A stretch of 64,000 nucleotides of DNA from Lachnospira sp. Lineage in GTDB: Bacteria > Bacillota > Clostridia > Lachnospirales > Lachnospiraceae. The first letter of the stretch is position 1; each line of letters opens with the position of its first letter. Positions 1 to 64,000 of this stretch are shown here, piece by piece. The position numbers were made by a program, and so were the translations under genes. The notes beneath the pieces were generated by a model. The model did not search any database. It was not told the DNA's origin and worked only from the letters and a program-made list of their open reading frames with translations. Where the stretch lies: the NCBI GenBank assembly GCA_050874305.1, contig JBNMKL010000006.1, positions 1,651 to 65,650 on the forward strand, written 5' to 3'.

Positions 1-2
1 GC

Positions 3-335
3 TTACTTTCTGTATTAGCAACGGTTAGCTGTACGTTGTTCCTGTCTGCAAAATGTAAAGACACATTGACAGTTTTGCTGATCTCTATTGTAGTTCTTCT
101 CATGCCGCTTTTTGCTTATGTAGCGATGGGAGCAACATGGCTCTCTACCATACTTCCATCTGCCGGAATTGGTATGCAGAACAATTTCCTTTCTCAGCTT
201 GCAGATTTCAATTATCTGAATATCGGTGGAATGAGTTTCTGGACACCGCATGTTATTTTGATTTCGGCAGGAATTGAATTATTTGTGTTTACATTCTTGG
301 CGATTCATTCCTATTGCAGACATCAGGTAGCATAA
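3..335 (+). CDS. 5'-truncated membrane protein, probably the C-terminus of an ABC transporter permease
   Basis: Frame is open from the window edge (LLSVLATVSCTLFLSAK...); several hydrophobic segments; stop at 335. Confidence 0.5.
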   Translation, partial: LLSVLATVSCTLFLSAKCKDTLTVLLISIVVLLMPLFAYVAMGATWLSTILPSAGIGMQNNFLSQLADFNYLNIGGMSFWTPHVILISAGIELFVFTFLAIHSYCRHQVA

Positions 336-372
336 AAGAAGTTCAAAATAGAACGAATAGGTTATCTGCAGC

Positions 373-400
373 GCGACGGCAAAAGAAAAAAAGCCGTCGC
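373..400. terminator. Stem-loop downstream of the permease fragment
   Basis: GCGACGGC (373-380) / GCCGTCGC (393-400) around an A-rich loop; lies between convergent genes. Confidence 0.5.
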
Positions 401-427
401 AGAGCAGACACATTTTCACGCGCCTAT

Positions 428-462
428 GAAACGGCGGCTTTGATTTTCAGAGCCGCCGTTTC
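428..462. terminator. Second stem-loop, probable bidirectional terminator
   Basis: 12-bp inverted repeat GAAACGGCGGCT (428-439) / AGCCGCCGTTTC (451-462) followed by TTT. Confidence 0.55.
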
Positions 463-544
463 TTTGCATTTGCACAAACCTATGATGAATTTTCCGGAAA
501 TATTGTGGTTAATAGCGATTTAAACTGTTGTATTTGTTTAAAAA

Positions 545-784
545 TTAAAAAATATCTAATGAGTCTTCCGCATCTACCCACATCTGCAAATTTCCATCAA
601 GATATAATTTGGCATATTCAAGAGGTTCATCAATGGCGAGTGCGTTTAATGCACAGTCTGATCCTGGTGTGGTTTTTAAGTTCTTTTCAGCTTCCCAACA
701 GTCAATGCGGAGCATATAGCCAACAGAGGTGTAAACATCAATACTGTTGCGCTTGGGATTGTATTCTGCAAATATTGTTCTCAT
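545..784 (-). CDS. Small conserved hypothetical protein resembling DUF6061, typical of clostridial mobile-element cargo
   Basis: MRTIFAEYNPKRNSIDVYTSVGYMLRIDCWEAEKNL...DEPLEYAKLYLDGNLQMWVDAED; the ATG at 784 is preferred over the ORF-track start at 826. Family is recalled, not searched. Confidence 0.6.
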   Translation of the reverse strand: MRTIFAEYNPKRNSIDVYTSVGYMLRIDCWEAEKNLKTTPGSDCALNALAIDEPLEYAKLYLDGNLQMWVDAEDSLDIF

Positions 785-1118
785 CGTATCAAATCTCCTT
801 ATCGTTAAATCAATCATTTGTTGCAAAAATCAGAAGCATTTCAATCAGTTCACAATGTCACTTTTATTTTGTGTTATACTGTTTTATATAATTTTCTTGC
901 CCTTGTTTTTGCCCTTATCAGAGTTCGTAAACACTGGTGGGACGATATAACGCAAGGGAAACAATAAGGGAAAGCTCACCTGCGATAAACTTTGTGTTTT
1001 CAAGGGATTGAGAGATATTTGATAATAAAATATAACAGTTATTAAATCCCTTGGAATATATGAAATCTCAATTCAAGTTTGTAGAATTAAGAAAATCAAA
1101 ATTTGGAGGAATGGATAT

Positions 1119-1605
1119 ATGGCAAATTCATATAGCGTAATAGATGAAGCTACATGGGAAAGAGCAATGCACTGCATGATTTTCAGAAATAGTGTAGAAC
1201 CAGCCTTTTGTGTTACATTTGAGGCAGACGTTACTGAATTTAAAAAATACGTAAAAAACAATAATCTTTCTTAAAGTAGTGAATGTTCCCATGTTGGATG
1301 ACATTAGAGAATATTGTATCAATGCTAAGAAAATTGCAGATGAACAAGAAGCCTATTTCACAGGAACACTTGGAAATGATATTTTTCAATGTTCACCTAT
1401 GCTTTGGGTAACGTACACACATATTTCTCATACAAATTCTGGTAAAAAAGATAATGCTACTCCTTTGTTTGACTGGGGAAAGTATTATGAGAAAGATGGA
1501 AGAATAATGATGCCTATATCTGTACAGGTTCATCACTCATTTGTTGATGGAATTCATATTGGTGAGTTTGTTGATTTATTAGAAAAATATCTTGTAAGTT
1601 TTTAA
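1119..1605 (+). pseudogene. cat: Chloramphenicol acetyltransferase (CatA-like) with internal deletion and frameshift
   Basis: GGAGG RBS and ATG at 1119 give MANSYSVIDEATWERAMHCMIFRNSVEPAFCVTF...NNLS, stopping at 1274. A second frame (KVVNVPM...) runs to 1605 and carries the CAT active-site motif QVHHSFVDGIH. Combined ~160 aa versus ~210-220 aa for intact CATs. Confidence 0.8.
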
Positions 1606-1775
1606 CAGAAATGGATGCTAAAAATCTGTGTTTGGGCTAATTGGCGAGAAATACACGCCACAGTTGTCAAATAAACCTTTGCCAGAAAAATGGTTAGAGG
1701 AACAGCGGTAATAGTGGTCGATAGCAAATCTATGTCGGGCAAATATTGGGAGTGATTTGTAAAGGAAGGATTTTT

Positions 1776-2232
1776 ATGGATAATTTGATTTTTAGACAAG
1801 CAACCAAAGATGAAATACCACGTATTCTTGCAATGCAAGCAGATATTTTTCATGGTGAACAGGGAATTCCGGCAGATGATATTAATGCTTTTTTAGATAA
1901 GAAACCTATTTGCTGGTGTGCTGAATCAAAGGCAGATGGAAAAATCTATGCGGCGACTGCCGCATGGCAGGAGGACGATGAAACTCACTGGGGACGTTTT
2001 GTAGTATTTCCGGCTGCAAGGGGAAAACATATTGGAACAAAGTTGGCAAAAGTTTCGTTTGATGAACTATTTGATATGGGAATTGATAAAATATATATGG
2101 ACGCCCGTGATGCTACTGTAAAAATTGTTTGTGGTATGGGAGGATAATATTGCTGGAGAAGCTTACAAATTTTATGAAGGCAATGTAACTCCGGTTGTAT
2201 TAGAAAAAAGAAATTACATAAGAACAGCATAA
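1776..2232 (+). pseudogene. GNAT-family acetyltransferase, frameshifted near 2145
   Basis: GRFVVFPAARGKHIGTKL acetyl-CoA motif. Frame stops at 2147, but the +1 frame continues NIAGEAYKFYEGNVTPVVLEKRNYIRTA to TAA at 2230-2232. Confidence 0.65.
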
Positions 2233-2263
2233 GGCAGCAGTAGTAAAAGGAGGAATTCGTAAG

Positions 2264-3283
2264 ATGCAAAGAAGATTACTAACATTAGCAATGGCAGCAG
2301 TGATAAGTATTACAGCTGCATCAATGTCAGGTTGTGAGAAGGTGAAAGATGATGTAACACAATCTTCAGAGACGACAGCCGATACAGAGGTTACAACTGG
2401 TATAGAGAAAGCAACTAAGGCAGATAGTGGGATTTTAGAGAAGATTGACGGACAATTATTTTATTATTCAAGTGGAGCAGGCGCATGGGCTACGGAGCTT
2501 AAAGTACATGCAGATGGCTCATTTGAAGGACATTATTATGATATGGACATGGGAGATTCAGGAGTTAAGAATCCGAATGGAACGCAGTATGATTGTCAGT
2601 TTAAGGGACAGTTTTCGACACCAGAGAAGATAGACAGTTATTCATATTCAATGAAGGTTGAAAAGATTGAAACTGAAAAGAAAGAGGGTACACAGGAGAT
2701 AAAGAACGGAATAAAGTATGCATACACAGCACCGGCAGGAATATCAGATGGCGCGAAAGTGTATGTATATGTTCAGGGTACACCAGTTAACAGCCTTCCA
2801 GCAGGGTATTTAAGCTGGGCTGATATGTCTTTAAACGGAGCGGATAAACTTCCATTTTATGGAATATACAATGAAAAAGATGATGCTGGATTTGTTGGAA
2901 CATCGAAAGAAAATACACAATCATCACTGGATATAGAAAATGAACTTGCTCAAATTGAGAAGAAGGCAGCGGCAATTAACAATAAATTGCAAAATGAAAT
3001 TCTTACGCAGACAGAGATGAATCAACTGACCGCTGAACTTTATAAACTCTGGGATAATGAGCTTAATAAGGTCTGGTCTTATCTTAAAGATACACTGGAT
3101 AATGCTACAATGAGCACTTTGAAAGAGGATGAACGCAACTGGATTAAGAATAAAGACAGCCAGGTAAAGGAAGCAGGAAAAGAGTTTCAAGGTGGTACAA
3201 TGCAGTCTATGGTGGAAAACAGTAAGGCGGCAGAGCTTACCAGAGAAAGAGTATATGAATTGTCTAAGTATGCTTCACATTAA
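2264..3283 (+). CDS. Lipoprotein with C-terminal LprI/DUF1311-like domain
   Basis: Signal peptide with lipobox (ASMSGC); C-terminal WDNELNKVWSYL...LKEDERNWIKNKD...AAELTRERV pattern. Confidence 0.7.
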   Translation: MQRRLLTLAMAAVISITAASMSGCEKVKDDVTQSSETTADTEVTTGIEKATKADSGILEKIDGQLFYYSSGAGAWATELKVHADGSFEGHYYDMDMGDSGVKNPNGTQYDCQFKGQFSTPEKIDSYSYSMKVEKIETEKKEGTQEIKNGIKYAYTAPAGISDGAKVYVYVQGTPVNSLPAGYLSWADMSLNGADKLPFYGIYNEKDDAGFVGTSKENTQSSLDIENELAQIEKKAAAINNKLQNEILTQTEMNQLTAELYKLWDNELNKVWSYLKDTLDNATMSTLKEDERNWIKNKDSQVKEAGKEFQGGTMQSMVENSKAAELTRERVYELSKYASH

Positions 3284-3329
3284 GATGGTGAAAATTATTA
3301 TAAAATACAGATAGGAGAGGAATATATTT

Positions 3330-3713
3330 ATGCAATCAAAAGTAAATGAGGCGGCTCAAAGAAAAATGTGCGGCTATAATTGTGCCCAGGCTGTAGCATG
3401 CACATATTGTGATATGGCTGGGATTGATGAAGAAACAGCAAAGAATCTTACGCAGGGCTTTGCGGTAGGTATGGGTGGCAGTACAGAGGCAACCTGTGGT
3501 GCAATAATCGGTGCAGTTAATGTATTAGGTATGATTAATAAAGATGCACAGAAAACAATGCAGGGGTCAAGAAGAATAATAAATAGATTCAAGGAACAGA
3601 ATGGCACAGTTATATGTAAGGAATTAAAAGGAATAACGGATGGAGTTGTAAAAAGGGAATGTATTGACTGCGTGAAGGATGCAGCATTATTTCTTGAGGA
3701 TGAATTGAAATAA
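3330..3713 (+). CDS. C-GCAxxG-C-C family putative redox protein
   Basis: YNCAQAV, ATCGAIIG, ICKELK and CIDCV cysteine pattern. Confidence 0.85.
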   Translation: MQSKVNEAAQRKMCGYNCAQAVACTYCDMAGIDEETAKNLTQGFAVGMGGSTEATCGAIIGAVNVLGMINKDAQKTMQGSRRIINRFKEQNGTVICKELKGITDGVVKRECIDCVKDAALFLEDELK

Positions 3714-3782
3714 AGATAAAATCCGTGGTCCGTTAATTGGGAATATGTTGATTGTCAAATTTTGTTGAGGTGGATTAAAGAT

Positions 3783-4256
3783 ATGAGACAGGAAGATAGA
3801 GAAATAAAAGAATTCAACGAAATAATAGAGGTTATGAAAAATTGTGATGTGTGCAGACTTGTACTGAATGATGACGGATATCCTTACATTTTACCATTAA
3901 ATTTCGGTATGGAAGTTGTTGATGGCAAAGTCAGGCTGTATTTTCACAGTGCGCTCGAAGGATATAAAGTGGAGCTTATAAAAAAGGATAACAGAGCATC
4001 ATTCGAGATGGACTGCAAGCATCAGCTTCAGTATTTTGAGGAAAAAGGCTACTGTACGATGGCATATGAAAGTGTGATTGGAAGAGGACGAATCAGAATT
4101 CTTGATGAAGAAGAAAAAATGGATGCGTTAAAAAATCTCATGGCTCATTATCACATGGGAAAAGAGGCTTATTTTAATCCAGCAGCGATTTCTAGAACAC
4201 TTGTGTATGTTTTGGAGGTGGAAAGGATTACAGGAAAGAGAAAGAAACCAAAGTAA
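3783..4256 (+). CDS. Pyridoxamine 5'-phosphate oxidase-like / NimA-family flavin-binding protein
   Basis: CRLVLNDDGYPYILPLNFG, LYFHSALEGYK, YESVIGRG motifs; start at MRQEDREI. Confidence 0.8.
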   Translation: MRQEDREIKEFNEIIEVMKNCDVCRLVLNDDGYPYILPLNFGMEVVDGKVRLYFHSALEGYKVELIKKDNRASFEMDCKHQLQYFEEKGYCTMAYESVIGRGRIRILDEEEKMDALKNLMAHYHMGKEAYFNPAAISRTLVYVLEVERITGKRKKPK

Positions 4257-4272
4257 TATCGTATTATATTAA

Positions 4273-4309
4273 TTTATCTCCTAAATTGTATTGAAATTTA
4301 GGAGATAAA
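4273..4309. terminator. Bidirectional terminator between convergent genes
   Basis: 15-bp perfect inverted repeat TTTATCTCCTAAATT / AATTTAGGAGATAAA. Confidence 0.7.
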
Positions 4310-4372
4310 TAGCTTTTTAGTAGATTAATATGAGGAAAACCGATTATTAAACATTAAATGTGTGGAAATAAT

Positions 4373-5206
4373 TTACCATGTCAATGAGAATTCCACTAAT
4401 TCTGGTGTTTCTGGTTTACCAATCAATGGCTCTTTTCTGTCCAGAGCAGCAAGCTGTGTCATTTCATCAGCAGTTAAAGTAAAATCAAATAAATCAAAAT
4501 TCTCTTTGATGTGCTCTGGCTGGGTGCTTCTCGGAATAACGGCAATGCCTTTCTGTGTCAGAAAACGAAGGAGTATCTGTGCTGGAGTTTTATTGTATTT
4601 TTTGGTAAGTGCAAGAACCACAGGCTCATTAAACATTTCGTTGCGGTTGCCCTGACCGAGCGGTGCATAAGCCATGTGTGCGACCTGCTTTTTGTCCATC
4701 CAGCTACGTTCTGTACTGCGCTGGCAGTAAATGTTGGTTTCAATCTGATTGACAGCAGGGATAATTTTATTGTAGGCAATCAGGTCAAGAAGCTGGTCTG
4801 GTTCAAAGTTAGAAACACCGATAGCACGAACCTTTCCTGCATCATACAGCTTTTCAAGAGCACGCCATGCCGCATAATAATTGGCAAATGGCCAGTGCAA
4901 AAGTAACAGGTCGATATAGTCAGTTTGTAGATTTTCAAGTGACTGAATTACTGTTTGCTCTGCATTTTCATAAGATTTGAAATTCACCTTTGTGACGAGA
5001 AACAGCTCATTGCGGTCAATTCCGCTCTGTTTGATGCCTTCGCCTACTTCTTTTTCATTGCCGTAGGCTTCGGCAGTATCAATCATTCGATAGCCATTTT
5101 CAATTGCTGTCGCAACTGCATTTTTACAGGTCTCACCACCAAGCATAAATGTACCAAATCCGACAAGCGGCATCTGAACGCCGTTATTCAAAGTCAAATA
5201 TTCCAT
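4373..5206 (-). CDS. Aldo/keto reductase (2,5-diketo-D-gluconate reductase-like)
   Basis: GYRMIDTAEAYGNE, LFLVTK, DLLLLHWP, IGVSNF, NQIE, AYAPLG, VIPRS motifs. Confidence 0.95.
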   Translation of the reverse strand: MEYLTLNNGVQMPLVGFGTFMLGGETCKNAVATAIENGYRMIDTAEAYGNEKEVGEGIKQSGIDRNELFLVTKVNFKSYENAEQTVIQSLENLQTDYIDLLLLHWPFANYYAAWRALEKLYDAGKVRAIGVSNFEPDQLLDLIAYNKIIPAVNQIETNIYCQRSTERSWMDKKQVAHMAYAPLGQGNRNEMFNEPVVLALTKKYNKTPAQILLRFLTQKGIAVIPRSTQPEHIKENFDLFDFTLTADEMTQLAALDRKEPLIGKPETPELVEFSLTW

Positions 5207-5258
5207 GTTATATCCTCCATCATTGTATTTACTTAGAGCAACTCTCTATGCTACAATT

Positions 5259-5289
5259 ATTCTAATAAGTTCGTGTAACACGAAGTCAA
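5259..5289 (-). promoter_or_regulatory. MerR-type long-spacer promoter for the aldo/keto reductase, with operator palindrome
   Basis: Minus strand TTGACT (5289-5284), 19 bp spacer, TAGAAT (5264-5259); the palindrome TTCGTGT-A-ACACGAA (5270-5284) lies in the spacer. Confidence 0.7.
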
Positions 5290-5311
5290 GAGGATTTTTT
5301 GAGGTGAGGTC

Positions 5312-5734
5312 ATGTATTATACGATTAAGCAGATGGCTGAAATGTTCAATGTCACGGAACACACATTGCGCTTCTATACCGACAAGGGCTTGCTGCCATG
5401 CGAGCGTGATGGCGGTAACCGCAGGGTGTTCAATGAGGAGTCTGTTAACTGGATGCAGGGCATTAAATGTTTGAAAGGCTGTGGTGCATCTATAGAAGAT
5501 ATTCAGGAGTATTGCCACTTGTGTTTATTGGAAGAATCGGAGGAAAATCTGCGTGCGAGGTATGCAATTATCTTAAAGCAGCGGACAGAAGCCTACAAGC
5601 GGGTGGAAGAAGCCAAGGCAACTGCAAAATATATGGATGAGAAGGTGGCGCATTATGAGACTATCCTAGCCGGGCTGGCACCAGATGACACTAATCCGAA
5701 AAACTGGACAGCAGGGAACCGCCCAAAACATTGA
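5312..5734 (+). CDS. MerR-family transcriptional regulator
   Basis: YTIKQMAEMFNVTEHTLRFYTDKGLL...RDGGNRRVF HTH; GASIEDIQEY; coiled coil. Confidence 0.92.
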   Translation: MYYTIKQMAEMFNVTEHTLRFYTDKGLLPCERDGGNRRVFNEESVNWMQGIKCLKGCGASIEDIQEYCHLCLLEESEENLRARYAIILKQRTEAYKRVEEAKATAKYMDEKVAHYETILAGLAPDDTNPKNWTAGNRPKH

Positions 5735-5804
5735 ATGGGGTTAATCAGAAAAACATTTTTTATAAATGCAGATGGAGAAGGAAGTGCAGGAGAGGTAGAT
5801 ATTT

Positions 5805-5969
5805 ATGAAACCAGATGAGATTATAAGCGAAGTTGCAGCTCTTTGCAGGGAGTATGGGGCAAAGGAAGTGATTTTATATGGTTCACGCGCCAAAGGGACA
5901 GCCAGAGAGCGTAGCGATATAGATATTGTAGTGTCAGTGAATAAAAGTACCATGATAAGGAATTGGTGA
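5805..5969 (+). pseudogene. Truncated minimal nucleotidyltransferase (MNT/MntA antitoxin-like); absent from the ORF track
   Basis: MKPDEIISEVAALCREYGAKEVILYGSRAKGTARERSDIDIVVS then an unrelated tail and stop at 54 aa; GS-x10-DID motif intact, C-terminal half missing. Confidence 0.75.
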
Positions 5970-5988
5970 ATAAAAGGAGATACATAAA

Positions 5989-6945
5989 ATGAAGATAAAA
6001 ACAGTAGCAGTTCTCGGAGCAGGAGCTGTTGGCTCTTATGTGATATGGGGACTATCAGAACGTAAAGACATAAGATTAGGAGTTATTGCAGAGGGCGAGC
6101 GTGCAGAGCGGATGAAGAAGGGTTGCCTGATTAATGATGTGACATATCATCCAGAGGTGTGGACACTAGAGGAAGCGAAAGGAACAGACCTTCTGATTGT
6201 GTCTTTGAAATATGGAGCTTTACCGGGCGCATTGGACAGCATAAGCACGATTACCGGGGAGAATACAACAGTTATGAGCCTTATGAATGGTGTGGACAGC
6301 GAAGAAATCATTTCTGCCAGAATAGGAGCTTGCCACGTCATCCATTCATTGATAAAAGTTGCTTCCCATAAAGAGGGTGACGGATTTTATTTTAATCCGG
6401 AAACTACAATGGGAATTATATTTGGCGAAATATCTGCACCATATCAGAGTGAACGTGTACAGGCAATAGAAGAACTTTTTAAAGGTACTGGGCTTCATTA
6501 CCGCATTACAGAACATATCAGAGAGGAAATATGGAGTAAATTCCGCTTAAATGTCAGCAATAATCTGCCACAGGCGGTTCTTGGCGCAGGAGTGGGCTGT
6601 TATCAGGACAGTGCTCATATGAAACATATCAGCAATGGACTCAGACAGGAGCTGGAGGCTATTGCGGCAGCAAAAGGAATTGATATGAGCAAGGCAGATG
6701 TGTCTTCTAATCACGGAAGTGCTGTCCCACCATCAACGAGATATTCTACATTACAGGATATTGATGCAGGACGTCATACAGAGATTGATATGTTTTCGGG
6801 CGCGCTTGTACGAATGGGTAAAGAGCTGGGGATTCCAACACCGTATAATGAATATACTTATCACATTATAAAAGCTATAGAAGAGAAGAACGATGGAAAG
6901 TTTGATTATAGCAAAGATGGGGGAAAAGTGACTTATGCAAAATAA
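5989..6945 (+). CDS. panE: Ketopantoate reductase (ApbA/PanE) family protein
   Basis: VLGAGAVG Rossmann motif, LMNGV, IWSKF..N, STLQDI..GR.TEID.FSG. Confidence 0.85.
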   Translation: MKIKTVAVLGAGAVGSYVIWGLSERKDIRLGVIAEGERAERMKKGCLINDVTYHPEVWTLEEAKGTDLLIVSLKYGALPGALDSISTITGENTTVMSLMNGVDSEEIISARIGACHVIHSLIKVASHKEGDGFYFNPETTMGIIFGEISAPYQSERVQAIEELFKGTGLHYRITEHIREEIWSKFRLNVSNNLPQAVLGAGVGCYQDSAHMKHISNGLRQELEAIAAAKGIDMSKADVSSNHGSAVPPSTRYSTLQDIDAGRHTEIDMFSGALVRMGKELGIPTPYNEYTYHIIKAIEEKNDGKFDYSKDGGKVTYAK

Positions 6946-7186
6946 AATGATATGTCCAAAATGTGGAAAAGAAATGCAGGCTGGAGCACTTGGACCAACT
7001 GAAAAGGGGTCACTGTTCTGGGCTGATAACGAATATTTTAAGAACAAATTCAATAATTTTATGACGTTAAGAAATGCGTTAAATAATGGAGCAATCCGTA
7101 TACGTGTTGGAAATGGATTGACAAGTGACCGCACAAAGGCTTGGGCTTGCAGGGACTGCAAGATGGTGTTGGTGGATTGCAATTAA
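6935..7186 (+). CDS. Small zinc-ribbon protein (PF20097/DUF6487-like)
   Basis: N-terminal CPKCGKEM..G and C-terminal AWACRDCK; overlaps the panE stop. Confidence 0.6.
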   Translation: MQNKMICPKCGKEMQAGALGPTEKGSLFWADNEYFKNKFNNFMTLRNALNNGAIRIRVGNGLTSDRTKAWACRDCKMVLVDCN

Positions 7187-7215
7187 GTGGAATACGGAGG
7201 GCAGGAAGTGAAAAT

Positions 7216-7244
7216 ACCCTCCTGCAATAATTCATTACAGGAGG
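7216..7244. terminator. Terminator hairpin between convergent genes
   Basis: CCCTCCTGCAAT / ATTACAGGAGGG, one mismatch. Confidence 0.6.
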
Positions 7245-7263
7245 GATGTGAATTTATCGGTAT

Positions 7264-7899
7264 TTATTTTCGTGCGACAAGGTGTGCGCGGAAAGACTTC
7301 TGTTTCTCCATAGTAAGTACTGTAAAACCGGCTTTTTCAGCCATTGCAATGAATTCGTCAACTTTATGTATTTTCACATCACCATGACCGCACAGATTTG
7401 CAAGAGGCATTTCAAAATGGTTCATCAGCCATACTACGAAATTAGATGATGTGTAGTCACGCAGAATCAGTCGTCCGCCTTTTCGCAGGACGCGGTATGC
7501 ACTATTGAAAAAGTTCTGAGGATTAGGGTAATGGTGGAAACTGTTTGAACAGATAATTGCATCAAATGAATTCTCTTCAAATGGCAGATTTTCACTATCG
7601 CCCACAACAAATTCAGTGTTGGAAAGCTTTTTTGCATTGGCAACATTAATCATCTCAGGTGTGAGGTCAAGACCAACATAGTGCTTATCTGGGTATTTGT
7701 CGTGGAGAAGCTGAATCATTGGCCCTGTTCCACAGCCGCAGTCTAATACATCATTGAATTTCTCTTTTTCTAATTCTGCCAGAATTGGTGGATAATCGTC
7801 TTTGCACATTTCATAAATGCCAGAATGTCCGCTGTCATATATTTTAGCTGCTTCTGTAAATTCTTTGATAGAGAGCTGTTTATATTTTTCAGGTGTCAT
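7264..7899 (-). CDS. Class I SAM-dependent methyltransferase (UbiE-like)
   Basis: VLDCGCGTG, GLDLTPEM, GDSENLPF..NSFDAI, LRKGGRL. Confidence 0.9.
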   Translation of the reverse strand: MTPEKYKQLSIKEFTEAAKIYDSGHSGIYEMCKDDYPPILAELEKEKFNDVLDCGCGTGPMIQLLHDKYPDKHYVGLDLTPEMINVANAKKLSNTEFVVGDSENLPFEENSFDAIICSNSFHHYPNPQNFFNSAYRVLRKGGRLILRDYTSSNFVVWLMNHFEMPLANLCGHGDVKIHKVDEFIAMAEKAGFTVLTMEKQKSFRAHLVARK

Positions 7900-8087
7900 A
7901 GTGCCGACCTCCTTAAAATTAATTATTGGTTAGATATTACTAACCAAACACTATCACAAAGCACTGGAAATGTCAAAATGATAATTTGTCGTATACAGGG
8001 AATATTTGTTGAACGAATTAAGTGGAACATTCCCCGGAAACCCGATATACTTATGCTTAGCAAAATGCCGGGAGGATTCATCAGAAT

Positions 8088-8609
8088 ATGACATCATGTA
8101 TTGTTGCATTTGTAATAATATTCGTGATTCTAAGGATGAGTTTGAAAAGATACTTAAGAGAGGCTGCATTTGATGTGAGAGGACGGGCTATGGTTCTGGG
8201 GAGAATTATAACTTATCCGGGGAAGAAAGATAGTGGGCGTGATATTATAAAGCTGAGGACAAGCCTTGGGTACAATCTTGTCAGAAGCTATAATGAGCTT
8301 TCAAAGCTTGGAATAGAAGTGGAAGACGTACATGGATTCGTGGATAAAAGAGTACGTGAACACAGAATCTGGTTGATAAAACTGGACACTCTGGCAACAC
8401 TTACAGGTTGTCAGGACGAGCTTTGCGGGCGGATTATGGAGATTAGCAAAGGGCATCTTTTCGGTCTGGACGGATGCCAGATTAAGCTGGGGACTGAGGG
8501 AACATTTGTGGCATATATGGGGAAGAATAACAGGCTTCATGGAAGTGCCGCAATTGAGTTTGAAAAGCTTAATAAACAATACCAAGAAATCTTGAAAAAA
8601 ACTGGTTAG
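8088..8609 (+). CDS. Hypothetical protein (start uncertain)
   Basis: 173-aa ORF on the majority strand; no motif recognised. Confidence 0.4.
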   Translation: MTSCIVAFVIIFVILRMSLKRYLREAAFDVRGRAMVLGRIITYPGKKDSGRDIIKLRTSLGYNLVRSYNELSKLGIEVEDVHGFVDKRVREHRIWLIKLDTLATLTGCQDELCGRIMEISKGHLFGLDGCQIKLGTEGTFVAYMGKNNRLHGSAAIEFEKLNKQYQEILKKTG

Positions 8610-8716
8610 GGAAGTATAATTGTCTTATGTTTAACAATGTGTTCTGGAAGTCTGAGGGGGATGCATTGGAAGCCATATGTGTAATATTAATTTTAATTTA
8701 AAAGGAGATTGAAGGT

Positions 8717-10063
8717 ATGGGACAGGTTAAATTTGATTATTCCAAAGCTATGGGCTATGTGCATGAGCATGAAGTTGAGTCAATGAAAGCAATTACAGAG
8801 AGTGCCAGACAGTTATTATTGTCAAAGCAGGGGGCAGGCAATGATTACCTTGGATGGATAGATCTTCCAGTAGATTATGACAAGGACGAGTTTGCAAGAA
8901 TTAAGAAAGCAGCAGACAAAATCCGTAATGATTCAGAGGTACTTGTTGTTATAGGTATCGGTGGTTCTTATCTTGGTGCAAGAGCTGCGATTGAATTTTT
9001 AGGACATAATTTCTTTAATTCAGTAAGCAGGGAGATTCGTAAATCTCCTGAGATTTATTTTGTTGGTAACAGCATCAGTTCTACATATCTTGCAGGTCTT
9101 GTTGATACTATCGGTGACAGGGATTTCTCAGTTAATATTATATCTAAGTCAGGCACAACAACAGAGCCAGCTATTGCATTCAGAGTATTCAAGAAGATGC
9201 TTGAGAAGAAATATGGCAAAGATGGTGCTGCCAAGAGAATATATGCTACAACAGACAAGGCAAAGGGAGCTTTAAAGAAGCTGTCTGACGCAGAGGGTTA
9301 CGAAGAATTCGTAGTTCCAGATGATGTAGGTGGACGTTTCTCAGTCCTTACAGCAGTTGGACTTCTTCCAATCGCAGTAAGCGGAGTTGATATTGATGAT
9401 CTTATGGCAGGTGCAGCAAGTGCAAGAAAGAGATGCATAGAGAATGATTTTGATAACAATGATTCTATGCAGTATGCAGCTCTTAGAAATATCATGTTAA
9501 GAAAGGGTAAATCAGTAGAGATTCTCTGTGATTATGAGCCAAGCCTTCATTACACACTTGAGTGGTGGAAGCAGCTTATGGGTGAGTCAGAGGGGAAGGA
9601 TAACAAGGGATTATTCCCAGCAAGCGTTGACCTTACAACAGACCTTCACTCTATGGGTCAGTTCATTCAGGATGGCTCAAGAATTATGTTTGAGACAGTT
9701 CTTAATGTTGAGAAGCCAAGCAGAGAGATAATTATTGAAGCAGAGGATGAAGACCTTGATGGACTTAACTATCTTGCTGGCAAATCAGTTGATTTCGTTA
9801 ACAAATGTGCCATGAACGGAACTGTTCTTGCACATACAGATGGCAATACTCCTAACCTTATGGTTAAGATTCCAGAGCAGACAGCATTCTATCTTGGCGA
9901 GCTTATGTATTTCTTTGAATTTGCGTGTGGCTTATCTGGATATATTCTTGGAGTTAATCCATTTAACCAGCCTGGTGTTGAGAGCTACAAGCACAACATG
10001 TTTGCACTTCTTGGCAAGCCAGGATTTGAAGCTGAGGGCGAGGCTTTAAGAAAGAGACTTTAA
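8717..10063 (+). CDS. pgi: Glucose-6-phosphate isomerase
   Basis: [46 protein letters not shown]; RBS AAGGAG. Confidence 0.97.
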
Positions 10064-10137
10064 TACTGATGTAAGGGTGAAATCTGTTCGTACCTGCATA
10101 AACAGATTAAGAACCTCAAGATTATAAAATAACCAAC

Positions 10138-10163
10138 AAGGGGCTGTAGTAATGCAGCCCCTT
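10138..10163 (+). terminator. pgi terminator
   Basis: AAGGGGCTG / CAGCCCCTT hairpin followed by an AT-rich run. Confidence 0.55.
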
Positions 10164-10189
10164 AATTATACGAAAAGAGGTAATACAGA

Positions 10190-11155
10190 ATGAAGATACT
10201 TATGCTTGATACTGTTACATACGGAGATGACATTTCTCTTGATAAGTTTAACCAGCTTGGTGAGGTTATCACATATAGCAACAGCACGCATGAAGAGGCG
10301 GTAGCCAGAGTTAAGGAGCATAATCCAACGATTGTTGTTACTAACAAGGTGGTTATTGATAAAGACATATTCGAGGCAGGAAGTGAGATTAAAATGGTCG
10401 CTGAGACTGCTACAGGATATAACAATATTGATATAGAATATGCCAAGGCGCATGGCATAAGGGTTGCAAATGTCGCCGGCTATTCGACACAGTCTGTTAT
10501 ACAGCATACATTTTCACTCCTTTTCTATGTATTTGAGAAGATGAATTATTATGACAGATATGTAAAGAGTGGCGAATATGCCAAATCAGCCAGCTTCACA
10601 CATTTTGATAATGTATTCCATGAACTGTATGGCAAGACATATGGAATAGTAGGTCTTGGCAATATCGGACGTGGTGTAGCTAAGATTGCCACTGATTTCG
10701 GATGCAGGGTTATATACTATTCAGCCAGCGGACATAAGCAGTATGTGCCATATGAGTGTGTTGACCTTGATACATTTTTGAAAGAATCGGACATAGTATC
10801 AATCCATGCTCCACTCAATGATAAGACTAAAAATCTGTTTAATTATGACAATCTTAAAAAGATGAAATCATCAGCCGTCCTTCTTAACTTAGGCAGAGGT
10901 CCAATCATCAATGACGCTGACCTCGCCAGAGCCTTAAAAGAGAACATTATCGCTGCCGCTGGTTTAGACGTAATAACCACTGAGCCAATCGCCGCAGATA
11001 ATCCACTTCTCGAAATACAGGACAGCGATAAAATGGTTATAACACCTCACATTGCATGGGCAACCTACGAAGCCAGAACCCGCCTCATGAACCTCGTCTA
11101 CGAGAACATTGAAAGCTTTTTAAATGGCAAGGAAGAAAAGAACGTAGTGGTCTAA
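10190..11155 (+). CDS. D-2-hydroxyacid dehydrogenase (glycerate dehydrogenase/HprA-like)
   Basis: ATGYNNID, GIVGLGNIG, SIHAPL, LNLGRG, LDV..TEP, TPHIAW. Confidence 0.92.
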   Translation: MKILMLDTVTYGDDISLDKFNQLGEVITYSNSTHEEAVARVKEHNPTIVVTNKVVIDKDIFEAGSEIKMVAETATGYNNIDIEYAKAHGIRVANVAGYSTQSVIQHTFSLLFYVFEKMNYYDRYVKSGEYAKSASFTHFDNVFHELYGKTYGIVGLGNIGRGVAKIATDFGCRVIYYSASGHKQYVPYECVDLDTFLKESDIVSIHAPLNDKTKNLFNYDNLKKMKSSAVLLNLGRGPIINDADLARALKENIIAAAGLDVITTEPIAADNPLLEIQDSDKMVITPHIAWATYEARTRLMNLVYENIESFLNGKEEKNVVV

Positions 11156-11423
11156 AATTATAAAACTGTACCGCCACCGGGTGCCCTGCCAGCAGTAATC
11201 TGTCCCACAACCTTCCATGTCGGCGTGTCGTGCAGCTCTTAGGTTAGTGTAAGACATAAAGCTAATCATAATGCTAAACGTTCAAGCGAAGCGCGTTTTT
11301 AGCATTATGATTAAATAAGCTTATGTCGTACTAACCTTAGAGATGCTAGACACAGAGACCCAGGAAGGTTGTGGGACAGATTACTGCTGGCAGGGCACCC
11401 GGTGGCGGTACAGTTTTATAATT
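11156..11423 (+). repeat. Fold-back element A: 268-bp giant hairpin with 61-bp perfect terminal inverted arms
   Basis: 11156-11216 is the exact reverse complement of 11363-11423; nested inner stems (e.g. 16 bp, 11263-11278 / 11298-11313); apex contains GCGAAGC (11286-11292); core homologous to 29784-29928. Confidence 0.9.
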
Positions 11424-11478
11424 GTAGAGGCGTGTGAGATAAGTGTGACAAAATTTATTAAAAAAATTTCAAAACCCA

Positions 11479-11507
11479 TGAAACTTTTTATGAGTCTCTA
11501 CCGTGTA
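11479..11507 (+). promoter_or_regulatory. Putative ECF-sigma autoregulatory promoter
   Basis: TGAAAC (11479-11484), ~17 nt, CGTGTA (11502-11507), resembling the SigW/SigX/SigM TGAAAC-N16-CGT consensus, upstream of an ECF sigma gene. Confidence 0.5.
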
Positions 11508-11560
11508 TTAAATGTAAAGGTTGTGCACAGCAGCTTATGTGGAGGTGAGCAGATTAGATT

Positions 11561-12106
11561 ATGAATAGTGATTCAGAAGAATTATATGCAGGTAAGAGTT
11601 TTGAGAGCATATTACGTCTTTATTCAGATACAATTTTGAGAGCGTGCCTGGTTCACTGCAATAGTGATGAGGATGCCAAGGATTGTTTCCAGAATACATT
11701 TTTAAAATTATATACCTGCAATAAGAAGTTTAACGATATAGAGCATGTAAAAGCATGGCTTTTGACAGTGGCTATGCATGAATGCTGCGAGACACACAGG
11801 AACAAGTGGAATCGCCATGTAAGTCTGTCTGACGATATGAATTCCGTGCTACTTGAGCATGAAGAATTCCTAAGTAATGCGGCGACAGCAGAGAATGGAT
11901 ATGATTATCACGGAACAGTGCTTGAACAGGTTCTAAAGATTGCTCCGATATATCGTGAGGTTATATATCTGTACTACTATGAAGATAAAGATGTCAAGCA
12001 GATTGCGAAGATACTTGATATAAGTCCTAATACTGTGAAAACACGATTATTACGCGGAAGAAAATTATTAAAGACTAATATTAAGGAGGAATGGGGAGTA
12101 TGTTAG
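11561..12106 (+). CDS. ECF RNA polymerase sigma factor
   Basis: DAKDCFQNTFLKLY, KAWLLTVA (region 2); YREVIYLYYYED..VKQIAKILDISPNTVKTRLLRGR (region 4). Confidence 0.92.
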   Translation: MNSDSEELYAGKSFESILRLYSDTILRACLVHCNSDEDAKDCFQNTFLKLYTCNKKFNDIEHVKAWLLTVAMHECCETHRNKWNRHVSLSDDMNSVLLEHEEFLSNAATAENGYDYHGTVLEQVLKIAPIYREVIYLYYYEDKDVKQIAKILDISPNTVKTRLLRGRKLLKTNIKEEWGVC

Positions 12107-13686
12107 ATGAATTAGATAAGATTCATGCATCTGAGGAACTTATACAGGAAACTTTAGATTATTGCAAAGCCAATTCTAAGGCTGCTAAAGAGCATAAGGG
12201 AGCTCCAGCTAAGAAGATTACAAGAAAAGTTAACAGATGGGTTACAGCGGCAGTAGCTTGTGGTTCAATTGTTGTATTATCGTCTGGTGCTGCATTTGCA
12301 TATAATGCGGTTACAGGTGACAGCCTTATTAATAAGATATATAAGATAACTAATACAGCATCATCTCTTAATTATGCTGATGGAATTACTGATAATAATG
12401 GCAATTCATACACATACGACGGAATGACAGATGTTAAGGCTGTTAAGAGCGATAAGAATATTACAGTTACTATGGATTCATATGTAGTTGATGGTAACAA
12501 GGCAGATGTCATATTTACAGTTAAGACTAACGATGGTTCGTCTCTTAATGAGACAACTGAGGATAAGGTTGCTGTTATTGCCAGAGACAAATTTAACAAA
12601 ATAACTGTTACAGTTGATGGCAAGACAATCAACACTGGTAATAGCATAAGAGCAGATGAGGATTACTGCATGCAGCAGAGAGTTGATGATGCAAGTGATG
12701 CATCCAAGGCAACTATCAAGTTAACATTATCAGTTCCTTCTAAGACAACTCTTGATGGCTCTAATATAAGCTTTAAGCTCGGTGATTACACTTCATACTA
12801 TGAGGTTATGGAGTCAATTGGATTCAAATATGACAGCGTAGCAGATATGTTTAAGGGCGTTACACTTGCCGGTGAAGATGAATTTACAGGCGATAATTCA
12901 ATGTATGGTTACGCTGATTCTGATGTTGTATTAGCACCGGGCAAGATGCATATTGAATTTTCAGATAAGTATGCAGGCTCTTATATTGATAACGCTGGAT
13001 ATACGGTTAAGGATTCAACTTCAAAGTCAAAGAGCTTTGTTATGACAATTGTTCCATCTGATGAAACAGCCGCTGCAGAGCTTACAAGAGTTAATGTCCA
13101 GAGTACTACAACAGGAAGACCAACAGCTATAAGAGTCAAGAAGCTGGGCGATGGCAGAATTCAGGTGACATACGCAGCAGACTTTGACAGGGCATATTCT
13201 AAGACAGAGAAAGATATTCATATAGATACTAATGAGACACATCTTGCATCACTTGTTATGAAGAGAGTTTTAGAGTCTAATAAGGCAGAGGTTCTTAGCA
13301 GCAATGAGTGCGATGTTGCATTTGATTGCAGTGTGTCTTCAACAGATACAGCTATTGCTTATAATTCAGATATAACTGTTAATGATTCTTATTATAAGGG
13401 TACAGCAATGAACATTAAGACAGTTAAGATATCTACAACAGAGCTTGCATTCACAGGTTCGATTACTCTGGGGGGAGACGATGCTAGATTTTCAGGAAGT
13501 GGTTCTTACTCTCCAGTTATTACAATGAAGAATGGAACATCATTCAATGCAGGTAATAAAATGGGTGGTGGATTTAACCGCAACACAGGAGAGTGGGATG
13601 CAACATGGATTCTCCCAACATATATAGACACAAGTGATGTTGTTTCTGTAACATGGCATGGAGTTACAATATATCAGGCTCAGTAG
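12100..13686 (+). CDS. Membrane-anchored anti-sigma factor-like protein (DUF4179-like)
   Basis: Overlaps the sigma stop; short cytoplasmic N-terminus, one TM helix (VTAAVACGSIVVLSSGAAFAY), large Ser/Thr/Asp-rich extracellular part. Confidence 0.7.
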   Translation: MLDELDKIHASEELIQETLDYCKANSKAAKEHKGAPAKKITRKVNRWVTAAVACGSIVVLSSGAAFAYNAVTGDSLINKIYKITNTASSLNYADGITDNNGNSYTYDGMTDVKAVKSDKNITVTMDSYVVDGNKADVIFTVKTNDGSSLNETTEDKVAVIARDKFNKITVTVDGKTINTGNSIRADEDYCMQQRVDDASDASKATIKLTLSVPSKTTLDGSNISFKLGDYTSYYEVMESIGFKYDSVADMFKGVTLAGEDEFTGDNSMYGYADSDVVLAPGKMHIEFSDKYAGSYIDNAGYTVKDSTSKSKSFVMTIVPSDETAAAELTRVNVQSTTTGRPTAIRVKKLGDGRIQVTYAADFDRAYSKTEKDIHIDTNETHLASLVMKRVLESNKAEVLSSNECDVAFDCSVSSTDTAIAYNSDITVNDSYYKGTAMNIKTVKISTTELAFTGSITLGGDDARFSGSGSYSPVITMKNGTSFNAGNKMGGGFNRNTGEWDATWILPTYIDTSDVVSVTWHGVTIYQAQ

Positions 13687-13742
13687 TCTGACATACTATA
13701 TTGATTAAATGAGACACATGACTTTTATATAGACTATCCTCA

Positions 13743-13789
13743 AAAGACCCCCGGCGATTGTAGATTAACTACGATTGCCGGGGGTCTTT
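13743..13789. terminator. Bidirectional terminator
   Basis: AAAGACCCCCGGC / GCCGGGGGTCTTT, 13-bp perfect stem between convergent genes. Confidence 0.8.
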
Positions 13790-13794
13790 AATTC

Positions 13795-14067
13795 TTAATC
13801 TTCTTCAATAACCTCAACTTCCATATATGCAAATTCTATATGTTCAATGAAGTTGTCCTGATTGAATCTTACTTTAGATCTTCTTTTAAATTCTGCTATA
13901 TTGGCATCCAGCCATATAGGTTGTCCTAAATCAAACTTAACACAAGCCTCCTCAATACCATCAAATACTTTCCTGGTGCGATTGATGTCTGTATCAGGAT
14001 TCTCGATAGTGACTTGTCTGACTATATGGCGTGAATCGTCAACAAGCTTACACCACATGCGAAACAT
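13795..14067 (-). CDS. Conserved hypothetical protein (90 aa), translationally coupled to pfk
   Basis: TAATG stop/start overlap with pfk at 14065-14069; natural-looking sequence. Confidence 0.75.
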   Translation of the reverse strand: MFRMWCKLVDDSRHIVRQVTIENPDTDINRTRKVFDGIEEACVKFDLGQPIWLDANIAEFKRRSKVRFNQDNFIEHIEFAYMEVEVIEED

Positions 14068-15290
14068 TACATTTCAACATTCAGGTGGTGTGGGAGACCA
14101 TCAACCATGATTGGTGAAAGCTCTGCCTGAATAAGTGGTTTGATATAATGTACAAGGTCATCAGTTACATAATCATCCTCTGTAATCCATTCAAGAGGTA
14201 CTTTCTTTTCGATGTTAGCAATCTGGTGAACATCATGTGTTGCAGTGATGCACATATATGGATCATCTGAAACTCTCTGTAATACAACAACCTTACCTGA
14301 TTCACCTTCAAATGCAGCTTTGACAGCAGCACCACCTACGTTATAAGCCTCTGTGATATCTGTTCTTGATGTCATATGTGCAGCACAACGCTGGAGAGTA
14401 GATAACTCGATAGCTCTTGTCTTGATTCCAAGTTCAGCACCCACTTTGTTAGCAAGGAATTTAGCAGAACCAGCTAACTGCTTGTGACCGAATGCATCTA
14501 CGAATTCCACATGGTCTGAAAGCTCGAATACATATCTTCCGTCCATAACTCTGATACCTTCAGAGATAGCAACAACGATAGAACGTCCACGTGAGTTGAG
14601 TTCTTTAATCTTTCCCATGAAATGGTCAATATCAAATGTCTTCTCTGGAAGGTATATAAGGTCTACACCCTCGCAGTCATCACCCTTGGCAAGCGCAGCA
14701 GCGGCAGTAAGCCATCCGGCATTACGTCCCATAATCTCAACTATTGTAACAGTTGGGTAGTCATATACAAGACCATCGCGGATAATTTCCTTCATAGTAG
14801 ATGCGATAAATTTAGCAGCACTACCAAAACCAGGAGTATGGTCTGTAACAGCCAAGTCGTTATCAATTGTCTTAGGAACACCCATGAACTTGATGTCGCT
14901 TCCGATAAGAACACCATAATCAGACAGCTTCTTAATAGTATCCATGGAATCATTACCACCTATGTAGAAGAAATATTTGATTTCTAATTCATCAAGAATC
15001 TCAAATATTTTGTCATAAGTTTCTTTATCATCCTTAATCTCTGGGAGCTTGTATCTACATGAACCCAGATATGAAGAAGGAGTTCTCTTTAAAAGCTCGA
15101 TATCCATAGTTGTCTTAATCTTCTCAGACATATCAACATACTGTCTGTCCAGAAGACCCTTAATACCATGGCGCATACCGTAAACTTTCTTAGCACCTCT
15201 GTCCTTAGCTGTTTTAAATACTCCTGCAAGGCTAGAGTTAATAACTGATGTTGGACCCCCTGACTGGCCAACGATAACATTACCTAACAT
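14067..15290 (-). CDS. pfp: 6-phosphofructokinase with PPi-dependent signature
   Basis: GQSGGPTSVIN, IGGNDS (Asp where ATP-PFKs have Gly), PKTIDND (Lys), EIMGRNAGWL. Confidence 0.85.
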   Translation of the reverse strand: MLGNVIVGQSGGPTSVINSSLAGVFKTAKDRGAKKVYGMRHGIKGLLDRQYVDMSEKIKTTMDIELLKRTPSSYLGSCRYKLPEIKDDKETYDKIFEILDELEIKYFFYIGGNDSMDTIKKLSDYGVLIGSDIKFMGVPKTIDNDLAVTDHTPGFGSAAKFIASTMKEIIRDGLVYDYPTVTIVEIMGRNAGWLTAAAALAKGDDCEGVDLIYLPEKTFDIDHFMGKIKELNSRGRSIVVAISEGIRVMDGRYVFELSDHVEFVDAFGHKQLAGSAKFLANKVGAELGIKTRAIELSTLQRCAAHMTSRTDITEAYNVGGAAVKAAFEGESGKVVVLQRVSDDPYMCITATHDVHQIANIEKKVPLEWITEDDYVTDDLVHYIKPLIQAELSPIMVDGLPHHLNVEM

Positions 15291-15518
15291 AATAATCCTC
15301 CAATCATCTCCGCTATATTATTCTATTACTGGCACGAAGTTTCTATGTTTAAAGTTTATCATATTTTTATATTTGGCACAACCTGAAAAAATAGTATCGT
15401 TGACAGCACAGTCTGGTATGTATATCATCTATAGTAAGCAGAGTGTAAAATTTATAATAATTCTGGGTTAACATTTTAACAAATAAATGGATTATAAATT
15501 GATATTTATATAGTGCTT

Positions 15519-15536
15519 TAGTACCAATTGGTACTA
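15519..15536. promoter_or_regulatory. 18-bp perfect palindrome, probable repressor operator
   Basis: TAGTACCAA|TTGGTACTA, ~50 bp upstream of the flavin reductase start. Confidence 0.55.
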
Positions 15537-15583
15537 TATGTAGTGGAAAGATTTAATCACGATTTGAAATGGAGGTATATATT

Positions 15584-16150
15584 GTGTCAAAACAGGAGTG
15601 GAAACCAGGAAATATGTTATATCCAGTGCCAGCAGTTATGGTAAGCTGCCAGCGTGAAGGAGAAAAGCCTAACATTATCACAGTTGCGTGGGCTGGAACT
15701 ATATGTTCAGACCCGGCGATGCTTTCTATATCTGTAAGAAAAGAGAGATATTCGCATAATATAATTAAGGAAACAAAAGAATTTGTTGTCAATCTTACAA
15801 CAAAGGATACGTGTTTTGCGACAGATTATTGCGGAGTGAAGTCTGGAAGAGATGTGGACAAGTTTAAGGAGATGAAGCTTACGCCTGTAGCTGCTTCAAA
15901 GGTATCTGCCCCACTGATTGATGAGTGTCCGGTTAATATAGAATGTAAGGTTGTTGATATTAAAGAGCTTGGTTCACATGATATGTTTATAGCAGAGGTT
16001 GTTGCAGTACATGCGGATGAAGCATATATGGATGAGAATGGAAGGTTTGACCTTGCCAAGGCAGAGCCAATAGCTTATTCACATGGAGAATATTATACGC
16101 TTGGCGAAAAAGTTGGTAAGTTTGGATATTCTGTAGCCAGAACTAAATAA
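15584..16150 (+). CDS. Flavin reductase family protein
   Basis: MLYPVPAVMVS, NIITVAW, FVVNL, CGVKSGRDVDKF, GSHDMFIAEV; GTG start after GGAGG. Confidence 0.9.
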   Translation: MSKQEWKPGNMLYPVPAVMVSCQREGEKPNIITVAWAGTICSDPAMLSISVRKERYSHNIIKETKEFVVNLTTKDTCFATDYCGVKSGRDVDKFKEMKLTPVAASKVSAPLIDECPVNIECKVVDIKELGSHDMFIAEVVAVHADEAYMDENGRFDLAKAEPIAYSHGEYYTLGEKVGKFGYSVARTK

Positions 16151-16225
16151 TGAACATTTTGTTAATTATTGTGATTTATATGTAAATAGGGTTTACAAAT
16201 TAGTACCTTGGTGTTAATATGTGAT

Positions 16226-16242
16226 TGTTACAAAAATGTTAC
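16226..16242 (+). promoter_or_regulatory. WalR/OmpR-type direct repeat
   Basis: TGTTAC-AAAAA-TGTTAC matches TGTWAH-N5-TGTWAH upstream of a peptidoglycan hydrolase gene. Confidence 0.55.
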
Positions 16243-16287
16243 AAACAAATTACAAATTACGTTTTAAGATTTTGGAGGACAATAATA

Positions 16288-17814
16288 ATGCATTTTACAC
16301 AATATGGCAGACGCTTAAAGATGACATTAATAAGCGGCATGTCAGTAGCGTGTTTAGCGTGTATCGTTGCAATTCCTTTTGTTGAAAAGAAACTTTTTAA
16401 TAATCAGGCTGGATATTACAGTATTCAGTTTAATGGACAGGAGGTTGGTGCTGCCAATACAAGAGCGGAGGCAGAAGATGCTCTTGCAGCTGCAAGATTA
16501 AAGTTTAGCAAGGAATACGATTCAGTTATTTACATGGATAACAGCATTGATATTGTAGAGCAGTCTAAGGCTGTTGCATCAAGAATGAGCGAGAGTGAGC
16601 TTGAGGATGTTCTTTACAGTACGTTATTTGCATGTGTATCCGATAAAGAGAATGCTACAGCATATACATTAAGAATGGATGACTTTACAGTTACTCTTTC
16701 AAGCAAGGAAGAGATAGTAGAGTTAATGGAAAAGGTTACAGCTAACTATGATACTAAGAATGAGTTTCAGGTAAAGCTTGCGTCAGGAGACAGCAGCTAT
16801 GGAACATATTCATTAGAGGTTGTTAAGTCTGATATTAAAGAAACAGCTACAGATATAGTTGCATCAGCACTTAATGGTGAGTCTGGTCTTAATACAGAAG
16901 AGACTCATTCACTTAAGGATGGGCTTGTAGGAATTGGATTTGAGCAGGAGCTTTCTATTAATGAGACAATGGCAAGCGGTGCTAATATAATGACAGTTCA
17001 GGAAGCATATGATGCTATAACTAAGGAAAAGGAAGCTAAGACAACATATGTTGTAGAACAGGGTGACTGCCTTTCTATCATAGCTAATAAGTGTGACATT
17101 TCTCTTAATGATTTATATTCACTTAATGATGGCTTGACAGAGAATACTTTGATTGCTCCAGGAGATGTACTTGTTGTTACAGTTCCTAAGTCAGAGCTTT
17201 CAGTTGTTGTTACAGAGAGAAAGACATACGAAGAGGATTTCGATGCGGATGTCCAGTATGTTGATGATGATACACAGTACAGAGGATACAGCAAGGTTAT
17301 TACAGAGGGTTCGTCAGGACACCATAAGGTAACTGCTGATATCACAACTGTTAACGGAGTTCAGACATCACTCCAGTATGTTGAAGAGACAGTAACAGCA
17401 GAGCCTGTTGCAAAGGTTGTTTCTGTTGGAACACTTACACCACCAACATATCTTAAGCCTGTTAATGGAAGATATTCTTCTGGTTATGGTTACAGAGATG
17501 GAGCAATGCATACAGGTGTTGACTGGTCATGTTCAGTAGGTACACCAGTATATGCAGCAGCATCTGGTACAGTAGTAAGAGCTGGATGGTATTCAGGATA
17601 TGGATACTGCGTAGAGATTCGTCATTCAGATGGTTCGATGACAAGATATGGACATTTAAGTTCTATCGTAGTTTCTAATGGACAGAAAGTTAATCAGAGC
17701 GATTTAATTGCCCGCTCAGGTAATACAGGTAACAGTACAGGTCCACATCTTCATTTTGAGATATGGATTGGCGGTTCATCTGTTAACCCACTTAATTATG
17801 TTAATAAGAACTAA
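16288..17814 (+). CDS. LysM-G5-M23 peptidoglycan endopeptidase
   Basis: N-terminal TM; LysM YVVEQGDCLSIIA; G5-like segment; M23 HTGVD, YGHL, STGPHLHFEI. Confidence 0.9.
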   Translation: MHFTQYGRRLKMTLISGMSVACLACIVAIPFVEKKLFNNQAGYYSIQFNGQEVGAANTRAEAEDALAAARLKFSKEYDSVIYMDNSIDIVEQSKAVASRMSESELEDVLYSTLFACVSDKENATAYTLRMDDFTVTLSSKEEIVELMEKVTANYDTKNEFQVKLASGDSSYGTYSLEVVKSDIKETATDIVASALNGESGLNTEETHSLKDGLVGIGFEQELSINETMASGANIMTVQEAYDAITKEKEAKTTYVVEQGDCLSIIANKCDISLNDLYSLNDGLTENTLIAPGDVLVVTVPKSELSVVVTERKTYEEDFDADVQYVDDDTQYRGYSKVITEGSSGHHKVTADITTVNGVQTSLQYVEETVTAEPVAKVVSVGTLTPPTYLKPVNGRYSSGYGYRDGAMHTGVDWSCSVGTPVYAAASGTVVRAGWYSGYGYCVEIRHSDGSMTRYGHLSSIVVSNGQKVNQSDLIARSGNTGNSTGPHLHFEIWIGGSSVNPLNYVNKN

Positions 17815-17825
17815 ATAATACAAAG

Positions 17826-17858
17826 AAATAGCCGTGCATCAAGCACGGTTATTTTTTT
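17826..17858 (+). terminator. Rho-independent terminator
   Basis: AAATAGCCGTGC-ATCAA-GCACGGTTATTT plus T-run. Confidence 0.75.
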
Positions 17859-17921
17859 ACCTGCCAGAATGGTTGTGCTGACATAATGACAGGTGTTTAC
17901 ACAAAAATTTCTCATTAGAGG

Positions 17922-17950
17922 TTTACAAATGCAAAAAAACTACATATAAT
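17922..17950 (+). promoter_or_regulatory. Sigma-A promoter for murA
   Basis: TTTACA-17 bp-TATAAT. Confidence 0.6.
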
Positions 17951-18023
17951 ATCAAATAGTGGTGTTTTATGCACATAAGGATTTTTATCCTTATTAATTA
18001 TCATTTCAATTGAGGTGCGCTAG

Positions 18024-19316
18024 ATGGAACAGTATATAATTAAAGGTGGTAATCCTCTTACAGGAGAGGTTTCCATTGGAGGCGCTAAGAATGCTGCTTT
18101 AGGCATACTTGCGGCTGCAATTATGACAGATGAAACTGTAACAATTGAAAATGTACCTAACGTTAGAGATACTAGAGTATTATTACAGGCAATTGAGGGG
18201 ATTGGCGCCAAGGTAAAATACGTATATAACAACTCTGTCCAGATTAACGGTGGTGGAATCTGCGATATGAATGTTGATTATGAATATATTAAGAAGATAA
18301 GAGCTTCATATTATTTATTAGGAGCGTTACTTGGAAAGTACAGAAAGTCACAGGTAGCACTTCCAGGTGGATGTAATATAGGAAGCAGACCTATAGATCA
18401 GCACATCAAGGGATTTAAAGCTCTTGGTGCAGAAGTAGAGATAAGCCATGGCAAAATCAGCACTAAGGCTGATAAGTTGACAGGCGGTCATGTGTATTTT
18501 GATGTGGTATCAGTTGGTGCTACTATCAATCTTATGCTTGCAGCATGTCTTGCTGATGGCGATACAATACTTGAGAATGCGGCTAAGGAACCACATATAG
18601 TAGATGTGGCTAATTTTCTTAATGCAATGGGTGCTAATATCAAAGGCGCTGGTACAGACGTTATAAGAATCAAGGGCGTAAAGAGATTACACGGAACAAC
18701 ATATTCTATAATTCCTGATCAGATTGAGGCTGGAACATTTATGTTTGCAGCAGCAGCTACTAATGGAGATATAGTTGTCAAAGATGTTATACCAAAGCAT
18801 CTTGAGTCACTTTCAGCTAAGCTTATTGAGGTTGGCTGTGAGGTTGTAGAAGGTGATGACTGGGTCAGGGTTATCGGCAAGGGCTCGCTTAAGAGCACTA
18901 ATGTCAAGACTCTTCCATATCCGGGATTCCCAACAGATATGCAGCCACAGATGGCAGTTGTTCTTGCATTGGCTAATGGTTCAAGTATGGTTACAGAGAG
19001 TATATTCGAGAACAGATTCAAGTATGTTGATGAATTGAATCGAATGGGATGCAAGATTAAAGTAGAAGGTAATACAGCCTATATTGAGGGTGTAGATCAT
19101 CTTACAGGTGTTGAGATGTCTGCTCCAGATTTAAGAGCAGGAGCTGCCCTTGTTATTGCGGCACTTGCGGCAGAGGGAATATCTCAGATAGATGATATAG
19201 AATATATACAGCGTGGATACGAGGATTTTGAGGGTAAGCTTTCAATGCTCGGAGCTGTTATAGAAAGAGTTGATTCTGAGCGTGATGCCCAGAAAGCAAA
19301 GTTAAAGATTGGATGA
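18024..19316 (+). CDS. murA: UDP-N-acetylglucosamine 1-carboxyvinyltransferase
   Basis: [18 protein letters not shown] (active-site Cys), [22 protein letters not shown]. Confidence 0.97.
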
Positions 19317-19322
19317 TCATAG

Positions 19323-19370
19323 AACACATTCTAAAAGGGCTTATATAACAGCTCTCTTTTAGAATGTGTT
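19323..19370. terminator. Hairpin after murA
   Basis: 15-bp inverted repeat AACACATTCTAAAAG / CTTTTAGAATGTGTT followed by TTT. Confidence 0.6.
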
Positions 19371-19398
19371 TTTGTATATTAAAGGAAGTGTTATTACA

Positions 19399-20904
19399 AT
19401 GAAATTAAGAGACAAGCTCAAGTTATCATTTTTTATAATGATTATACTGCCGCTTATTCTATGTGTGTTTGCAATAGGAATTATATTCAGGTATCAGAGT
19501 ACATCTATTAAGAAGCTGTATGGCGTAGATGAGGCGGTAAAGCTTGAAAATATGTATTCGTCAGCCACTATTATGAGTGAAATAACAGATAAGATATATG
19601 AGTCTATCAAGCAGGTTGCAATTGAGACTCCTGAGAAGTACACAGATATGGAATATCTTAAAGAACTTGATGTACAGCTTGCGGCAAGATTATCAAATCT
19701 GGTGGTTTCGAGAAATGATGATATAATATATGCTTCCAGGTCACTTGAGGGTGATGAGATAAAAGAACTTATACCAGAGTATACAAGCCTTGATAGTGCA
19801 TTTAATGAGAGCGTATACAAGGGCGGTGATTATCACTGCATTGTTAAGCAGATTAATTTCAAAGAACAGAATGGTGATACAATCGGTGTATACATAATCA
19901 CATCACTTAACCAGGTTATTCCGCAGATAAAGTGGCTTGCGCTGCAGGCATTGGCAGCGGTACTTGTTATATTGATTCTTACAAGTCTGGTGCTTGATTT
20001 ATGGCTGTATAGCTCAATAGTAAAACCACTTGATAAATTAAGGCTTGCTGCCCAGAACATTAAGATGGGGAATCTGGATTTTGAGATGCCAAAGGTATCA
20101 AGGGATGAGATTGGTGATGTATGCCGTGACTTTGAGGAGATGCGTGTTATACTTAAAGAAACCTCAGAGGAGAAGCTTAATTCTGATAAAGAAGAAAAAG
20201 AGCTTATTAGAAATATTTCGCATGATTTAAAGACACCTCTGACGGCGATTAAGGGCTATGTCGAAGGTATTATGGATGGTGTCGCTAATACACCGGAAAA
20301 GCAGCAGAGGTATCTTCAGACAATTGCCAATAAGGTTAACGATATGGACAAGCTTATAGATGAGCTTACTATATATTCAAGGCTTGATACTAACAGGATT
20401 CCATATTCATTTAACAGGATTAATATAAAGGATTATTTTGATGCATGCTGTGAAGAGATAAAGGTTGACCTTGAGGCACAGGATATTGATCTGGTATATA
20501 ATTGTCATAATGTTGACAATGTATATATATATGCTGATGTTGAACAGCTTAAGAGAGTTATCAATAATATTATAAGTAATTCTGTTAAGTACATGAAGGA
20601 AGGAAGAAGAGGCAGGATTGGTATTGACATATATGACGAAGGGGATTACGCTCATATAATCATGACAGATAATGGTAAGGGAATCGGAACCGCTGAACTC
20701 CCTCACATATTTGAAAGATTTTACAGAACAGATGAGTCGCGTAATAGTAAACAGGGCGGAAGTGGAATCGGTCTTGCAATTGTAAGAAAGATAATTGATG
20801 ACCATAAAGGTAAGATATGGGCTGAGAGCGTTGAGGGCGAAGGAACCACAATGCATATATGCTTGAGAAAAGCCACTGAAGCTATTGAGACAAAAGCAGA
20901 TTAG
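19399..20904 (+). CDS. Sensor histidine kinase (2 TM, HAMP, HisKA, HATPase)
   Basis: ISHDLKTPL H-box, NIISNSVKY, DNGKGI, IFERFYR, GSGIGL. Confidence 0.95.
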   Translation: MKLRDKLKLSFFIMIILPLILCVFAIGIIFRYQSTSIKKLYGVDEAVKLENMYSSATIMSEITDKIYESIKQVAIETPEKYTDMEYLKELDVQLAARLSNLVVSRNDDIIYASRSLEGDEIKELIPEYTSLDSAFNESVYKGGDYHCIVKQINFKEQNGDTIGVYIITSLNQVIPQIKWLALQALAAVLVILILTSLVLDLWLYSSIVKPLDKLRLAAQNIKMGNLDFEMPKVSRDEIGDVCRDFEEMRVILKETSEEKLNSDKEEKELIRNISHDLKTPLTAIKGYVEGIMDGVANTPEKQQRYLQTIANKVNDMDKLIDELTIYSRLDTNRIPYSFNRINIKDYFDACCEEIKVDLEAQDIDLVYNCHNVDNVYIYADVEQLKRVINNIISNSVKYMKEGRRGRIGIDIYDEGDYAHIIMTDNGKGIGTAELPHIFERFYRTDESRNSKQGGSGIGLAIVRKIIDDHKGKIWAESVEGEGTTMHICLRKATEAIETKAD

Positions 20905-20940
20905 CAAGTTAAGCATTTATATAATAAGGAGAACAAACAC

Positions 20941-21630
20941 ATGAGCAAAGTATTAATTGTTGAAGATGAAGAAGCTATTGCTGAGATTGAAAAGGATTAT
21001 CTTGAACTCAGTGGATTTGAAGTGACTATTAAATCAGATGGAACAAGCGGACTTGAAGCTGCACTTGATGAAGATTATGACATCTGTATTCTTGATGTAA
21101 TGCTTCCGGGTGTTGATGGATTTGAGATATGCCGTCAGGTGAGAGAAAAGAAGAACACACCTATTATAATGGTTTCAGCCAAGAAAGAGGATATTGACAA
21201 GATAAGAGGCCTTGGTGTCGGTGCAGATGACTATATGACTAAGCCTTTCAGCCCAAGTGAGCTTGTGGCGAGAGTTAAGGCGCATCTTGCAAGATATGAA
21301 AGACTTGTAAGCAGCACGAAGGAGAACAATGATATAATTGAAATCCGTGGTATCAAGATTGATAAGACTGCAAGAAGAGTATTCGTCAATGGTGAGGAGA
21401 AGATATTTACAACTAAGGAATTTGATCTGCTCACATTCCTTGCAGAGCACCCTAATCATGTGTATACTAAGGATGAATTATTCAAAGAAATCTGGGATAT
21501 GGATTCAATCGGTGATATAGCGACAGTTACTGTCCATATCAAGAAGATAAGAGAAAAGATTGAGCTCGACACATCTAAGCCTCAGTATATTGAGACTATA
21601 TGGGGTGTCGGTTACAGATTTAAAATGTAA
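20941..21630 (+). CDS. OmpR-family response regulator
   Basis: LIVEDE, LDVMLP, GADDYMTKPF, TVTVHIKKIREKI, TIWGVGY. Confidence 0.95.
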   Translation: MSKVLIVEDEEAIAEIEKDYLELSGFEVTIKSDGTSGLEAALDEDYDICILDVMLPGVDGFEICRQVREKKNTPIIMVSAKKEDIDKIRGLGVGADDYMTKPFSPSELVARVKAHLARYERLVSSTKENNDIIEIRGIKIDKTARRVFVNGEEKIFTTKEFDLLTFLAEHPNHVYTKDELFKEIWDMDSIGDIATVTVHIKKIREKIELDTSKPQYIETIWGVGYRFKM

Positions 21631-21648
21631 ATTAGAAAGGCAGAACTT

Positions 21649-23151
21649 ATGTTAGTAACAGATTACCTGGACGAGAGTGCCAGAAAATATTCAGACAAAA
21701 CAGCGGTTGTAGATGAGAACCGCAAGATGACATATGCAGAGCTTGAGAAGGAATCTAAGGGTATAGCTATGGAACTTATCGGCAAGGGGATGTTCCGTAA
21801 GCCGGTAGCGGTATATCTTGAGAAGAGCTGTGAGTGTATATCTGCATTTATGGGAACATTGTATTCAGGCAATTACTATACAATGATTGATGTCAAGATG
21901 CCTGTATCAAGAATTAAGAAGATAACAGACACATTACAGCCAGTATGTATCATAACTGATAAGAATCATGTGGAAGATGTCAGGGCTTTAGAGGTTGAGG
22001 CTGATATCGTATGTGTTGAGGACTGCGCTTCCATGGAGATTGATGAGGAGATTATCAAAGGTGCAACATCAAGAATCCTTTCAAGAGATATCATGTATGT
22101 ATTATTTACATCGGGTTCTACTGGTATGCCTAAGGGCGTTATGATATCACATCAGGGACTTGTGGACTTCGTTGAGTGGGGTGCACAGGAATTCAACATG
22201 GATGACACATATGTTATAGGTAACCAGACACCGCTTTATTTCAGTATGTCTGTGTTTGATGTGTATGAGACTATCAAGAATGGAGCAACTCTTCATCTGA
22301 TACCATCAAAGTTATTCTCATTGCCAGCGATGCTTATGCAGTATCTGTATGACAATAAGATTAACACTGTATTCTGGGTTCCATCAGCACTTACTTTCTT
22401 ATCAACATTAGGTGCGTTGAAGAGTCCTTATCTGCCAGAGTTGAAAAATGTATTCTTTGGCGGAGAGGTTATGCCGGTAAAGCAGCTTAACAGATGGATA
22501 GATGTGTATCCAGATGTAAGATATGTCAACTTCTATGGTCCAACAGAAGTAACGGATACATGTACATTTTATGAGGTTAACAGACATTTTGAGAATCAGG
22601 AGAGCCTTCCAATGGGAAGAGCATGCCACAATATGGAAGTTTTCCTTCTTGATGAGAATGATAAGCTTGTTGCGGACGGAGAAATCGGTGAGGTATGTGT
22701 AAGAGGTATCGGTATTGCTAACGGATACTACAATGCGCCTGATAAGACAGCAGAGGTATTCGTACAGAATCCTCTTAACAAGCTGTTTGAGGATAAGATA
22801 TACAGAACAGGTGACCTTGCCAGAGTTAATGAATTTGGTGAGCTTGTATACATTTCAAGAAAAGACTTCCAGATTAAGCATATGGGAAGAAGAATAGAGC
22901 TTGGCGAGATTGAGACAGCGATATCTTCAATTGAGGAGATTGATTCATGCTGTTGTCTCTATAACACTAAGAAATCTAAGATTGTTATGATTTATCAGGG
23001 CAATATTGAGGAATCAGAGGTCATGAACAGATTAAAAGACCTCATTCCTGATTACATGCTTCCTAACACTAAGATTAAGCTTGATTCTATGCCGCTCAAT
23101 CTTAATGGCAAGGTTGACAGACATAAGCTTGAAGAGCTGTATATTAAATAA
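21649..23151 (+). CDS. Stand-alone adenylation enzyme (DltA-like, non-canonical A4 motif)
   Basis: YVLFTSGSTGMPKG, YGPTE, YRTGDL, QIKHMGRRIELGEIE, NGKVDR; A4 reads YFSMS instead of FDxS. Confidence 0.88.
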   Translation: MLVTDYLDESARKYSDKTAVVDENRKMTYAELEKESKGIAMELIGKGMFRKPVAVYLEKSCECISAFMGTLYSGNYYTMIDVKMPVSRIKKITDTLQPVCIITDKNHVEDVRALEVEADIVCVEDCASMEIDEEIIKGATSRILSRDIMYVLFTSGSTGMPKGVMISHQGLVDFVEWGAQEFNMDDTYVIGNQTPLYFSMSVFDVYETIKNGATLHLIPSKLFSLPAMLMQYLYDNKINTVFWVPSALTFLSTLGALKSPYLPELKNVFFGGEVMPVKQLNRWIDVYPDVRYVNFYGPTEVTDTCTFYEVNRHFENQESLPMGRACHNMEVFLLDENDKLVADGEIGEVCVRGIGIANGYYNAPDKTAEVFVQNPLNKLFEDKIYRTGDLARVNEFGELVYISRKDFQIKHMGRRIELGEIETAISSIEEIDSCCCLYNTKKSKIVMIYQGNIEESEVMNRLKDLIPDYMLPNTKIKLDSMPLNLNGKVDRHKLEELYIK

Positions 23152-23166
23152 TAACGGGAGGAGTAC

Positions 23167-23277
23167 ATGGAAATTGCAATATGTGTATTCTTAGGTGTAT
23201 GGCTGAGTGCAGCGGCTGTTCTTGGTTACATACAGCTAAAGAAGGATTTTAAAAATGAGAGTGGAGAAAAGAAGTAA
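23167..23277 (+). CDS. 36-aa single-pass membrane protein, probable symporter accessory subunit; absent from the ORF track
   Basis: GGAGG RBS; MEIAICVFLGVWLSAAAVLGYIQLKKDFKNESGEKK; its TAA abuts the symporter ATG. Confidence 0.75.
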   Translation: MEIAICVFLGVWLSAAAVLGYIQLKKDFKNESGEKK

Positions 23278-24867
23278 ATGAATATCTATTTTATAGGAAT
23301 GTGTATTGCTATGGCGATATACCTTATCGTTGGCCTTGTTGTCAGCAAGAAGGTTAATTCTGCCAATGAATTTTATGTTGCAGGTAGAAGGGCACCTATT
23401 ATCCTGATAGCCGGTTCGCTTATAGCATCCTACACAAGTACAGGTATGTTTATGGGTGATGCGGCGCAGTGTTATGAAGGCGTATTCACATCTATACTTA
23501 TATTTGCGGGAATGCAGTCGGCAGGTTACATAATCGGTGCAATCTTTTTCGGAAGATATCTTAGAAGAAGCCAGGTGCTTACAATTCCTGAATTCTTTGG
23601 AAAGCGTTTCTGCTCAAGAAAATTAAGAGTTCTTGCGGCTGTTACAGCTATTATAATGATGTCAGTGTATCTGTTATCGGTTCTTCAGGGAATCGGTACA
23701 CTTATGTCACTTGTAACAGGTGTTAATATCAATGTATGCATGATTCTTGCAATGGTTGTGCTTACTGTTCTTACTGTTGCATCTGGTTCGAGAGGTGTAC
23801 TTATAACTGATACAATTATGGCAAGTATATTCACAATAGCTGTTATTGTTGGAATGGTGTTTATAGCCAAGAATACAGGTGGATGGTTTGGAGCGATTGA
23901 GTCAATTGCATCTAACCCTGCTCTTACAGATTATCTGTCATGGGGAGGCAAGCCTGGCCCATTATATAATACTGGTGTTGAAAATGTTATATGGGGACTT
24001 GCATATGGTGTTGTATGGATGTCTGTATGTATGGTTGGCCCATGGCAGTCAAGCCGTTATCTTATGGCTAAGAATGAACATGCGGTTATCAAGTCAGGTC
24101 CAATAGCGGCTATTGGTGTATTTATACTTGAATTCCTTGTTGGTATGGCTGCTGTTATGGTTAATGTAGTTTATCCAGACATGGAGAGTTCATCAAATGT
24201 TATGATATGGGCAGCTATGAATCTTATGCCTAAGGTTCTCGGTGTTGTTCTTCTTACAGGTGTGCTTTCAGCAGGTATCTCATCAGCAACAACATTCTTA
24301 TCACTTATAGGTGCTTCTGTTGCTAATGACTGCATGCAGAGCGAGGATGATAAATCTATCCGTTACGGAAGAATTACTATGATTATAGTTGCAGTTGTAG
24401 TTCTTGTTGTAGCTGTTATGAATCCACCATCAATATTCTGGATAATGTTCCTTGGTGGTGCTGTTGCGGCAAGTTCATGGATGCCGGTTGCTGTGGCAAG
24501 TATATTCAGCAAGAGGGTTACTAAGACTGGTGCGTTCTGTGGAATGCTTTTTGGAATGCTTGGATGTTTTCTTTTAAAGGTGTACACGAGTGTCAGCGGA
24601 GTGAGCCTTCCGGTATATCTTGACCCAAGTATAGTCGGAATTGTATGTAATGTGATTGCGCTTGTTATAGGTTCAGCACTTACACAGGTTACAGATGAGG
24701 AGAAGCAGGCTAGAGCGGCATTATTCGTTATGCCAGAGTCAGAGAAAGACCCTGCACAGATGAAGTCAACACTCAGATGGACTAAGGCATCAATTCTTAT
24801 CGGAGTTGTTGTGTTCGCAATGCTTATGATTCTGTGGGTTGTTCCATATCTGAATGCGGCGGTGTAA
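23278..24867 (+). CDS. Sodium:solute symporter (SSS) family transporter
   Basis: EFYVAGRR, TIPEFFGKRF, LSAGISS motifs; ~13 TM segments. Confidence 0.9.
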   Translation: MNIYFIGMCIAMAIYLIVGLVVSKKVNSANEFYVAGRRAPIILIAGSLIASYTSTGMFMGDAAQCYEGVFTSILIFAGMQSAGYIIGAIFFGRYLRRSQVLTIPEFFGKRFCSRKLRVLAAVTAIIMMSVYLLSVLQGIGTLMSLVTGVNINVCMILAMVVLTVLTVASGSRGVLITDTIMASIFTIAVIVGMVFIAKNTGGWFGAIESIASNPALTDYLSWGGKPGPLYNTGVENVIWGLAYGVVWMSVCMVGPWQSSRYLMAKNEHAVIKSGPIAAIGVFILEFLVGMAAVMVNVVYPDMESSSNVMIWAAMNLMPKVLGVVLLTGVLSAGISSATTFLSLIGASVANDCMQSEDDKSIRYGRITMIIVAVVVLVVAVMNPPSIFWIMFLGGAVAASSWMPVAVASIFSKRVTKTGAFCGMLFGMLGCFLLKVYTSVSGVSLPVYLDPSIVGIVCNVIALVIGSALTQVTDEEKQARAALFVMPESEKDPAQMKSTLRWTKASILIGVVVFAMLMILWVVPYLNAAV

Positions 24868-24915
24868 GAGTGTAGAAATTATATATAAGTATATAAAATA
24901 AAATTTGTGGAATAC

Positions 24916-24944
24916 TTGAATTGGTTATTAGCATATGTTATAAT
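24916..24944 (+). promoter_or_regulatory. Strong sigma-A promoter for the antitoxin RNA
   Basis: TTGAAT (24916-24921), 17 bp, TATAAT (24939-24944), with extended -10 TG at 24936-24937. Confidence 0.75.
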
Positions 24945-24950
24945 GGCGAT

Positions 24951-25029
24951 AGCCAAGAAAGATATAAGAGTGCGTAGACACAAAACGAATCCCCATGAGA
25001 TTGCAGCTCATGGGGATTCTTCTCGTTTT
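24951..25029 (+). ncRNA. Putative type I antitoxin sRNA (~80 nt)
   Basis: No ORF follows the promoter. Carries GAAAGATATAAGA (24957-24969) and CGTAGACAC (24973-24981), complementary to the toxin mRNA on both sides of its start codon. Ends in a 13-bp hairpin (24987-24999 / 25007-25019) plus T-run. Confidence 0.7.
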
Positions 25030-25051
25030 AATCGGTTGAGCATCCGTCAGG

Positions 25052-25147
25052 TTAATTGTCGTTGTTCTTTCTATCTAGCCATTTGCAGATGTAGTAGCCA
25101 ACTACACTTGCCATGATAGAAATAAGGAAAGATATAAGAATATCCAA
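25052..25147 (-). CDS. Type I toxin-antitoxin toxin peptide (Fst/Ldr-like, 31 aa); absent from the ORF track
   Basis: GGAGG RBS 8 nt before TTG; MDILISFLISIMASVVGYYICKWLDRKNNDN: one hydrophobic helix, a conserved-type W and a charged tail. Confidence 0.8.
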   Translation of the reverse strand: MDILISFLISIMASVVGYYICKWLDRKNNDN

Positions 25148-25195
25148 CGTAGACACCTCCCTTCTGTTGCCAGAATGAGTACAACAACAATAGTT

Positions 25196-25204
25196 ATTAT
25201 AACA
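25196..25204 (-). promoter_or_regulatory. Extended -10 promoter for the toxin mRNA
   Basis: TGTTATAAT on the minus strand; -35 is weak. Confidence 0.55.
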
Positions 25205-25246
25205 TAAATATATTAAAAAGAAAAGAATGAAAATATATAAAAAATA

Positions 25247-25281
25247 TACACCCTCATAGAAAATCTTTCTTTGAGGGTGTA
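25247..25281 (-). terminator. Terminator of the CD225-like gene
   Basis: TACACCCTCA / TGAGGGTGTA stem, with a minus-strand T-rich run downstream. Confidence 0.65.
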
Positions 25282-25307
25282 AGGATAATTACATATTAAT
25301 AATCTTA

Positions 25308-26006
25308 TTATCTTATTGCATCTAAAGCAGATGATGCTATTCCGATAATTACTGTCCATGAGATGCCAAAAACTACAGAGATAACAAGCATGATAGTGCA
25401 TATTTTAATGCAGGATTCATATTTGTCGTATCTTCCATAACGGAAATTATTGTTGGCATTAAATAAAAGAATCAGTGCGATAATACCAAATAATCTGCTG
25501 AACAGAATGATGCAGATTATTGAAAATACAAGCAGTGGAGTGAACTTAGGACAGTTCTGTGGCTTGTTGTAGTTGTTATAGCCATTGTTGTATCCATTAG
25601 GCTGGTTATTATAGGTGTTGTTCTGATTATTGTAATTATTATAACCAGAGTTATAGTTATTCTGATTGCTGTTATAGCCGGTATTATAACTGTTCTGGCT
25701 GCCATAACTGTTGTTGTTCTGAGCACCATAGTCGTTATACTGTGAATTATAGCTGTTATTCTGTGAGGTATAATTATTGTTCTGGCTGTCATAACTATTA
25801 TTCTGCGAATTATAACTGTTGTAATCAGAGCTATCAGACTGGCTGTTCTGCGTATTTGTATTATCTGAATAAGATGTATACTCCTTGTTTGGGTCATTAG
25901 AATAATCATCTGTATAACTGCCGTAGTTTCGCTGGCTGTTATCAGAAGATTCATTTGGGTCCTGGTTCTGGTTGTTCCAGAATGGATCTGGTGTATAATT
26001 ATCCAT
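25308..26006 (-). CDS. CD225/dispanin-like membrane protein with long N/Y/S/Q-rich low-complexity N-terminus
   Basis: GAGG RBS before the ATG at 26006; ~150 aa polar low-complexity region, then PLLVFSIICIILFSRLFGIIALILLFNANNNFRYGRYD...IMLVISVVFG, matching the CD225 two-segment pattern. Confidence 0.7.
   Translation of the reverse strand: MDNYTPDPFWNNQNQDPNESSDNSQRNYGSYTDDYSNDPNKEYTSYSDNTNTQNSQSDSSDYNSYNSQNNSYDSQNNNYTSQNNSYNSQYNDYGAQNNNSYGSQNSYNTGYNSNQNNYNSGYNNYNNQNNTYNNQPNGYNNGYNNYNKPQNCPKFTPLLVFSIICIILFSRLFGIIALILLFNANNNFRYGRYDKYESCIKICTIMLVISVVFGISWTVIIGIASSALDAIR
25695..25823 (-). repeat. Imperfect 21-nt coding tandem repeat (~6 units of SQNNSYN-like heptads)
   Basis: Units start on + at 25695, 25719, 25740, 25761, 25782 and 25803 (CTG...ATA...TT). 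Confidence 0.75.
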
Positions 26007-26236
26007 ATATGTCCTCATTTCTTTGCATAATTTAATATATAAATTGCTGATTTCTCATGTTTTGCGGGGTACAAGTTCAAAGCTTTTAACCCTAAAAACA
26101 TAATAAACATACATAAGTAATGCGTCAAGTATAAATTGACTTTAGATACAGTCAGGTAATAATATAAGATAATAACAATATGCAAATGTATTTTGAAGTT
26201 AGATTATAATTTTAATAATAAAGTATATTTTAAAGG

Positions 26237-26965
26237 ATGAACCACATGGAAATAATATATGAAGACAAAGATAAGATAATTCTAAAAAAAGAAGCGGGGC
26301 AGCTTACGCAGAGTGGGAAAAATTTTGACCTCGATATGGTAAGCGAGGTTATGAATTATCGTAAAAGAAAGGGCGAACCGTCGTATGCGGCGGTTATCAA
26401 CAGACTTGACCGTCCGGTTAGTGGAGTTGTGCTGATGGCAAAGAATAAAGAGAGTGCCGCGAGATATTCTAAGATTATGCAGCAGCAGGGATTTTGCAAG
26501 CAGTATTATGCGCTGGTGTATGGAAAAATGGAAGAACCCAAGGCAGTGCTGTCAGATTATATAGAAAAGACAAAAGATAACACAGCAGTAATAAGCGGTG
26601 ATAGCAGTATATCTGCGACAGATAATAAAAATGCCAAACTTGCTGAGCTTGATTATGAGGTTATAAGCGAGACTGAGATTGATGGGACAGAGATTTCTCT
26701 TTTAAAGATTAATCTTCACACGGGGCGTTTTCACCAGATAAGGATTCAGCTTGCCTCAAGAGGGCATGCGATTATCGGGGATGGGAAGTACATGTCTGCG
26801 TGCGGTGAGAAACATTTAAACATAGAACCGGTAAGTGGAACAGCGTTAAAAAAGATGGGCATGAAGCCAAGAGAAATAGCATTGTGTGCCCATTCTATCA
26901 ACGTGGATGGAAAAGAGTATGGTGTGACACCACAATGGTGGAATACCATGCTTGAAATCCGTTAG
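26237..26965 (+). CDS. RluA-family pseudouridine synthase
   Basis: LKKEAGQLTQ, INRLDRPVSG (catalytic Asp), KQYYALV, LHTGRFHQIRIQLASRGHAIIGDGKY. Confidence 0.9.
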   Translation: MNHMEIIYEDKDKIILKKEAGQLTQSGKNFDLDMVSEVMNYRKRKGEPSYAAVINRLDRPVSGVVLMAKNKESAARYSKIMQQQGFCKQYYALVYGKMEEPKAVLSDYIEKTKDNTAVISGDSSISATDNKNAKLAELDYEVISETEIDGTEISLLKINLHTGRFHQIRIQLASRGHAIIGDGKYMSACGEKHLNIEPVSGTALKKMGMKPREIALCAHSINVDGKEYGVTPQWWNTMLEIR

Positions 26966-27012
26966 ATAAAATGATAAACTAAAAAACACTATTATTAAAA
27001 GGAGTCATAACA

Positions 27013-28452
27013 ATGGCAGAGGATAAAAAGTTAGTTGAAGCTATTACATCTATGGATGTAGATTTTGCACAGTGGTATACAGATGTCTGCAAGAAAGCAG
27101 AGCTTATGTCTTACTCAAGTGTTAAGGGATGTATGATATTTAAGCCGGCTGGATATGCAATCTGGGAGAACATACAGAAAGAAATGGATAGAAGGTTCAA
27201 GGAGGTTGGAGTTGAGAATGTATATCTTCCAATGTTTATTCCAGAGAGCCTTCTTGAGAAGGAAAAAGACCATGTAGAAGGATTTGCACCAGAAGTTGCA
27301 TGGGTAACACAGGGGGGACTTAATCCACTTCAGGAGAAAATGTGTGTACGTCCTACATCAGAGACATTATTCTGTGATTTCTACAAGGATGAGATTCAGT
27401 CATACAGAGATTTACCAAAGGTATATAACCAGTGGTGTTCAGTTGTAAGATGGGAGAAGGAGACAAGACCATTCCTTCGTTCAAGAGAGTTCTTATGGCA
27501 GGAAGGACATACAGCACACGCAACAGCAGAAGAGGCAGAGGCTAGAACACAGCAGATGCTTAATGTATATGCTGATTTCTGTGAGGAAGTACTTGCTATG
27601 CCAGTTATCAAGGGACGTAAGACAGACAAGGAAAAGTTCGCCGGAGCAGAGGCAACATACACAATCGAAGCACTCATGCATGATGGCAAGGCACTTCAGT
27701 CTGGTACAAGCCATAATTTTGGCGATGGATTTGCCAAAGCATTTGGAATACAGTATACAGATAAGGATAATAAGTTAAAGTATGTTCACCAGACATCATG
27801 GGGTTCAACAACAAGACTTATCGGTGCTATGATTATGGTTCATGGTGATAACAGCGGACTTGTTCTTCCACCAAGAATTGCACCTGTACAGGTTGATATT
27901 ATTCCAATTATGCAGAAGAAGGAAGGCGTTCTTGAGAAAGCGGCAGAGGTTGCAGCAGCACTCAAGGCAGCAGGACTTCGCGTTAAGGTTGATGACAGCG
28001 ATAAGAATCCAGGTTGGAAGTTCTCAGAGCAGGAGATGCGTGGTATTCCAGTACGTGTAGAGATGGGACCAAGAGATATCGAGGCTGGCAAGGCTATTAT
28101 CGTAAGAAGAGATACAAGAGAAAAGATTGAAGCACAGATAGATGGACTTGCAGACAAGATTAAGGAAGTACTTGATACAATGCAGGTTGAGATGCTTGAG
28201 AGAGCAAGAGCACACAGAGATGCACACACATATGTTGCAACTAACTATGATGAGTTCAAGGATATAGTTGCCAATAAGCCAGGATTTGTTAAGGCTATGT
28301 GGTGTGGCGACCAGGCTTGTGAGGACAAGATTAAGGAAGATACAACAGCTACATCAAGATGTATGCCATTTGCGCAGGAACAGCTCAGTGATGTATGTGT
28401 ATGCTGTGGAAAGCCAGCTAAGAAGATGGTTTACTGGGGTAAGGCGTACTAA
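27013..28452 (+). CDS. proS: Proline--tRNA ligase (archaeal/eukaryal-like type, no editing insertion)
   Basis: [40 protein letters not shown]-terminal YWGKAY. Confidence 0.96.
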
Positions 28453-28478
28453 TTAAAGTTATTTGGTAAGGAGACTAT

Positions 28479-29714
28479 ATGCAGCTTCCAGAGGATGTCA
28501 GAGCGATTATTGGCACAATTGAAGAACATGGATGCGAGGCTTATGCTGTCGGTGGATGTGTAAGAGACACATTGCTTGGAAAGACACCATATGACTGGGA
28601 TATAACCACATCAGCACTTCCTATGCAGGTCAAATCTATGTTTAAGAGAACTGTGGATACAGGGCTTAAACACGGCACAGTGACTGTTATGATAGGAAAG
28701 ACCGGCTATGAGGTCACAACCTACAGGATTGATGGTGAGTACAAAGACGGCAGGCATCCTGAAAATGTAGAATTTGCAGTTAATCTTCTTGAAGACCTTA
28801 AAAGAAGAGATTTCACTATCAATGCAATGGCGTATAGTGATAAAAACGGGCTTGTCGATGAATTTGACGGACAAGGTGACCTTGAACGCGGGATTGTAAG
28901 ATGTGTAGGTAATCCTATAGAGCGTTTTACAGAAGATGCCCTAAGAATGATGAGGGCTATAAGATTCTCGGCACAGCTTTCATTTGAGATAGATAAGGAG
29001 ACATATAAGGCTATTGAAAAGCTGTCTACTAATATCGCACAGGTAAGCATGGAAAGAATCCAGGTGGAGCTTACCAAGACAATTATGTCTGATAATCCGG
29101 AGAAGGTGGAGCTGTATTACGAGACTGGTATATTCTCGGTGGTTTTACCAGATGTTGCAGCTATATTTGAGGGAAGATACAGACAGAATGCCATTAGTAT
29201 GTTAAAACATACAGAAAAGACTGTTATATTAAGATATGCGGCACTTCTTAACTCTCTTGAGCCAGATAAGGCAAAGGGAGTTCTTAGAAGCCTTAAGCTG
29301 GACAACCACACTGTTGACAGTGTGACTGCTATCGTTGCTAATTCCAAGGTTACGATAGATGAGAATGAGCCGGCGATAAGAGAGGCATTAAATCGTTATG
29401 GAAGAGAACTTTTTGACAATCTTATCATACATGATGAGGCTCTTACGACAGCCAAGGAGGAGATTACAGGAATAATCCTTCCGGGAAAGCATAATCATAT
29501 AGCTGCCGTTAAGAAGATGATGGATGATATTATAGCAAGAGGCGATTGTGTGACGATTAAAGACCTTGATATAACCGGGAATGATTTAATTGAATATGGA
29601 ATGACGGGACCGCAGATTGGCAAGACGCTCAATGAATTGCTTCATGTTGTGATGGATAATCCGAAGCTTAATGACAAGGCGACGCTGCTTGCGATGCTGG
29701 AACATTTCAACTAA
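28479..29714 (+). CDS. cca: CCA tRNA nucleotidyltransferase
   Basis: AVGGCVRD, DWDITT, GLKHGT, EDLKRRDFTINAMA, EDALRMMRAIRF, ITGNDL. Confidence 0.93.
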   Translation: MQLPEDVRAIIGTIEEHGCEAYAVGGCVRDTLLGKTPYDWDITTSALPMQVKSMFKRTVDTGLKHGTVTVMIGKTGYEVTTYRIDGEYKDGRHPENVEFAVNLLEDLKRRDFTINAMAYSDKNGLVDEFDGQGDLERGIVRCVGNPIERFTEDALRMMRAIRFSAQLSFEIDKETYKAIEKLSTNIAQVSMERIQVELTKTIMSDNPEKVELYYETGIFSVVLPDVAAIFEGRYRQNAISMLKHTEKTVILRYAALLNSLEPDKAKGVLRSLKLDNHTVDSVTAIVANSKVTIDENEPAIREALNRYGRELFDNLIIHDEALTTAKEEITGIILPGKHNHIAAVKKMMDDIIARGDCVTIKDLDITGNDLIEYGMTGPQIGKTLNELLHVVMDNPKLNDKATLLAMLEHFN

Positions 29715-30002
29715 ACCCTGCCTGCGGCGCAGCCCGTGTGTACCGTATGCCCCTTGCAGGCTGTGTACCTATACCAGAATTGCATGACGACTGTCGTGTG
29801 GCTCTTAGGTCGGTGTTAGACATAAGATAAGTCGGATGCTAAACCGTTCAAGCGAAGCGCGTTTTTAGCAATCCGGCTTTAATATACTTTGTCGTGCCGA
29901 CCTTAGAGCCACTAGACACAAAGGACCAGCAATTCTGGTATAGGTACACAGCCTGCAAGGGGCATACGGTACACACGGGCTGAGCCACACGCAGGTTTAG
30001 TT
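29709..30002 (+). repeat. Fold-back element B: ~294-bp giant hairpin with 54-bp perfect arms plus imperfect extension
   Basis: 29730-29783 is the exact reverse complement of 29929-29982; AACTAAACC (29709-29717) / GGTTTAGTT (29994-30002); core ATGCTAAACCGTTCAAGCGAAGCGCGTTTTTAGCA equals element A except for one C. Confidence 0.9.
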
Positions 30003-30017
30003 AAAGATGTTGGTGGG

Positions 30018-30057
30018 AATGCTCTCAAGTTTTTAAACTTGAGGGCATTATTTTTTT
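30018..30057 (+). terminator. Rho-independent terminator directly after element B
   Basis: AATGCTCTCAAGTTT / AAACTTGAGGGCATT plus T7. Confidence 0.75.
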
Positions 30058-30107
30058 ATACCCTACATAATAATAGTTATGATTAATGAGTGTGGGGGAG
30101 ACTGTCA

Positions 30108-31112
30108 ATGAATGAAAAATCGCTTGAAGTACTTGATCAGTATGATTTGAATATATACCGCAGTGTGCGGGGCAGGGGAGGCATGATAGTTGTAACAGAT
30201 CAGGGCGATAAGCTCTTGCTGGAGTGTGTAAAACAGGACAAATATTACAAAAGGGAAGATGTGATTACGAGAGCTGTTAAGCAGAGTGGATATGAGTATC
30301 TGGATACATATGTAAAGAATAAAGACGGAGAGATAATATCCGAGGCGGTAGAAGATGGAAGGAAATATGTATTAAAGGATATGTATTCAGGCAGTGAATG
30401 CAATGTCAGAAGTATCCGTGATATTCTTGATGCGGTATCAGCTATGGCAAGGCTTCATATCGCACTTGATAAGGCAGCTGACGTCATAATAAGTGATGAC
30501 AATGAGTTCGTTCTTGCAAGAGGAAATGTTGCAAAGACTATTATAAGACATACTAAAGAAATGAGAATGGCAGGTAATTACCTTAAGAACAAGAAGCAGA
30601 AGACGGAGTATGAAATGAGCATATATAGGAATATGAGCAGTTTTTATGAAGAAGCACAGAAGGCTGTCGGAATGCTTGATAATAAGATTGTGGCAGATGG
30701 AATCACAAAGGCGGACAGTAATAACAGTCTTATACATGGAAATTATACATATCATAATATTATTATAAGTAATGTGGGCGTTGCTGTGACTAATATGGAG
30801 AAATGCAGAGTTGACTCACAGGTGTTTGATTTGTATCAGTTTATGAGAAAGATTCTTGAAAAATATAACTGGGACATTGACCTTGCGTATAAAATGCTGA
30901 ACGAATATGACAGAATTAAGAGAATAAGTGACGAGGATATAGGAATCATGTCAGTTTTATTTGCATTTCCAGAAAAGTTCTGGAAGATAGTAAATCATTA
31001 TTACAACATGAATAAGGCATGGGTATCACCTAAAAGTATTGAAAAGCTTAATGGATGCATTGAACAGAATGTCAGAAGACTTGATTTTGTTGCAACTATA
31101 TGTGCATTGTGA
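30108..31112 (+). CDS. cotS: CotS-family spore coat kinase-like protein
   Basis: MARLH, LIHGNYTYHNI, QVFDLYQFMRKILEK..W, FPEKFWK..N.YY. Confidence 0.8.
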   Translation: MNEKSLEVLDQYDLNIYRSVRGRGGMIVVTDQGDKLLLECVKQDKYYKREDVITRAVKQSGYEYLDTYVKNKDGEIISEAVEDGRKYVLKDMYSGSECNVRSIRDILDAVSAMARLHIALDKAADVIISDDNEFVLARGNVAKTIIRHTKEMRMAGNYLKNKKQKTEYEMSIYRNMSSFYEEAQKAVGMLDNKIVADGITKADSNNSLIHGNYTYHNIIISNVGVAVTNMEKCRVDSQVFDLYQFMRKILEKYNWDIDLAYKMLNEYDRIKRISDEDIGIMSVLFAFPEKFWKIVNHYYNMNKAWVSPKSIEKLNGCIEQNVRRLDFVATICAL

Positions 31113-31178
31113 TAGAATCAACGTAGTATACATAAAAACTGGGTAACTATACTCTTAAGAAAGGTACAATCTGATATT

Positions 31179-32564
31179 ATGGATAAACATACATCTGCAA
31201 TGAGAAAAATGACAGCTCTTATAATGGGGCTTGTGATATGTGTGTTAAGTTTGGTGGGATGTAGTATAGGCAATGGTAATAAAAGCGGAACGATAACACC
31301 GGGAAGTTCAATACTCACAGCACCTAAGAAGAATATAACAGAAGCAACAACAGGAGCCTCACAGCAGATAACAGTGACAGGCGTATTGTCATATATTGAT
31401 AAAGACAGTAAGAAGGCTAATTTTATAGATACTAATTCGGGCGTTGAATATGAAGTTCCATATTCGGGGGGAACTGTGTTCGCAACAAAGTACGGAACAG
31501 CAATTGCAGCATCTAATCTTATTCTTGGAGAGATATATGATGTTGTGTGCAACAAGAGAGGTGTTGCCACTTCGATAAAGGGTAATCCAGATGCATTTGA
31601 GGTGAGTGGATTCAATAATGTCGAGGTTAATGAATCTAACAGAAGAATAAGTTCAGGTGCATCGACTTATATATACAGTGAAAAGGCGCTTGTTATATCT
31701 GGGGAGGATAAGATACCTATAGCAGAAGTGGTGAAGCAGGATGAAGTAACGCTGCGCGGAATTGGTAATACAGTATATTCGGTTGTGGTTGATAAGGGAC
31801 ATGGATATATAAGATTTACAGGTATTGATGCATTTATAGGTGGATATGCACAGATTGGAAAGAGCCAGTTGTATAATGTCACAGAGGATATGATAGTTAC
31901 AGCATCTGTTGGCACATACAATGTTGAGATAGAGAATGGAACTATAGATGCAACTAAAGAAGTGACAGTTGAGAGCGGACAGGAGACAAAGCTGGATTTC
32001 AGTGAATATGTACAGCCAGCACAGCTTCAGGGAACGGTTAATTTCAGCGTTACGCCATCAGATGCCATTATGTCTATAGATGGTGAGGAAGTGGACTATT
32101 CAGTGCCAGTCCAGTTATCATATGGCTCACATAAGCTTACGCTTGTCAAGAATCATTATGAGGAGTATACAGAGACATTTGTAGTTAAATCTTCATATGT
32201 GACAAAGGTTATAGATATGGTTGCAAAGTCAAGTGCAACAACAAAGGCTTCAACAACTGCAAGCAGTAATACATCAGCAACAACAAAGTCTACGACAAGG
32301 ACTACTGCTGCAGCTACAACTGCTAATAGTGATGGAAGTTACAGCGTTAAGGTAACCTCTCCTGCTGGAGCTGCGCTGTATGTAGACAGTGTTTATGCGG
32401 GAACTGTTCCATGTACATTTAAGAAAACAGAAGGAACTAAGACAATAACACTTACACAAAGTGGGTATAATACAGTTAGCTATTCCATCTCGATAGAGAG
32501 CGGAGCCGGGGATCTGACATACGCATTTCCATCAATGGTTAAGACACAGGAAGGAAGTAATTAG
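31179..32564 (+). CDS. PEGA-domain lipoprotein
   Basis: Lipobox LSLVGC; PEGA-like repeats (VTPSDAIMSIDG..., SPAGAALYVDSVYAG); Thr/Ala/Ser-rich linker. Confidence 0.7.
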   Translation: MDKHTSAMRKMTALIMGLVICVLSLVGCSIGNGNKSGTITPGSSILTAPKKNITEATTGASQQITVTGVLSYIDKDSKKANFIDTNSGVEYEVPYSGGTVFATKYGTAIAASNLILGEIYDVVCNKRGVATSIKGNPDAFEVSGFNNVEVNESNRRISSGASTYIYSEKALVISGEDKIPIAEVVKQDEVTLRGIGNTVYSVVVDKGHGYIRFTGIDAFIGGYAQIGKSQLYNVTEDMIVTASVGTYNVEIENGTIDATKEVTVESGQETKLDFSEYVQPAQLQGTVNFSVTPSDAIMSIDGEEVDYSVPVQLSYGSHKLTLVKNHYEEYTETFVVKSSYVTKVIDMVAKSSATTKASTTASSNTSATTKSTTRTTAAATTANSDGSYSVKVTSPAGAALYVDSVYAGTVPCTFKKTEGTKTITLTQSGYNTVSYSISIESGAGDLTYAFPSMVKTQEGSN

Positions 32565-32566
32565 AT

Positions 32567-33760
32567 ATGAATATTCCATTTTCACCACCAGATATTACTG
32601 AGGAGGAGATTAAAGAGGTAACAGAGGCACTCCGCTCAGGCTGGATAACTACAGGCCCTAAGACCAAGGAGCTTGAAAGAGAAGTTGCGGAGTATACACA
32701 TTCAAGCAAGGCAGCAGCACTTAATTCTGCGACTGCATGCATGGAGATGGCTCTCAGGATATTCGGTGTTGGACCAGGAGACGAGGTTATCGTTCCTGCA
32801 TATACTTACACTGCATCAGCGAGTGTTGTGTGCCATGTCGGAGCCACACTTAAGCTGATAGATGTAGAGAAGGGCACATATCATCTTGATTATGACAGAA
32901 TAGAAGAGCTTATTACTGACAAGACTAAGGCTATAATACCTGTTGATATAGCCGGTGTCATGGTTGATTATGACAGGATAAGGCAGATTGTCATGAGCAA
33001 AAAGGGCATATTTAAGCCAGCTAACAAGATGCAGGAGGCACTTGGACATATACTTATACTTGCAGATTCAGCTCATGGATTTGGTGCATCAAGAGATGGT
33101 GTCATGAGTGGACAGGCGGCAGATTTCACAAGCTTTTCATTCCATGCTGTTAAGAATTTCACAACAGCAGAGGGTGGTGCGCTTGTCTGGAGAGACATAG
33201 ATGGCATTGACAATGAGGAGATATATCATCAGCTCATGCTTCTTACGCTTCATGGACAGTCTAAGGATGCGCTGGCTAAGACTAAGCTCGGTGCATGGGA
33301 ATATGACATAGTAGGTCCATATTACAAATGCAATATGACAGATGTGCTTGCAGCTATCGGACTTGCACAGTTCAGAAGATATGATGGAATGCTTGCGAGA
33401 AGAAAGCAGATGATTGAGCGTTATACAGCAGGAATAGAAAGAGATGGAATAAGTGTTATTAAACATTATGACGAGCATGTATGTTCAAGTGGACATCTCT
33501 GCCTTGTAAGGCTTGAGGATGCAGATGTGCAGAAGAGGAATGACCTTATAACAGCTATGGCAGAACGTGGAATAGCAACTAACGTCCACTTCAAACCACT
33601 TCCTATGCACACAGCATACAAGAATCTTGGTTTTGATATTAAAGATTTCCCTAATTCATATGAAATGTATAAGGGTGAGATTACACTTCCGTTACACACA
33701 CGTTTAACAGATGAGCAGCTTGAATATGTTATTGATAACTTTAACCAGCTCACAAGATAA
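32567..33760 (+). CDS. DegT/DnrJ sugar aminotransferase of the AATGal type (WcfR / pneumococcal Spr1654-like)
   Basis: IPFSPPDI, LRSGWITTGPKTKELE, DSAH, SFHAVKNFTTAEGG, LHGQSKDALAK..LGAWEYDI, NVHFKPLP. Confidence 0.9.
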   Translation: MNIPFSPPDITEEEIKEVTEALRSGWITTGPKTKELEREVAEYTHSSKAAALNSATACMEMALRIFGVGPGDEVIVPAYTYTASASVVCHVGATLKLIDVEKGTYHLDYDRIEELITDKTKAIIPVDIAGVMVDYDRIRQIVMSKKGIFKPANKMQEALGHILILADSAHGFGASRDGVMSGQAADFTSFSFHAVKNFTTAEGGALVWRDIDGIDNEEIYHQLMLLTLHGQSKDALAKTKLGAWEYDIVGPYYKCNMTDVLAAIGLAQFRRYDGMLARRKQMIERYTAGIERDGISVIKHYDEHVCSSGHLCLVRLEDADVQKRNDLITAMAERGIATNVHFKPLPMHTAYKNLGFDIKDFPNSYEMYKGEITLPLHTRLTDEQLEYVIDNFNQLTR

Positions 33761-33779
33761 ACGCGATTAAGGAGGATAT

Positions 33780-34466
33780 ATGAGGCTTAAAGGATGGAAT
33801 CATCTTCCTGACAGGATGAAGACCAAAGAAGTCAGACGATATTATAATATACTTGTAAGGCATACAGGGTGGTTTAAGGTAAAGCGTATAATGGATATAG
33901 TTGTAAGCTCGATAATGCTTGTGGTTCTGGCACTTCCGATGCTTGTTATCGCAGTGATGATTAAGCTTGATTCGAGGGGGCCTGTGTTTTTCAGGCAGGA
34001 GCGTGTAACCCAGTATGGACGTATATTCAGAATATACAAGTTCAGAACTATGGTTAACAATGCACAGAAGCTTGGGACACAGGTTACAGTTGCGCATGAT
34101 GCAAGAATAACCAAAGTTGGCAGAATATTAAGAAAATACAGATTAGATGAATTTCCACAGATATTCAATATCCTTGCAGGAGATATGACACTTGTCGGCA
34201 CAAGACCAGAAGTGCCTAAATATGTGAACCAGTATACAGATGAGATGTATGCAACACTTCTTCTTCCAGCAGGACTTACATCGAGGACAAGCATTGCCTA
34301 TAAAGATGAGGACAAGCTTTTAAAAGATGCAGATGATGCGGACAAGGTTTATGTAGAACAGATTCTTCCAGTCAAGATGAAGTATAATCTTGAGAGCCTT
34401 AGAAGATTCGGTGTTATAGAGGATTGTTCGGTACTGTGGAACACATTTAAGTCAGTTATCAAATAG
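33780..34466 (+). CDS. Priming phosphoglycosyl transferase (WcfS / Spr1655 / PglC-like)
   Basis: KRIMDI, IKLDSRGPVFFRQER, KFRTM, RLDEFPQ..NIL.GDM..VGTRPE. Confidence 0.92.
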   Translation: MRLKGWNHLPDRMKTKEVRRYYNILVRHTGWFKVKRIMDIVVSSIMLVVLALPMLVIAVMIKLDSRGPVFFRQERVTQYGRIFRIYKFRTMVNNAQKLGTQVTVAHDARITKVGRILRKYRLDEFPQIFNILAGDMTLVGTRPEVPKYVNQYTDEMYATLLLPAGLTSRTSIAYKDEDKLLKDADDADKVYVEQILPVKMKYNLESLRRFGVIEDCSVLWNTFKSVIK

Positions 34467-34502
34467 TCATATGGCTGCATGTGACAGAAAGAGTGAAATA
34501 CA

Positions 34503-35576
34503 ATGCTTACATGTACCATATGTGTAATTGCGTATAATGAGGAAAAATCGATTAGAACCATACTTGATTGTATCAGCAGTCAGGATTATGGCCATAATCT
34601 TTGTGAAGTTATTTTGGTTGACGGGGCTTCAACAGATAATACGAAGGCTATAATGCAGGAATATGCTGATAATAACAGCAGGCTTGATAGTCCATTCAAG
34701 AGAATTGTTGTGCTTGATAACCCTAAAAAGACACTCCCAAGTGGATGGAATGTGGCTTTGGCAGAGTATAAATGTGATGTGATAATCAAAGTTGATGCCC
34801 ACGCTGAGATTCCAAGCGATTTTGTCAGCAAGAATATAAAGGTGCTTGAGAGCGGCGAGGATGTCTGCGGCGGCATAAGACCAGCTATATTAGATGAGTC
34901 TACACCATGGAAAGAGACACTCCTGCTTGCAGAGAACAGCATGTTTGGCTCAAGCATTGCACCATACAGGAACAATCCGGGAAAGACATACGTGAAATCA
35001 CTGTTTCATGGGGCATACAGAAGGAAAGTATTCGACAAGATAGGCGGCTTTAACGAGGAGCTTGTAAGAACTGAGGATAATGAGATTCATTACCGCATGA
35101 GGGAGGCGGGCTTCAAGCTGTGCTTTGACCCGGATATTGTGTCTTACCAGCACATAAGAAGCAGTCTGCCTAAGATGCTCAAACAGAAGTATTCTAATGG
35201 ATACTGGATAGGCATAACGGCAAAGAAGTGTCCAAAGTGTTTATCAGTGTATCATTTTGTGCCGTTTGCATTTGTGAGTGCCATCGGTTTGTCGGCTATA
35301 GGTCTGGTGTTTACCGGGCTGGCAGGACGATACAGCATATTCATAAAAAAGCTTGGCAATATAATTAAATTCCTTACAAAGCTTATGTGGGGAGCATATG
35401 GGGTGCTGGCTGTAGTTATGTCAGTTGTGGCAGCCATAGGTGCTGGCAAGAAGCGCAATAAGACCAATATAGCACTGCCAGCGTTATTTCTTATGCTTCA
35501 TGTAAGTTATGGCGTGGGAACCCTTGCGGGAATACTGAAAAAGGAGTCCAATGATGGAAGAGACAAGGAAAGATAA
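34503..35576 (+). CDS. GT2 glycosyltransferase (ExoA / Spr0091-like)
   Basis: VIAYNEE, VDGASTDNT, VDAH, RTEDNE, C-terminal TM helices. Confidence 0.88.
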   Translation: MLTCTICVIAYNEEKSIRTILDCISSQDYGHNLCEVILVDGASTDNTKAIMQEYADNNSRLDSPFKRIVVLDNPKKTLPSGWNVALAEYKCDVIIKVDAHAEIPSDFVSKNIKVLESGEDVCGGIRPAILDESTPWKETLLLAENSMFGSSIAPYRNNPGKTYVKSLFHGAYRRKVFDKIGGFNEELVRTEDNEIHYRMREAGFKLCFDPDIVSYQHIRSSLPKMLKQKYSNGYWIGITAKKCPKCLSVYHFVPFAFVSAIGLSAIGLVFTGLAGRYSIFIKKLGNIIKFLTKLMWGAYGVLAVVMSVVAAIGAGKKRNKTNIALPALFLMLHVSYGVGTLAGILKKESNDGRDKER

Positions 35577-37416
35577 GTTGCAGTTACTGGTAAGAAGATT
35601 TTTTCTTATCATAACGGATATAGTCCTGATTAATGGAAGCATTATTCTTGCATTGGTTATGAGATTTGATGTGAATATATCGTTAATTGAGCCGCAGTAT
35701 ATAGATAATTTTAAGGATACATGGATATTATTCACTATAATTACGCTTATTATATTCTGGTTTTTCAGGATGTATCACAGCCTATGGCAGTATGCGAGTA
35801 TTGCAGAGCTGTACAAGATAGTTGAGGCATGTATAGTTGCGGAGATTGCTTATCTTGCCATGACAGCTATATGGGGTAAGATGCTTCCAAGATCATGCTA
35901 TTTTACTGCCGGTGTATTCATGACAGTTGCCATGTGTACAAGCAGATTCATGTACAGAATAATAAGAACATTAATCCAGAATTACAGACATACATCAGAA
36001 CAGATTAACATAATGATTATCGGTGCTGGTGAGGCAACTAATGTACTTATGAGAGAGATTGCCAATTCAAGATATCTTGATAATTCCAAGGTTGTTGCGA
36101 TTATTGATGATGACCCACTAAAGATTGGCAAATTTATACGAGGCGTAAAAGTTGTTGGTAACAGGAACAATATCAAGGAGTATGCAAGATATTATGAAGT
36201 TGATGAGATAATATTTGCGATTCCATCAGCTTCTACCAAGACAAAGAGGGAAATCCTTAACATATGTAAGGAGACACCTTGTAACTTAAAGATAATTCCT
36301 GGCGTATACCAGATGATGGATGGCGAGATTAATGTCAAGGATATCAGAAATGTTGATGTGACCGACCTTCTTGGCAGAGACCCGATTAATGTTGACCTTG
36401 AATCTATTATGGGATATGTATCAGGTAAGACAGTACTTGTAACTGGTGGTGGCGGCTCTATAGGTTCGGAGTTATGCCGTCAGCTTGTAAAGCATGGGCT
36501 TAAAAGACTTATTATATTTGATATATATGAAAATAGTGCTTACGATATACAGCAGGAGCTTAAAAGGGATTATCCAGATGCAGATGTTGTCACGCTTATT
36601 GGCTCAGTAAGGAATACGAGCAGACTTGAATGGATATTTGACAATTACAGACCAGATATTATATATCATGCAGCGGCACATAAGCATGTTCCACTTATGG
36701 AGGACAGCCCTAATGAAGCTGTTAAGAACAATGTAATAGGAACACTTAATGTTGCAAGAATGGCTGATAAATATAATGTGAAGCGTTTCGTTATGATAAG
36801 CACGGACAAGGCGGTTAATCCGACTAACATAATGGGTGCAACTAAGAGAATCTGTGAAATGATAATCCAGTATTTTAATGAAAAGTCAGCCACAGAATTT
36901 GTTGCAGTAAGATTTGGTAATGTACTTGGAAGCAATGGTTCAGTTATTCCGCTTTTTAAGAAGCAGATTGAAGCGGGAGGACCTGTGACAGTAACTCATC
37001 CTGATATTATAAGATACTTTATGACAATTCCAGAGGCGGTATCGCTCGTCATTCAGGCTGGTGCATATGCCAAAGGTGGTGAGATATTTATACTTGATAT
37101 GGGTGAGCCTGTAAAGATAGATGACCTGGCAAAGAATCTTATCAGGCTGTCAGGGTATACACTTGGTGTTGATATGGAGATTAAATATACAGGTCTTCGT
37201 CCGGGTGAGAAGTTGTATGAGGAACTTCTTATGGATGAGGAGGGACTTCAGGATACAGCGAACAAGCTTATCCATATTGGAAAGCCTATAGAATTTGATA
37301 AGGAAGGCTTTGAGGACAAGCTCGAGACAATTAAAGAAATCGCATATTCGGAATCAGAGAAGGATGTGCGTGAATATATTAAAGAGATGGTTCCAACATA
37401 TAGACCTAAGCAATAA
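35551..37416 (+). CDS. UDP-GlcNAc 4,6-dehydratase (CapD/PglF family, membrane-anchored)
   Basis: Four N-terminal TMs; IIGAG; VTGGGGSIGSEL; HAAAHKHVPLME; ISTDKAVNPTNIMGATK; VRFGNVLGSNGSV. Confidence 0.95.
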   Translation: MMEETRKDKLQLLVRRFFLIITDIVLINGSIILALVMRFDVNISLIEPQYIDNFKDTWILFTIITLIIFWFFRMYHSLWQYASIAELYKIVEACIVAEIAYLAMTAIWGKMLPRSCYFTAGVFMTVAMCTSRFMYRIIRTLIQNYRHTSEQINIMIIGAGEATNVLMREIANSRYLDNSKVVAIIDDDPLKIGKFIRGVKVVGNRNNIKEYARYYEVDEIIFAIPSASTKTKREILNICKETPCNLKIIPGVYQMMDGEINVKDIRNVDVTDLLGRDPINVDLESIMGYVSGKTVLVTGGGGSIGSELCRQLVKHGLKRLIIFDIYENSAYDIQQELKRDYPDADVVTLIGSVRNTSRLEWIFDNYRPDIIYHAAAHKHVPLMEDSPNEAVKNNVIGTLNVARMADKYNVKRFVMISTDKAVNPTNIMGATKRICEMIIQYFNEKSATEFVAVRFGNVLGSNGSVIPLFKKQIEAGGPVTVTHPDIIRYFMTIPEAVSLVIQAGAYAKGGEIFILDMGEPVKIDDLAKNLIRLSGYTLGVDMEIKYTGLRPGEKLYEELLMDEEGLQDTANKLIHIGKPIEFDKEGFEDKLETIKEIAYSESEKDVREYIKEMVPTYRPKQ

Positions 37417-37431
37417 TCTGGAGGCGTGTGG

Positions 37432-38520
37432 ATGAAATACGTTATTAACGGTAATTTTCTGTATGGTGCTGTGCTTGGTGTGCAGCGTTATGCAAGAGAG
37501 ATTACAGCTCAGCTAGATAAGTTAATAAAAGATAAGCCATATGAGGTAGAGATTGTCATGCCGTCAATTGACAGTGACGGGACATCTGTATTTGTCAGCA
37601 AATATCAGGCGTTATACAGCAATATAAAGGTTGTTGTGATAGATGGTGTGGCAGGAAGAAAATGGGATCAGATAGATTTTAACAGATATGTTAAAAAGGA
37701 AAATGCAAAGCCAGTGTATCTGTGTAATGAGGTATCTTTATTCATGAAGAATGGAATAGCTGTTATACATGATATAGCATTCAAGACACATCCGGGGTTC
37801 TTCACAGAACCGGGAGACTGGCATGAGATATTGTTCAGAAAGCTTATGTACCGCACCGCATTTAAGAAAGCAGATGCGGTTATAACAGTAAGCGAATTTT
37901 CCAAGAAAGAGATACTTGGTAATTACAGATTGAAAAATCCGGACATAATTGTTGCAGGCAATGGATGGCAGCATTTTAACACGGACAATATAGATGAGCA
38001 TATATTTGACCAGTATGCGAGCAGGATTAAGCGTGGCAGTTATTATTTCTACATGGCATCACTTGCGCCTAACAAGAATCTTAGCTGGATAGCGGAGAAT
38101 GCTAAGAACAATCCACATTCGACATATGTTATTGCAGGTAAATCGCTGGGAGATAAGTCAGATATAACAAAATATCCTAATGTTGTGTATGTAGGATATG
38201 TGTCAGATGCCACAGCAAGGGCACTTATGAAGTACTGCAAGGCATTCCTGTTCCCTTCGACTTATGAAGGATTTGGAATACCACCTATGGAAGCGTTATG
38301 TATGGGAGCAAAGGTAGTGCTTGGTGATATACCAGTATTGCATGAGATATATGAGGATGTGGCGAAATACATCAATTGTAATAATCCGGCAGTTAATCTG
38401 GATTCACTGGTTGATGGCTGGTATCTTGATGAGGAACGTGTTGTAGAGGTATTAAAAAAACATTCATGGCTTGAATCGGCTAAGAAGCTGTGTGAATGTA
38501 TGGACAGGGAGGCTGTATGA
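37432..38520 (+). CDS. GT4 glycosyltransferase
   Basis: GVQRYAREI, IHD, ITVSEFSK, FPSTYEGFGIPPMEA. Confidence 0.9.
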   Translation: MKYVINGNFLYGAVLGVQRYAREITAQLDKLIKDKPYEVEIVMPSIDSDGTSVFVSKYQALYSNIKVVVIDGVAGRKWDQIDFNRYVKKENAKPVYLCNEVSLFMKNGIAVIHDIAFKTHPGFFTEPGDWHEILFRKLMYRTAFKKADAVITVSEFSKKEILGNYRLKNPDIIVAGNGWQHFNTDNIDEHIFDQYASRIKRGSYYFYMASLAPNKNLSWIAENAKNNPHSTYVIAGKSLGDKSDITKYPNVVYVGYVSDATARALMKYCKAFLFPSTYEGFGIPPMEALCMGAKVVLGDIPVLHEIYEDVAKYINCNNPAVNLDSLVDGWYLDEERVVEVLKKHSWLESAKKLCECMDREAV

Positions 38521-39605
38521 AGATAGCGATTGATGCCAGAACACTTGGCAGCAGACCAAGCGGTGTTGGCATGTATCTTAATGATTTTTTGAAGCAGCTT
38601 ATTAAGTATGAAGATTTGGAATTCGTTCTTATATCAGATGTTGCAGAGAGTGAATATATTAAGTTTTTCCAGAAACATGGGATAGAAGTGTATACACAGG
38701 GAAAGCAGGTGTATCGCAGCGCGGGAGTATATTCATACTTCTCATATGTGCAGAGTGTTCTTGATAAGGTAAAACCAGATATATTCTGGGAAGTCAATAC
38801 AGTTATTCCGATTAAGCTTAAAGGCAGCTTTAAGACAATGATAACAGTACATGACATGTTCCCTATAGAGTATGTCGAGTATTTTGGCAGGGTATACAGC
38901 CTGTATTTCCGACATGGACTTTCAAAGACATTGAAAAATACGGACATGATTTTGTATAATTCGATGCAGACCAAGATGACAACGGAAAAATATTTCCCTA
39001 GAAGCAGGAATATTACTAACTGCAATGCATATATAATATCAAACCCATTGAAGGATAAGTGGGATTGCAGTGATGAAGGATATTTTCTGTATGTAGGCAA
39101 TATGGAGAAGAGAAAAGGCGTAGACCTTCTGATTAAAGGATATAGAAGATACCGCGCAGACGGTGGAGACAAGAAGCTGGTTCTTGCCGGCAAGATGCAG
39201 GAGGAGGATATAAGACAGCTTGTTGCTTCTGCGATAGAGGAGGATGGCAATATAACTTATCTTGATTATATAAGCCATGATAAGAAGCATGAGTTATATT
39301 CCAAAATGTCTGCATTTGTATTTCCATCTAAGGCGGAGGGGTTTGGCATGCCAGTTATTGAGGTTATGAAGTTTAACAAGCCTATCATAGCAAGCAATCT
39401 TCCTATATTTGATGAGATAGCGCAGGGCAATATCAATACATTTGATATTAATTGTGGGGAGAAGGAACAGATAGATAATCTTAGCAGGATTCTTTTCAGA
39501 TATAACAGCGTTGTGGATGAGGAGTCCTACAAGGAGACAGTGGACAGGTATGCGCCTGAGAAGCTGGGTAAAACAGTTTATGATTTTATAATGGAGAACA
39601 GATAG
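38517..39605 (+). CDS. GT4 glycosyltransferase
   Basis: IAIDAR, TVHD, YVGNMEKRKG, FPSKAEGFGMPVIE. Confidence 0.9.
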   Translation: MKIAIDARTLGSRPSGVGMYLNDFLKQLIKYEDLEFVLISDVAESEYIKFFQKHGIEVYTQGKQVYRSAGVYSYFSYVQSVLDKVKPDIFWEVNTVIPIKLKGSFKTMITVHDMFPIEYVEYFGRVYSLYFRHGLSKTLKNTDMILYNSMQTKMTTEKYFPRSRNITNCNAYIISNPLKDKWDCSDEGYFLYVGNMEKRKGVDLLIKGYRRYRADGGDKKLVLAGKMQEEDIRQLVASAIEEDGNITYLDYISHDKKHELYSKMSAFVFPSKAEGFGMPVIEVMKFNKPIIASNLPIFDEIAQGNINTFDINCGEKEQIDNLSRILFRYNSVVDEESYKETVDRYAPEKLGKTVYDFIMENR

Positions 39606-39607
39606 AT

Positions 39608-40870
39608 ATGAGCGGGCTGTCAAAGATAGTTCTTAAAGGAGCAGAGAAGCTTCGTCCGGTTCTTGTAAGATGTATACCTAAGAGTGTATTGTCGAAGGTC
39701 AAGGCAGGGATGATTAACCGTGAGGCCAGAGGCATTGCACAGATAGATATAGAGAGATTTGATAAGGATGCATTTCCATTCGGGGTTAATCTTATAGGTG
39801 ATATCCGGGTTGATACCGGACTTGGACAGAGCATGAGATATGTGTCTGCGATTCTTGATGCCGCAGGTGTGCCTAATCTTATATATAATTATTATGTGCC
39901 ACCGGGAATGAATATGTCAGACCATTCGTGTGATGATAAGATTCAGGATAAGTTAAAATACAGTATCAACATATTCCATATCAATGCAAGTGAGATGGCA
40001 GTTGCATTCATGGATTTAGGGAAAGAGTTCTTTGACAGACATTATGATATAGGCTTCTGGCTCTGGGAGATGGAGGATTTTCCGGAAGAGTGGATGCCGG
40101 CATTTAATCTGATAGATGAGCTTTGGGTTCCATCAGATTTTGAGAATAAGATATTTAAAAAATATACAGAAAAACCAGTATACACTGTATCATATCCAGT
40201 TACAGCCAAGGCTGATGAGCAGTATGACAGAGAATATTTCGGTCTGCCAGATGACAGATTTTTATACATGATGATGTATGATGGTGGAAGCGGTGCGCCA
40301 AGGAAGAATCCGGGAAAGGTTATAGAGAGCTTTAAGAAAGCATTTAAACCAGATAACACGGAAGTCGGTCTTGTAGTTAAGCTGAAAGCGAACAGTGACG
40401 CAGACATTGAGTATATTAAGAGTCTTACACAAGGATATGACAACATATATTTTATTGATAAAAATATGTCAAGAACGGAAGTCAACAGCCTTATAAAGTG
40501 TGTTGATGTGTTCGTGTCACTTCACAGGGCAGAGGGCTTCGGGCTTATATGTGCCGAGGCGATGGTGCTTGGAACGCCGGTTATAGCAACGGCGTGGTCT
40601 GCAACTACACAGTTTATGAATGAGAGCTGTGCCTGCATGGTTGGTTACAGGATGGTTGAACTTGAGAAGGACTATCCACCATTCAAGAAAGGATACAGGT
40701 GGGCAGAGGCAGACTGTGATGAGGCGGCAGCATTTATGAGAAGATTATTTGATGATAAGGAATTTTATGGTATAATGAAAAGTAATGCGCGTCAATATGT
40801 GCATGAAAAGCTGTCGATGGAGCAGTCATCGGCATTTGCAAGAGACAGACTTAATGTTATTAACCAATAA
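39608..40870 (+). CDS. GT4-like glycosyltransferase
   Basis: GLGQSMR, IGFWLWE, RKNP, VSLHRAEGFGL..AEAM. Confidence 0.85.
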   Translation: MSGLSKIVLKGAEKLRPVLVRCIPKSVLSKVKAGMINREARGIAQIDIERFDKDAFPFGVNLIGDIRVDTGLGQSMRYVSAILDAAGVPNLIYNYYVPPGMNMSDHSCDDKIQDKLKYSINIFHINASEMAVAFMDLGKEFFDRHYDIGFWLWEMEDFPEEWMPAFNLIDELWVPSDFENKIFKKYTEKPVYTVSYPVTAKADEQYDREYFGLPDDRFLYMMMYDGGSGAPRKNPGKVIESFKKAFKPDNTEVGLVVKLKANSDADIEYIKSLTQGYDNIYFIDKNMSRTEVNSLIKCVDVFVSLHRAEGFGLICAEAMVLGTPVIATAWSATTQFMNESCACMVGYRMVELEKDYPPFKKGYRWAEADCDEAAAFMRRLFDDKEFYGIMKSNARQYVHEKLSMEQSSAFARDRLNVINQ

Positions 40871-40893
40871 AGTGATACACTGGAGGAAAACAA

Positions 40894-41670
40894 GTGAAAC
40901 ATTTAAAAGAGTTATATGAGTACAGGGAGATGATAATAAGCCTTGTAAAGAGAGACCTGAGGGGAAGATATAAGGGCTCGGTTCTTGGATTCTTATGGAC
41001 CTTCATCAATCCATTGCTTCAGCTTCTTGTATTTACAATGGTTTTCTCGATTATTATGAGAGCTGGATATGAGCAGTATTATCTGTTCTTATTCGTTGCA
41101 CTGGTGCCTTGGATGTTCTTTGCATCAAGCGTTCAGGATGGTTCTATATCTATTATCAGAGAAAAAGACATGATTAAGAAGATATATTTTCCAAGAGAGG
41201 TTATGCCAATAGCTACAGTAACAAGCGGATTTGTGAATATGATGCTTACGTTTATAGTCATATTCGTAGTTCTGATTATATCTGGAAGAGGCGTTAATCC
41301 TCTTGCTTTGTTATGTCTGCCTATAGTTATGATTGTTGAGTACATATTGTGCCTGGGAATTGCTATGATAGTTGCTGCACTTACAGTGTACTTCAGGGAT
41401 TTACAGTACATTCTTGGAATTGTAACAATGGCATTACAGTATATGACACCAGTTATGTATGGAAGTGAGATGGTTCCAGACTGGGCTCTGCCAATATTTA
41501 AGGCGAACCCTATGACACCAATAACAGAGATGTACAGACAGATACTGTACTACAAAGAGATACCACATCTTATGTCTTTACTGTATGTACTTGGTATAGG
41601 AATAATATTCATTGCACTTGGCTTCTTATGCTTTAATAAGCTTCAGAAGGGATTTGCAGAGAACTTTTAG
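40894..41670 (+). CDS. wzm: ABC-2 polysaccharide exporter permease
   Basis: RDLRGRYKGSVLGFLWTFINPL, KIYFPRE, YFRDL, NPM. Confidence 0.93.
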   Translation: MKHLKELYEYREMIISLVKRDLRGRYKGSVLGFLWTFINPLLQLLVFTMVFSIIMRAGYEQYYLFLFVALVPWMFFASSVQDGSISIIREKDMIKKIYFPREVMPIATVTSGFVNMMLTFIVIFVVLIISGRGVNPLALLCLPIVMIVEYILCLGIAMIVAALTVYFRDLQYILGIVTMALQYMTPVMYGSEMVPDWALPIFKANPMTPITEMYRQILYYKEIPHLMSLLYVLGIGIIFIALGFLCFNKLQKGFAENF

Positions 41671-41696
41671 TTTGTGTATGCAATATGGAGGATAAG

Positions 41697-42941
41697 ATGA
41701 AAGATCAGAACAACGCCATAGAGGTAAATAATGTTACCAAGCATTTCAAGGTATATTATGACAAGGGAAGTGAATTAAAAGAGAAGGTATTATTCTGGAA
41801 GCGCAATAAGTACGAGAACAGAACGGTGCTTGACAATATAAGCTTCTCAATCAAGAAGGGCGAGGCAGTAGGTCTTATCGGCAAGAATGGCTGCGGTAAG
41901 AGTACAACACTTAAACTTCTTACTAAGATTATATATCCTAACAGCGGCAATATCGAGATGTGCGGAAGAGTATCAAGCCTTATCGAGCTTGGCGCAGGAT
42001 TTCATCCTGATATGAGCGGACGAGAGAATATCTACACTAATGCGGCGATATTTGGACTCAACAAGAAAGAGATAGATGCAAGACTTGATGATATAATTGC
42101 ATTTTCTGAACTTAATGAATTCATAGATAACCCGGTAAGAACATACTCATCAGGAATGTATATGAGACTTGCGTTCTCGGTTGCCATCAATGTTGATGCG
42201 GACATTCTTCTTATTGATGAGATTCTTGCGGTTGGAGATGCCAATTTTCAGGCAAAATGTTTTAACAAGCTTAGAGAAATCAAGGCGGCAGGAACAACTA
42301 TCGTAATTGTATCACATTCACTTGGACAGATTGAGCAGATATGTGACCGCTCTATCTGGATTAAGGAAGGTCATATTGAGATGGATGGAACTCCTAAGGA
42401 TGTCCATCTTGAGTACCTTGATTACATGAACAAGGAGAGAATGGATCAGGCAGAAAAAGACAGAATTCGTGAGGAGACTAAGGCTGCCAAGGAGAGACTT
42501 ATCAAGAGATATGGAGATAAGAGGGCGCAGTTTACAGATATCAGGATGCTTAATGATGCCGGTGAAGTCCAGAAGACATTCAGAACTGGCGAGAGCATAA
42601 CACTTGACCTGAACTACCATATCAATGAAAAGATTACAGACGGTGTGTTTGGATTCGGTATATTCAGAAGTGATGGCTTATGGTGCTATGGAACGAACAC
42701 AAGAATAGATAGGTTTAATAACTTTGATATTGATAAGGATGGACATTATACAGTAAAGCTTGAGAATATAATGCTTATTCCGGGCGAATACTGGGTTGAT
42801 ATAACAATCGAGTGGGGCGAGGGTAATCCGGTTGATTACTACAAGGAAGCCATGAGATTTGAAGTTGTGTCTAATGTGAGCGATGTGGGAGTATTAAGGA
42901 TGCCACACAACTGGCAGTTTGATGATAAGAACATTCAGTAG
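41697..42941 (+). CDS. wzt: ABC polysaccharide exporter ATPase with C-terminal Wzt_C domain
   Basis: GKNGCGKST, GAGFHPDMSGREN, YSSGM, LLIDE; ~150-aa Ig-like tail. Confidence 0.93.
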   Translation: MKDQNNAIEVNNVTKHFKVYYDKGSELKEKVLFWKRNKYENRTVLDNISFSIKKGEAVGLIGKNGCGKSTTLKLLTKIIYPNSGNIEMCGRVSSLIELGAGFHPDMSGRENIYTNAAIFGLNKKEIDARLDDIIAFSELNEFIDNPVRTYSSGMYMRLAFSVAINVDADILLIDEILAVGDANFQAKCFNKLREIKAAGTTIVIVSHSLGQIEQICDRSIWIKEGHIEMDGTPKDVHLEYLDYMNKERMDQAEKDRIREETKAAKERLIKRYGDKRAQFTDIRMLNDAGEVQKTFRTGESITLDLNYHINEKITDGVFGFGIFRSDGLWCYGTNTRIDRFNNFDIDKDGHYTVKLENIMLIPGEYWVDITIEWGEGNPVDYYKEAMRFEVVSNVSDVGVLRMPHNWQFDDKNIQ

Positions 42942-42965
42942 AAGCATTTTTTAGGGGAGATAGTT

Positions 42966-43994
42966 ATGAAATATTGCATAGATGGAAGATTTTTGGCACA
43001 GATGTCATCAGGGGTTGACAGATATGCATATAACATAGTTCTTGCTCTGGATAAGATATGTGGTGGCAAGGATATTGAGATTATTATTCCGCCAGATGTT
43101 AAGAATACACCAGATTATAAGAATATCAAAAAAGTTGTTATGAGAAGCTCTAAGATGTGGACACAGGGAGTATTTGGAATATATGCCAGAAAAACTGGGC
43201 GTATACCAGTTAATCTGTGTAATGAGGTATCTTTGATAGCACCAAGGGGAATTGTATGTCTGCATGATGTGTGCTATGCAGAGAGTGAGGATTTATTCCC
43301 ACAGATTAAAGATTATCCAGAGGATGAGATTTCATGGTTTAATGATATATATAAAAGAATCAAGAAAAAAGCAGACAGGGTAATCACTGTATCAGAGTTT
43401 TCCAAGGGCAGGATTATGGACAGGCTTGGAATAGCCGCAGATAAAATTACTGTAATAGGCAATGGATGGCAGCACTTTGAAGGAGTAAAAACTGATGATA
43501 CGGTTCTTGATAAGTTTAATCTGACTAAGGGAAAATATTTCTTTACAGTAAGCTCGCCTAATAAGAATAAGAATGTCAACTGGGTTCTGGAATGTGCCAA
43601 AGCTAATCCTGATGAGACATTCGTGATAGCTGGCAAAAATCTTGAGCGGATAATTGAAAGCCAGAAATGCAAGAATGTAATATATGCAGGATTTGCGAGT
43701 GATGAACAGGTTAAATCGCTTATGACATATTGCAGGGCATTCATATTTCCTTCATATTATGAAGGATTTGGAATACCGCCACTTGAGGCGCTAAGCACAG
43801 GATGCAGGATAATCGTATCAGACAGGGCGAGTCTTCCAGAGATATTCGGGGATGCGGCTGTGTATATATCGCCAGATGACCCATATGTCAATATTGAGCA
43901 GTTACTTGAACAGCATGTGGCTGACGGACAGAAAATACTTGATAAGTATAGCTGGGACAAACAAGCACATAAATTAAACGAATTGTTAGCATAA
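42966..43994 (+). CDS. GT4 glycosyltransferase (paralog of 37432-38520)
   Basis: GVDRYAYNI, LHD, PNKNKN, FPSYYEGFGIPPLEA. Confidence 0.9.
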   Translation: MKYCIDGRFLAQMSSGVDRYAYNIVLALDKICGGKDIEIIIPPDVKNTPDYKNIKKVVMRSSKMWTQGVFGIYARKTGRIPVNLCNEVSLIAPRGIVCLHDVCYAESEDLFPQIKDYPEDEISWFNDIYKRIKKKADRVITVSEFSKGRIMDRLGIAADKITVIGNGWQHFEGVKTDDTVLDKFNLTKGKYFFTVSSPNKNKNVNWVLECAKANPDETFVIAGKNLERIIESQKCKNVIYAGFASDEQVKSLMTYCRAFIFPSYYEGFGIPPLEALSTGCRIIVSDRASLPEIFGDAAVYISPDDPYVNIEQLLEQHVADGQKILDKYSWDKQAHKLNELLA

Positions 43995-44004
43995 GAGTAG
44001 TGAA

Positions 44005-45141
44005 ATGGAGAGAAAGATGGACAAGATTAAGCCATGGCTCAGAAGCCTTGTATTTTTGGTGCTTCTGGTAGTTATATTGAAGGGCTGCGACTTTATATTT
44101 GCACAGACTGGATATGTAAGATTCATAATTAACGAGGCGGAGAAGAAGGAGACAAGTTATGACACTGTCGTACTTGGCGCTTCACACTGCCGAGGCGCGA
44201 TTGACCCCGCAAAGCTTGATGAAAAGCTTGGAACAAATGCAATTAATATGGCAATTCCAGGTGAGACAATCGAAGATTCATATTATGTTTTAAAGGATAT
44301 AGCAGGAAGCAATGATATCAAGACAGTTATACTTGATATAGATTACCAGTACTGGATGTATGAACAGCCTACAGCACATTTTACAAGGTCATTCATATAC
44401 CAGCAGCTTAAAAATCCGTTGGTTAAGGCAGAGTATCTTGCCAAGAACAGAGATGTAATGGATATGAGAAATGTACTTGCCAACAGACTTAGCTGGAGTG
44501 TTTCACCATCTGCTGTTAAGCGCAACATAAGCGTTAAGACATCTGAGAGCTATAAGAATGTTACAATTGAATCAGCATATGCAGATAACGGGATTGTAGA
44601 GGGCGCAGACGGCCCATATGTTGGCAAAGGATTCTTTGACAGAAAAGGAACAGAATATGGCAAGCTTCCACCGGGAGCGGATTATGTCCAGACATGGGTA
44701 GGAAGAAGTGATGATGCGCTTGATGAGAACGTCAAGGCTGTATTTAAGAATATTGTCAGGTTCTGCAATGATAACAATTACAGACTTATATGTGTCACAA
44801 CACCAATCACTCCATCAGTTGTAAAGACTCTCAGTATGGAGTACGCACACGATACACTCACATCATTTATAACAGATGAGTGTGGTATTGAATATTATGA
44901 TTTTAATGATGCCCTTATGAGCTTCATCCCTAGGTCAGACTGTGATTATGGTGACCAGGAAGGTCATATGGGTGGAGAGCTTGCAGAAGTATATTCTGCA
45001 AAGCTTGCAGAGTTCCTTGCGGATGCATGGGATGGAAGTTATGACAGCAGTAAGTATTTCTATAAGTCATTTGAAGATATGTATAACAATATGAAGAGTG
45101 ACTATACTAAGGTAACTGGAAGAGAATGGAGGGGCTTATAA
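44005..45141 (+). CDS. Membrane-anchored SGNH/DltD/AlgJ-like protein
   Basis: N-terminal TM; LGASH (GxS nucleophile); late DQEGHM (DxxH); adjacent to the MBOAT gene. Confidence 0.65.
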   Translation: MERKMDKIKPWLRSLVFLVLLVVILKGCDFIFAQTGYVRFIINEAEKKETSYDTVVLGASHCRGAIDPAKLDEKLGTNAINMAIPGETIEDSYYVLKDIAGSNDIKTVILDIDYQYWMYEQPTAHFTRSFIYQQLKNPLVKAEYLAKNRDVMDMRNVLANRLSWSVSPSAVKRNISVKTSESYKNVTIESAYADNGIVEGADGPYVGKGFFDRKGTEYGKLPPGADYVQTWVGRSDDALDENVKAVFKNIVRFCNDNNYRLICVTTPITPSVVKTLSMEYAHDTLTSFITDECGIEYYDFNDALMSFIPRSDCDYGDQEGHMGGELAEVYSAKLAEFLADAWDGSYDSSKYFYKSFEDMYNNMKSDYTKVTGREWRGL

Positions 45142-45143
45142 TC

Positions 45144-46730
45144 ATGTTATTTACAACACTATATTTCTTTGCATTTCTTGCGGCTGCGCTTATAGGTTAT
45201 TATGTGCTTCCTAAGAAGTACAGATGGATATGGCTTCTCATCGTAAGTTACGGATATTATTTCGTATCAAGCGTGAAATGTTCACTGTTCATGGTGTATG
45301 CTACTGCTGTTATTTACATATGTGGAATATTGCTCGACAAGGTAATTAAACAGTCACAGGAATATCTTGCCACTAACAAGGAAACAATAACAAGAGAAGA
45401 AAAGAAGGCATACAAAGAGACAGTAAAGAAGAAAAAGAGAGCTATACTTGCAGTGGCTTGCATACTTAACTTTGGAATGCTTGCAGTTGTTAAGTATACT
45501 AACTTTGCACTTGAAAATGTCAACGCGGTTATTTCGCATTTTGGAGCTAATCCAGTTCCTCTTGTTAAGTGGGCATTGCCTCTTGGTATATCGTTCTTTA
45601 CTTTCCAGTCTGTATCTTACATTATTGATGTATATCAGGGAAAGTATGAGGCAGAGAAGAATCCGTTCAAGCTGGGATTGTTCGTGTCATTCTTCCCACA
45701 GCTTCTTCAGGGACCTATCGGAAGATTTAACAGACTTGCACCACAGTTGTTTAATGGCAATTCACTTGATATAAAGAATCTCCAGTTCGGAGCACAGAGA
45801 ATTCTCTGGGGTATTGCCAAGAAGATAATTCTTGCCGACAGGGCAGCAGTTATTGTTAATGAAGTATTCAACAATTATGAAAGCTATGGCGGATTTATAT
45901 ATATATGGGCAGTTCTTATGTATTCTGTACAGTTATACATGGATTTCTCAGGTGGTATGGATATTGTTATAGGTGTAGCGCAGATGTTTGGCGTTACTAT
46001 GGATGAGAACTTCAGACAGCCATATTTCTCTAAGTCAATAGGCGAGTTCTGGAGAAGATGGCATATAACACTTGGAGCATGGATGAAGGATTATATATTC
46101 TATCCGATGTCTCTATCTAAGGGAATGAACAAGTTCAGCAAATGGGGAAGAAAGCATTTTGGTGATTTCGTTGGAAAGGCACTCCCTATATGTTTTGCTG
46201 ATATAGTTATATTCTTTGTAGTAGGTATATGGCATGGTGCTTCATGGAAGTATATAGCTTATGGTCTTTACAATGGTTTCATAATGGCGATATCAGCACT
46301 TCTTAAACCGGTGTATGAGAAGGGATTTAAGATAACACACATTAATCCTGAGAGTAAGCCATGGAAGGTTGTCCAGATAATAAGAACATTCATACTTACT
46401 AATATAGGCTGGTATTTTGATATGGGACTGTCATTCACAGTTGCTCTTATCATGATGAAATATTCAATTGTCAGCTTCTCATTCTCACAGTTTACGGATG
46501 GAAGCATGATGATGTTAGGACTTGGCATGCGTGATTATATAGTAATCGCAGTTGGATGCCTTGTAGTATTCGTTATCAGCATTATGAAAGAAAAGGGCAT
46601 TAACATCCGTGAATCACTGGCAGCAAAATCACTTCCAGTAAGATGGTTTGTGTACTATGCACTTATTATTATCATATTTATATTTGGTTACACTAATGGC
46701 GTTCAGTCATTTATATATGCAAACTTCTAA
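45144..46730 (+). CDS. MBOAT O-acyltransferase (AlgI/DltB family)
   Basis: LPLGISFFTFQ, FFPQLLQGPI, DFSG, ENFRQPY, EFWRRWHITLG.W..DYIF, GIWHG. Confidence 0.93.
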   Translation: MLFTTLYFFAFLAAALIGYYVLPKKYRWIWLLIVSYGYYFVSSVKCSLFMVYATAVIYICGILLDKVIKQSQEYLATNKETITREEKKAYKETVKKKKRAILAVACILNFGMLAVVKYTNFALENVNAVISHFGANPVPLVKWALPLGISFFTFQSVSYIIDVYQGKYEAEKNPFKLGLFVSFFPQLLQGPIGRFNRLAPQLFNGNSLDIKNLQFGAQRILWGIAKKIILADRAAVIVNEVFNNYESYGGFIYIWAVLMYSVQLYMDFSGGMDIVIGVAQMFGVTMDENFRQPYFSKSIGEFWRRWHITLGAWMKDYIFYPMSLSKGMNKFSKWGRKHFGDFVGKALPICFADIVIFFVVGIWHGASWKYIAYGLYNGFIMAISALLKPVYEKGFKITHINPESKPWKVVQIIRTFILTNIGWYFDMGLSFTVALIMMKYSIVSFSFSQFTDGSMMMLGLGMRDYIVIAVGCLVVFVISIMKEKGINIRESLAAKSLPVRWFVYYALIIIIFIFGYTNGVQSFIYANF

Positions 46731-46747
46731 AACAGGTGGAGGTCGTT

Positions 46748-47170
46748 ATGGCAGAAGAGAATAATATTAATATTGAGAATATAATGGAGCAGATAAAAAA
46801 TGATATATCTGCTAAGGGATATACTAATGACTTACTCAGCTTTGATGATGTAGTAGTTGATGTAAGTTCTATGAATGTAGTCAAGTTTGACCGTGTGAAG
46901 TTCAATGAAGACCTGTATGTTGCCAATCATGAGTGGGAGGTTAATCCATACAGACCACTCCAGGGTGGAAAGGTACGTGTTTTCTTTAGGAAGGTTATAA
47001 GAAAGCTTGTATATTTCTTCGTAGAGCCAATTGTTATGGCACAGGATGGCTTCAATGCTTCAATTGTAAGAATGATGAACCAGATGAGCTGCTATATAGA
47101 TGAGCAGAATAAAGAGATAGAGAGTCTTAAAGCTAAGATAAGCGAGCTTGAAGGAAAGTCAGACAAGTAA
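46748..47170 (+). CDS. Hypothetical protein with C-terminal coiled coil
   Basis: INIENIMEQIKNDI ... RKVIRKLVYFFVEPIV..QDGFNASIV ... heptad-rich tail. Confidence 0.7.
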   Translation: MAEENNINIENIMEQIKNDISAKGYTNDLLSFDDVVVDVSSMNVVKFDRVKFNEDLYVANHEWEVNPYRPLQGGKVRVFFRKVIRKLVYFFVEPIVMAQDGFNASIVRMMNQMSCYIDEQNKEIESLKAKISELEGKSDK

Positions 47171-47193
47171 TTACGCAGAGTTGAGGATTAGGT

Positions 47194-48270
47194 ATGAGAA
47201 TAATTCAGGTGTTATCAACTATAGCTAATGGTGATGCTGTAAGCAATGATGCAATAGCATTTGATAAGGTCATCAAAGAGATGGGATATTCGACAGGCGT
47301 ATATGCAGAGAGTATCGTGTCGAATGTTGAGCGCGGTGTTGCCAAGCCATTAGAGAAAATTGGAGAATTGAAAGAATCGGACATAATAATGTATCATTTT
47401 TCGACAGGAACGAAGCTTAATTATGATATAGCAGAATTCCCATGCAGAAAGATTCTTGTATATCATAATGTTACACCACCTGAATTTTTCAGGGGTAATG
47501 ATGACAGATTTGCTGACATATGTGAGTATGGTCTGGAGGGAGCTAAGTATCTTGCTGATAAGGTGGATTACTGTCTTGCTGTGTCAGAATTTAACAAGCA
47601 GGACTTGGTTAACATGGGATATAAGTGCAGGATAGATGTTCTTCCAATTGTAATACCTATGGACGATTATCATAAGAAGCCATCAAGGGAGTTTATGATA
47701 GACTATGGCAGTGATAACCGCACAAATGTGTTATTCACAGGAAGAATTGCACCTAACAAGAAACAGGAGAATGTAATAGCGGCATTTTACTATTACAGAA
47801 AGCTGTACAATAATAAGGCAAGACTTATACTTGCTGGTTCATACCGCGCAGAAGACCCATATTACTTAAGACTTGTGGATTATGTTACAAGGCTTGGAAT
47901 ACAGGATGATGTTGTGTTTACAGGACATATCAAGTTCAATGATATAATTGCCGCATATAAAGTGGCAGATGTGTTCTTATGCATGAGTGAGCATGAGGGA
48001 TTCTGTGTGCCGGTAGTTGAGGCCATGATGTTTCAGGTTCCAGTTGTGGCAAGGGCTGTGGCGGCAGTTCCAGAGACAATGAATTATAAGGGAATGTTGT
48101 TGGACAGCAGCGACCCTATAGTAGCGGCAGGATGCATTGATAAAGTTATAACAGATTCACATTTAAGAAAAACACTTGTGGAACTTGGCAATGCGAGAGT
48201 TAAAGATTTCCAGTATGAAAGAATTGCAGAGCAGTTAAAGAGATATATTACTGAATTTGTGCAAAGGTGA
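47194..48270 (+). CDS. GT4 glycosyltransferase
   Basis: GDAVSN, FTGRIAPNKKQE, MSEHEGFCVPVVEAM. Confidence 0.9.
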   Translation: MRIIQVLSTIANGDAVSNDAIAFDKVIKEMGYSTGVYAESIVSNVERGVAKPLEKIGELKESDIIMYHFSTGTKLNYDIAEFPCRKILVYHNVTPPEFFRGNDDRFADICEYGLEGAKYLADKVDYCLAVSEFNKQDLVNMGYKCRIDVLPIVIPMDDYHKKPSREFMIDYGSDNRTNVLFTGRIAPNKKQENVIAAFYYYRKLYNNKARLILAGSYRAEDPYYLRLVDYVTRLGIQDDVVFTGHIKFNDIIAAYKVADVFLCMSEHEGFCVPVVEAMMFQVPVVARAVAAVPETMNYKGMLLDSSDPIVAAGCIDKVITDSHLRKTLVELGNARVKDFQYERIAEQLKRYITEFVQR

Positions 48271-48276
48271 TAGCGT

Positions 48277-49455
48277 ATGAAAAAGATAGGATTTGTCATT
48301 CCGTGGTATCACAAGGATATCAGGGGTGGAGCAGAGCTTGAGCTTAAAGGAATAGTTACACAGCTTCACAAAAGAGGCGTGGAGTTAGAGATTCTTACGA
48401 CATGTGTCAAAGAATTTTCGGCTGACTGGACAGAGAATTATTTCAAGGAAGGCGTTGAGATAGTTGAGGGGATTCCAGTAAGAAGATTCAAGGTCAGAAA
48501 AGGCAACATGAAGGAATTTCATGCAATCAATGCCAGACTGATGCGTGGCGAGAGCATATCAATTGATGAAGAGCAGACATTTTTGCATGAGATGGTAAAC
48601 AGCCAGGACTTGTATGACTATATCAAGAACCACAGTGAGGAATACCACAAATTTGTCTATATCCCTTACATGTTCGGGCCAACATATTATGGAATCAAGG
48701 CGTGTCCGTTCAAATCAGTGCTTATATCATGTCTTCATGAGGAGTGTTATGCGTACTTCCGTTCATTCAGGGACGCATATGCCAATATGGCAGGAATTAT
48801 ATATCTGTCAAAACCGGAGCAGGAGATTGCAAGAAGATTATGGAAGTTGTCCAAGGTAAAAGAGACGGTTATGGGAGCTGGTGTCGATACAGGATTTGAG
48901 TATGATGCTGACAGATTCCGCAAGAAATATGATATAGATTATCCGTATATTTTGTATGCAGGAAGAAAAGATGAGGGCAAGAATATCTACACTCTTATTA
49001 AGTATTTCTGCGAATATAAGAAGCGCAATCCAAACCGTGATAAGTTAAAGCTTATAATGATTGGCGGCGGTGATGTCACAATTCCAGAGGAATTTAAGAA
49101 TGATATCATAGATATGGGATTCCTTGATATGCAGGATAAGTTTGATGCGTATGCAGGTGCGGAGCTTCTGTGCCAGCCATCACTGCATGAGAGCTTCTCG
49201 CTTGTTATTATGGAGAGCTGGCTATGTGAAAGACCGGTGCTTGTCCATGAGGGCTGTGCAGTGACAACTAATTTTGCCAGAGAGTCTAATGCGGGATTGT
49301 ATTTCAGGGATTATTTCCAGTTTGAGGGCTGTGTTGATTACATTCTTGATAATGAATCAATAGCACATCAGATGGGACTTAATGGACGAAAGTATGTACT
49401 TGATAACTTCACATGGGATATTGTGATTGATAAATTTATGAAAGCGATTGGATAA
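48277..49455 (+). CDS. GT4 glycosyltransferase
   Basis: GGAE, YAGRKDEGK, QPSLHESFSLVIMESW. Confidence 0.9.
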   Translation: MKKIGFVIPWYHKDIRGGAELELKGIVTQLHKRGVELEILTTCVKEFSADWTENYFKEGVEIVEGIPVRRFKVRKGNMKEFHAINARLMRGESISIDEEQTFLHEMVNSQDLYDYIKNHSEEYHKFVYIPYMFGPTYYGIKACPFKSVLISCLHEECYAYFRSFRDAYANMAGIIYLSKPEQEIARRLWKLSKVKETVMGAGVDTGFEYDADRFRKKYDIDYPYILYAGRKDEGKNIYTLIKYFCEYKKRNPNRDKLKLIMIGGGDVTIPEEFKNDIIDMGFLDMQDKFDAYAGAELLCQPSLHESFSLVIMESWLCERPVLVHEGCAVTTNFARESNAGLYFRDYFQFEGCVDYILDNESIAHQMGLNGRKYVLDNFTWDIVIDKFMKAIG

Positions 49456-49459
49456 GAAT

Positions 49460-50653
49460 ATGAAGAAGAAAATTGCTATTATTAACCAGAGATATGGACT
49501 TGAAGTAAATGGTGGTTCAGAGCTTTACTCAAGACAGATTGCAGAGAGACTTATTGCCAAGTACGATGTGGAAGTGTTAACTTCATGTGCTGTTGAATAT
49601 GTCAAATGGTCTAACTATTACAAAGAGGGCGTTGAGACAATCAACGGCGTAACAGTAAGAAGATTTAAGACAGTTCATGAGAGAATTCCTAAGATATTCT
49701 CAGCACTTGATTCATATATGCTCTCTAACCCGGATGCAGATGTTGAGACATCTGATAAATGGATAGAGAATATGGGACCATATTGCCCAGAGCTTGTTGA
49801 ATATGTAGACGAGCATCAGGATGAGTATGAGGCGATTATTGTAGTCACATACCTTTATTATACTGCTGTTAAGAGCATAGTAAGAATTAAGGATAAGGCT
49901 ATATTTATCCCTACAGCACATCAGGAGCCATTCATACATTTTGATATGTATAAGAAGGTGTTCGGGGCAGCAGATGCCTTTGTATTCCTCACTGATGAGG
50001 AGAAAGACCTTGTACATGCAATCTTCCACAACGAAGATGTTCCATATGAGGTTATGGGTGTCGGCGTAGATGTGCCAGCACAGGTGGACAGTGAGCGTTT
50101 CAAGAAGAAATATAATCTTGATGAGTATATTATATATGTAGGACGAATTGATGAGGGTAAGGACTGTCCAAGACTTTTCAAGTATTTCCTTGAGTATAAG
50201 AAGAGAAATAAGAATAATTTAAAGCTTGTTCTTATGGGAAAGGCTGTGTGTGATATCCCTAAGAGTCCTGACATTATAAGTCTTGGATTTGTGAGTGATG
50301 AGGATAAGTTTGATGGAATCAAGGGCGCAAAAGCGCTTATACTTCCATCTAAATTTGAGAGCCTTTCAATATCAGTTCTTGAGGCAATGACACTCTCGAT
50401 TCCTGTTATTGTTAATGGTATATGTGATGTATTAAAGGGACACTGTGTTAAAAGCAATGGTGGTCTTTATTACAAGAATTATTTTGAATTCGAAGGATGT
50501 GTTAATTATATGCTTGAACATCCAGAGGAATACGAGATGCTTTGTGCTAATGCACGAAAATATGTTGAAGACTACTTCCAGTGGGACGATATCATGAAGA
50601 AATTTGACAGAATTATTGAGAGAGTGGGAAATTCATCGCATGACAAAGATTGA
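49460..50653 (+). CDS. GT4 glycosyltransferase (paralog of 48277-49455)
   Basis: GGSE, YVGRIDEGK, LPSKFESLSISVLEAM. Confidence 0.9.
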   Translation: MKKKIAIINQRYGLEVNGGSELYSRQIAERLIAKYDVEVLTSCAVEYVKWSNYYKEGVETINGVTVRRFKTVHERIPKIFSALDSYMLSNPDADVETSDKWIENMGPYCPELVEYVDEHQDEYEAIIVVTYLYYTAVKSIVRIKDKAIFIPTAHQEPFIHFDMYKKVFGAADAFVFLTDEEKDLVHAIFHNEDVPYEVMGVGVDVPAQVDSERFKKKYNLDEYIIYVGRIDEGKDCPRLFKYFLEYKKRNKNNLKLVLMGKAVCDIPKSPDIISLGFVSDEDKFDGIKGAKALILPSKFESLSISVLEAMTLSIPVIVNGICDVLKGHCVKSNGGLYYKNYFEFEGCVNYMLEHPEEYEMLCANARKYVEDYFQWDDIMKKFDRIIERVGNSSHDKD

Positions 50654-52439
50654 TTATAAGAAATATATAATGTGGGCGGCAATTGCAGTATTATATGTGT
50701 TGTGCTTTAAGATAGTTATACAGAGTGGATATATGTTTGATGACATGTGGACATATATAGACAAGGGTGTAGCCATAAGCAATGATACAAGTGTAACACA
50801 GATGGTATTAGAGAGCATACACAGATGGGCTTCGTCGTATGGAAGAATACTTATATTTTCATTTTACTGCGAGTTTGCATTATGTTATCTGCCTCTTGTT
50901 GTATACAAGGGATTGATAGTTGCCGCCATGTTTCTTGATGGATTAGTTCTCGCAGGCATTATTAAAGAACTTACAGGCTCTAAGAGGTTATCATATCTTA
51001 CAGTTATTATATTTCCGGCAGTGCTGTCAATGAGAGCAACGTATTACACAGGAGTATATGGATTTCATGGGCTGGTACAGTTATGTCTGCTGCTTGTGCT
51101 CAGTGCAGTATATTGTTACATAAGATATCGTAAGACGGAAAAGACAGCGTATCAGGTGGCAAGCTGTGTTTTCTGGTTTATGGCACTTGGAATGTATGAG
51201 GTGTCATATGTTTTGTGTGTATGCTTTATAGTTGCTCTTATATGTATTGATGGATGGGATTATGTGAAAAATAATTTCTGGAAATCAATTAAGACAGGAC
51301 TTCCACAGATAATAATAATGATTTTCTGGGTGGTTGCCAATGTTATAGCAAGAATGCTTGCAACTGGCGATTATGATGGAGCTACCCCAAGTTTTTCAAT
51401 AAGTAAGATAATAATTACATTTATTAAACAGTGTTCAGGTGCACTTGGATTCGGTGCTGCACTGGCTGATTGGAAAAATCAGGAGCCGGGATTCTGGAAA
51501 GAATATATATCTGAGTATGTAGGAATTATACAGATATTGACATATGTGCTGGTGTTTGCAGCTTTAATATATGTATTACTAAGATTAAAAGATGTATCGG
51601 TTAATAAGCTTTCGTCAATGTTCTGGATGGGTGCACTTCTTGTTGTGATGCCATCGCTGCTTATAAGTGTGTCTGTCAAGTATCAGAAGGAAGTTGACTG
51701 GTTTCAGGGATACATTCCATCATACTTCGGAAGCTGGGGGTTTGCCCTGATAGCTGCAACGGCGGTTGTTATGATTGGAAAGAAAATTGTTAATTCTAAA
51801 GCATTTATATGCTTTAATGTTGCGGCGGCACTTGTATTTACAGGAATATTCGCATTTGACAATATTGTTGGTGCTTATTCGGTTGAAGATGTCAATATGT
51901 TCTATCAGAATGATGTTGACACAATGCTTGACAGCATAGATTCGGGTATGTTTGATGCTATAGGAGAGGATGAATATTTTCTTGATACATCATATTCAAC
52001 ATACACACTTGATGGAGATTATACCAACAGGGCGTACACAACGTGGCTTGGAAGGAAATGCAAGGCGCGTGGCTGGGATGATATATACGCAGATAAAGGC
52101 AATACAGCAGCATTAAATGATGAATACACCAGAATGAAGAATAAGGGATTTAAGGTCGTTAATCATCTCGCCAAATGGTATGTTGTTATGGCAGATTGCA
52201 ATAATCTGGAATTAAAACTTGGAAATGAAGGATATGAGTACAAGGCGTATGTATCAGGAATGGATATGTTTGTTTATGATTATTCCCCAGATACATTTAC
52301 ATGCAAAGATATCAATGGCGGCAGAATAAGAGTTAATCTGTCAGATGGAAATGTTGTTAGGACAGGCCGGTATGGCAGTGTATATCATTTTGATTTTTCA
52401 AATGATATTGATATTAGTTCTATTGTTATAGGTGAGTAA
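50640..52439 (+). CDS. Multi-pass membrane protein, GT-C-like
   Basis: N-terminal TM followed by FDD acidic loop, ~11 TMs, soluble C-terminal domain. Confidence 0.55.
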   Translation: MTKIDYKKYIMWAAIAVLYVLCFKIVIQSGYMFDDMWTYIDKGVAISNDTSVTQMVLESIHRWASSYGRILIFSFYCEFALCYLPLVVYKGLIVAAMFLDGLVLAGIIKELTGSKRLSYLTVIIFPAVLSMRATYYTGVYGFHGLVQLCLLLVLSAVYCYIRYRKTEKTAYQVASCVFWFMALGMYEVSYVLCVCFIVALICIDGWDYVKNNFWKSIKTGLPQIIIMIFWVVANVIARMLATGDYDGATPSFSISKIIITFIKQCSGALGFGAALADWKNQEPGFWKEYISEYVGIIQILTYVLVFAALIYVLLRLKDVSVNKLSSMFWMGALLVVMPSLLISVSVKYQKEVDWFQGYIPSYFGSWGFALIAATAVVMIGKKIVNSKAFICFNVAAALVFTGIFAFDNIVGAYSVEDVNMFYQNDVDTMLDSIDSGMFDAIGEDEYFLDTSYSTYTLDGDYTNRAYTTWLGRKCKARGWDDIYADKGNTAALNDEYTRMKNKGFKVVNHLAKWYVVMADCNNLELKLGNEGYEYKAYVSGMDMFVYDYSPDTFTCKDINGGRIRVNLSDGNVVRTGRYGSVYHFDFSNDIDISSIVIGE

Positions 52440-52453
52440 AGAAAGGGTTGCAT

Positions 52454-54244
52454 ATGAAGGCAGAGTTATCAAAACATTTTAAGAACAGATGGCAGGATTA
52501 CTGCAGCTTTTTACTAATGATAATAATAATCTTTGGAATGATGTATCATCTTATGGGACTAAAGGATTTTGAACTTGATATTCCAATGTCATACTTTGGC
52601 GGTGATGATATGGGAGTTCTTGTTAATGCAAAGCAGTTTACTGAACAGTTCTGGAATATGACAAGTGACAGGCTTGGAGTACCATACACTGTGCAGTATT
52701 ATGATTTTACATCATCAATGATGCACAATGTCGGACTTGCAGTTATGAAGGTATTTGCTGTTATAACAGGTAATGCGGCAGCAGCCATGAATCTTACTTA
52801 TCTGTCTATTTTCTTCATTGCTGGTATAATTTCATATTTTGTTATGAGAAATATAAAGATAAACTGCTGGATAGCAAGCCTTGCATCATCAGTATTTGCA
52901 TTGTCTCCATATATGCTCTATAGAAATATAGGGCATATAGTGCTTGCAGAATGTTATTTTGTGCCATTATCAATTCTTATATGTCTTTGGATATATGAAA
53001 GAGATGATGTGTTAGTACTTGATAAGAATTTCTTCAAGAGAAAGATTAATTATGTTGTACTTTTTTTTACATTCCTTATAGCTAACAATGGTATAGCATA
53101 TTATCCATTCTTTACATGCTTTATATTTATGGTGACAGCAGTTTCCAAGTTTATAAAGACAGGTAAGATAAAGCAGGGACTCCGCGGTGTCATTGCAACA
53201 GTTATGGTATGTTTCTTTGTAGTGTTAAGTATACTGCCAGGTAAGATATATACAATGATTAATGGCACGAATGCAGCGGCGATTGACCGTTCAGGCTTTG
53301 AGCAGGCTGAACTGTATGGATTAAAGATTGCACAGTTGTTCATGCCTGTAAATGGACATGGAATCTATGATAAGTATATTGATATATATAATGAAACAGC
53401 ATTTCTTGTAAATGAGAATTCAACAGCATATCTTGGAATCCTTGGAATGATAGGTTTTATAGCACTTATATTATGTCTTTTTACAAAGAAAGACAGCGCA
53501 TTGTCAAAAAGACTAGGATATCTTTCTGAACTTAATATAACCATGGTTCTGCTTGGAACTATAGGTGGTATTGGGGCGATGTTTGCGTTTTTTGTAAGTC
53601 CTATGTTACGAGGTTATAACAGAATCTCGATATTCATAGAATATGCATCTATTCTTGCTATGGCGGTTCTGCTTGATGCATGGGTAGACAGATTGAAGAA
53701 TAAATGTAAGGCTGCCGCAAAAAATGTTGGAAGACAGATTGTGTTATATGGCGTGTATGCTGTATTTGGTCTCGTGTGCGTATTCAGCATATGGGAGGGT
53801 TGTCCTAATCTTGCAACACCTGATTATGCGACTATCAAGGAAGAATATACAAGTGATGACAATTTTGTGAAGTCTATAGAAAGTTCAGTCCCAGCAGGCT
53901 CGATGATATATCAGCTTCCATATCATGAGTACCCGGAGTATGGTCCAGTCAATGATATGTGGGATTATCATCTGTATGTAGGATATGTTCATTCTGATAC
54001 CCTCAGATGGAGTTATGGCTCAATTAAAGGGCGTTCAGAGGATGCATGGAACAAGAGTGTGTCAGAGATGGATTATGACAATATGGTTTCATATCTAAAA
54101 GAACAGGGATTTGCAGGGATATATGTAGATAAAAGGGCTTATCTGGACGATGAATTCGCAGAATTAAAGAGCGGTTTAGAGAGTGCAGCAAGAGCTTCAT
54201 TTACAAGTAGTGCCAATGGAAATCTTTGGTTTGTAAAGTTCTGA
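52454..54244 (+). CDS. Multi-pass membrane protein, GT-C/YfhO-like
   Basis: GGDD loop after first TM, FALSPY, many TMs, extracellular C-terminal domain (YQLPY, RWSYG). Confidence 0.55.
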   Translation: MKAELSKHFKNRWQDYCSFLLMIIIIFGMMYHLMGLKDFELDIPMSYFGGDDMGVLVNAKQFTEQFWNMTSDRLGVPYTVQYYDFTSSMMHNVGLAVMKVFAVITGNAAAAMNLTYLSIFFIAGIISYFVMRNIKINCWIASLASSVFALSPYMLYRNIGHIVLAECYFVPLSILICLWIYERDDVLVLDKNFFKRKINYVVLFFTFLIANNGIAYYPFFTCFIFMVTAVSKFIKTGKIKQGLRGVIATVMVCFFVVLSILPGKIYTMINGTNAAAIDRSGFEQAELYGLKIAQLFMPVNGHGIYDKYIDIYNETAFLVNENSTAYLGILGMIGFIALILCLFTKKDSALSKRLGYLSELNITMVLLGTIGGIGAMFAFFVSPMLRGYNRISIFIEYASILAMAVLLDAWVDRLKNKCKAAAKNVGRQIVLYGVYAVFGLVCVFSIWEGCPNLATPDYATIKEEYTSDDNFVKSIESSVPAGSMIYQLPYHEYPEYGPVNDMWDYHLYVGYVHSDTLRWSYGSIKGRSEDAWNKSVSEMDYDNMVSYLKEQGFAGIYVDKRAYLDDEFAELKSGLESAARASFTSSANGNLWFVKF

Positions 54245-54252
54245 TAACAGTG

Positions 54253-54281
54253 TTGACACTTATTTGATTTAAGAGTAATAT
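54253..54281 (+). promoter_or_regulatory. Sigma-A promoter upstream of licD
   Basis: TTGACA-17 bp-TAATAT. Confidence 0.55.
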
Positions 54282-54289
54282 ATTTGTGA

Positions 54290-54339
54290 AAAATGTGTGA
54301 AAAATGTTAATGACATGTAAATTTTTCGCACATTTTTTT
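54290..54339 (+). terminator. Terminator-like hairpin between the GT-C gene and licD
   Basis: AAAATGTGTGAAAAAT / ATTTTTCGCACATTTT plus T-run. Confidence 0.6.
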
Positions 54340-54427
54340 ATTGCTTGGATATTTATGATTAATTTATATACAACAGTATGGTTAAAAGGTTTGAAAAGAA
54401 CACAAGATAATTGAGGGGTATGTCAGG

Positions 54428-55249
54428 ATGAACGAGAATTTAAAGAAAGCACAGGATTCTAACAGATACACAATGAGAAAGCTTCATGAGGTGTGTCACA
54501 AGTATGGAATAAGATATTACTATGATTCAGGCGCACTTATTGGTGCAATAAGACATAAGTCATTCATTCCTTGGGATGACGATATTGATGTGGCATTCAC
54601 AAGGGAAGAGTATAACAAGATAATGGCGCTTCCAGCAGAGGTATGGGGCGATGATTTTAAGCTTGTTACAAGCAGACAGCTTACACCAGGTGGATTTCTT
54701 GATGTTGTCACAAGACTTATCAATGTGAGGGATGAAGTGCCATTAAAGACATATGATAAGTGCATTAAGAAGTTAAAACCAGAATTCAAGGATAGAATAG
54801 GAATAGATTTCTTTATTCTTGACAATGCATATGACAGCGCTTTCAAGCAGAAGCTGCTTAGAATGAGACTTACATTCGTGTACGGACTTGCTATGGGACA
54901 TAGAGACTATATTGACCTTTCAGAGTACAGTGGTGTATCTAAGGCTGTTGTCGGTGTGCTTGCAGTTCTCGGTAAGTGTTTCAGCCTTAACTACCTTTAT
55001 AACAGATATGACAAGATAAGCACATCTGTTAAGGGTGAGACTGGCAGATATTTTTACAGCAATTATCCAATCAACCTTATAGGCATTGATGTTAAAAAGG
55101 AATGGTTCAGGGATGTTGTAGAAGTGTCTGTTGATGATGATATGTTTGATGCACCGATAGATTACGATAATGTGCTTAAAGCAGCATATGGCGATTATAT
55201 GCAGCTTCCACCAGTTGAGAAGCAGATTCCGGATCATGTTCTTATATAG
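54428..55249 (+). CDS. licD: LicD-family phosphotransferase
   Basis: YYDSGALIGAIRHKSFIPWDDDIDV, IDFF.LD, YGDYMQLPP. Confidence 0.9.
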   Translation: MNENLKKAQDSNRYTMRKLHEVCHKYGIRYYYDSGALIGAIRHKSFIPWDDDIDVAFTREEYNKIMALPAEVWGDDFKLVTSRQLTPGGFLDVVTRLINVRDEVPLKTYDKCIKKLKPEFKDRIGIDFFILDNAYDSAFKQKLLRMRLTFVYGLAMGHRDYIDLSEYSGVSKAVVGVLAVLGKCFSLNYLYNRYDKISTSVKGETGRYFYSNYPINLIGIDVKKEWFRDVVEVSVDDDMFDAPIDYDNVLKAAYGDYMQLPPVEKQIPDHVLI

Positions 55250-55289
55250 TTTTGATATGGCATGTTAATAACCAGCCATAGGAGAATTT

Positions 55290-56486
55290 ATGAAGTTATT
55301 AGATAAAGTAAAAGGCGTTTCAAGAGACCTTATAGACAGTATGCTTGGACTAATAGCAATGAATGGTGTTATTCAGCTTATACTGTATCCTGGGTTTCAA
55401 AGACATTTAGGAACGGAGAGTTTCGGACAGGTTCTTACTCTCCTGTCAATTATTTCAATTATGGGTTCAACATTCGGAACCGCAGCTAATTATTCAAGAA
55501 TGGTTGCCAAGACCAAGAAGATTGAATGTAAGGGTGATTATAATATATTCCTTCTTATAATCGCTGCGCTGTGTGTTCCAGTATCAATCGCAGGACTTAT
55601 GTGGCTTGGCAATGGTTCGGTGCTTATGTTTGCCGGATTCCTTGTGCTTATGGTTATGACTGTGTTCAGATACTACAGTGATGTTGAATTCAGGTTGAAT
55701 GTCAATTATCGTGGATTCCTCATATATTATATTCTTATATCAGTTGGATATGTTGTGGGAATAGTTATATTCCCAGTTACACATTCGTGGATTATTGCAA
55801 TGCTTATAGGTGAAGCACTTGCAGTTGGTTTCGTATTTTTAAGAGGTTCTTTGTATAAAGGGGCATTTATTAAAAAGTCCGATTATTTCAAAGATAATAT
55901 GAAATCAGTTGTGATTCTGTCGCTCACAGAGCTTATCGCATCGGTCATATTGAATGCGGACAGACTTATGCTTCAGGCGATTGCGGGCGGTGTTGCAGTT
56001 ACCATATTTTATGCGGCAACACTTGTCGGTAAGATGATTTCACTTATATCAATGCCTCTTAATGGTGTTATTATGGGGCATCTTGCAAGATATGACGGCA
56101 AGCTTAGTGGTAATGCATTCCTTAAATTGTGTGCGGCTGTTATAGGCTTTGGAGCAGTGCTTGATGTGTTGTGTGTCGGTGTATCAATAGTGTTTGTCAT
56201 GATTATGTACCCGGATATATATGCAGATGTAAAGCCATATCTGTGGATTGCAAATGCTGGACAGATATATTATTTCCTGTCTAATACACTGACAGTTGTA
56301 CTGCTTAGATTTACAGATGAGAAATATCAGTTATACATCCATATAGTTTATATGATTGTGTTTATTATATTTGCAGTTCCTATGACATTCATATGGAAGA
56401 TATGGGGAATGGCGTGGGCATTGCTTATAGTGAACCTTATCAAGATAATAGCAATTATGGTAGTTGGAAAGATGAAGCTGGAGTAG
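55290..56486 (+). CDS. Wzx/MATE-like oligosaccharide flippase
   Basis: ~12 TM segments; LNADRLML..IAG..AVTIFY..A pattern typical of polysaccharide transporters. Confidence 0.6.
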   Translation: MKLLDKVKGVSRDLIDSMLGLIAMNGVIQLILYPGFQRHLGTESFGQVLTLLSIISIMGSTFGTAANYSRMVAKTKKIECKGDYNIFLLIIAALCVPVSIAGLMWLGNGSVLMFAGFLVLMVMTVFRYYSDVEFRLNVNYRGFLIYYILISVGYVVGIVIFPVTHSWIIAMLIGEALAVGFVFLRGSLYKGAFIKKSDYFKDNMKSVVILSLTELIASVILNADRLMLQAIAGGVAVTIFYAATLVGKMISLISMPLNGVIMGHLARYDGKLSGNAFLKLCAAVIGFGAVLDVLCVGVSIVFVMIMYPDIYADVKPYLWIANAGQIYYFLSNTLTVVLLRFTDEKYQLYIHIVYMIVFIIFAVPMTFIWKIWGMAWALLIVNLIKIIAIMVVGKMKLE

Positions 56487-56506
56487 ACAAAGGAGGATTA
56501 TTTATT

Positions 56507-58339
56507 ATGCAGGGACTTATATTAGCAGCCGGAATGGGCAAAAGATTAAAGAAGTTAACAAGTGGCAATACCAAATGTATGGTTAAGGTTAATGGTGTGA
56601 CTATGATAGAGAGGTCACTCCGTATTCTTGATAAGAAGCATCTTTCAAGAATAGTTATAGTCGTAGGCTATAAGGGACAGAACCTTATAGATTATATTGA
56701 GACACTCAATATTAACACACCTATAACATATGTTAATAACCCAATATATGATAAGACTAACAACATATATTCACTTGCACTTGCCAAGGATTATCTGTGC
56801 TCAGAGGATACACTGCTTCTTGAGTCAGACCTTGTGTTTGAAGAGAGCGTTATAGATGAACTTCTTGACGATGAACGTCCTAATCTTGCCCTTGTTGATA
56901 AGTTCGAGAGCTGGATGGACGGAACATGCCTTAAAATTGATGAGGATGACTGTATTAGTGATTTCATTCCGGGCAAGTACCTTAAATTCAGTGAAAAAGA
57001 AAATTATTACAAGACAGTTAATATATATAAGTTCAGTGCAAAGTTCTCAGCTAATACATATGTGCCATTCCTTACAGCATATGAGAAGGCAATGGGCGAG
57101 AATGAGTATTATGAGTCAGTTATCAAGCTTATAGCAATGCTTGAGACTAAGGAGATAAGAGCGAAGAGACTTAATGGTGAGACATGGTATGAGATAGATA
57201 ATATTCAGGATCTGAATATTGCTGAGTCGTTATTTGCAACTTCACAGAAGGAGCATCTTGATAAGATTAACAGACGTTACGGCGGCTTCTGGAGATATCC
57301 TAAGCTTATTGATTTCTGTTATCTTGTCAATCCGTATTATCCACCAGAGAAGATGAAGGAGGAGATGAAGTCCAACTTTGATACGCTTCTCACACAGTAT
57401 CCATCGGGAATGGCTGTCAATTCACTTCTTGCAGCAGGAGCGTTTGGCGTGGACACAGAACACATAATTGTCGGAAATGGTGCGGCAGAGCTTATCAAGG
57501 CGTTGACAGAGCGAATTATCCGTGAGGAAGATGCCAGGATAGCATGTATATATCCAACATTTGAAGAATATCCTAACAGATTTGGAAGAGACAGGGTAAT
57601 ATCATACAAGCCAGAGACAGAGGATTTAAGATACAGCGCAGATGATATTATAAGATTTTACGAGGATAAGAAGTTTACAGCGATTGTACTTATCAATCCG
57701 GATAATCCAAGCGGCAATTATATTCCTTATGATGAGCTGGTTAAGCTCATCAACTGGGCAAAGGAAAAGCAGAGTAAGATAATTATTGACGAAAGTTTTG
57801 TTGATTTCGTAGAGATGAGTGATGATGCAGAGATAGCAGATGTTTCGCTTATCAAAGATGAAGTGCTTGATATGTATAGTGGTTTATATGTTGTCAAGAG
57901 TATCTCTAAGTCATATGGTGTGCCGGGAGCGAGACTTGGTGTACTTGCAAGCTCTGATGGGGAGCTGATAGCTGACATGAAAAAAGATGTGGCTATATGG
58001 AATATCAATTCATTTGGTGAGTTCTTTTTACAGATTAAAGAAAAGTATGATAAAGATTATAAGAACGCATTGAAAGCATTTAGAAAGAGCAGACGTGAAT
58101 TCATTGAGAAGTTACAGAATGTATCTTACCTTCACCCATATGAGACACAGGCTAACTATGTTATGTGCAGAGTTGATGGAATGACAGCAGAGGAGCTGTG
58201 CTGTAAGATGCTTGATAAAAAATTTATCATAAAAAATCTTACACATAAGGTCGGAAATGGTAAAGAATACGTAAGATTAGCTGTGAGAGATGAAAATGAC
58301 AATAATGCATTGATTGATGCGTTAAATGAATTAGCATAA
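56507..58339 (+). CDS. Fusion: LicC-like NTP transferase plus class I/II PLP enzyme (CobD/HisC-like)
   Basis: LILAAGMGKRL, TKCM, TNNIYSL, ESD, WYEIDN; then GNGAAELI, PTFEEY, INPDNPSG, IIDESF, SISKSYGVPGARLG (PLP Lys). Confidence 0.85.
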   Translation: MQGLILAAGMGKRLKKLTSGNTKCMVKVNGVTMIERSLRILDKKHLSRIVIVVGYKGQNLIDYIETLNINTPITYVNNPIYDKTNNIYSLALAKDYLCSEDTLLLESDLVFEESVIDELLDDERPNLALVDKFESWMDGTCLKIDEDDCISDFIPGKYLKFSEKENYYKTVNIYKFSAKFSANTYVPFLTAYEKAMGENEYYESVIKLIAMLETKEIRAKRLNGETWYEIDNIQDLNIAESLFATSQKEHLDKINRRYGGFWRYPKLIDFCYLVNPYYPPEKMKEEMKSNFDTLLTQYPSGMAVNSLLAAGAFGVDTEHIIVGNGAAELIKALTERIIREEDARIACIYPTFEEYPNRFGRDRVISYKPETEDLRYSADDIIRFYEDKKFTAIVLINPDNPSGNYIPYDELVKLINWAKEKQSKIIIDESFVDFVEMSDDAEIADVSLIKDEVLDMYSGLYVVKSISKSYGVPGARLGVLASSDGELIADMKKDVAIWNINSFGEFFLQIKEKYDKDYKNALKAFRKSRREFIEKLQNVSYLHPYETQANYVMCRVDGMTAEELCCKMLDKKFIIKNLTHKVGNGKEYVRLAVRDENDNNALIDALNELA

Positions 58340-58366
58340 TACAAGCAAGATAATGGAGGAGTAACA

Positions 58367-60037
58367 ATGTCCTTATCTAAGAGTGAATTTAATATACTTA
58401 ATGAGAAAAGAGTAGGTGGCAGTATCAGCGCAGACGAGCTTGAACAGTTAAAGCCATACAAGGTTGACAATGCAATAATTATGGCGGCTGGAATGTCAAG
58501 CAGATTCGCACCTCTTTCGTATGAGAAACCAAAGGGACTTCTTAATGTCAAGGGCGAGATTCTTATTGAGAGGCAGATACGGCAGTTAAAAGAGGCTGGA
58601 ATTACAGATATAACAGTTGTTGTCGGATATATGAAGGAGAAGTTCTTTTATCTTGATGACAAATTCGGCGTTAAGATTGTGGTTAATGAGGATTACTACA
58701 GATACAACAATACTTCAACACTTATAAGAGTTCTTGATAAGCTGTCTAACACATATATTTGTTCAAGCGACAATTATTTTGTGGATAATGTATTTGAGCC
58801 ATATGTATATCGTGGATATTATTCTGCGGTATATGCAGATGGAGAGACTGATGAATATTGTTTAAGTTTTGACGATGATGACAGAATTAATGGTGTGTCA
58901 GTAGGTGGTTCAGATTCCTGGTATATGCTTGGACATGTGTATTATGACAGAAAGTTCAGTGATAAGTTCAAAGCCATACTTGAAAGAGAGTACGAGAAAG
59001 CAGACACTAAGGAACATCTGTGGGAAGACTTATATATGAAGCATATGGATGAGCTTGACCTTTATGTAAGAAAGTATGATGCTGGAAAAGTGCTTGAGTT
59101 CGATTCGCTTGATGAGTTAAGAGCGTTTGACGAAGAATATATCAACAATGCTGATTCAGCGATACTTAAGAATATATGTGATATACTTCACTGTGAGATG
59201 AAGCATATTGTTAACATTAAGGCAATCAAGGCAGGTCTTACTAATACGTCATTCCAGTTTGAGGTTGATGGCAAGGGTTATGTCTACAGACATCCCGGTG
59301 TTGGAACATCTAAGTATATTAATAGAAAGAGCGAAGCATTCTCGATGGATGTAGCGGCTAAGCTTGGGCTTGATGACACATTTATATATATGGATGCAGA
59401 GCATGGGTATAAGATATCACGTTTCATAGATAATGCGAGAGAGCTTGATTATGACAATGCCAAGGAAGTCAGCATGGCACTTGATATGATAAGAAAGCTT
59501 CACAATGAGAGAATTGTGTCTGAATATGATTTTGGAATATGGGATAAGACAGAGGAATTCATTGAGAAGTTAAATGATACTGGTAAATCTGACTTTGATG
59601 AATTTGGCGAGCTTCATACGAAGATGAAAAAGCTTAAAGATTGTATAATGAGTGATTCCAAGGCAGATAAATGTCTGTGCCATAATGACTGTTATTCACC
59701 TAATTTCCTGCTTGATGGGAATGATAAAATGTATCTTATCGACTGGGAGTATTCAGGTAATGATGACCCGGCAAGTGATATAGGAACATTCATATGCTGT
59801 TCTACATATTCATATGATGAGGCGGTTGCAGTTATCAAGGAGTATCTTGAATGTGAGCCTGACAATGAGACATTAGCTCATTATGTCGGATATGTAGCTA
59901 TAGCATCATATTACTGGTATGTATGGGCACTATATCAGGAGACAAGAGGTAATTCGGTAGGAGAATGGCTGTATATGTGGTATAAGAACAGCAAATTATA
60001 CTGCGAAAAGGCAGAAGAACTCTACAATAAACGCTAA
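58367..60037 (+). CDS. Fusion: LicC-like cytidylyltransferase plus LicA-like choline/ethanolamine kinase
   Basis: AIIMAAGMSSRF.P, PKGLL, SSDNY; then GLTNTSF, VYRHPG, CHND, LIDWEYSG. Confidence 0.88.
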   Translation: MSLSKSEFNILNEKRVGGSISADELEQLKPYKVDNAIIMAAGMSSRFAPLSYEKPKGLLNVKGEILIERQIRQLKEAGITDITVVVGYMKEKFFYLDDKFGVKIVVNEDYYRYNNTSTLIRVLDKLSNTYICSSDNYFVDNVFEPYVYRGYYSAVYADGETDEYCLSFDDDDRINGVSVGGSDSWYMLGHVYYDRKFSDKFKAILEREYEKADTKEHLWEDLYMKHMDELDLYVRKYDAGKVLEFDSLDELRAFDEEYINNADSAILKNICDILHCEMKHIVNIKAIKAGLTNTSFQFEVDGKGYVYRHPGVGTSKYINRKSEAFSMDVAAKLGLDDTFIYMDAEHGYKISRFIDNARELDYDNAKEVSMALDMIRKLHNERIVSEYDFGIWDKTEEFIEKLNDTGKSDFDEFGELHTKMKKLKDCIMSDSKADKCLCHNDCYSPNFLLDGNDKMYLIDWEYSGNDDPASDIGTFICCSTYSYDEAVAVIKEYLECEPDNETLAHYVGYVAIASYYWYVWALYQETRGNSVGEWLYMWYKNSKLYCEKAEELYNKR

Positions 60038-60056
60038 AGTAAAGGAGAAAGATGAT

Positions 60057-60239
60057 ATGTCACAGGAATCAATTGAAAAAGTTATCTATGACGAGACTAA
60101 GAAACGTCTGGAAATCATGGAAAAAGATGACTATGAATTCCCTAAACAGATTGGCAGAGGCGATGTAATTGCAATTGTCGGTGCTGTTGCTGTAAGCCTT
60201 GTGCTTATTATACTATGTATGACGGGGGTAATTGTGTAG
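60057..60239 (+). CDS. 60-aa membrane protein, probable permease accessory subunit
   Basis: AAGGAG RBS; charged N-terminus (RLEIMEKDDYEFP) plus one C-terminal TM; its stop abuts the permease ATG. Confidence 0.7.
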   Translation: MSQESIEKVIYDETKKRLEIMEKDDYEFPKQIGRGDVIAIVGAVAVSLVLIILCMTGVIV

Positions 60240-61679
60240 ATGGCTTCTTCAAGAAATGCGGATTATATCCGTCAGGAGACAATAACAGGAGTTGTGCCTA
60301 TGCTTAAAAGCGACAGGCAGTATTCATTCTGGGATCTGTTCCTGTCAACAAGTGGATTCGCGATAGCAACATGGTGTTATACACAGGGTGCATATGCTGC
60401 ACAGTATTTGTCATTTAAGCAGATGATAATTAATATATTCTGCTTTAACATCATTTTTGTATTGATTGAATGTCTTCCTGTATTATTCGCAGTAAGATAT
60501 GGAATTGACTTATGGATATGGTTAAGGTCGGTGCTTGGCATGAAGGGTGTTGCTATTCTTGCAACGGTGATAAGTCTTGCCAACTTCGGATGGTATGCGG
60601 TCGATTCCCAATTATTTGCATCTTCGATGATTAATCTGTTTGGATATTTCGGAATCACGCTGAATGCATCAATATGGAAACCAGTTCTCGGTGTGTTATG
60701 TGTATTGCTGGGAACATTTATTGCACTTGGCGGTCCTGATGTTATCAAGTGGACAAGCCGAATCCTTGTAACAGCACTGCTTTTTGTAGGTATTGTAGTA
60801 GTAGGATTATGCTTCACAGCAGTTCCTCTCTCAGATATTATGGCTGTACAGCCAGATATAAGCAGCTTTGACAACAATCCTCTTCTTGCGTTCATGTCAT
60901 CAGCAGAGGGTAATGTGGCATTTGCATTCTCATGGTCAACACAGGCACTTGTTATGCCAAGACTTTGTAAGGATGAAAGAAAAGGTTACTGGGCAACTTC
61001 TTTATCATATGGAATAGTTGCTCCATTCTTCGTAGCAGCGGGCGGTGTTATGGCACTTGCCATGTTCGTAAAATGTGGTTACTATGAGAGTGACCCAACA
61101 GTTATGCTTGCCACATTAGGTGGCCCTGTATTCTCACTTTTAAGTCTTCTTATGGTTGCATTTGCTAACATAGGAACTCAGGGAAGTGGTGCATATGTTA
61201 ACTGTATGATTGTAAAGAGCGGACTTCCTAATATCAGCTATAAACTGCTTGTATGGATTTCATGTGTGTATGTAAGCATACTTACAGTATGGGGATGGGT
61301 AATGGATCATTTCTCATCATTCATATCACTTGCGGCGTACCTTCAGGGGCCAATTATAGGTATGATTGTTGTGGACTATCTTATTGTAAAGAAGCTTAAG
61401 ATATCACTTAAATCAGCATATTTCATGGAAGGTCATGATTCATATAAGTTTACTAATGGTGTTAATCTTGTAGGTGTCGGAGTGCTTATAATTTCATTTG
61501 TGACAGCTATGCTGTTTGTATACAATCCACTTACGGCGGCAGTTAAGAGCCCTATATTCCTTGTGACAACGGGAAGTGGTTTCACAGCTATATTTGGTGG
61601 ATTATTATACTGGATTGCAAGCCTTACTCCATTAAGAAAATATATGTTAAGAGACAGAGATGACCTTGACATTGTATAA
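60240..61679 (+). CDS. NCS1 / purine-cytosine permease family transporter
   Basis: ~12 TMs; RYGID..I.LRSVLGMKG, NFGWYAV, GPIIGMIVVDYLI, GVN..G. Confidence 0.75.
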   Translation: MASSRNADYIRQETITGVVPMLKSDRQYSFWDLFLSTSGFAIATWCYTQGAYAAQYLSFKQMIINIFCFNIIFVLIECLPVLFAVRYGIDLWIWLRSVLGMKGVAILATVISLANFGWYAVDSQLFASSMINLFGYFGITLNASIWKPVLGVLCVLLGTFIALGGPDVIKWTSRILVTALLFVGIVVVGLCFTAVPLSDIMAVQPDISSFDNNPLLAFMSSAEGNVAFAFSWSTQALVMPRLCKDERKGYWATSLSYGIVAPFFVAAGGVMALAMFVKCGYYESDPTVMLATLGGPVFSLLSLLMVAFANIGTQGSGAYVNCMIVKSGLPNISYKLLVWISCVYVSILTVWGWVMDHFSSFISLAAYLQGPIIGMIVVDYLIVKKLKISLKSAYFMEGHDSYKFTNGVNLVGVGVLIISFVTAMLFVYNPLTAAVKSPIFLVTTGSGFTAIFGGLLYWIASLTPLRKYMLRDRDDLDIV

Positions 61680-61698
61680 AAAAACTATTAAATTGTAG

Positions 61699-61749
61699 AA
61701 AAAGACCATCATAGATGTTATATTAATGTGCATCTATGATGGTCTTTTT
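61699..61749 (+). terminator. Terminator of the lic-like operon
   Basis: 19-bp perfect inverted repeat AAAAAGACCATCATAGATG / CATCTATGATGGTCTTTTT. Confidence 0.8.
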
Positions 61750-61777
61750 GTAAATAATAGAATACATATAATTAAGT

Positions 61778-63862
61778 ATGGTTGAGGAAGCTGGCTTGGA
61801 AAATAAGAAAAATAACAAAAATGGTACTTATGAGAAGAAACAGAGACTTCTGTTAAAGATGGAACTTATATTAGGTTATCTGTTAGCGGTTACATTATGG
61901 ACTCTTCTTTCGTGGGGATATTATGAAGAATACCAGAAGAATGGCCTGTTTATAGTTGTTTTTGTTTTGTTTACAGTATTTGCAGCTGTATATGGCAGTC
62001 AATTTAAGAACATAAGGAAAATTAATGAGCAGCTTGTAGCAGTGTTCATACATCCGCTGGTACTTTCGATGGCGATTATGCTGTCTGCCAAGAATAACAT
62101 TAATTATGATGGAAGCCTTATATATGTTGTATTTTCATTACTTCCATTTTCGTTTTATCTGTTATGGTGTGCGGCAATATTATTTGTCAATAAACAGACG
62201 GATATTGCTTCCTGGGTTGATAAGAATAAATATGTCCTTCTGGTGATAACAGCGGCGATTCTTTTAAGGCTTCCATATATAAGCATGATGCAGAGATGGG
62301 ATTCTGGTGAGTACTACTGGAGATTCAGCCAGGCTGTACAGGATTTTACATTTACTAATTTCACGGAGTATATGAAATTGTTCTGTCTGTGTAACCATCC
62401 GACAATGATGTTCAGCCTTATATATCTTCCGGGTGAGCTGTTGTTCCCAGAAAAGATTATAGGTGTGTCAATAATAAGCTATATATTTACAGCGATTGCA
62501 TTGTGGTGTATGTACCGCATAATTTTAAGATGCGTCAAAGGAACGAGTGAGAAGAGTGCAGCGATATATACAGCTCTGATCTCGTTCGCACCATTGTTCT
62601 ATGGAACGACAACATATTTTAATCCGGACTACGCGATGGCATGTTTCTTTGTCATAACACTGTATGCGTTTATCTATAATAAGCCTGTTGTGGCAGGTGT
62701 TGCCAGCCTTATGTGCTTCCAGACTAAGGAGACTGGTATAGTTATCGTGTTCGGTCTGGTTGTAGGAACATTTATAAGATATATATGCAGTGGAAGAACT
62801 AAGGATAAAAGCGTTATCGTAAGGATTGCAATGGACGGATGCCTGTATACAACGCTTATATCAACAGTGTTACAGCTTGTATACATGAAGACGATTGGTG
62901 GTGTGTCTAACTGGACACAGTATGGAGAGGAACCGGCAGGTCTTGTGTGGGACAACAATGGAACGAATTGCCTTGGCTTTAACGTTCCATATATAATTAC
63001 AAAGTTAAAGCAGCAGTTTGTGCTTAATTTTAACTGGATGTTTACGTTATTTATAATTCTTGGAATTATTGTTCTTGTAATATATTGTGCCAGGGATAAG
63101 CGCAATAAAGAAAAGAATGAGTATATCCATTGCATGATAAGTGCGTTCGCAGCATTTGTGGCATTCTCATGTCTGTATATAACAGCACCGATGGCAAGAT
63201 ATAATGTTGTGGGTGATGTGCTGCTCTACATGATTGCAATGTATGTAATCGAGAGAGTTGTCAAGGTAACAAGGCTGAGAAAAAAAGTAATGCCTATAAG
63301 AGTGTCACAGGTGATAATAGGGATTCTTGTACTGATTGAGTGCTATGTAACAATAGATCCATTTACTATATTGGGATTTAAAATGCTTGATGCTGGTGGT
63401 CCTGTAATATGTTATACAGGCAATAAAAATATTGCAGATGAAGATATGTTTTATGGAGACTACCTTGTATACAACACACAGTATATGTATATAGATAAAG
63501 CCTATGATTATATACTTAAAAAGACTGGTTACGATACAAGCTGGGACATTATAATTCCTACATCTAATGGTAATTTTATAAATGGTAATATGTACCGTCT
63601 TAACTGGGATGAAGTAAAAAGAAAAAGAGTGTTCTATACGAATCTCAATACAGCTTCTATGAATGATTATAAGCTGGTAGAACGCCTTCATATTGATGAA
63701 CGTGGTCTGGCTGATAAAGCTGTCCTTATAATCAATCCTTATTATCGTGGAATTGACCAGCAGGAAATGCTTGATCAAACATTAAACTACTATACATGTG
63801 TTGACCAGGGCGCATACAGAAGCCTGCAGGGAAATATATACTATTATGTGTTGGAGAAATAG
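61778..63862 (+). CDS. GT-C (ArnT/PMT/GT39-like) membrane glycosyltransferase
   Basis: Many TMs; RWDSGEY acidic loop, NHPT, NPDY, TKETG, ARY motifs. Confidence 0.65.
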   Translation: MVEEAGLENKKNNKNGTYEKKQRLLLKMELILGYLLAVTLWTLLSWGYYEEYQKNGLFIVVFVLFTVFAAVYGSQFKNIRKINEQLVAVFIHPLVLSMAIMLSAKNNINYDGSLIYVVFSLLPFSFYLLWCAAILFVNKQTDIASWVDKNKYVLLVITAAILLRLPYISMMQRWDSGEYYWRFSQAVQDFTFTNFTEYMKLFCLCNHPTMMFSLIYLPGELLFPEKIIGVSIISYIFTAIALWCMYRIILRCVKGTSEKSAAIYTALISFAPLFYGTTTYFNPDYAMACFFVITLYAFIYNKPVVAGVASLMCFQTKETGIVIVFGLVVGTFIRYICSGRTKDKSVIVRIAMDGCLYTTLISTVLQLVYMKTIGGVSNWTQYGEEPAGLVWDNNGTNCLGFNVPYIITKLKQQFVLNFNWMFTLFIILGIIVLVIYCARDKRNKEKNEYIHCMISAFAAFVAFSCLYITAPMARYNVVGDVLLYMIAMYVIERVVKVTRLRKKVMPIRVSQVIIGILVLIECYVTIDPFTILGFKMLDAGGPVICYTGNKNIADEDMFYGDYLVYNTQYMYIDKAYDYILKKTGYDTSWDIIIPTSNGNFINGNMYRLNWDEVKRKRVFYTNLNTASMNDYKLVERLHIDERGLADKAVLIINPYYRGIDQQEMLDQTLNYYTCVDQGAYRSLQGNIYYYVLEK

Positions 63863-64000
63863 GCGGGAGGCTAGGCCGCGGGAGACTGCATGCTATGTAC
63901 ACGCAGGCACGCTCCCGCTAACCTCGGACGCAGCGGACACTAAGGTGCCTGAAATACGGCACCTAAGTGCCGGCGCCCTCAGATTACCTGCTTAGCACAT
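63863..64000. repeat. GC-rich palindromic intergenic element, cut by the window end
   Basis: Starts at the stop codon; GCGGGAG twice (63863, 63878) with complement CTCCCGC (63912-63918); hairpin CACTAAGGTGCC (63938-63949) / GGCACCTAAGTG (63958-63969). Confidence 0.55.

Follow-up and report, generated by a model that had tools for sequence, protein, structure and literature searches.

Two fold-back loci of Lachnospira belong to a previously uncatalogued repeat family with a conserved centre and variable arms

Interspersed repeats of bacteria usually have conserved ends and a free middle. Among the closest described systems to the loci analysed here are the REP elements and REPINs. These too are short non-coding palindromes, present in many extragenic copies, that fold into hairpins, mostly near the 3′ ends of genes and frequently close to stop codons; they do not move autonomously, are presumed to be substrates in trans as single-stranded DNA (ssDNA), and are transcribed, affecting mRNA ends. 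The gene for the RAYT, a Y1 HUH transposase, is typically flanked by REP repeats. Correia/NEMIS, ERIC, RUP and, in the Bacillus cereus group, bcr1 elements are also interspersed imperfect palindromes, of 100–300 bp, and MITEs that fold as RNA share with our loci co-transcription with neighbours, some compensatory changes and presence/absence polymorphism. A different likeness is offered by the G4 origin, ssiA and ssiB of RSF1010, the N4 early promoters, ssoA and Frpo, in which the conserved loop of a folded ssDNA hairpin contains a mini-hairpin of the GCGAAGC or CCGAAGG type, read by a protein. Here we analyse two fold-back loci, copies A and B, in a 64-kb stretch of a Lachnospira sp. genome (64,000 nucleotides; hereafter, the window), starting from a sequence-only reading of the same DNA.

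Two hairpins with a common core

Each locus folds into a single rod of 280–310 bp, as the sequence-only reading had proposed. The RNA fold of copy A (11145–11435) reaches −196 kcal/mol against −79 ± 4.7 for shuffled sequences (z = −25), copy B gives z = −19.5, and the core of copy A folded as DNA gives z = −9.2. The arms of copy A are 66 nt long and 98% complementary, with 61 nt pairing perfectly at exactly the coordinates reported earlier (11156–11216/11363–11423), and its inner stem is a perfect 16-bp helix; those of copy B are 83 nt long and 88% complementary, the inner ~54 nt being perfect. Copy B had been described as a second copy in the same orientation at a stop codon, which holds, its extent being slightly wider than the 29709–30002 first assigned to it (Table 1). 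Copy A begins at or over the TAA of a 2-hydroxyacid dehydrogenase gene and copy B at or over the TAA of the gene for the CCA-adding enzyme. The outer part of the copy A right arm, GGTGGCGGTACAGTTTTATAATT, resembles a terminator stem followed by a T tract. The canonical intrinsic terminator directly after copy B is kept in all locus B alleles, whether the element is present or absent.

The cores of the two copies align as a common 146-nt imperfect palindrome, in which the shared centre blocks of the earlier description and the single extra C that distinguishes the two apexes are reproduced. Within the 64-kb window the 25-mer GTTCAAGCGAAGCGCGTTTTTAGCA has exactly two occurrences, zero being expected, and a profile search found no third copy there. 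The arms, described before as copy-specific with only short words in common, are indeed specific to each copy but not unrelated, since non-orthologous copies of the subfamily keep weak collinear arm homology.

Table 1 Features of the two fold-back loci and their immediate context (window coordinates)
Feature	Position	Strand	Basis or remark
Copy A, whole fold-back element	11151..11428	+	Inverted repeat, fold and orthologous alleles; apex orientation +
Copy A, left arm	11151..11216	+	Outermost pairs take in the dehydrogenase stop codon, 11153-11155
Copy A, core (imperfect palindrome)	11217..11362	+	Internal loops and bulges common to all subfamily copies
Copy A, apex-proximal stem P1, closing the apical loop	11263..11313	+	Pairs 11263-11278/11298-11313
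Copy A, apical block CGTTCAAGCGAAGCGCGTTT, invariant	11279..11298	+	Mini-hairpin GCGAAGC at 11286-11292
Copy A, right arm	11363..11428	+	Reverse complement of left arm
Copy B, whole fold-back element	29701..30011	+	Inverted repeat and fold; apex orientation +
Copy B, left arm	29701..29783	+	29701-29724 holds the last part of the CCA-enzyme gene (stop codon 29712-29714) plus 10 nt
Copy B, conserved core	29784..29928	+	Alignment with copy A core, profile search
Copy B, apical block, invariant	29845..29864	+	Mini-hairpin GCGAAGC at 29852-29858
Copy B, right arm	29929..30011	+	Outer ~29988-30011 repeats the 3′ end of the gene imperfectly, in inverted orientation
Canonical intrinsic terminator directly after copy B	30018..30057	+	Neighbouring context, outside the element

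A dispersed superfamily and its genomic setting

The 18-mer TTCAAGCGAAGCGCGTTT tops hairpins that otherwise differ from one another, at no fewer than 119 loci in Selenomonadaceae, Lachnospiraceae, other Clostridia and Bacteroidales (habitats gut, rumen and mouth); among the matches listed for it are isolates of Selenomonas, Centipeda, Mitsuokella, Lachnospira eligens and Bovifimicola as well as Bacteroidales metagenome-assembled genomes. In metagenomes and one isolate-like run the apex bin is ~20× as deep as the flanks, which corresponds to ~20 copies per genome. That the apex might recur, each time between its own perfect arms, had been raised by the sequence-only reading, and it does mark a multi-copy superfamily with near-perfect arms within each copy. 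The loci split into families that have only the apex and the architecture in common, the invariance of the apex being partly built in because loci were fetched by its sequence; a metagenome scan with a 24-mer of the subfamily returned five loci only. Neither window copy, nor the copies in 18 loci representing all families, matches Rfam 15 at gathering score, and relaxing the E-value brings up plant miRNA long-hairpin models alone, far under their thresholds. Sequence and keyword searches found no prior description in the literature. Copies A and B belong to a repeat family previously uncatalogued. The 77-bp inverted repeat of P. gingivalis was set aside, its layout being different, with a loop of several hundred base pairs.

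The hairpin base overlaps the stop codon of a flanking gene in about a third of copies. Distances from stop codon to base peak at 0–19 nt (19 events, against ~2.5 per 10-nt bin elsewhere); lenient scoring over-extends some hairpin bases, so only clear stop-overlap cases are cited. Copies lie more often between convergent than divergent genes (29 and 12, respectively), and GC skew is not associated with orientation except for a mild bias in the Sel1 family. The cross-phylum spread and the stop-codon overlap, like the inverted alleles and the deletion series considered below, were not anticipated in the earlier description.

That description had pictured a non-autonomous module whose enzyme lies outside the window, and the 64 kb indeed contain no transposase, reverse transcriptase or HUH gene. 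Its further suggestion of a link to an HUH/Y1, RAYT or protelomerase enzyme finds no support, as no such gene recurs near 124 loci; specifically, a RAYT gene is absent from the 64-kb window and none recurs within 4 kb of those loci. Clustering of open reading frames of at least 150 amino acids from the same 124 loci, as a search for an autonomous parent, yielded only ABC ATPases, helicases, aminoacyl-tRNA synthetases and similar families as recurrent neighbours. Insertion sequences were also sought beside interrupted Selenomonas copies (L019, L093, L017 and others), where the neighbours are ordinary genes.

A covarying apex between fast-changing arms

Across 49 sequences from six families, stem P1 pairs at 80% of positions, compared with 43% in shuffles and 34–47% with slid partners, and double changes are seen in 12 of its 12 pairs: the stem covaries. 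Apex variants that the search pattern did not select (CCGAAGG, GCGCAGC, GCGGAGC, ACGAAGT and GTAAAAC) either preserve the closing pairs through compensatory change or preserve the G-N-A loop. Such variants have been reported to retain the DNA mini-hairpin, the RNA version of which is far less stable (Tm 39 versus 76.5 °C; PMC13037366). The proposal that GCGAAGC acts as a mini-hairpin is thereby strengthened, the natural variants following exactly the rules of the DNA structure. The mini-hairpin lies outside what nearest-neighbour DNA folding models; such folding favours a GCG/AAG/CGC pairing at the apex, which the natural compensatory variants contradict.

Covariation of this strength across families could also point to a functional structured RNA, that is, a long hairpin made at gene 3′ ends or as an independent transcript and acting as a terminator, 3′-end stabiliser, RNase III substrate or protein-binding non-coding RNA, with selection on RNA pairing keeping the arms matched. 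That copies sit at the 3′ ends of genes and overlap stop codons agrees with it, as does the outer stem of copy A, which is followed by TTTTAT, with no other terminator ahead of the ECF sigma gene. Transcripts exist: metatranscriptome contigs span from clpB into a Sel2 hairpin and end at the hairpin base, a hairpin close by accumulates, with a depth 2–5 times above its neighbours in four rumen metatranscriptomes, and related copies are present in a gut metatranscriptome. We nevertheless regard a functional RNA as unlikely. Orientation relative to flanking genes is random (among tandem contexts, 14 co-oriented against 16 anti-oriented copies) and changes from strain to strain, promoter scans of both copies found no promoter in the conserved part, the frequency of deletion alleles points to weak selection, Rfam has no matching family, and a G-N-A triloop on a 2-bp stem gives a stable structure in DNA but not in RNA. 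The arms, moreover, are perfectly Watson–Crick paired, with few mismatches and without wobble enrichment. On the side of an RNA or strand-specific role, which thus keeps some probability, G.T mispairs outnumber A.C mispairs by 220 to 122 (1.8 to 1) on the apex-defined strand.

The same apex invites comparison with single-stranded initiation signals. Like the ssi and sso sites, the element has a conserved loop motif in a long hairpin (invariant apical block, GCGAAGC, covarying pairs), similar mini-hairpins occur at the G4 primase origin, at ssiA of RSF1010 (CCGAAGG, bound by the RepB′ primase) and in the N4 hairpin promoters, and CCGAAGG is among the natural variants here. The copies might accordingly be dispersed sites of an ssDNA signal in DNA metabolism, a priming or initiation site or a hairpin promoter, spread from or used by the primase-helicase of a mobile element; three of seven Bacteroidales copies do adjoin genes of the VirE/BT4734_N+DUF3987 or VapE-like primase-helicase type. 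That neighbourhood, however, is a raw count and was seen only in Bacteroidales, and ~20 chromosomal copies per genome in housekeeping contexts fit such a role poorly. ssi and sso signals are orientation-dependent, whereas no preference for one strand is seen when the copies are set against GC skew. Viral contigs do not contain the apex 20-mer, the apex gives chance matches only in the phage collection, and in the plasmid collection it is found solely on the 626-kb replicon of E. eligens, where the copies are unannotated. On this evidence such a signal would be quite improbable.

The arms behave in the opposite way to the centre. Fold-backs reach 30–90 nt past the homology between copies, and the arm ends have no common motif. 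Comparison of orthologous alleles confirms that the arms are kept matched within each copy, as had been supposed, since most substitutions are mirrored in both arms: 16 mirrored and 6 one-arm changes separate the arms of winA and L133A, compared with 1 mirrored and 1 one-arm change in the core, and for L073b and L074b the corresponding counts are 10 and 2 in the arms and 0 and 3 in the core. Two mirrored changes separate the window from L139. De Bruijn assemblers could inflate the apparent identity of arms. The core changes far more slowly than the arms, which upholds the earlier view of the centre as the conserved part, and the arms diverge 2–7 times faster than the flanks and much above the core. 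At locus A, the arm phylogeny also conflicts with that of the flanks, and the mid-arm 11179–11207 of copy A is swapped for another sequence in the L133, L168 and X15 alleles, with no donor found in all the sequence gathered for the study.

Ordinary arm-to-arm recombination accounts for the matched arms and for the inversions described below without any special enzyme. Because the arms outpace the flanks and their phylogeny conflicts with that of the flanks at locus A, simple conversion does not explain the pattern. The mechanism put forward earlier, fold-back synthesis from the apex, fails in that form: the core retains conserved asymmetries, so any fold-back copying would have to begin at the border between core and arm.

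The core is found inverted, in flip and flop orientations, in L139 and L174 at locus A and in L151, L159–162 and L167 at locus B. Two of the locus B alleles, L151 and L159, have since lost one arm by deletion, and their orientation therefore cannot be an assembly ambiguity. Related strains also present a series of partial deletions between direct repeats of 5–8 nt. One related strain has an allele without 29725–30015, the joint of which (29724 to 30016) shares no letters on either side and carries one extra A; it may be a deletion, not an empty site. One sister species (L166) is without the element and another (L167) carries it with different arms. None of the alleles compared revealed a new insertion for which the empty site is unambiguous.

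Inversion of a core between inverted arms is what a site-specific invertase would produce, controlling the ECF sigma operon downstream of copy A or the polysaccharide genes downstream of copy B. Both orientations occur among strains at both loci, and downstream of each copy is an operon of a type frequently subject to phase variation. An inverton is nonetheless very improbable here: the core is itself a near-palindrome in which scans show no sigma-70-like promoter, the arms differ between copies and so offer no common recombinase site, no invertase gene lies nearby in the window or at the 124 loci, and copies between convergent genes outnumber those between divergent ones.

Long palindromes may also arise as chimeric fold-back joins during assembly, and short-read Logan contigs regularly end within the arms. 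Contigs encoding the exact proteins of the window all stop ~30 nt into an arm and gave no context, the informative alleles coming from cluster members and homologues; contigs of run X1 show zero differences to the window, though such contigs break inside the palindrome. An artefact has a practically negligible probability, since the same loci with distinct alleles are found in dozens of independent assemblies from various pipelines and samples, isolate genomes included, contigs from several samples cross the whole element, and the junctions survive in deletion derivatives that have lost one arm. Recurrence of the architecture, in allelic variants, across numerous independent ENA, Logan and NCBI assemblies disposes of the assembly doubt attached to the sequence-only reading.

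A structure-defined repeat among known systems

We judge it somewhat better than an even chance that copies A and B represent a palindromic DNA repeat, non-autonomous and defined by its structure, with the behaviour of selfish or neutral interspersed DNA. The constrained part is the centre, an imperfect rod of ~146 nt with fixed internal loops and a ~21-nt loop cap containing the d(GCGAAGC)-type mini-hairpin. The cap may nucleate formation of the hairpin or cruciform and, together with the internal loops, may be read in trans by a factor whose gene lies elsewhere and which acts on DNA in single-stranded or extruded form; for this factor, enzymes of ssDNA hairpins such as HUH nucleases or the primase-helicases of mobile elements are natural candidates. 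The arms (50–90 bp here, up to ~250 bp in relatives) would be passengers of free sequence, their complementarity maintained by arm-to-arm recombination, gene conversion or hairpin-templated repair; core inversion would be a product of the same arm-to-arm process, and partial loss of the element would reflect palindrome-stimulated slippage. The fold-back could also grow outwards as flanking sequence is copied in inverted orientation, which would explain why the hairpin base so often contains a stop codon. Where transcribed, the element folds into an RNA hairpin of great stability at the 3′ ends of genes; its action there as a terminator or 3′-end protector is probably a side effect, in parallel with REP, ERIC and Correia elements. 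With no target-site duplication, conserved end or candidate enzyme found, mobility is deduced from copy number, distribution and polymorphism only.

A bolder version, which we consider doubtful, would make the element a new class of mobile DNA with bounds set by structure, at the foot of the fold-back, and not by terminal sequence. A putative enzyme common to Bacillota and Bacteroidota would recognise the cap, and each move or repair would remake one arm by fold-back copying from the border between core and arm. Such a scheme would explain the perfect arms, their mirrored and accelerated divergence, the inverted copies of gene ends at the hairpin base and the lack of terminal repeats and target duplications.

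If the favoured reading of a structure-defined repeat is true, the element reverses the usual rule for repeats, with a conserved middle and free ends, and adds a widespread, so far unannotated repeat family to common anaerobes of the gut, rumen and mouth. It breaks short-read assemblies, as the Logan contigs that stop inside it illustrate, generates inversion and deletion polymorphism beside housekeeping genes, and puts very stable hairpins onto mRNA 3′ ends. It would offer a natural system for the survival of long palindromes in bacteria, for arm-to-arm conversion at the 60-bp scale and for the in vivo reader of the d(GCGAAGC) mini-hairpin, a question standing since the motif was discovered at phage origins.

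Several known systems share part of this behaviour. Primate Y-chromosome palindromes and chloroplast inverted repeats likewise have arms that are near-identical within a copy and diverge between copies, and in the terminal flip/flop hairpins of parvoviruses and poxviruses an asymmetric centre occurs in both orientations. These are analogies of process only, the scale, organism and mode of replication being different, and there is no evidence here for terminal resolution or hairpin telomeres. The ssi and sso sites and hairpin promoters are single, orientation-dependent sites of phages and plasmids, whereas the present element is scattered over chromosomes as a repeat and shows no strand bias. 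In MITEs the terminal inverted repeats are conserved and match a parent insertion sequence, and direct target-site duplications are present. Such terminal repeats are not seen here, and the one joint available shows no target-site duplication; the arms of our element vary between copies and alleles, its ends are without a motif, no insertion sequence was found carrying the arms, and its conserved apex spans phyla. REPINs, finally, measure ~100 bp, compared with 270–650 bp for the elements described here, which were found to have no RAYT gene nearby and reside in anaerobes of the Bacillota and Bacteroidota. In REPINs the stem-forming REP units (20–40 nt, with a GTAG or CGTC tag) are conserved and are what the enzyme recognises, and the loop varies, whereas in the present family the loop and centre are conserved and the ends of the stem vary.

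Inside-out conservation: common core, copy-specific arms

The fold-back rods claimed for the window by the sequence-only reading are real and general: copies A and B each fold into one rod (z = -25 and -19.5, respectively, versus shuffled controls). They have in common a ~146-nt imperfectly palindromic centre, with mismatches and bulges identical in place, and the 25-mer GTTCAAGCGAAGCGCGTTTTTAGCA occurs in the window only in these two copies; a subfamily profile search found no third copy there. Copy A starts at the stop codon (TAA) of a 2-hydroxyacid dehydrogenase gene and precedes an ECF sigma/anti-sigma pair; the stop codon overlapped by copy B, also TAA, is that of the gene for the CCA-adding enzyme, and a normal terminator follows the copy. 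The remaining window content comprises housekeeping genes and a polysaccharide-synthesis cluster (32567-60037: DegT aminotransferase, initiating sugar transferase, at least eight glycosyltransferases, Wzm/Wzt ABC-2 exporter and MBOAT). Copy B lies ~2.5 kb upstream of this cluster, with proS and the CCA-enzyme gene before it and YutH-like and PEGA-domain genes after it. Elsewhere in the window, Rfam SpF66_sRNA (RF02442) matches 24979-25197 (-) at 42.6 bits versus a gathering score of 42 (E = 1e-6); its neighbours are an unassigned ORF and a sodium:solute symporter gene, and its 3' hairpin is terminator-like.

Paired segments of the two fold-back elements in the window
Feature	Coordinates	Strand	Pairing
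Copy A arms	11151-11216 / 11363-11428	+	66 nt, 98% complementary, 61 nt perfect
Copy A inner stem	11263-11278 / 11298-11313	+	16 bp, perfect
Copy B arms	29701-29783 / 29929-30011	+	83 nt, 88% complementary, inner ~54 nt perfect

This inside-out conservation is general beyond copies A and B. All copies of the window's subfamily have the same core, each with near-perfect arms of its own (52-66 nt) and with no terminal motif common to the copies; in the Lachnospiraceae family, the fold-back outlasts copy-to-copy similarity by 30-90 nt, and some members form hairpins of 2 x 250-320 nt. The proposal of a conserved centre with copy-specific arms thus stands for the core and the matching within each copy, but not for full independence of the arms: those of different copies in the window's subfamily keep weak collinear similarity and therefore travel with the element. 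A long flanking ORF ends 0-19 nt inside the paired base in 19 cases among the 59 copies whose fold-back is clear, versus ~2.5 per 10-nt bin elsewhere. This occurs on either side of the element and is unambiguous in copies A and B and at L040, L050, L147b, L148 and L149. The far arm therefore contains an inverted copy of the gene's last codons, as would arise if the palindrome grew outward by intramolecular template switching or, alternatively, if an insertion process duplicated the flank in inverted orientation.

Alleles, mirrored changes and the search for a mover

Three allele types occur among related strains at the site of copy A: that of the window; one (L139/L174) with window-like arms, two substitutions mirrored in both arms and an inverted core; and one (L133/L168/X15) with window-like core and flanks and ~40 nt of mid-arm replaced in both arms, the exact reverse complement of the replacement being present on the other side. 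No sequence collected for the analysis contains a donor of this mid-arm, and the genealogy of the arms disagrees with that of the flanks. At the site of copy B, we found the complete, window-like element, several independent losses of part of it, each between direct repeats of 5-8 nt, and one allele without 29725-30015. This last allele, possibly a deletion, offers the one available joint, and no target duplication is seen there. Two further alleles were first flipped and then lost one arm, which establishes that the flip is real. One sister species (L167) has a full, flipped copy with different arms and a compensated apex, and another (L166) has no element. In the latter (L166:2290-2400), the 3'-terminal 19 nt of the gene for the CCA enzyme (GGAACATTTTACGTGATTA) recur in direct orientation ~60 nt downstream, as a possible footprint or, alternatively, a small insertion unrelated to the element.

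In four-way alignments, the arms show 5-22 changes per ~40-60 columns, mirrored for the most part, and the core 0-3 per ~70; arm evolution therefore outpaces that of the flanks and far outpaces that of the core. Substitutions between alleles being mostly mirrored, the suggestion that arms are kept matched within each copy holds.

As the earlier reading stated, the window encodes no responsible enzyme (no transposase, reverse transcriptase or HUH protein). No recurrent mobile-element gene was found near 124 loci, and interrupted copies adjoin ordinary genes. One lead to the mover is the presence of VirE/DUF3987/VapE primase-helicase-type genes beside 3/7 Bacteroidales copies, mini-hairpins of this type marking primase sites in G4 and RSF1010 ssiA. 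Bacteroidales copies L087:2189-6109, L080:4900-7458 and L020:4097-5200 lie between two kinds of neighbours: VirE-like (BT4734_N+DUF3987) or VapE+DUF3874 genes flank one end, and HU-HIG and N-acetylmuramidase or amidase genes the opposite end. A T-rich tail, TTCTTTTTTGGTTCGTTTT, lies 3' of the hairpin in six Bacteroidales copies and could, on the other strand, be the start of a tiny ORF.

Hosts, families and the apical cap

The search of other genomes with the apex 18-mer TTCAAGCGAAGCGCGTTT, a check proposed earlier, yielded at least 119 genomic loci, a few being chance matches in unrelated phyla. Among the matches listed, Selenomonas, Centipeda and Mitsuokella carry several copies per genome, further hosts being Lachnospira eligens, Bovifimicola, Eubacterium, Evtepia, other Clostridia and Bacteroidales MAGs. 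The loci listed sort into Sel1 (n=51), Lach (n=25), Sel2 (n=19), a Bacteroidales group, the window's own subfamily and singletons, which have in common the apex and general rod architecture and nothing else. The suggested Rfam comparison gave no match at copies A and B or at the element in 18 representative loci (0/18). Apex depth is ~20x flank depth in the window's species, also in one isolate-like run. Viral contigs and phage records do not contain the apex, which in the plasmid collection occurs only in a 626-kb E. eligens replicon, the second of [Eubacterium] eligens ATCC 27750. There (L176, NC_012780.1 315263-320283) three copies lie, all unannotated, one between cardiolipin synthase and NUDIX genes.

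Paired neighbours of opposite orientation between convergent genes are frequent (L014:2800-3310, L147:3670-4250, L056, L073/L074/L088, L007); the L014 pair lies between a deacetylase-like gene and clpB, its first hairpin bearing the apex variant TCCAAGCGAAGCGCG. Genes for ValRS, LeuRS, TrpRS, ProRS or the CCA enzyme adjoin copies in several unrelated genomes (L050, L051, L077, L085, L101, L105, L109, L149; window 27013-29714), an adjacency that such large families may produce by chance. Lachnospiraceae locus L011 (1150-1250) has lost ~60 nt exactly around the apex relative to orthologous L074 (3420-3477), a centre deletion of the kind typical for long palindromes; apex-based searches therefore undercount the family. 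The Logan short-read contigs of the window's own strain (L120-L132, encoding exact window proteins) all break off after ~30 nt of left arm, and in de Bruijn assemblies the element systematically interrupts contigs.

Pairing in the 12-bp stem closing the apical loop reaches 80% across 49 sequences (six families), versus 43% when shuffled and 34-47% with slid partners, with double changes in 12/12 pairs. Apex invariance is partly by construction, and the variants come from copies found independently of the apex: CCGAAGG (G:C to C:G), GCGCAGC and GCGGAGC (loop GAA to GCA and GGA), ACGAAGT (G:C to A:T) and GTAAAAC. Such variants keep GC/GAA/GC-type rules and support the mini-hairpin idea of the earlier reading, in its predicted 2-bp form; they are at odds with the GCG/AAG/CGC pairing preferred by the energy model. 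The DNA mini-hairpin is kept with GC-GC or CC-GG closing pairs and GAA, GGA or GCA loops, and melts at 76.5 C versus 39 C for the RNA form (PMC13037366); the natural variants coincide with those reported there as mini-hairpin-keeping. As judged from sequence, a putative DNA mini-hairpin cap is common to Bacillota and Bacteroidota.

DNA or RNA, and known palindromic repeats

Orientation relative to neighbouring genes is random (14 co-oriented and 16 anti-oriented copies in tandem contexts; 29 convergent and 12 divergent contexts), as it is relative to GC skew except for a mild bias in Sel1, which fits frequent flipping. The arms are perfectly Watson-Crick paired, wobble pairs not being enriched among the few mismatches; over whole hairpins, G.T mispairs number 220 versus 122 A.C, in copies that are not independent. 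The elements are transcribed: contigs of four rumen metatranscriptomes extend from clpB across a Sel2 hairpin and stop at its base, and in these datasets the first L014 hairpin (2800-3111) has 2-5x the depth of clpB and the second hairpin, and the 50-nt linker is nearly without depth, as if the hairpins survived as processed stable RNAs. Cores of related copies are also present in one gut metatranscriptome. An RNA role for the element nevertheless appears unlikely; the DNA form is taken to be what is maintained, and the RNA hairpin a consequence with possible local effects.

We file the element among bacterial interspersed palindromic repeats. Its closest relatives in kind include REP/REPIN elements, from which it differs in having no conserved ends or tags, and RNA-folding MITEs, from which it differs in having no conserved ends; an associated transposase, the test for both, was found neither in the window nor recurrently near the 124 loci. 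New relative to known palindromic repeats are the inverted conservation pattern, arms that evolve in concert and at an accelerated rate, the flip/flop polymorphism and the putative cross-phylum DNA mini-hairpin cap.

What the first reader, a model, noticed from the sequence alone, without database searches (positions are those of the whole stretch)
24916..25204. Complete unannotated type I toxin-antitoxin locus with Fst/par-like direct-repeat architecture
Seen: a 31-aa hydrophobic peptide gene (25147-25052, TTG start, GGAGG RBS, extended -10) converges on a short non-coding transcript from a consensus promoter, and both share one 13-bp bidirectional hairpin. The sRNA region repeats two blocks of the toxin start region: GAAAGATATAAGA (24957-24969 = 25127-25139) and CGTAGACAC (24973-24981 = 25148-25156), so the sRNA can pair on both sides of the start codon and leave it looped out. 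Established: Enterococcus par (Fst/RNAII) uses convergent RNAs, two direct repeats and a shared terminator. Inference: a chromosomal type I TA module below the ORF-track cutoff.
Basis: partly seen in the sequence, partly recalled or inferred. Interest (0 to 1): 0.62.

Follow-up and report, generated by a model that had tools for sequence, protein, structure and literature searches.

The report
Fst/par-type toxin–antisense RNA cassette
The 440-bp gap between a transporter gene and a membrane-protein gene holds a complete, unannotated copy of a known kind of module, a 31-residue membrane peptide gene silenced by a convergent antisense RNA; it belongs to a large branch of the Fst/par family that is common in gut Lachnospiraceae, so it is real but not a new kind of system.

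Summary
The minus strand encodes MDILISFLISIMASVVGYYICKWLDRKNNDN (25147-25052; GGGAGG, 8 nt, then UUG) behind a TG-extended -10. The plus strand carries TTGAAT-17-TGnTATAAT and a ~79-nt RNA. The two transcripts share a 13-bp bidirectional terminator and two direct repeats.

The sRNA can form 25 base pairs across the toxin ribosome-binding region (-33.6 kcal/mol, z = -6.8). The toxin mRNA is the window's only Rfam hit: RF02442 SpF66, 42.6 bits against a cut-off of 42. SpF66 is the pneumococcal F66 RNA, which maps to the fcsR-adcA gap where Fozo et al. validated Fst-A/B.

The genome holds four paralogs. Their repeat sequences differ between loci but match within each locus. More than 550 related loci, mostly in Lachnospiraceae and including small plasmids, keep the same architecture: cognate pairing has a median of -38 kcal/mol against -17 for non-cognate pairs.

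No Pfam or NCBIfam model recognises the peptide, which explains why it is unannotated.

Verdict: a new member of a known kind (Fst/RNA II, par-like type I toxin-antitoxin). Interest is modest.

The parts
24916..24944 (+). Antitoxin sRNA promoter: TTGAAT (24916-24921), 17-nt spacer, TG (24936-24937), TATAAT (24939-24944)
   Evidence: 10 of 12 matches, TG present. In the family the distance from the -10 end to the terminator stem has a median of 43 nt (IQR 41-45), and 66 of 68 loci score at least 10 on the 14-point promoter score (12 hexamer positions plus one point each for a 17-nt spacer and an upstream TG).
24951..25029 (+). Predicted antitoxin sRNA (RNA II analogue), about 79 nt: an unstructured 36-nt 5' tail, then the terminator hairpin and U-tract. 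The ends are inferred, not mapped.
   Evidence: RNAfold leaves the tail essentially unpaired. The start is placed 7 nt after the -10, and the end at the T-run after the hairpin.
24957..24981 (+). sRNA pairing block: DRb' (24957-24971) and DRa' (24972-24981), 25 contiguous nt complementary to the toxin translation-initiation region
   Evidence: Cofold pair list; exact repeats.
24987..25019 (.). Shared bidirectional intrinsic terminator: 13-bp stem, 7-nt loop
   Evidence: scores on both strands. Family stems are mostly 13-14 bp, with compensatory changes.
24979..25190 (-). Predicted toxin mRNA (RNA I analogue), about 212 nt. The ends are inferred.
   Evidence: Rfam RF02442 SpF66_sRNA matches full length, 24979-25197, at 42.6 bits against a gathering score of 42, E = 1e-8. 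MFE is -72.6 kcal/mol.
25052..25147 (-). Toxin ORF, 31 aa: MDILISFLISIMASVVGYYICKWLDRKNNDN (UUG start, TAA stop)
   Evidence: The profile of the 4 paralogs finds 1166 clusters at E <= 1e-3 among 1.84 billion representatives.
25127..25156 (-). Toxin translation-initiation region bound by the sRNA: DRa (25156-25147, from the last G of the SD to the first U of UUG), a 5-nt bulge (25146-25142), and DRb (25141-25127, codons 3-7)
   Evidence: 10 + 15 bp, -33.6 kcal/mol; 500 shuffles give mean -12.6, sd 3.1, z = -6.8.
25156..25161 (-). Shine-Dalgarno GGGAGG, 8 nt upstream of UUG
   Evidence: Across 73 loci the SD-to-start spacing is mostly 5-8 nt, range 4-12.
25157..25179 (-). 5' stem-loop of the toxin mRNA (CUC-A-UUCUG-GCAA-CAGAA-GG-GAG) that pairs part of the SD
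   Evidence: MFE. In the family the anti-SD co-varies with the SD (CCC with GGGGG, CUCC with GGAGG).
25181..25190 (-). mRNA 5' end (UUGUUGUUGU), which pairs with ACAACGACAA at about 25066-25057 (the last codons of the ORF), closing the whole ORF in a long-range helix
   Evidence: MFE. RNAalifold columns 12-15 with 145-148 show compensatory changes, e.g. UA in 15 sequences and CG in 11.
25196..25204 (-). Toxin promoter: TG-extended -10 (TGTTATAAT) with a weak -35
   Evidence: An 11-nt identity with the sRNA promoter (TATGTTATAAT) appears as inverted repeat I5. In the family TATAAT occurs in 51 of 72 loci and the TG in 50 of 72.
25247..25281 (-). Terminator hairpin of the upstream gene (25308-26018, minus strand). 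It is not part of the module but insulates the toxin promoter from read-through.
   Evidence: Inverted repeat I4: 16-nt arms, 94% complementary, followed by a T-run on the minus strand.

Best explanation
This is a chromosomal type I toxin-antitoxin module of the Fst/RNA II (par) type.

A TG-extended -10 promoter drives an mRNA of about 212 nt on the minus strand for a 31-residue peptide. The peptide has one transmembrane helix, a conserved Trp and a charged tail. The mRNA is built to be poorly translated. Its 5' stem-loop pairs part of the Shine-Dalgarno sequence, and its 5' end pairs with the last codons of the ORF.

A near-consensus promoter on the plus strand drives a convergent sRNA of about 79 nt. 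The two RNAs share the bidirectional terminator, so their stem-loops are complementary. The sRNA's single-stranded 5' tail pairs through two direct-repeat blocks with the region running from the last base of the SD to codon 7. That pairing blocks ribosome loading and so prevents toxin synthesis.

Status of each step:
- Shown here: the sequence elements, their significance, the predicted pairing and structures, and their conservation and covariation across paralogs and homologs.
- Inferred: that both RNAs are made, that pairing represses translation, that the peptide damages the membrane when over-made, and what biological role the module plays.
- For the role, plasmid or locus maintenance is likely for the plasmid-borne relatives. 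The role of this chromosomal copy is unknown.
For: 1. All elements are present and non-random.
2. The sRNA tail pairs with the translation-initiation region through 25 bp with a 5-nt bulge, at -33.6 kcal/mol and z = -6.8. The sRNA tail is unstructured.
3. Rfam RF02442 hits the toxin mRNA full length and above the gathering score. It is the only gathering-level hit in the 64 kb.
4. RF02442 is F66/srn502: 239 nt, Northern-positive, lying between SP2168 and SP2169 (PMC3395615). That is the fcsR-adcA gap where Fst-A/B were validated by an antisense-RNA Northern blot and by toxicity in E. coli (PMC2887945). The model consensus translates to ...ADVIAG...CKWLDGKE, which fits the pneumococcal DXXXG clade described in PMC7472228.
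5. The genome holds four paralogs. Their DR sequences differ between loci and match within each locus. The 4x4 pairing matrix is diagonal: -31.6 to -37.4 kcal/mol for cognate pairs against -10.4 to -25.1 off the diagonal.
6. Across the family, the longest direct repeat in 75 loci has a median of 13 nt against 7 in cross-locus controls. In 68 loci the cognate duplex median is -38.0 against -17.4 kcal/mol, and 93% of cognates fall below the 5th percentile of non-cognates. Both promoters sit at fixed distances from the other elements.
7. RNAalifold finds compensatory changes in the 5'-3' helix, the SD helix, an intra-ORF helix and the terminator.
8. The peptide is conserved (YYICKW invariant). 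Codon-like third-position variation also appears at the L and D codons, which lie outside the search pattern.
9. Relatives with the same architecture sit next to rep genes on small plasmids of 4.5 and 6.9 kb.
Against:
- Toxicity and repression were not tested.
- Curated protein models do not recognise the peptide. NF033608 (Fst) gives 13.1 bits against a cut-off of 26. None of 33 family members passes, the best reaching E = 0.025. Pfam finds no toxin family.
- The Rfam score is only 0.6 bits above the cut-off, and the other three paralogs fall below it at 37.5, 27.7 and 25.6 bits.
- The P/D/S/T-XXX-G motif of most Fst toxins is absent (ASVVG here, and the G is not conserved in the clade).
- Neither terminator loop contains a YUNR U-turn (CUGCAAU and AUUGCAG).
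- The toxin promoter has a poor -35.
- The covariation counts involve related sequences and are not independent events.
Confidence: 0.85

Rival explanations
1. The architecture is real, but the peptide is not a toxin in any useful sense. On this reading it is an antisense-regulated small membrane protein with a physiological role, such as modulating a transporter or a stress response, and it causes no addiction or killing at native levels.
For: The copy lies between ordinary chromosomal genes: an AMP-binding enzyme and an SSF symporter on one side, RluA and ProRS on the other. The three other paralogs also lie among metabolic genes with no mobile-element genes within 1.5 kb. Reviews note that the function of chromosomal Fst loci is unresolved (PMC7472228).
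Against: The closest characterised relatives are toxic on over-expression (pneumococcal Fst-B; PMC2887945). The elaborate double lock on translation (SD hairpin, 5'-3' helix and sRNA) is typical of genes whose product is harmful. The patchy distribution (26 of 81 genomes of the family, 1-5 copies each) and the plasmid-borne copies beside rep genes fit selfish or addiction behaviour.
Confidence: 0.1
2. This is a family of its own that converged on the par architecture and is not homologous to Fst. The match to SpF66 and the W-plus-charged-tail signature would then reflect shared constraints on short membrane toxins.
For: The protein HMMs for Fst fail. Of 33 members, 27 give weak matches to the C. 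difficile type I toxin model NF047374, the best at E = 1.4e-4 and far below the 60-bit cut-off. The PXXXG motif and the U-turn are absent.
Against: The Rfam covariance model aligns over its full 239 positions, including the conserved CAAAUGGCUAGA block that encodes CKWLD. The pneumococcal clade shares the ...CKWLD... C-terminus. Fozo et al. already placed a Clostridium bolteae (Lachnospiraceae) sequence in their Ldr/Fst alignment and reported Fst-like sequences in Clostridiales. All the RNA features listed as conserved in par-family loci are present.
Confidence: 0.1
3. The cassette is an inactive relic, or the repeats are a by-product of a local duplication and have no regulatory role.
For: None specific. 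There is only the lack of expression data.
Against: The ORF, the SD, both promoters, the terminator and both repeats are all intact. The repeats are locus-specific yet matched within each of about 70 loci, which neutral duplication does not explain.
Confidence: 0.03

Closest known systems
Streptococcus pneumoniae Fst-A/Fst-B loci (toxin mRNA F66/srn502 = Rfam RF02442 SpF66_sRNA; Fozo et al. 2010, Mann et al. 2012)
   Same: The toxin mRNA matches the RF02442 covariance model full length and above its cut-off. The peptides are of similar length and share a ...CKWLD... motif followed by a charged tail. Both have an antisense sRNA of about 65-80 nt at the 3' side, occur in several chromosomal copies, and are usually missed by annotation.
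   Different: The host is a Lachnospiraceae genome rather than a Streptococcus. The peptide has ASVVG where the pneumococcal clade has DXXXG. The score is only marginally above the cut-off. Here the four copies are dispersed on different contigs, whereas Fst-A and Fst-B are in tandem.
par of Enterococcus faecalis plasmid pAD1 (Fst toxin mRNA RNA I, antitoxin RNA II)
   Same: Both have convergent promoters, a shared bidirectional intrinsic terminator, two direct repeats (DRa, DRb) transcribed in opposite directions that give complementarity at the toxin initiation region, a 5' stem-loop that sequesters the SD, a sequestered 5' end, and a toxin of about 30 aa with a transmembrane helix and charged tail (PMC7472228).
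   Different: This copy is chromosomal. Neither terminator loop has a YUNR U-turn, and there is no PXXXG motif. The 5' end pairs with the end of the ORF as a long-range helix. The Fst protein HMM does not score significantly. Plasmid stabilisation is not applicable to this copy.
SprA1/SprA1AS of Staphylococcus aureus (an Fst homologue)
   Same: The toxin mRNA and antisense RNA overlap at their 3' ends, but the functional pairing lies outside the overlap, at the toxin translation-initiation region (PMC8594479). The peptide has the W-plus-basic-tail C-terminus (from my own knowledge).
   Different: It belongs to a different peptide clade. Its regulation in S. aureus has been mapped experimentally, whereas nothing has been mapped here.

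Membership tests
Fst/RNA II (par-like) type I TA | Convergently transcribed toxin mRNA and antitoxin sRNA | tested here: inconclusive
   Both promoters are present and conserved in position across the family.
Fst/RNA II (par-like) type I TA | Shared bidirectional intrinsic terminator | tested here: met
   The 13-bp hairpin at 24987-25019 scores on both strands. Stems of 13-14 bp predominate in the family (50 of 68 loci; range 7-16 bp), with compensatory changes.
Fst/RNA II (par-like) type I TA | Two direct repeats (DRa, DRb) giving sRNA-mRNA complementarity at the toxin SD and start | tested here: met
   Exact repeats of 13 and 9 nt extend to 15 + 10 bp with wobble pairs, at -33.6 kcal/mol and z = -6.8. 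Family-wide, cognate pairing is -38 against -17 kcal/mol for non-cognate.
Fst/RNA II (par-like) type I TA | Intramolecular structure in the toxin mRNA sequestering the SD (5'-SL) and the 5' end | tested here: met
   MFE. RNAalifold shows an SD helix (columns 16-22 with 39-42) and a 5'-3' helix (columns 12-15 with 145-148), both with compensatory changes. The anti-SD co-varies with the SD type.
Fst/RNA II (par-like) type I TA | YUNR U-turn in the toxin mRNA terminator loop, which starts the kissing complex | tested here: not met
   The loops are CUGCAAU (mRNA) and AUUGCAG (sRNA), and neither contains a [CU]U[N][AG] tetramer. The review notes that not all homologs have this motif.
Fst/Ldr toxin superfamily (peptide signature, Weaver 2020) | Peptide of about 30 aa with a hydrophobic TM helix, a conserved Trp, then a highly charged C-terminus | tested here: met
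   Residues DILISFLISIMASVVGYYIC-K-W23-LDRKNNDN. W is invariant in 33 of 33 aligned members.
Fst/Ldr toxin superfamily (peptide signature, Weaver 2020) | P/D/S/T-XXX-G(C) motif inside the TM helix (present in 'the majority') | tested here: not met
   The sequence here is A13-S14-V-V-G17, i.e. S-XX-G. Position 17 varies between G, A and S across the clade.
NCBIfam NF033608 type_I_tox_Fst / Pfam Fst and Ldr toxin models | Score at or above the curated cut-off | tested here: not met
   NF033608 gives 13.1 bits against a cut-off of 26, matching only the last 9 residues. None of 33 members passes (best E = 0.025). Pfam finds no Fst family, and Ldr_toxin matches 1 of 33 members at E = 0.065.
Rfam RF02442 SpF66_sRNA (pneumococcal Fst toxin mRNA) | Bit score at or above the gathering score over the full model | tested here: met
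   42.6 bits against 42, model positions 1-239 of 239, E = 1e-8. The margin is small. The paralogs score 37.5, 27.7 and 25.6 bits.
Type I toxin-antitoxin system (functional definition) | The peptide is toxic when expressed, and the sRNA prevents its synthesis | not testable with these tools
   This needs induction and repression experiments. The only support is by analogy with pneumococcal Fst-B.

The most novel reading that the evidence does not exclude
The Lachnospiraceae 'YYICKWLD' clade may be more than an unannotated branch of Fst. On this reading it would be a separately evolving subfamily whose chromosomal copies have a host function, such as phage abortive infection or stress-triggered growth arrest, rather than addiction. 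Each copy would be wired through its own private sRNA-mRNA code. This 2.65-Mb genome holds four dispersed, mutually insulated copies. Their mRNAs also carry a covarying long-range helix between the 5' end and the ORF end, which would make toxin translation depend on 3' or 5' processing, as it does for hok and aapA1.
Probability: 0.15. Interest if true: 0.5.

Novelty: new member of a known kind. Interest (0 to 1): 0.3.

Why it matters
The practical value is for annotation. This branch of the Fst/par family is abundant in gut Clostridia and their small plasmids. At least 553 loci occur in species-representative genomes, and 1166 clusters at 50% identity match the profile. About a third of sampled genomes in this bacterial family carry 1-5 copies. 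Yet no Pfam or NCBIfam model sees the branch, and where a gene is called at all it is named 'hypothetical protein'.

The locus-specific, co-varying repeat pairs are a clean natural data set on how paralogous antisense systems stay insulated from one another. The cassettes could also serve as counter-selection or plasmid-stabilisation parts for Lachnospiraceae, which are hard to manipulate genetically. None of this changes what is known about how type I systems work.

Tried and rejected
I used the search for related loci and the search of protein representatives instead.
- Pfam and NCBIfam gave only sub-threshold noise: ATPase_gene1, LydA holin, GntP transporter and the C. difficile type I toxin model. 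I did not take the holin and transporter hits as meaningful, since they are generic matches to a transmembrane helix.
- The other Rfam sub-threshold hits in the region (mir-3118 on the terminator, SpF61 on the promoter, tsr31 and sR084 on the neighbouring terminator) were dismissed as chance, with E between 0.1 and 10.
- The GTG start at 25156 (34 aa) was rejected because it has no spacing from the SD and homologs begin at the UUG position.
- An empty-site comparison failed. The symporter next to the locus is found in only one same-genus genome (G009), where a different gene follows it and the toxin homologue sits on another contig. Synteny is too poor to define an insertion site.
- A literature search for the peptide motif YYICKWL found nothing. 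The supplements of Fozo et al. are not held, so I could not check that their C. bolteae sequence belongs to this exact clade.
- A bare 'SpF66' search returned only malaria-vaccine papers. The link was made through F66/srn502 instead.
Full report
**The observation**

- On the plus strand, TTGAAT-17-TATAAT with an upstream TG lies at 24916-24944 (10 of 12 matches).
- A 13-bp, GC-rich hairpin at 24987-25019 is scored as terminator-like on both strands.
- On the minus strand the order is TGTTATAAT (25204-25196), GGGAGG (25161-25156), an 8-nt spacer, UUG (25147), and an open frame to the TAA at 25054-25052. The product is MDILISFLISIMASVVGYYICKWLDRKNNDN.
- The two direct repeats are exact. GAAAGATATAAGA (24957-69 and 25127-39) occurs nowhere else in the 64 kb, with 0.00 copies expected by shuffling. 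CGTAGACAC (24973-81 and 25148-56) also occurs only twice, with 0.11 expected. One search reports both.
- One search also shows that the two convergent promoters share an identical 11-nt TATGTTATAAT.
- The hairpin at 25247-25281 is the terminator of the neighbouring gene (25308-26018, minus strand), so the toxin promoter is insulated from read-through.

**Predicted RNAs and their interaction**

The sRNA would run from about 24951 to about 25029, roughly 79 nt. Its 36-nt 5' tail is essentially unstructured and is followed by the terminator hairpin.

Co-folding the tail with the toxin initiation region gives 25 contiguous sRNA nucleotides (24957-24981) in pairs. Ten pairs are with mRNA 25156-25147, running from the last G of the SD to the first U of the UUG start. 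Fifteen pairs are with 25141-25127, which is codons 3-7. A 5-nt bulge in the mRNA (25146-25142) holds the UG of the start codon and codon 2. The energy is -33.6 kcal/mol, against -12.6 ± 3.1 for 500 shuffled tails, so z = -6.8.

The toxin mRNA, about 25190 to 24979, folds at -72.6 kcal/mol into three main elements:
- a 5' hairpin (CUC-A-UUCUG-GCAA-CAGAA-GG-GAG) that occupies part of the SD;
- a 10-bp helix between the extreme 5' end (UUGUUGUUGU) and the last codons of the ORF (ACAACGACAA);
- the terminator.

**What it matches**

A scan of the whole window against Rfam at gathering thresholds gives exactly one hit. It is RF02442, SpF66_sRNA, on 24979-25197 of the minus strand, covering the full model at 42.6 bits against a cut-off of 42.

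F66/srn502 is a 239-nt, Northern-confirmed RNA of S. pneumoniae TIGR4 lying between SP2168 and SP2169 (PMC3395615). Fozo et al. placed the tandem Fst-A and Fst-B toxin genes in the fcsR-adcA gap. For Fst-B they showed an antisense RNA of about 65-75 nt by Northern blot and toxicity in E. coli (PMC2887945). The D39V re-annotation lists these loci as Fst-family type I systems that earlier annotations had omitted (PMC6212727).

The consensus of the Rfam model, as printed, reads in frame ...A-D-V-I-A-G...C-K-W-L-D-G-K-E-stop. That is a DXXXG peptide with the same CKWLD block as ours. Weaver's review describes one pneumococcal clade with DXXXG (PMC7472228). Equating RF02442 with an Fst toxin mRNA therefore rests on location plus my reading of this consensus.

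**Paralogs**

The genome is 2.65 Mb in 81 contigs, and the window is C6:1651-65650. It has four copies, on C6, C16, C39 and C34.

All four have the same layout, but the sequences of the two repeat blocks are different in each copy and matched within each copy. Examples are GTGTCATAT and TTTTCATCATTT in C16, CGTGGACA and ATATTGTCATT in C39, and GATGTCTTATAAA and ATGTTTATGA in C34.

The predicted pairing-energy matrix is diagonal. Cognate pairs give -31.6 to -37.4 kcal/mol, and non-cognate pairs give -10.4 to -25.1. The copies should therefore be mutually insulated, as reported for par(pAD1) and par(EF0409).

The position of the start codon relative to the duplex varies between copies. It sits in a bulge here, in an 8x8 internal loop in C16, and inside a helix in C39 and C34. 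The 'looped-out start' is therefore not a conserved feature. Coverage of the initiation region by the duplex is.

**The family**

Of these, 553 were confirmed. They are overwhelmingly from Lachnospiraceae and other Clostridia, including Blautia, Hungatella, Butyrivibrio, Pseudobutyrivibrio, Enterocloster, Roseburia and Fusicatenibacter. A profile of the four paralogs finds 1166 clusters at E <= 1e-3 among 1.84 billion representatives.

Measurements on the loci with enough flank:

| Feature | Loci | Result |
|---|---|---|
| Longest direct repeat between the toxin 5' region and the post-terminator region | 75 | median 13 nt, against 7 nt in cross-locus controls |
| Repeat positions | first 30 of the 75 listed | one between the SD and the start, one at codons 3-8, in most of those listed |
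| Cognate tail-to-initiation-region duplex | 68 | median -38.0 against -17.4 kcal/mol for non-cognate pairs; 93% of cognates below the 5th percentile of non-cognates |
| Terminator stem length | 68 | mostly 13-14 bp |
| sRNA promoter position | 68 | -10 end lies 43 nt (IQR 41-45) from the stem; TG-extended in 48 |
| Toxin promoter | 72 | TATAAT in 51, TG-extended in 50; lies 35 nt (IQR 33-37) from the SD |

The 5' UTR is conserved as GUUGUCGCACCC-AUUCUG-GCAA-CAGAA-A-GGGGGUG. Its anti-SD changes with the SD: CCC with GGGGG, CUCC with GGAGG.

RNAalifold on 30 toxin mRNAs supports four helices, each with compensatory changes:
- the 5'-3' helix, for example UA in 15 sequences and CG in 11 at one pair;
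- the SD helix;
- an intra-ORF helix;
- the terminator.

These counts involve related sequences and are not independent events.

The peptide is strongly conserved. A13 and Y18-W23 are invariant, and F7, S10, L24 and D25 are at least 90% conserved. DNA variation is concentrated at third codon positions, including the L and D codons that were not part of the search pattern.

**Distribution and context**

The family is patchy. It is found in 26 of 81 sampled genomes of the same taxonomic family, at 1-5 copies each, and in only a few genomes of the same genus.

Here it lies between an AMP-binding enzyme plus SSF symporter on one side and an N/Q-rich membrane protein, RluA and ProRS on the other. 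The other three copies are also among metabolic genes.

The only same-genus genome that has the neighbouring symporter has a different gene downstream of it and carries its toxin homologue elsewhere. I could not define an empty site.

Relatives also occur, unannotated, on small plasmids. They lie directly downstream of the rep gene on the 4.5-kb Mogibacterium neglectum plasmid p_Mneg2 and on a 6.9-kb Mediterraneibacter gnavus plasmid, both with the full architecture. The peptide search alone (architecture not examined) also hits Ligilactobacillus salivarius and Streptococcus suis plasmids and a few phage or virome records.

**Why it is unannotated**

Neither Pfam nor NCBIfam recognises the peptide. 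NF033608 (Fst) gives 13.1 bits against a cut-off of 26, and none of 33 members passes. The exact peptide is absent from a collection of 15 billion proteins. Of the six called homologs I looked up, one carries a name ('hypothetical protein') and five carry none.

**Comparison with the known**

By Weaver's list, the following par features are present:
- convergent promoters;
- a bidirectional terminator;
- DRa and DRb;
- SD sequestration;
- 5'-end sequestration;
- the signature of a TM helix, a Trp and a charged tail.

The following are not met:
- the YUNR U-turn, which the review says is not universal;
- the P/D/S/T-XXX-G motif, which the review says occurs in 'the majority';
- the protein HMM cut-offs.

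Fozo et al. had already reported Fst-like sequences in Clostridiales and aligned one from Clostridium bolteae. T1TAdb notes that automated RNA annotation recovers only 29% of Fst/RNA II loci.

I therefore file this as a new member of a known kind. It sits in a large, under-annotated Lachnospiraceae branch whose closest characterised relatives are the pneumococcal Fst loci.

**Earlier notes of this scan**

I consulted these after forming my reading. My reading was stated and the notes were read. They report the same family in other genomes and reach the same conclusion. They are AI notes and not independent evidence, but they agree with what I tested here.

**Limits**

- No transcript, toxicity or repression data exist for this locus.
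- Transcript ends are inferred from promoter and terminator motifs.
- The Rfam score is marginal.
- Homology to enterococcal Fst, as opposed to convergence, is not proven by any protein score obtained here.

Noticed in passing
window 25308-26018 (-): A 236-aa protein has a long N/Y/S/Q-rich, low-complexity N-terminal part and a C-terminal membrane segment. Pfam gives no hit at E <= 1e-3. An earlier first-reader note calls it a prion-like domain fused to a CD225/dispanin domain. I did not examine it.
   Followed up: no
window 23167-23277 (+): A 36-aa hydrophobic ORF (MEIAICVFLGVWLSAAAVLGYIQLKKDFKNESGEKK) ends 1 nt before the SSF symporter gene (23278-24867). It looks like a small membrane accessory subunit translationally coupled to the transporter. 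Pfam gives no hit.
   Followed up: no
G000 C16:5865-6081, C39:20058-20272, C34:20813-21030 (loci L002-L004): Three further complete copies of the same toxin-sRNA cassette occur in this genome. Each has its own matched pair of direct repeats and a peptide of 26-28 aa, and all lie between ordinary metabolic genes.
   Followed up: yes
related loci L012-L091: The toxin mRNAs fall into two length classes, about 175-185 nt and about 200-217 nt. The difference lies in the segment between the stop codon and the terminator. This window's copy belongs to the long class. The meaning is unknown.
   Followed up: partly
protein hits P0001, P0002, P0019, P0053, P0068: Some database proteins contain two matches to the toxin profile within one 60-105-aa call, and many others carry long N- or C-terminal extensions. 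These are probably tandem cassettes or mis-called starts and stops. I did not inspect them.
   Followed up: no
phage records PQ006183, PQ006100, PQ006166 ('bajarodino virus', 7-8.5 kb, rodent faecal viromes) and MT835565, MT838020: Peptide homologs at 45-61% identity occur in small viral or virome records, unannotated or lying under unrelated annotations. The cassette may also travel on small phages.
   Followed up: no
window 24934-24944 and 25196-25206: The toxin and antitoxin promoters share an identical 11-nt extended -10 block (TATGTTATAAT) in inverted orientation (I5). Beyond the conserved TGnTATAAT this may be chance.
   Followed up: partly

Follow-up and report, generated by a model that had tools for sequence, protein, structure and literature searches.

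Organization of the locus

The window, that is, the whole 64,000-nt stretch of DNA that was analyzed, contains two long fold-back elements, here called A and B. Element B (29701–30011, + strand, 311 nt, recognized by its inverted repeat and supported by its minimum free energy, MFE) abuts cca (28479–29714, + strand), which codes for the CCA-adding enzyme with Pfam domains PolyA_pol, PolyA_pol_RNAbd and tRNA_NucTran2_2 and has proS (27013–28452) as its neighbor. The cca reading frame ends at 29714, and the initial 14 nt of the left arm of B are the final cca codons and the stop codon. Folded as RNA, the entire element has an MFE of -206 kcal/mol, against -92 ± 4.8 kcal/mol for shuffled sequences (z -23.6). 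Its outer arms (29701–29783 and 29929–30011) are 83 nt each and 88% complementary; the left arm is copy-specific, with no relation to the arm of A, and the tip of the right arm (~29990–30011) repeats the 3' end of cca in inverted and imperfect form. Between the arms lies the conserved core (29784–29928, + strand), for which alignment A2 and the consensus structure give five helices separated by conserved internal loops. The core folds to -61.0 kcal/mol on the + strand and -51.5 kcal/mol on the - strand as RNA, and to -32.4 and -30.2 kcal/mol, respectively, as DNA. The apex motif, GTTCAAGCGAAGCGCGTT (29846–29863, + strand), includes a GCGAAGC mini-hairpin at 29852–29858.

The canonical terminator announced by the original prediction is confirmed as an intrinsic-terminator-like hairpin (30018–30049) with a T-run, spanning 30018–30059 on the + strand. 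It is located 3' of B, outside the element, and is also present, with a 100% match, in an allele that lacks B. Because B sits between the cca stop codon and this terminator, it is probably co-transcribed with cca, as judged from its position. A downstream terminator is not a trait of the family, since it was found in 6 of 28 ortholog groups versus 4 in the control. The idea that the elements themselves are intrinsic terminators, or insertions into terminator loops, was discarded: among 63 dereplicated hairpins, none has six or more T in the 9 nt past the right end or six or more A in the 9 nt that precede the left end, and the terminator of B is a separate structure.

Element A (11151–11428, + strand, 278 nt) begins where a 2-hydroxyacid dehydrogenase gene (10190–11155) has its stop codon. 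Its 66-nt arms are 98% complementary (z -25.2), and its conserved core (11217–11362, + strand) displays the apex motif at 11280–11297 and the mini-hairpin at 11286–11292. A and B have a core of ~145 nt in common, and their outer arms show no sequence relation. This corresponds to the typical organization of the family, in which a conserved core of about 150 nt is combined with copy-specific inverted arms to a total length of 160 to about 600 nt. The perfect inverted repeats measure 61 nt (A) and 54 nt (B); owing to this length, the assembled orientation of the two cores is uncertain and may be arbitrary.

Conservation of the fold

A comparison of A with B reveals genuine compensatory changes in all three stems that had been quoted as evidence for them. 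Stem GTGGCTCT/AGAGCCAC of B is perfectly paired and its counterpart in A, GCAGCTCT/AGAGATGC, is paired at seven positions out of eight, the remaining one being G-A; two positions are changed on both sides. Stem AGGTTAGT/ACTAACCT of A differs from AGGTCGGT/GCCGACCT of B by two double changes and the T29814-G29896 wobble, next to which the consensus fold of B's subfamily places one G-T and one T-G pair. Both sides of the third stem are likewise changed, and the T29832-G29876 wobble and a 1-nt bulge are part of it; both T-G wobbles ascribed to B are therefore present. A and B do not differ in any of the unpaired parts described as conserved, which are the T-T mismatch in CTCTTAGG/CCTTAGAG, the 2x2 loop GT/TA and the apex CGTTCAAGCGAAGCGCGTTTTTAGC, and the conservation of these parts holds in 31 aligned copies.

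These 31 cores constitute alignment A2, which was controlled with slid structures and 500 shuffles. Paired cells amount to 91.6%, against 33–47% in the slid controls, and 43 of the 50 pairs undergo a compensatory (double) change. The covariation score is 0.675, compared with 0.08–0.15 for slid structures, and was matched by none of the 500 shuffles. Alignment of more than 20 copies had been suggested as a check on the A/B comparison, and at this depth the compensation generalizes. A second subfamily carries double changes at 33 of 56 pairs, and the asymmetric internal loops and the apex are kept across subfamilies whose stems are wholly different. At the level of sequence, these comparisons show that the fold is kept by compensatory change.

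The folding strand and its apex

The two strands of the core are not equivalent. On the strand carrying GTTCAAGCGAAGCGCG, G-U cells outnumber A-C cells by 66 to 29 in alignment A2 and by 56 to 15 in A4, which sums to 122 versus 44; the cells are phylogenetically non-independent, and a count by columns gives 45 versus 25. Isolated core mismatches also favor one strand (34 versus 6), and the MFE is lower on the apex-bearing strand in 55 of 63 copies. The preference of G-T pairs for this strand argues that the folded single strand is under selection. This part of the original prediction is supported by both the covariation and the wobble bias, including the unequal frequencies of G-T and A-C on the two strands that it had proposed to compare.

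Complementarity could also be kept by gene conversion between the arms or by template switching, with the compensatory changes as a by-product and no selection on a folded strand. Such a process would agree with the outer arms, where wobble bias is absent (40 versus 43), and with the inversion of cores between arms; the right-arm tip of B, as an inverted copy of the adjoining cca end, is what template switching predicts. However, homogenization would erase the asymmetric loops and the apex that are conserved across subfamilies, and the bias of core wobbles to one strand and the strong polarity of the copies relative to genes, described below, also speak against it. We regard this account as highly improbable.

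The apex GCGAAGC is identical in 148 copies found by pattern, and because copies were gathered by the exact apex pattern, its invariance rests on second copies in loci, on six variants and on metagenome depth. In four metagenomes, the depth of the apex word is 100–250, versus 7–15 for the flanks. Variants include GCGGAGC (twice), GCGCAGC, GCGTAAGC and ACGAAGT, and they fit the GCGNAGC/GCGNNAGC form in that either the N of the GNA loop is altered or the closing pair is kept, the closing pair of ACGAAGT being compensated. The GCGNAGC/GCGNNAGC mini-hairpin motif (GCG-N(N)-AGC, with variation at N) is extraordinarily stable as DNA and much weaker as RNA, and hairpins of this type are located where primase and polymerase enter single-stranded DNA (PMC13037366). 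By its sequence, the apex belongs to this motif and is predicted to be a DNA-type mini-hairpin.

Polarity relative to neighboring genes

Of 118 full hairpins, 77 have an edge that is no more than 40 nt from a stop codon, which makes read-through transcription probable for most copies; 15 copies are located between divergent genes. Relative to the abutting gene, the folding strand has the antisense orientation in 64 of the 77 stop-abutting copies and the sense orientation in 13. The same polarity emerges from ortholog groups (23 antisense versus 3 sense), from copies whose assembly orientation is reliable because the perfect repeat is shorter than 25 nt (51 antisense versus 5 sense), and from locus GC skew, with antisense ahead by 28 to 10 groups. 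A and B both belong to the 13 sense cases, and their orthologues (L010 and L009) are flipped, that is, antisense. An earlier impression of random orientation, derived from a cruder ORF call, was overturned by the stop-abutting and GC-skew analyses. Orientation relative to neighboring genes, offered as a check on the original prediction, thus proves non-random, yet it is mostly antisense and not sense.

This result bears directly on the proposal that B is a cis-acting structured RNA of the sense strand in the 3' UTR of the upstream gene, with loops that bind proteins, for instance as an RNase III site or a stabilizer. The location of B between the cca stop codon and the terminator, the likely read-through transcription of most copies, the strong covariation with conserved loops and the sense orientation of the wobble-bearing strand in A and B as assembled are all in keeping with such a role. 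By contrast, for 64 of the 77 copies the mRNA would have the sequence complementary to the folding strand, which would turn the wobble counts into 122 A-C versus 44 G-U cells, and the ortholog groups divide 23 to 3 in the same direction. The apex motif is DNA-stable and not RNA-stable, A and B have orthologues in the antisense orientation, the downstream terminator is not general, and 15 copies are flanked by divergent genes. The claimed sense-strand role is not supported, and we judge this explanation to be improbable. A single-stranded DNA element is favored over a 3'-UTR RNA because the best-folding strand is normally antisense and carries a DNA-type mini-hairpin. The folding strand may also be made as an antisense or independent transcript, a point on which the RNA evidence, consisting of unstranded Logan contigs, is uninformative.

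Antisense polarity, selection for folding on the strand that is not the mRNA and the DNA-type apex would all follow from a single mechanism if the element were passively transcribed in 3' UTRs in its complement form, and a reverse transcriptase acting in trans copied this RNA into a well-folding cDNA that served as a transposition intermediate or an msDNA-like product. A scan of A and B found no promoter, as such a passive transcript would allow. Nevertheless, clustering of the neighbor proteins of the loci revealed no reverse transcriptase beside any copy, and no poly-A or terminator was found to travel with the element; this retron-like route is unlikely.

Distribution and polymorphism of the family

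A metagenome scan yielded at least 120 loci of the family. Nine copies are found in two uncultured Lachnospira/Eubacterium genomes, and the finished megaplasmid of [Eubacterium] eligens ATCC 27750 also carries copies, at a low and uneven density (3 copies in the 627-kb replicon, none in its first 50 kb). Related hairpins occur in Mitsuokella and Veillonellaceae (Negativicutes), with an apex that is conserved across Clostridia and Negativicutes, and high-GC Clostridia probably carry the family as well. The hairpins of A, B and 13 other loci have no match in Rfam 15 at the gathering threshold, and a search of 29650–30080 at E ≤ 10 returned nothing but a chance snoRNA match. A limited literature search found nothing specific to the element, and the family is apparently uncatalogued. 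Scans of viral contigs gave zero true copies and chance matches only, and BLAST produced no match with the A core against plasmids and phages or with the high-GC subfamily against plasmids. Clustering of neighbor proteins revealed no cis-linked family, the recurrent ones being housekeeping families only.

At the B locus, contigs of four runs (X4, X5, X6 and X7) represent an empty allele that lacks the 291-nt segment 29725–30015 and has one A instead. This allele joins 29724 to 30016, keeping the cca end without the right-arm tip of B. The orthologous site is therefore polymorphic for presence and absence, as in mobile repeats, although the single allele without B could be a deletion instead of an unoccupied site. 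One related case has a half-deleted B orthologue, five loci have an 85-nt internal deletion, and core inversions between the same arms were observed among strains. Among strains, arms and flanks are equally conserved at most orthologous loci, with replacement at a few loci only; a view of the arms as hypervariable or A-poor was accordingly rejected, their composition bias being modest. Hairpins that seemed to reach regularly into coding ends were mostly over-extended weak alignments, and B is among the few real cases.

Conserved terminal inverted repeats were not found, arm sequence being common to only 10 non-orthologous pairs; one long-arm subgroup has common ends, GCACATACA...TGTATGTGC. Direct repeats are not visible at the B junctions by comparison with the empty allele, or at clear ends of the short subfamily, and the limits of the element are blurred, as its flanks, too, are often palindromic. 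Since the ends are copy-specific, and neither target-site duplications nor conserved termini were found, classical transposition is not demonstrated.

The conservation of the arms, close to that of the flanks at most loci, would also be expected of a domesticated BIME-like DNA site, that is, a hairpin or cruciform bound at gene ends by a host nucleoid, topoisomerase or replication-restart protein and kept for the benefit of the host. The position at gene 3' ends resembles that of Escherichia coli REP/BIME, conservation of the apex extends from Clostridia to Negativicutes, and GCGNAGC-type hairpins are located at primase/polymerase entry sites (PMC13037366), all of which would suit such a function. 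Against it stand the presence/absence, half-deletion and internal-deletion alleles among close strains and the low, uneven density in ATCC 27750. We give domestication a small chance.

Relation to known systems

Among the closest known systems are the REP/BIME/REPIN elements of Proteobacteria with their RAYT transposases. These are also dispersed non-coding intergenic hairpins, located mainly at gene 3' ends, that are believed to work, and to move, as folded single strands of DNA, and they lack a cis-linked gene because the enzyme acts in trans. REPs, however, are 20–40 nt long with a GTAG/CGTC tag, and REPIN arms are conserved, whereas the Firmicutes family described here has a five-helix core of ~150 nt with a conserved center and copy-specific arms. 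A tagged 20–40-nt palindrome was not found in it, the conserved parts being the loops and the apex. In 1.19 Mb of loci of 8–14 kb, no RAYT was seen either, and phmmer searches detected no IS200/IS605 TnpA-like ORF.

MITEs that form long hairpins (Correia, ERIC, RUP/BOX) are similarly non-autonomous, largely palindromic, co-transcribed with their neighbors and polymorphic in presence, and some of them are reported to show compensatory substitutions. Their defining features are target-site duplications and conserved terminal inverted repeats, whereas in this family the copies resemble each other only as far as the core, or as far as arm ends specific to a subfamily. The attC sites of integrons are likewise imperfect palindromes of conserved structure and variable sequence, recognized as a folded single DNA strand whose unpaired bases give strand selectivity. 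In attC, the boxes at the stem base are conserved, the center is variable and the cassettes lie next to intI; here, by contrast, the apex and internal loops are conserved, the stem bases are copy-specific, the neighbors are housekeeping genes, and R''/L''...L'/R' boxes in arrays near intI were not found.

The same GCGNAGC-class hairpin is present in the GNA mini-hairpin signals of the G4/St-1/alpha3 primase sites, RSF1010 ssiA and the phage N4 virion-RNAP promoters, where it is formed by single-stranded or extruded DNA as a mark of polymerase or primase entry (PMC13037366). Each of those signals is one functional site of a phage or plasmid genome, in contrast to the dispersed chromosomal repeat with a far larger conserved fold seen here. 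Retron msd/msDNA combines a DNA inverted repeat with a single-stranded DNA hairpin product complementary to the transcript, which matches the polarity of the family. Retrons, however, are single-copy defense loci with an adjacent reverse transcriptase, an msr and a1/a2 repeats; no adjacent reverse transcriptase was found for this family, whose recurrent neighbors are of housekeeping families only.

We favor, at slightly better than even chances, the reading in which A and B are copies of a REP/BIME- or MITE-like family of chromosomal non-coding palindromes in gut Firmicutes that acts as folded single-stranded DNA. The core would fold on one strand into a rod of five helices with sequence-conserved loops and a near-invariant apex that bears GCGNAGC. 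The functional form may be an extruded hairpin, a template strand or a copied strand, and a trans-acting protein would read the loops and the apex and thereby spread or maintain the element. The presence of B in the cca 3' region would then reflect an insertion tolerated or targeted there and not a function of the cca mRNA.

A bolder version, which we hold to be unlikely, sees in the family a new class of mobile or templating element, passive in mRNA 3' ends and active as the complementary single-stranded DNA hairpin, either as a trans-made cDNA, msDNA- or SINE-like, or as an extruded template strand, with the apex and loops read by a dedicated enzyme. If true, it would explain together the DNA-type apex, the antisense polarity and the selection for folding on the strand that is not the mRNA.

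The combination of a conserved center, variable arms, a DNA-type apex and a strict polarity opposed to the neighboring gene makes the family a testable case for a folded single-stranded DNA function on a bacterial chromosome, and experiments are possible because copies are present in cultured strains, namely in Lachnospira eligens ATCC 27750 and in Mitsuokella multacida DSM 20544. Gut Lachnospiraceae and Negativicutes harbor dozens of copies that annotation pipelines, Rfam and the searched literature leave unnamed. The element creates inversion and deletion polymorphism beside housekeeping genes and can mimic an RNA motif. It also has a practical cost, as it breaks assemblies: contigs with the exact Cca of the window all end ~45 nt past its stop codon.

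Elements A and B and their repeat family

Element B (29701–30011) lies directly 3' of cca (28479–29714), whose upstream neighbour is proS, and consists of 83-nt arms that are 88% complementary and flank a 145-nt centre. It is followed at 30018–30049 by a terminator-like hairpin with a T-run, as originally predicted. Element A (11151–11428) starts where a 2-hydroxyacid dehydrogenase gene ends, at its stop codon, has 66-nt arms that are 98% complementary, and is followed by an ECF sigma factor gene. The fold energies are -206 kcal/mol for B and -194 kcal/mol for A (z = -23.6 and -25.2 against shuffles, respectively). Pairwise alignment confines their homology to the central ~145 nt; the outer arms of A and B are unrelated in sequence, yet the arm pair is complementary within each element. 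The stem differences between A and B cited in the original prediction were found to be correct, as were the T-G pairs of B (29814/29896 and 29832/29876) and the conservation of the T-T loop, the GT/TA loop and the apex in both elements.

The repeat family to which A and B belong is very large; its copies were ascertained through the apex pattern. A search with an apex 20-mer retrieved nine copies in two uncultured Lachnospira/Eubacterium genomes, together with related long hairpins of identical apex in Mitsuokella and one Veillonellaceae genome, and an 18-mer scan of metagenome contigs yielded at least 120 loci, with human gut accounting for nearly all of the matches listed. The arms of the collected hairpins range from 70 to more than 200 nt. 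At least three subfamilies can be distinguished, with wholly different stems and a common architecture and apex; one of them is present in the finished megaplasmid of [Eubacterium] eligens ATCC 27750, which, in two L. eligens records, was the only source of copies in plasmid and phage collections. Scanned viral contigs contained no true copies, and Rfam 15 returned no match for the element in the window, the B region or the hairpins of other loci. The adjoining genes are unrelated housekeeping genes (ABC/FtsX transporter, DEAD-box helicase, truA, argH, gyrA, pyruvate kinase, hydrogenase). No cis-linked protein was found among the neighbours of the copies, and no IS200/IS605 TnpA-like ORF in 1.19 Mb of collected loci.

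Some collected loci (numbered with the prefix L) carry variant architectures. In L025, L027, L035, L085 and L130 (e.g., L025 ~4380–4520) the motif GCGAAGC occurs three times, at the apex and once in each arm (TTTGCGAAGCGCGG, AAAAGCGAAGCAAAA). In the Negativicutes-type copies L003 (~7150–7290) and L118 (~3540–3680), an extra hairpin of ~80 nt splits the right half just past the apex; that of L003 holds a second GCGAAGC, which suggests a branched, three-way version of the element.

Conservation of the core fold

Thirty-one dereplicated cores from two subfamilies were aligned (alignment A2), and pairs were predicted by RNAalifold. Changes on both sides were found in 43 of the 50 predicted pairs. 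Standard pairing occupies 91.6% of cells, compared with 33–47% when partners are slid by 1–3 columns, and the covariation score is 0.675, against 0.08–0.15 for the slid structures; none of 500 shuffles reached the observed values. In a third, high-GC subfamily (alignment A4, 18 copies), 33 of 56 pairs show double changes. The compensatory change expected of more than 20 copies is thus significant in 31 cores relative to slid and shuffled controls, and the core fold is conserved through it. The loops between the helices are conserved in sequence: one is 2x2 (GT/TA), one is TTAA/TTTA or T-T, one is A-rich and asymmetric (ACAAAAG/GTAATAAAC), and one is basal. Maintenance of the palindromes purely through DNA-level homogenisation conflicts with the conservation of asymmetric loops.

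Absence, deletion and rearrangement

An allele without B, in which 29724 is joined to 30016 via a single A, is seen in a related strain (contigs of four runs). This allele retains the cca end and the terminator; the tip of the B right arm therefore repeats the native 3' end of cca in inverted form, as would be expected of template switching. In L009, the orthologue of B, half of the palindrome has been lost at a GGTTTAG microhomology, and five loci have lost the apex through an internal deletion of 85 nt. In 8 of ~19 ortholog groups, the core occurs in both orientations within the same arms; where the perfect repeat spans no more than ~21 nt, inversion was confirmed by eye. Among strains, arms are usually conserved like the flanks; a few loci have replaced arms, among them A relative to its orthologue L010 and one manure-metagenome allele.

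A long-arm subgroup of ~600 nt with common ends (GCACATACA...TGTATGTGC) occurs in L083, L091 and L087 (two copies, ~453 and ~11387). Its AT-rich arms are conserved across different loci, and a further copy-specific palindromic stretch flanks each copy; among the copies, this subgroup offers the best prospect of locating true element ends and target sites. L103 (~10400–10800) has its right flank and core in common with L044, L061 and L094, with a completely different left arm and left flank, which suggests recombination between two element copies. L046 (~7740–7800) has a separate hairpin with a 17-bp stem (CAGGTGGAAGTATGTAT...ATACATATTTCCACCTG) between the stop codon and the element, on its left in gene orientation; the L090 allele lacks this hairpin and differs throughout the intergenic region, the flanking genes being ~98–99% identical. 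The element systematically breaks short-read assemblies: all seven Logan contigs with the exact Cca of the window (L134–L140) end ~45 nt past the cca stop, within the left arm of B.

Strand and polarity of the folded core

We define the plus strand as that carrying 5'-GTTCAAGCGAAGCGCG-3'. On this strand, G-U exceeds A-C in both A2 (66 vs. 29 cells; 23 vs. 15 by columns) and A4 (56 vs. 15 cells; 22 vs. 10 by columns), in line with the predicted selection on a folded single strand; these counts ignore kinship among copies, and the same strand is favoured in both subfamilies, which therefore supports selection on one folded strand of the core. Isolated transition mismatches are plus-wobble in 34 cases and minus-wobble in 6 within the core, and symmetrical in the outer arms (40 vs. 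43). The MFE is lower for the plus than for the minus strand in 55 of 63 dereplicated copies, and in the A and B cores the plus strand is computed to be stabler both as RNA and as DNA.

The original prediction took the folded strand to be mRNA-sense. Hairpins that abut a stop codon do not support this assignment. Of the 77 whose edge is no more than 40 nt from the stop of an ORF of 150 aa or longer, 64 have the plus strand antisense to that gene and 13 have it sense; counted by ortholog group, 23 are antisense, 3 are sense and 3 contain both orientations. Where the longest perfect inverted repeat is shorter than 25 nt and assembly is unambiguous, the counts are 51 versus 5 copies and 20 versus 2 groups. 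The antisense bias is present in every subfamily, and an analysis that needs no ORF calls places the plus strand on the C-rich strand of the locus in 28 groups versus 10. A crude first count had indicated random orientation, and was overturned by the stop-abutting and C-rich-strand analyses. In L096, two convergent genes have one element apiece, each antisense to its own gene; polarity therefore tracks the gene rather than replication. Along the entire window, the + strand is both G-rich and gene-sense; A and B thus have the rare, sense orientation. Their perfect repeats (61 nt in A, 54 nt in B) are long enough for core orientation to be arbitrary in de Bruijn assembly, and the L010 and L009 cores are in the opposite orientation to those of A and B. 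In a typical copy, the G-U pairs of the plus strand would become A-C mismatches in the mRNA-sense RNA; hence, the selected fold is that of the mRNA-complementary strand. Both this polarity and the wobble pattern conflict with the element acting as a sense 3'-UTR RNA, as does the DNA-type apex.

The apex and the proposed active form

The apex includes GCGAAGC. The motifs GCGNAGC and GCGNNAGC form extraordinarily stable DNA mini-hairpins, their RNA counterparts being much less stable, and occur naturally in the primase sites of phages G4, St-1 and alpha3, in RSF1010 ssiA and in the phage N4 virion-RNAP promoter hairpin (2026 review, PMC13037366). Copies outside the search pattern have the apices GCGGAGC (twice), GCGCAGC, GCGTAAGC and ACGAAGT, the last with both members of the closing pair altered, as well as TCCAA for TTCAA and GCACG for GCGCG outside the mini-hairpin. 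In these copies, all mini-hairpin changes fall at the free N or keep the closing pair. Apex-word depth is 100–250, against 7–15 for the flanks, in four gut or manure metagenomes; among the variants listed there are only two single-base insertions (one run), one of which gives GCGTAAGC. Judged by its sequence, the apex appears to be a DNA-type motif.

The data establish a dispersed, non-coding, insertion/deletion-polymorphic repeat family with a strand-specific conserved fold, a DNA-type apex and antisense polarity. By analogy with REP/RAYT, IS200/IS605 ends, attC and ssi signals, in which folded single-stranded DNA is read by a trans-acting protein, we infer that the active form would be folded single-stranded DNA recognised by such a protein. 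This DNA could be an extruded or template-strand hairpin, or the cDNA of a read-through transcript; the latter, if true, would account for the antisense polarity directly. A host-domesticated, BIME-like role is possible. The element resembles in part Rfam families, MITEs, REPs, attC sites, terminators and retrons, but lacks the conserved termini of MITEs and the defining properties compared for the others. The combination of conserved centre, variable arms and mini-hairpin apex is what is new among bacterial palindromic repeats, within a limited literature search that may have missed an earlier description.

Other features of the window

At gathering score, Rfam has a single match in the window, RF02442 (Streptococcus sRNA SpF66), at 24979–25197 on the minus strand, full-length with 42.6 bits against a threshold of 42, and upstream of the following minus-strand ORF; it could mark a leader or sRNA, or simply be borderline. 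A 30-nt inverted repeat, 80% complementary (25287–25316/26164–26193), encloses 847 nt that include a minus-strand ORF (25308–26018), and this segment is possibly invertible or mobile. Diverged direct repeats ~5.5 kb apart (38224–38307/43719–43802 and 37945–37977/43446–43478; 76–82% identity) suggest paralogous genes in an apparent polysaccharide or glycosyltransferase cluster.

Follow-up and report, generated by a model that had tools for sequence, protein, structure and literature searches.

A probable AATGal start module in a conserved Lachnospira operon, most likely for the lipid-linked primer of a cell-wall polysaccharide

Which sugar starts the polysaccharide encoded at this Lachnospira sp. 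locus, and would that sugar make the polymer zwitterionic? The window analysed here, a stretch of 64,000 nucleotides, belongs to a 99.9%-complete MAG of 81 contigs. The first-pass annotation had described a block of an aminotransferase, a phosphoglycosyl transferase (PGT), a GT2 and a dehydratase, proposed to begin an AATGal- and phospho-amine-bearing zwitterionic polymer. All four genes were confirmed on the + strand at 32567-37416 with Pfam support, behind a lipoprotein gene:

31179..32564, + strand, PEGA-domain lipoprotein (Pfam PEGA, E 3.5e-12; lipobox LSLVGCS)
32567..33760, + strand, PLP-dependent sugar 4-aminotransferase of the Spr1654 (AatB)/WcfR clade (Pfam DegT_DnrJ_EryC1, E 3.9e-92)
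33780..34466, + strand, small monotopic PGT of the WcfS/PglC size class (Pfam Bac_transf, E 4.3e-55)
34503..35576, + strand, GT2 glycosyltransferase with weakly hydrophobic C-terminal segments (Pfam Glycos_transf_2, E 6.4e-24)
35551..37416, + strand, membrane-anchored PglF/WbpM-type UDP-GlcNAc 4,6-dehydratase (Polysacc_synt_2, E 1.3e-123; CoA_binding_3)

The lipoprotein gene, whose stop codon is 2 nt upstream of the aminotransferase start, occupies the same upstream position in Lachnospira-clade loci. The PGT starts 19 nt downstream of the aminotransferase and directly follows it in 73 of the 80 related loci, while the adjoining GT2 is kept at 52-93% identity in Lachnospira-clade loci. No terminator-like site was found on the + strand between 31179 and 38850. 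A comparison of Lachnospira loci revealed that the start block is kept and that the genes downstream differ. The four genes most likely form a conserved core Lachnospira operon making the lipid-linked primer of a cell-wall polysaccharide, and its assignment as an AATGal start module is well supported. The module type is already known and is common in gut bacteria. According to PMC10167101 (citing Neff 2016), wcfR orthologues were sought in more than 8000 genomes and such operons turned up across diverse bacterial orders, so the idea of an AATGal operon is not new.

The aminotransferase is predicted to convert UDP-4-keto-6-deoxy-GlcNAc into UDP-AATGal. Its best PDB match is 6EWJ (Spr1654) with 514 bits, followed by an ArnB-like entry with 211 bits. 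The alignment with pneumococcal Spr1654 is gap-free at 56% identity, and identity falls to 44% for the genuine B. fragilis WcfR and to 34% for ArnB. In an ML tree (LG+C20+F+G4), Spr1654, WcfR and the Lachnospira enzyme form one clade (support 100/99, on a stem of length 1.57) that excludes PglE, ArnB and WecE; ArnB is the sister of this clade, and WcfR sits on a long branch. Identity, bit scores and tree therefore bear out the proposed grouping with Spr1654/WcfR and not with PglE or ArnB, although the likeness to WcfR holds for the clade and is lower in identity than that to Spr1654. The motifs from which this grouping had been read (IPFSPPDI, LRSGWITTGPKTKELE and LHGQSKDALAK) were all found in the translation; WcfR shares the pattern only in part, with LNCQTKDAFSK in place of LHGQSKDALAK. 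The PLP lysine and aspartate motifs of Spr1654, as listed in PMC5936713, are conserved on a DegT fold. The Lachnospira enzyme matches Spr1654 exactly in SFHAVKNFTTAEGG and DSAH and retains the Thr of NSAT. From clade membership only, we infer the galacto epimer (axial C4 amine), UDP-AATGal, as the product. The product of Spr1654 was itself deduced from the structure of pneumococcal teichoic acid. WcfR is the biochemically tested enzyme, yet it is only 44% identical to the Lachnospira aminotransferase.

A PglE-type (bacillosamine) aminotransferase was also considered and rejected: PglE (1O61) reaches 75.6 bits and 26% identity, its type stands apart in the tree (100/97), and there is no PGT-PglD-PglE arrangement. 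P. goldsteinii served for comparison, with a PglE-like aminotransferase (311 bits) adjoining an acetyltransferase that scores 220 bits to TIGR03570, and a Spr1654-like aminotransferase paired with a PGT 70% identical to WcfS.

The dehydratase consists of N-terminal hydrophobic segments, a CoA_binding_3 domain and an SDR domain. It matched C. jejuni PglF/WlaL (5BJU) with 318 bits, compared with 152-160 bits for FlaA1/CapE types, and its motif ISTDKAVNPTNIMGATK reads TDK with Met replacing Tyr, which we take to be the mark of large PglF/WbpM-type retaining dehydratases. The PGT, expected to move AATGal-1-P onto undecaprenyl phosphate, is closer to a B. fragilis-type WcfS (44% identity, 158 bits) than to a PglC-like PGT (36%, 86 bits). 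Experimentally, PglF, WcfR and WcfS are sufficient for BPP-AATGal, with m/z 1111.5 (PMC13063421). The GT2 would add the primer's second sugar; its best PDB match reached only 41 bits.

No initiator besides the PGT of the module was observed. The 81-contig assembly contains no other Bac_transf gene, which may partly reflect assembly gaps, because the large PGT present in all seven relatives checked is absent here. One MraY/WecA-family gene was detected in the genome, scoring below the mraY cut-off, and no TagO/WecA was found in Lachnospira.

Downstream of the start block, the Wzm/Wzt and LicD/LicC/LicA genes of the first-pass annotation were recovered, with LicC and LicA fused:

37426..40870, + strand, three GT4 glycosyltransferases (Pfam Glycos_transf_1)
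40894-41670, + strand, Wzm permease (Pfam ABC2_membrane, E 2.2e-18)
41685-42941, + strand, Wzt ATPase with a C-terminal Wzt_C carbohydrate-binding domain (Wzt_C, E 1e-31; ABC_tran)
50640-52439 and 52448-54244, + strand, two GT-C-fold membrane glycosyltransferases (AlphaFold models, pLDDT 73 and 93)
54428-55249, + strand, LicD phosphotransferase (Pfam LicD, E 2.6e-24)
55290-56486, + strand, MOP/Wzx-like membrane protein with 12 TM, a TacF-like candidate, right after LicD
58367-60037, LicC-LicA fusion

The GT4 enzymes are predicted to build a chain or adaptor on the primer in the cytoplasm. By family, Wzm/Wzt would be the ABC exporter of the finished chain, and the pair also matches TagH/Wzt NCBIfam models. 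Among the loci of relatives, L001, L003 and L012 retain the GT4 genes together with Wzm/Wzt, and L024 and L029 do so partly. A Wzy polymerase identity of the two large membrane proteins (50640..54244) was rejected, as both fold as GT-C; both carry a DD motif after TM1, and their top Foldseek matches were PglB/STT3, ArnT and DPY19, joined by Emb in the case of 50640-52439 and by AftA in that of 52448-54244. The locus showed no recognisable Wzy- or WaaL-type polymerase. Export by Wzm/Wzt rather than TacF or Wzy, as had been proposed, agrees with the Wzt_C-bearing pair and the lack of Wzy, but that proposal had missed the MOP-flippase candidate beside LicD. This ORF has 12 hydrophobic segments by count, a Polysacc_synt score of 27.8 bits, just under the cut-off of 28.2, and no NCBIfam match. 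NTP-transferase-PLP genes are also present in the window, and a GtrA/GT2 pair sits just downstream. A TarJ-like dehydrogenase and LicB are absent from the window, with an NCS1 permease in the place of LicB. The locus yielded no genes for ribitol-phosphate, uronate or pyruvate, and none of its ORFs scanned between 30090 and the end of L089 matched pyruvyl-transferase or UDP-sugar dehydrogenase families. The genome encodes three LCP genes.

The stated absence of a PglD/NeuD-type acetyltransferase is true of the window and, by profile searches, extends to the whole genome, where the best TIGR03570 match, at 66.6 bits, fell below the cut-off of 160.8, and PglD_N had no match. Partial hexapeptide-repeat matches in the genome comprised three Maa/LacA-like O-acetyltransferases, a GlmU-C-like protein and one that, from reading its sequence, is presumably CysE-like. 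The aminotransferase has a small WcfS/Spr1655-type PGT as its partner, and no PglD/NeuD-type 4-N-acetyltransferase partner was found in this genome, which is consistent with a free 4-amine on AATGal.

With moderate confidence, we propose a four-gene primer operon by which the rare sugar AATGal is placed once on each chain of a Wzm/Wzt-exported wall polysaccharide. The PglF-type dehydratase would convert UDP-GlcNAc to UDP-2-acetamido-2,6-dideoxy-xylo-hex-4-ulose, and the Spr1654/WcfR-clade aminotransferase would turn this keto sugar into UDP-AATGal, with glutamate as the amino donor by analogy with Spr1654. The small PGT would then transfer AATGal-1-P to undecaprenyl phosphate, the GT2 would add the next sugar, and the GT4 enzymes of this species would grow one chain on the single primer in the cytoplasm. 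Wzm/Wzt would export the chain; GT-C enzymes and LicD would add decorations, and its attachment to peptidoglycan would probably fall to one of the three LCP enzymes. AATGal, with its free 4-amine, would thus lie at the reducing (linkage) end, in a role like that of TagO-derived GlcNAc in other Firmicutes. Because the Wzm/Wzt route with Wzt_C builds one chain per primer, AATGal is probably only this linkage sugar, and because it would occur once per chain, AATGal alone would not render the polymer zwitterionic as in PSA, Sp1 or pneumococcal teichoic acid. Of the zwitterionic polymer first suggested, the AATGal module is well supported; the remainder is weaker, given a Wzt_C-type exporter and a locus in which no Wzy, uronate or pyruvate genes were found. 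LicD could add phosphodiester-linked amino-alcohols to the polymer.

A polymer like pneumococcal teichoic acid or PSA, in which Und-PP-AATGal repeats bearing a LicD-added phospho-amine are flipped by the MOP protein (55290) and polymerised outside, with AATGal in every repeat, is unlikely. The position of the 12-TM MOP-like ORF directly after LicD resembles the pneumococcal tacF-licD arrangement and would permit a second route, of Wzx type, off the same PGT; as the only PGT in the assembly, it must supply the first sugar of any Und-PP-linked unit. CDP-amino-alcohols could come from the LicC-LicA and NTP-transferase-PLP genes. Against this reading, a Wzx/Wzy route is represented only by the sub-threshold MOP candidate, both large membrane proteins being GT-C, while several relatives have kept the Wzt_C-bearing Wzm/Wzt pair together with the start block and the first GT4 genes. 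The GtrA/GT2 pair points to Und-P-linked substrates instead, and the genes for ribitol-phosphate, uronate and pyruvate are missing from the locus.

It is rather improbable that the primer sugar is the gluco epimer (N-acetylbacillosamine) or carries a 4-amine acylated by an enzyme other than PglD/NeuD. C4 stereochemistry is not predictable from sequence, the ORFs at 44005 and 46736 have no family match, and N-acylation could come from the three Maa/LacA-like enzymes or from another, unrecognised enzyme encoded elsewhere in the genome, such as a GNAT, an ATP-grasp or a Fem-like protein. Clade membership with both AATGal enzymes, Spr1654 and WcfR, is nevertheless strong and the PGT is nearer WcfS than PglC; about 55 kb of the locus gave no acyltransferase, ATP-grasp or Fem match, none of the 80 related aminotransferase loci has a PglD-like neighbour, and the 44005 ORF and an MBOAT look like an extracellular O-acylation pair. 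Priming of protein glycosylation (S-layer, flagellin or general), with a GT-C enzyme as oligosaccharyltransferase, is very improbable. PglB and STT3 are among the top Foldseek matches, and Campylobacter and Neisseria protein glycans begin with related 4-amino sugars; nonetheless, the WWDxG motif occurs in none of three GT-C proteins, TM-scores to ArnT and AftA are equally good, and three LCP genes together with Wzm/Wzt and its Wzt_C domain suit a wall polymer.

The proposed primer operon and exported chain share features with several known systems. Teichoic-acid initiation in S. pneumoniae uses Spr1654 (AatB) and the Spr1655 PGT, with the Spr0092 dehydratase and the Spr0091 GT. Spr1654 is the closest solved relative of the Lachnospira enzyme, with the same PLP residues, and both organisms have an aminotransferase followed by a small PGT, no N-acetyltransferase, and LicD and LicC/LicA. 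In pneumococcus, the first sugar is the one that ends up on peptidoglycan or glycolipid (PMC5727136), and in the proposed Lachnospira pathway the first sugar is likewise the one joined to peptidoglycan. Unlike pneumococcus, Lachnospira has the four genes in one operon with a large membrane PglF-type dehydratase, no ribitol-phosphate genes, and a Wzm/Wzt exporter, so that AATGal is expected once per chain and not in each repeat; of the TarI/TarJ, TacF, polymerase and LicB of pneumococcal type IV teichoic acid, only the weak MOP candidate was found.

In the case of B. fragilis PSA, which starts with WcfR, WcfS and UngD2 (replaceable by PglF), the aminotransferase clade, the related PGT and the aminotransferase-then-PGT order are alike; PSA differs in a dehydratase outside the locus, Wzx/Wzy dependence, a negative charge from pyruvate in each repeat and the modest aminotransferase identity. 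The C. jejuni Pgl pathway to diNAc-bacillosamine (PglF-PglE-PglD-PglC) shares the dehydratase type, the keto-sugar intermediate and a lipid-linked 4-amino-sugar primer, but Lachnospira has neither a PglE-type aminotransferase nor PglD, and its PGT is nearer WcfS. ABC-exported Gram-positive wall polymers (TagGH wall teichoic acid, streptococcal and lactococcal rhamnans, enterococcal Epa) resemble the proposed system in a TagG/TagH-like Wzm/Wzt, cytoplasmic growth on one primer, GT-C side-chain decoration and LCP ligases. To our knowledge, all of these start with a TagO/WecA-family GlcNAc-1-P transferase, in place of which Lachnospira has a Bac_transf PGT and a 4-amino sugar.

A Spr1654/WcfR-type aminotransferase was found in about 15% of sampled Lachnospiraceae genera. 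We tentatively suggest that in Lachnospira, and perhaps in about 15% of Lachnospiraceae genera, the TagO/GlcNAc-1-P linkage unit may have been replaced by an AATGal-1-P primer made by a core operon and feeding an ABC transporter. We know of no description of AATGal-1-P initiation for ABC-exported Gram-positive wall glycopolymers. If true, a free amine would lie at the peptidoglycan junction of every chain.

The start module was recovered intact, all four genes lying on the plus strand with Pfam families that agree with the first-pass annotation, and the downstream Wzm, Wzt, LicD and LicC-LicA genes named there were likewise present.

Genes of the start module and selected genes downstream of it
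32567-33760, + strand: DegT aminotransferase, 397 aa (Pfam E 3.9e-92)
33780-34466, + strand: Bac_transf phosphoglycosyl transferase (PGT), 228 aa (Pfam E 4.3e-55)
34503-35576, + strand: GT2 glycosyltransferase, 357 aa (Pfam E 6.4e-24)
35551-37416, + strand: Polysacc_synt_2 dehydratase with CoA_binding_3, 621 aa (Pfam E 1.3e-123)
start 40894, downstream of the module: Wzm
start 41685, downstream of the module: Wzt with a Wzt_C domain
start 54428, downstream of the module: LicD
start 56393, downstream of the module: NTP-transferase-PLP fusion
start 58367, downstream of the module: LicC-LicA fusion

The first three genes are separated by 19 nt and 36 nt, the ORFs for the GT2 and the dehydratase share 26 nt, and no plus-strand terminator-like site was found between 31179 and 38850. 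Directly upstream, a CotS-family kinase homologue and a PEGA-domain lipoprotein (30108-32564) are conserved across Lachnospira, and the PEGA gene stops 2 nt before the aminotransferase start. The preceding cca gene ends in a strong terminator at 30018-30049. The CotS-family spore-coat kinase homologue (30108-31112; 167.9 bits, cut-off 172.7) is syntenic, but it was rejected as a pathway member, given the strong terminator and promoter-like site upstream of it and no glycan link. The source genome comprises 81 contigs at 99.86% completeness, the window being C6:1651-65650. Among genomic matches, the best is a MAG of an uncultured Lachnospira recovered from Hadza gut samples (98% protein-level identity).

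A PDB sequence search with the aminotransferase returned 6EWJ as the top match (514 bits, E 2.3e-153), with ArnB-type enzymes next (177-211 bits) and C. jejuni PglE (1O61, 4ZTC) at 73-76 bits. 6EWJ is Spr1654, a pneumococcal aminotransferase of the teichoic-acid pathway that is essential and has been assigned to the synthesis of AATGal (PMC5936713). The two proteins align without gaps over 394 residues at 56% identity, with the PLP lysine and aspartate motifs kept, and identity falls to 44% for WcfR, 34% for E. coli ArnB, 28% for WecE and 26% for PglE. In a maximum-likelihood tree built from 34 sequences, one clade unites the window enzyme with Spr1654 and WcfR (support 100/99, stem length 1.57) and also takes in homologues from Veillonella, Bacteroidales, Erysipelotrichaceae and others. 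ArnB is its sister, and the PglE-type enzymes, with which the window enzyme does not group, stand apart at 100/97. The peptide motifs quoted at first pass are found in the translation. The claim that Spr1654 and WcfR share this pattern is only partly right, because WcfR, which has LNCQTKDAFSK, diverges most within the clade. Clade membership suggests galacto stereochemistry at C4 for the product, whose amine is probably free.

The WcfR comparison required the genuine B. fragilis protein, and the supplement of PMC13063421 supplied the cloning primers for wcfR and wcfS. Natural wcfR copies differ by one base from the published forward primer, so that an exact search with it gave zero matches; searching with the wcfS primer located gut-metagenome contigs carrying both primer sites in the correct order and spacing. 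The translated references are 407 aa (WcfR) and 195 aa (WcfS), and WcfR ends in VIAENR as the reverse primer demands. A protein search with the Parabacteroides goldsteinii homologue returned near-identical sequences only, P. distasonis being the sole named match. Every natural wcfR copy recovered (L136-L198, gut metagenome contigs) is at least one base off the published forward primer (PMC13063421 supplement). In the translated copy L138, this makes codon 6 Leu (IPFLPP) where the primer has Ser (IPFSPP), and strain variation or a misprint in the published primer table may account for the mismatch.

The module PGT is closer to WcfS (44% identity, 158 bits) than to a PglC-like PGT (36%, 86 bits). 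P. goldsteinii encodes a Spr1654-like aminotransferase (64% identical to the window enzyme) followed by a PGT 70% identical to WcfS, which matches the 69.3% published for strain RV-01 (PMC11641655). One PGT type thus works with Spr1654-like as well as WcfR-like aminotransferases. The dehydratase matches C. jejuni PglF (5BJU) at 318 bits versus 152-160 bits for FlaA1/CapE types, and carries a TDK motif with Met replacing Tyr; in published experiments, PglF was what supplied WcfR with substrate (PMC13063421). The GT2 found nothing better than 41 bits in the PDB sequence search.

An amine-capping PglD/NeuD-type acetyltransferase, which the first-pass annotation had not seen in the window, was also absent genome-wide: the best match to the NeuD/PglB/VioB family scored 66.6 bits against a cut-off of 160.8, and PglD_N was missing altogether. 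Partial hexapeptide-repeat matches correspond to three Maa/LacA-like enzymes and one GlmU-C-like protein, and another is read from its sequence as CysE-like. In P. goldsteinii, used as a positive control, the order is PGT, NeuD-family acetyltransferase (220 bits) and PglE-like aminotransferase (311 bits to 1O61). Strain DSM 19448 has both this PglC-PglD-PglE-like trio and a WcfR/WcfS-like pair (L134:6419-8776 and L051:9962-11793), and thus offers a natural contrast of bacillosamine-type and AATGal-type start modules in one genome. Across 80 loci with Spr1654-like aminotransferases, a PGT lies immediately 3' in 73 and a full-length PglD-like gene in none. Acyltransferase, ATP-grasp and Fem-like families had no match in ~55 kb of the locus save one MBOAT (DltB-like), which is preceded by ORF 44005; the two are read as a putative extracellular O-acylation pair. 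Relaxed Pfam and NCBIfam searches brought no family assignment for ORF 44005, ORF 46736 or a MOP candidate at 55290-56486.

The glycan super-locus extends beyond the window end (L089:1165-19998, equal to C6:66164-84997 of the source genome). This continuation holds no acetyltransferase. It encodes GDP-mannose genes (ManC, Gmd and a GDP-sugar reductase), GtrA, two GT2, Glf, a ManC/ManA fusion and YfhO, together with a CDP-sugar set containing an RfbH-like DegT and a TPP-dependent enzyme; might the latter set make a branched or 3,6-dideoxy sugar? The second DegT gene of the genome was rejected as another AATGal enzyme, being RfbH-like and within the CDP-sugar block.

Loci of L. eligens, L. intestinalis and others of the Lachnospira clade keep the whole block, from the CotS-like gene through the PEGA lipoprotein, aminotransferase, PGT and GT2 to the dehydratase; in L. 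multipara and L. pectinoschiza the match starts at the PEGA gene. The genes downstream of it vary, and in L. eligens and L. multipara the dehydratase is the last glycan gene. The module PGT is the sole Bac_transf gene in the assembly, a count to be read with assembly gaps in mind since seven related isolates (G004, G163-G168) carry 1-5 extra PGT matches, including in each a conserved large PGT (~470-500 aa) absent from the MAG. Either an EPS locus is absent from the assembly or the loss is real. Only one MraY/WecA-family gene is present, so that it must serve as MraY, and it is likewise single-copy in the seven isolates; the group is therefore without TagO/WecA. This gene (C49:9533-10498, minus strand, 321 aa) reaches 91.8 bits with the mraY model, whose cut-off is 192, and the ORFs adjoining it are not co-oriented. 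MraY may be unusually divergent here, or there may be another explanation. An aminotransferase homologue at E <= 1e-100 occurs in 45 of 300 sampled Lachnospiraceae genera. Block conservation, the PGT and MraY counts and this spread point to an operon for a primer or linkage unit that is conserved, rather than to a capsule gene set specific to the strain.

Directly after the start block come three GT4 genes and then Wzm/Wzt with Wzt_C, an arrangement common to several relatives. In ABC-transporter-dependent pathways, one chain is made per Und-PP-sugar primer, and the PGT sugar therefore occurs once, at the reducing end. The search for a polymerase led to both large unassigned membrane proteins, at 50640 and 52448, which model as GT-C glycosyltransferases (pLDDT 73 and 93.3, respectively). 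Their nearest folds are PglB/STT3, ArnT and DPY19, plus Emb for 50640 and AftA for 52448. Both have a DD motif after TM1; neither has WWDxG, for which reason they were rejected as PglB-type oligosaccharyltransferases. The 598-aa protein (52448-54244) belongs to a large family without a Pfam model (4829 cluster representatives at E <= 0.001), and that at 50640-52439 to a narrow one (15 clusters among 5.8 billion proteins) with DD invariant at residues 34-35. Elsewhere, the genome encodes three LCP ligases.

The Wzm/Wzt layout, the one-primer logic, GT-C proteins in place of a polymerase and the LCP genes therefore argue for a wall polysaccharide, most likely one that bears AATGal once, at the end nearest to peptidoglycan, and is decorated by the GT-C enzymes and LicD. 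A rival that follows the zwitterionic reading of the first-pass annotation and puts AATGal in every repeat unit appears unlikely, and survives because a 12-TM MOP-like ORF, unnoticed at first pass, directly follows LicD.

The Lachnospira module thus belongs to the same kind of AATGal initiation as Spr1654/Spr1655 of S. pneumoniae and WcfR/WcfS of B. fragilis. Screens for wcfR orthologues are already reported to have turned up operons like this one in hundreds of genomes from diverse orders (PMC10167101). Among the papers searched, none joins AATGal with Lachnospiraceae. Less usual is an AATGal-type start coupled to ABC export where the genus lacks TagO, an unproven candidate for a novel case. 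wcfR/wcfS-like genes serve as a marker in genomic screens for zwitterionic polysaccharides; by themselves they do not predict a zwitterionic repeat, and caution is needed, as ABC-transporter export is expected to leave the amino sugar at the chain end only. Lachnospira (formerly the Eubacterium eligens group) is a commensal that is abundant and degrades pectin. The best-known bacterial IL-10/Treg inducers are glycans bearing AATGal. IL-10 induction in vitro has been reported for L. eligens (PMC12163728), a reason to pursue the chemistry in relatives that can be cultured. For such species, among them L. eligens, L. multipara and L. pectinoschiza, the conserved AATGal primer operon supplies a definite candidate molecule that can be put to the test.
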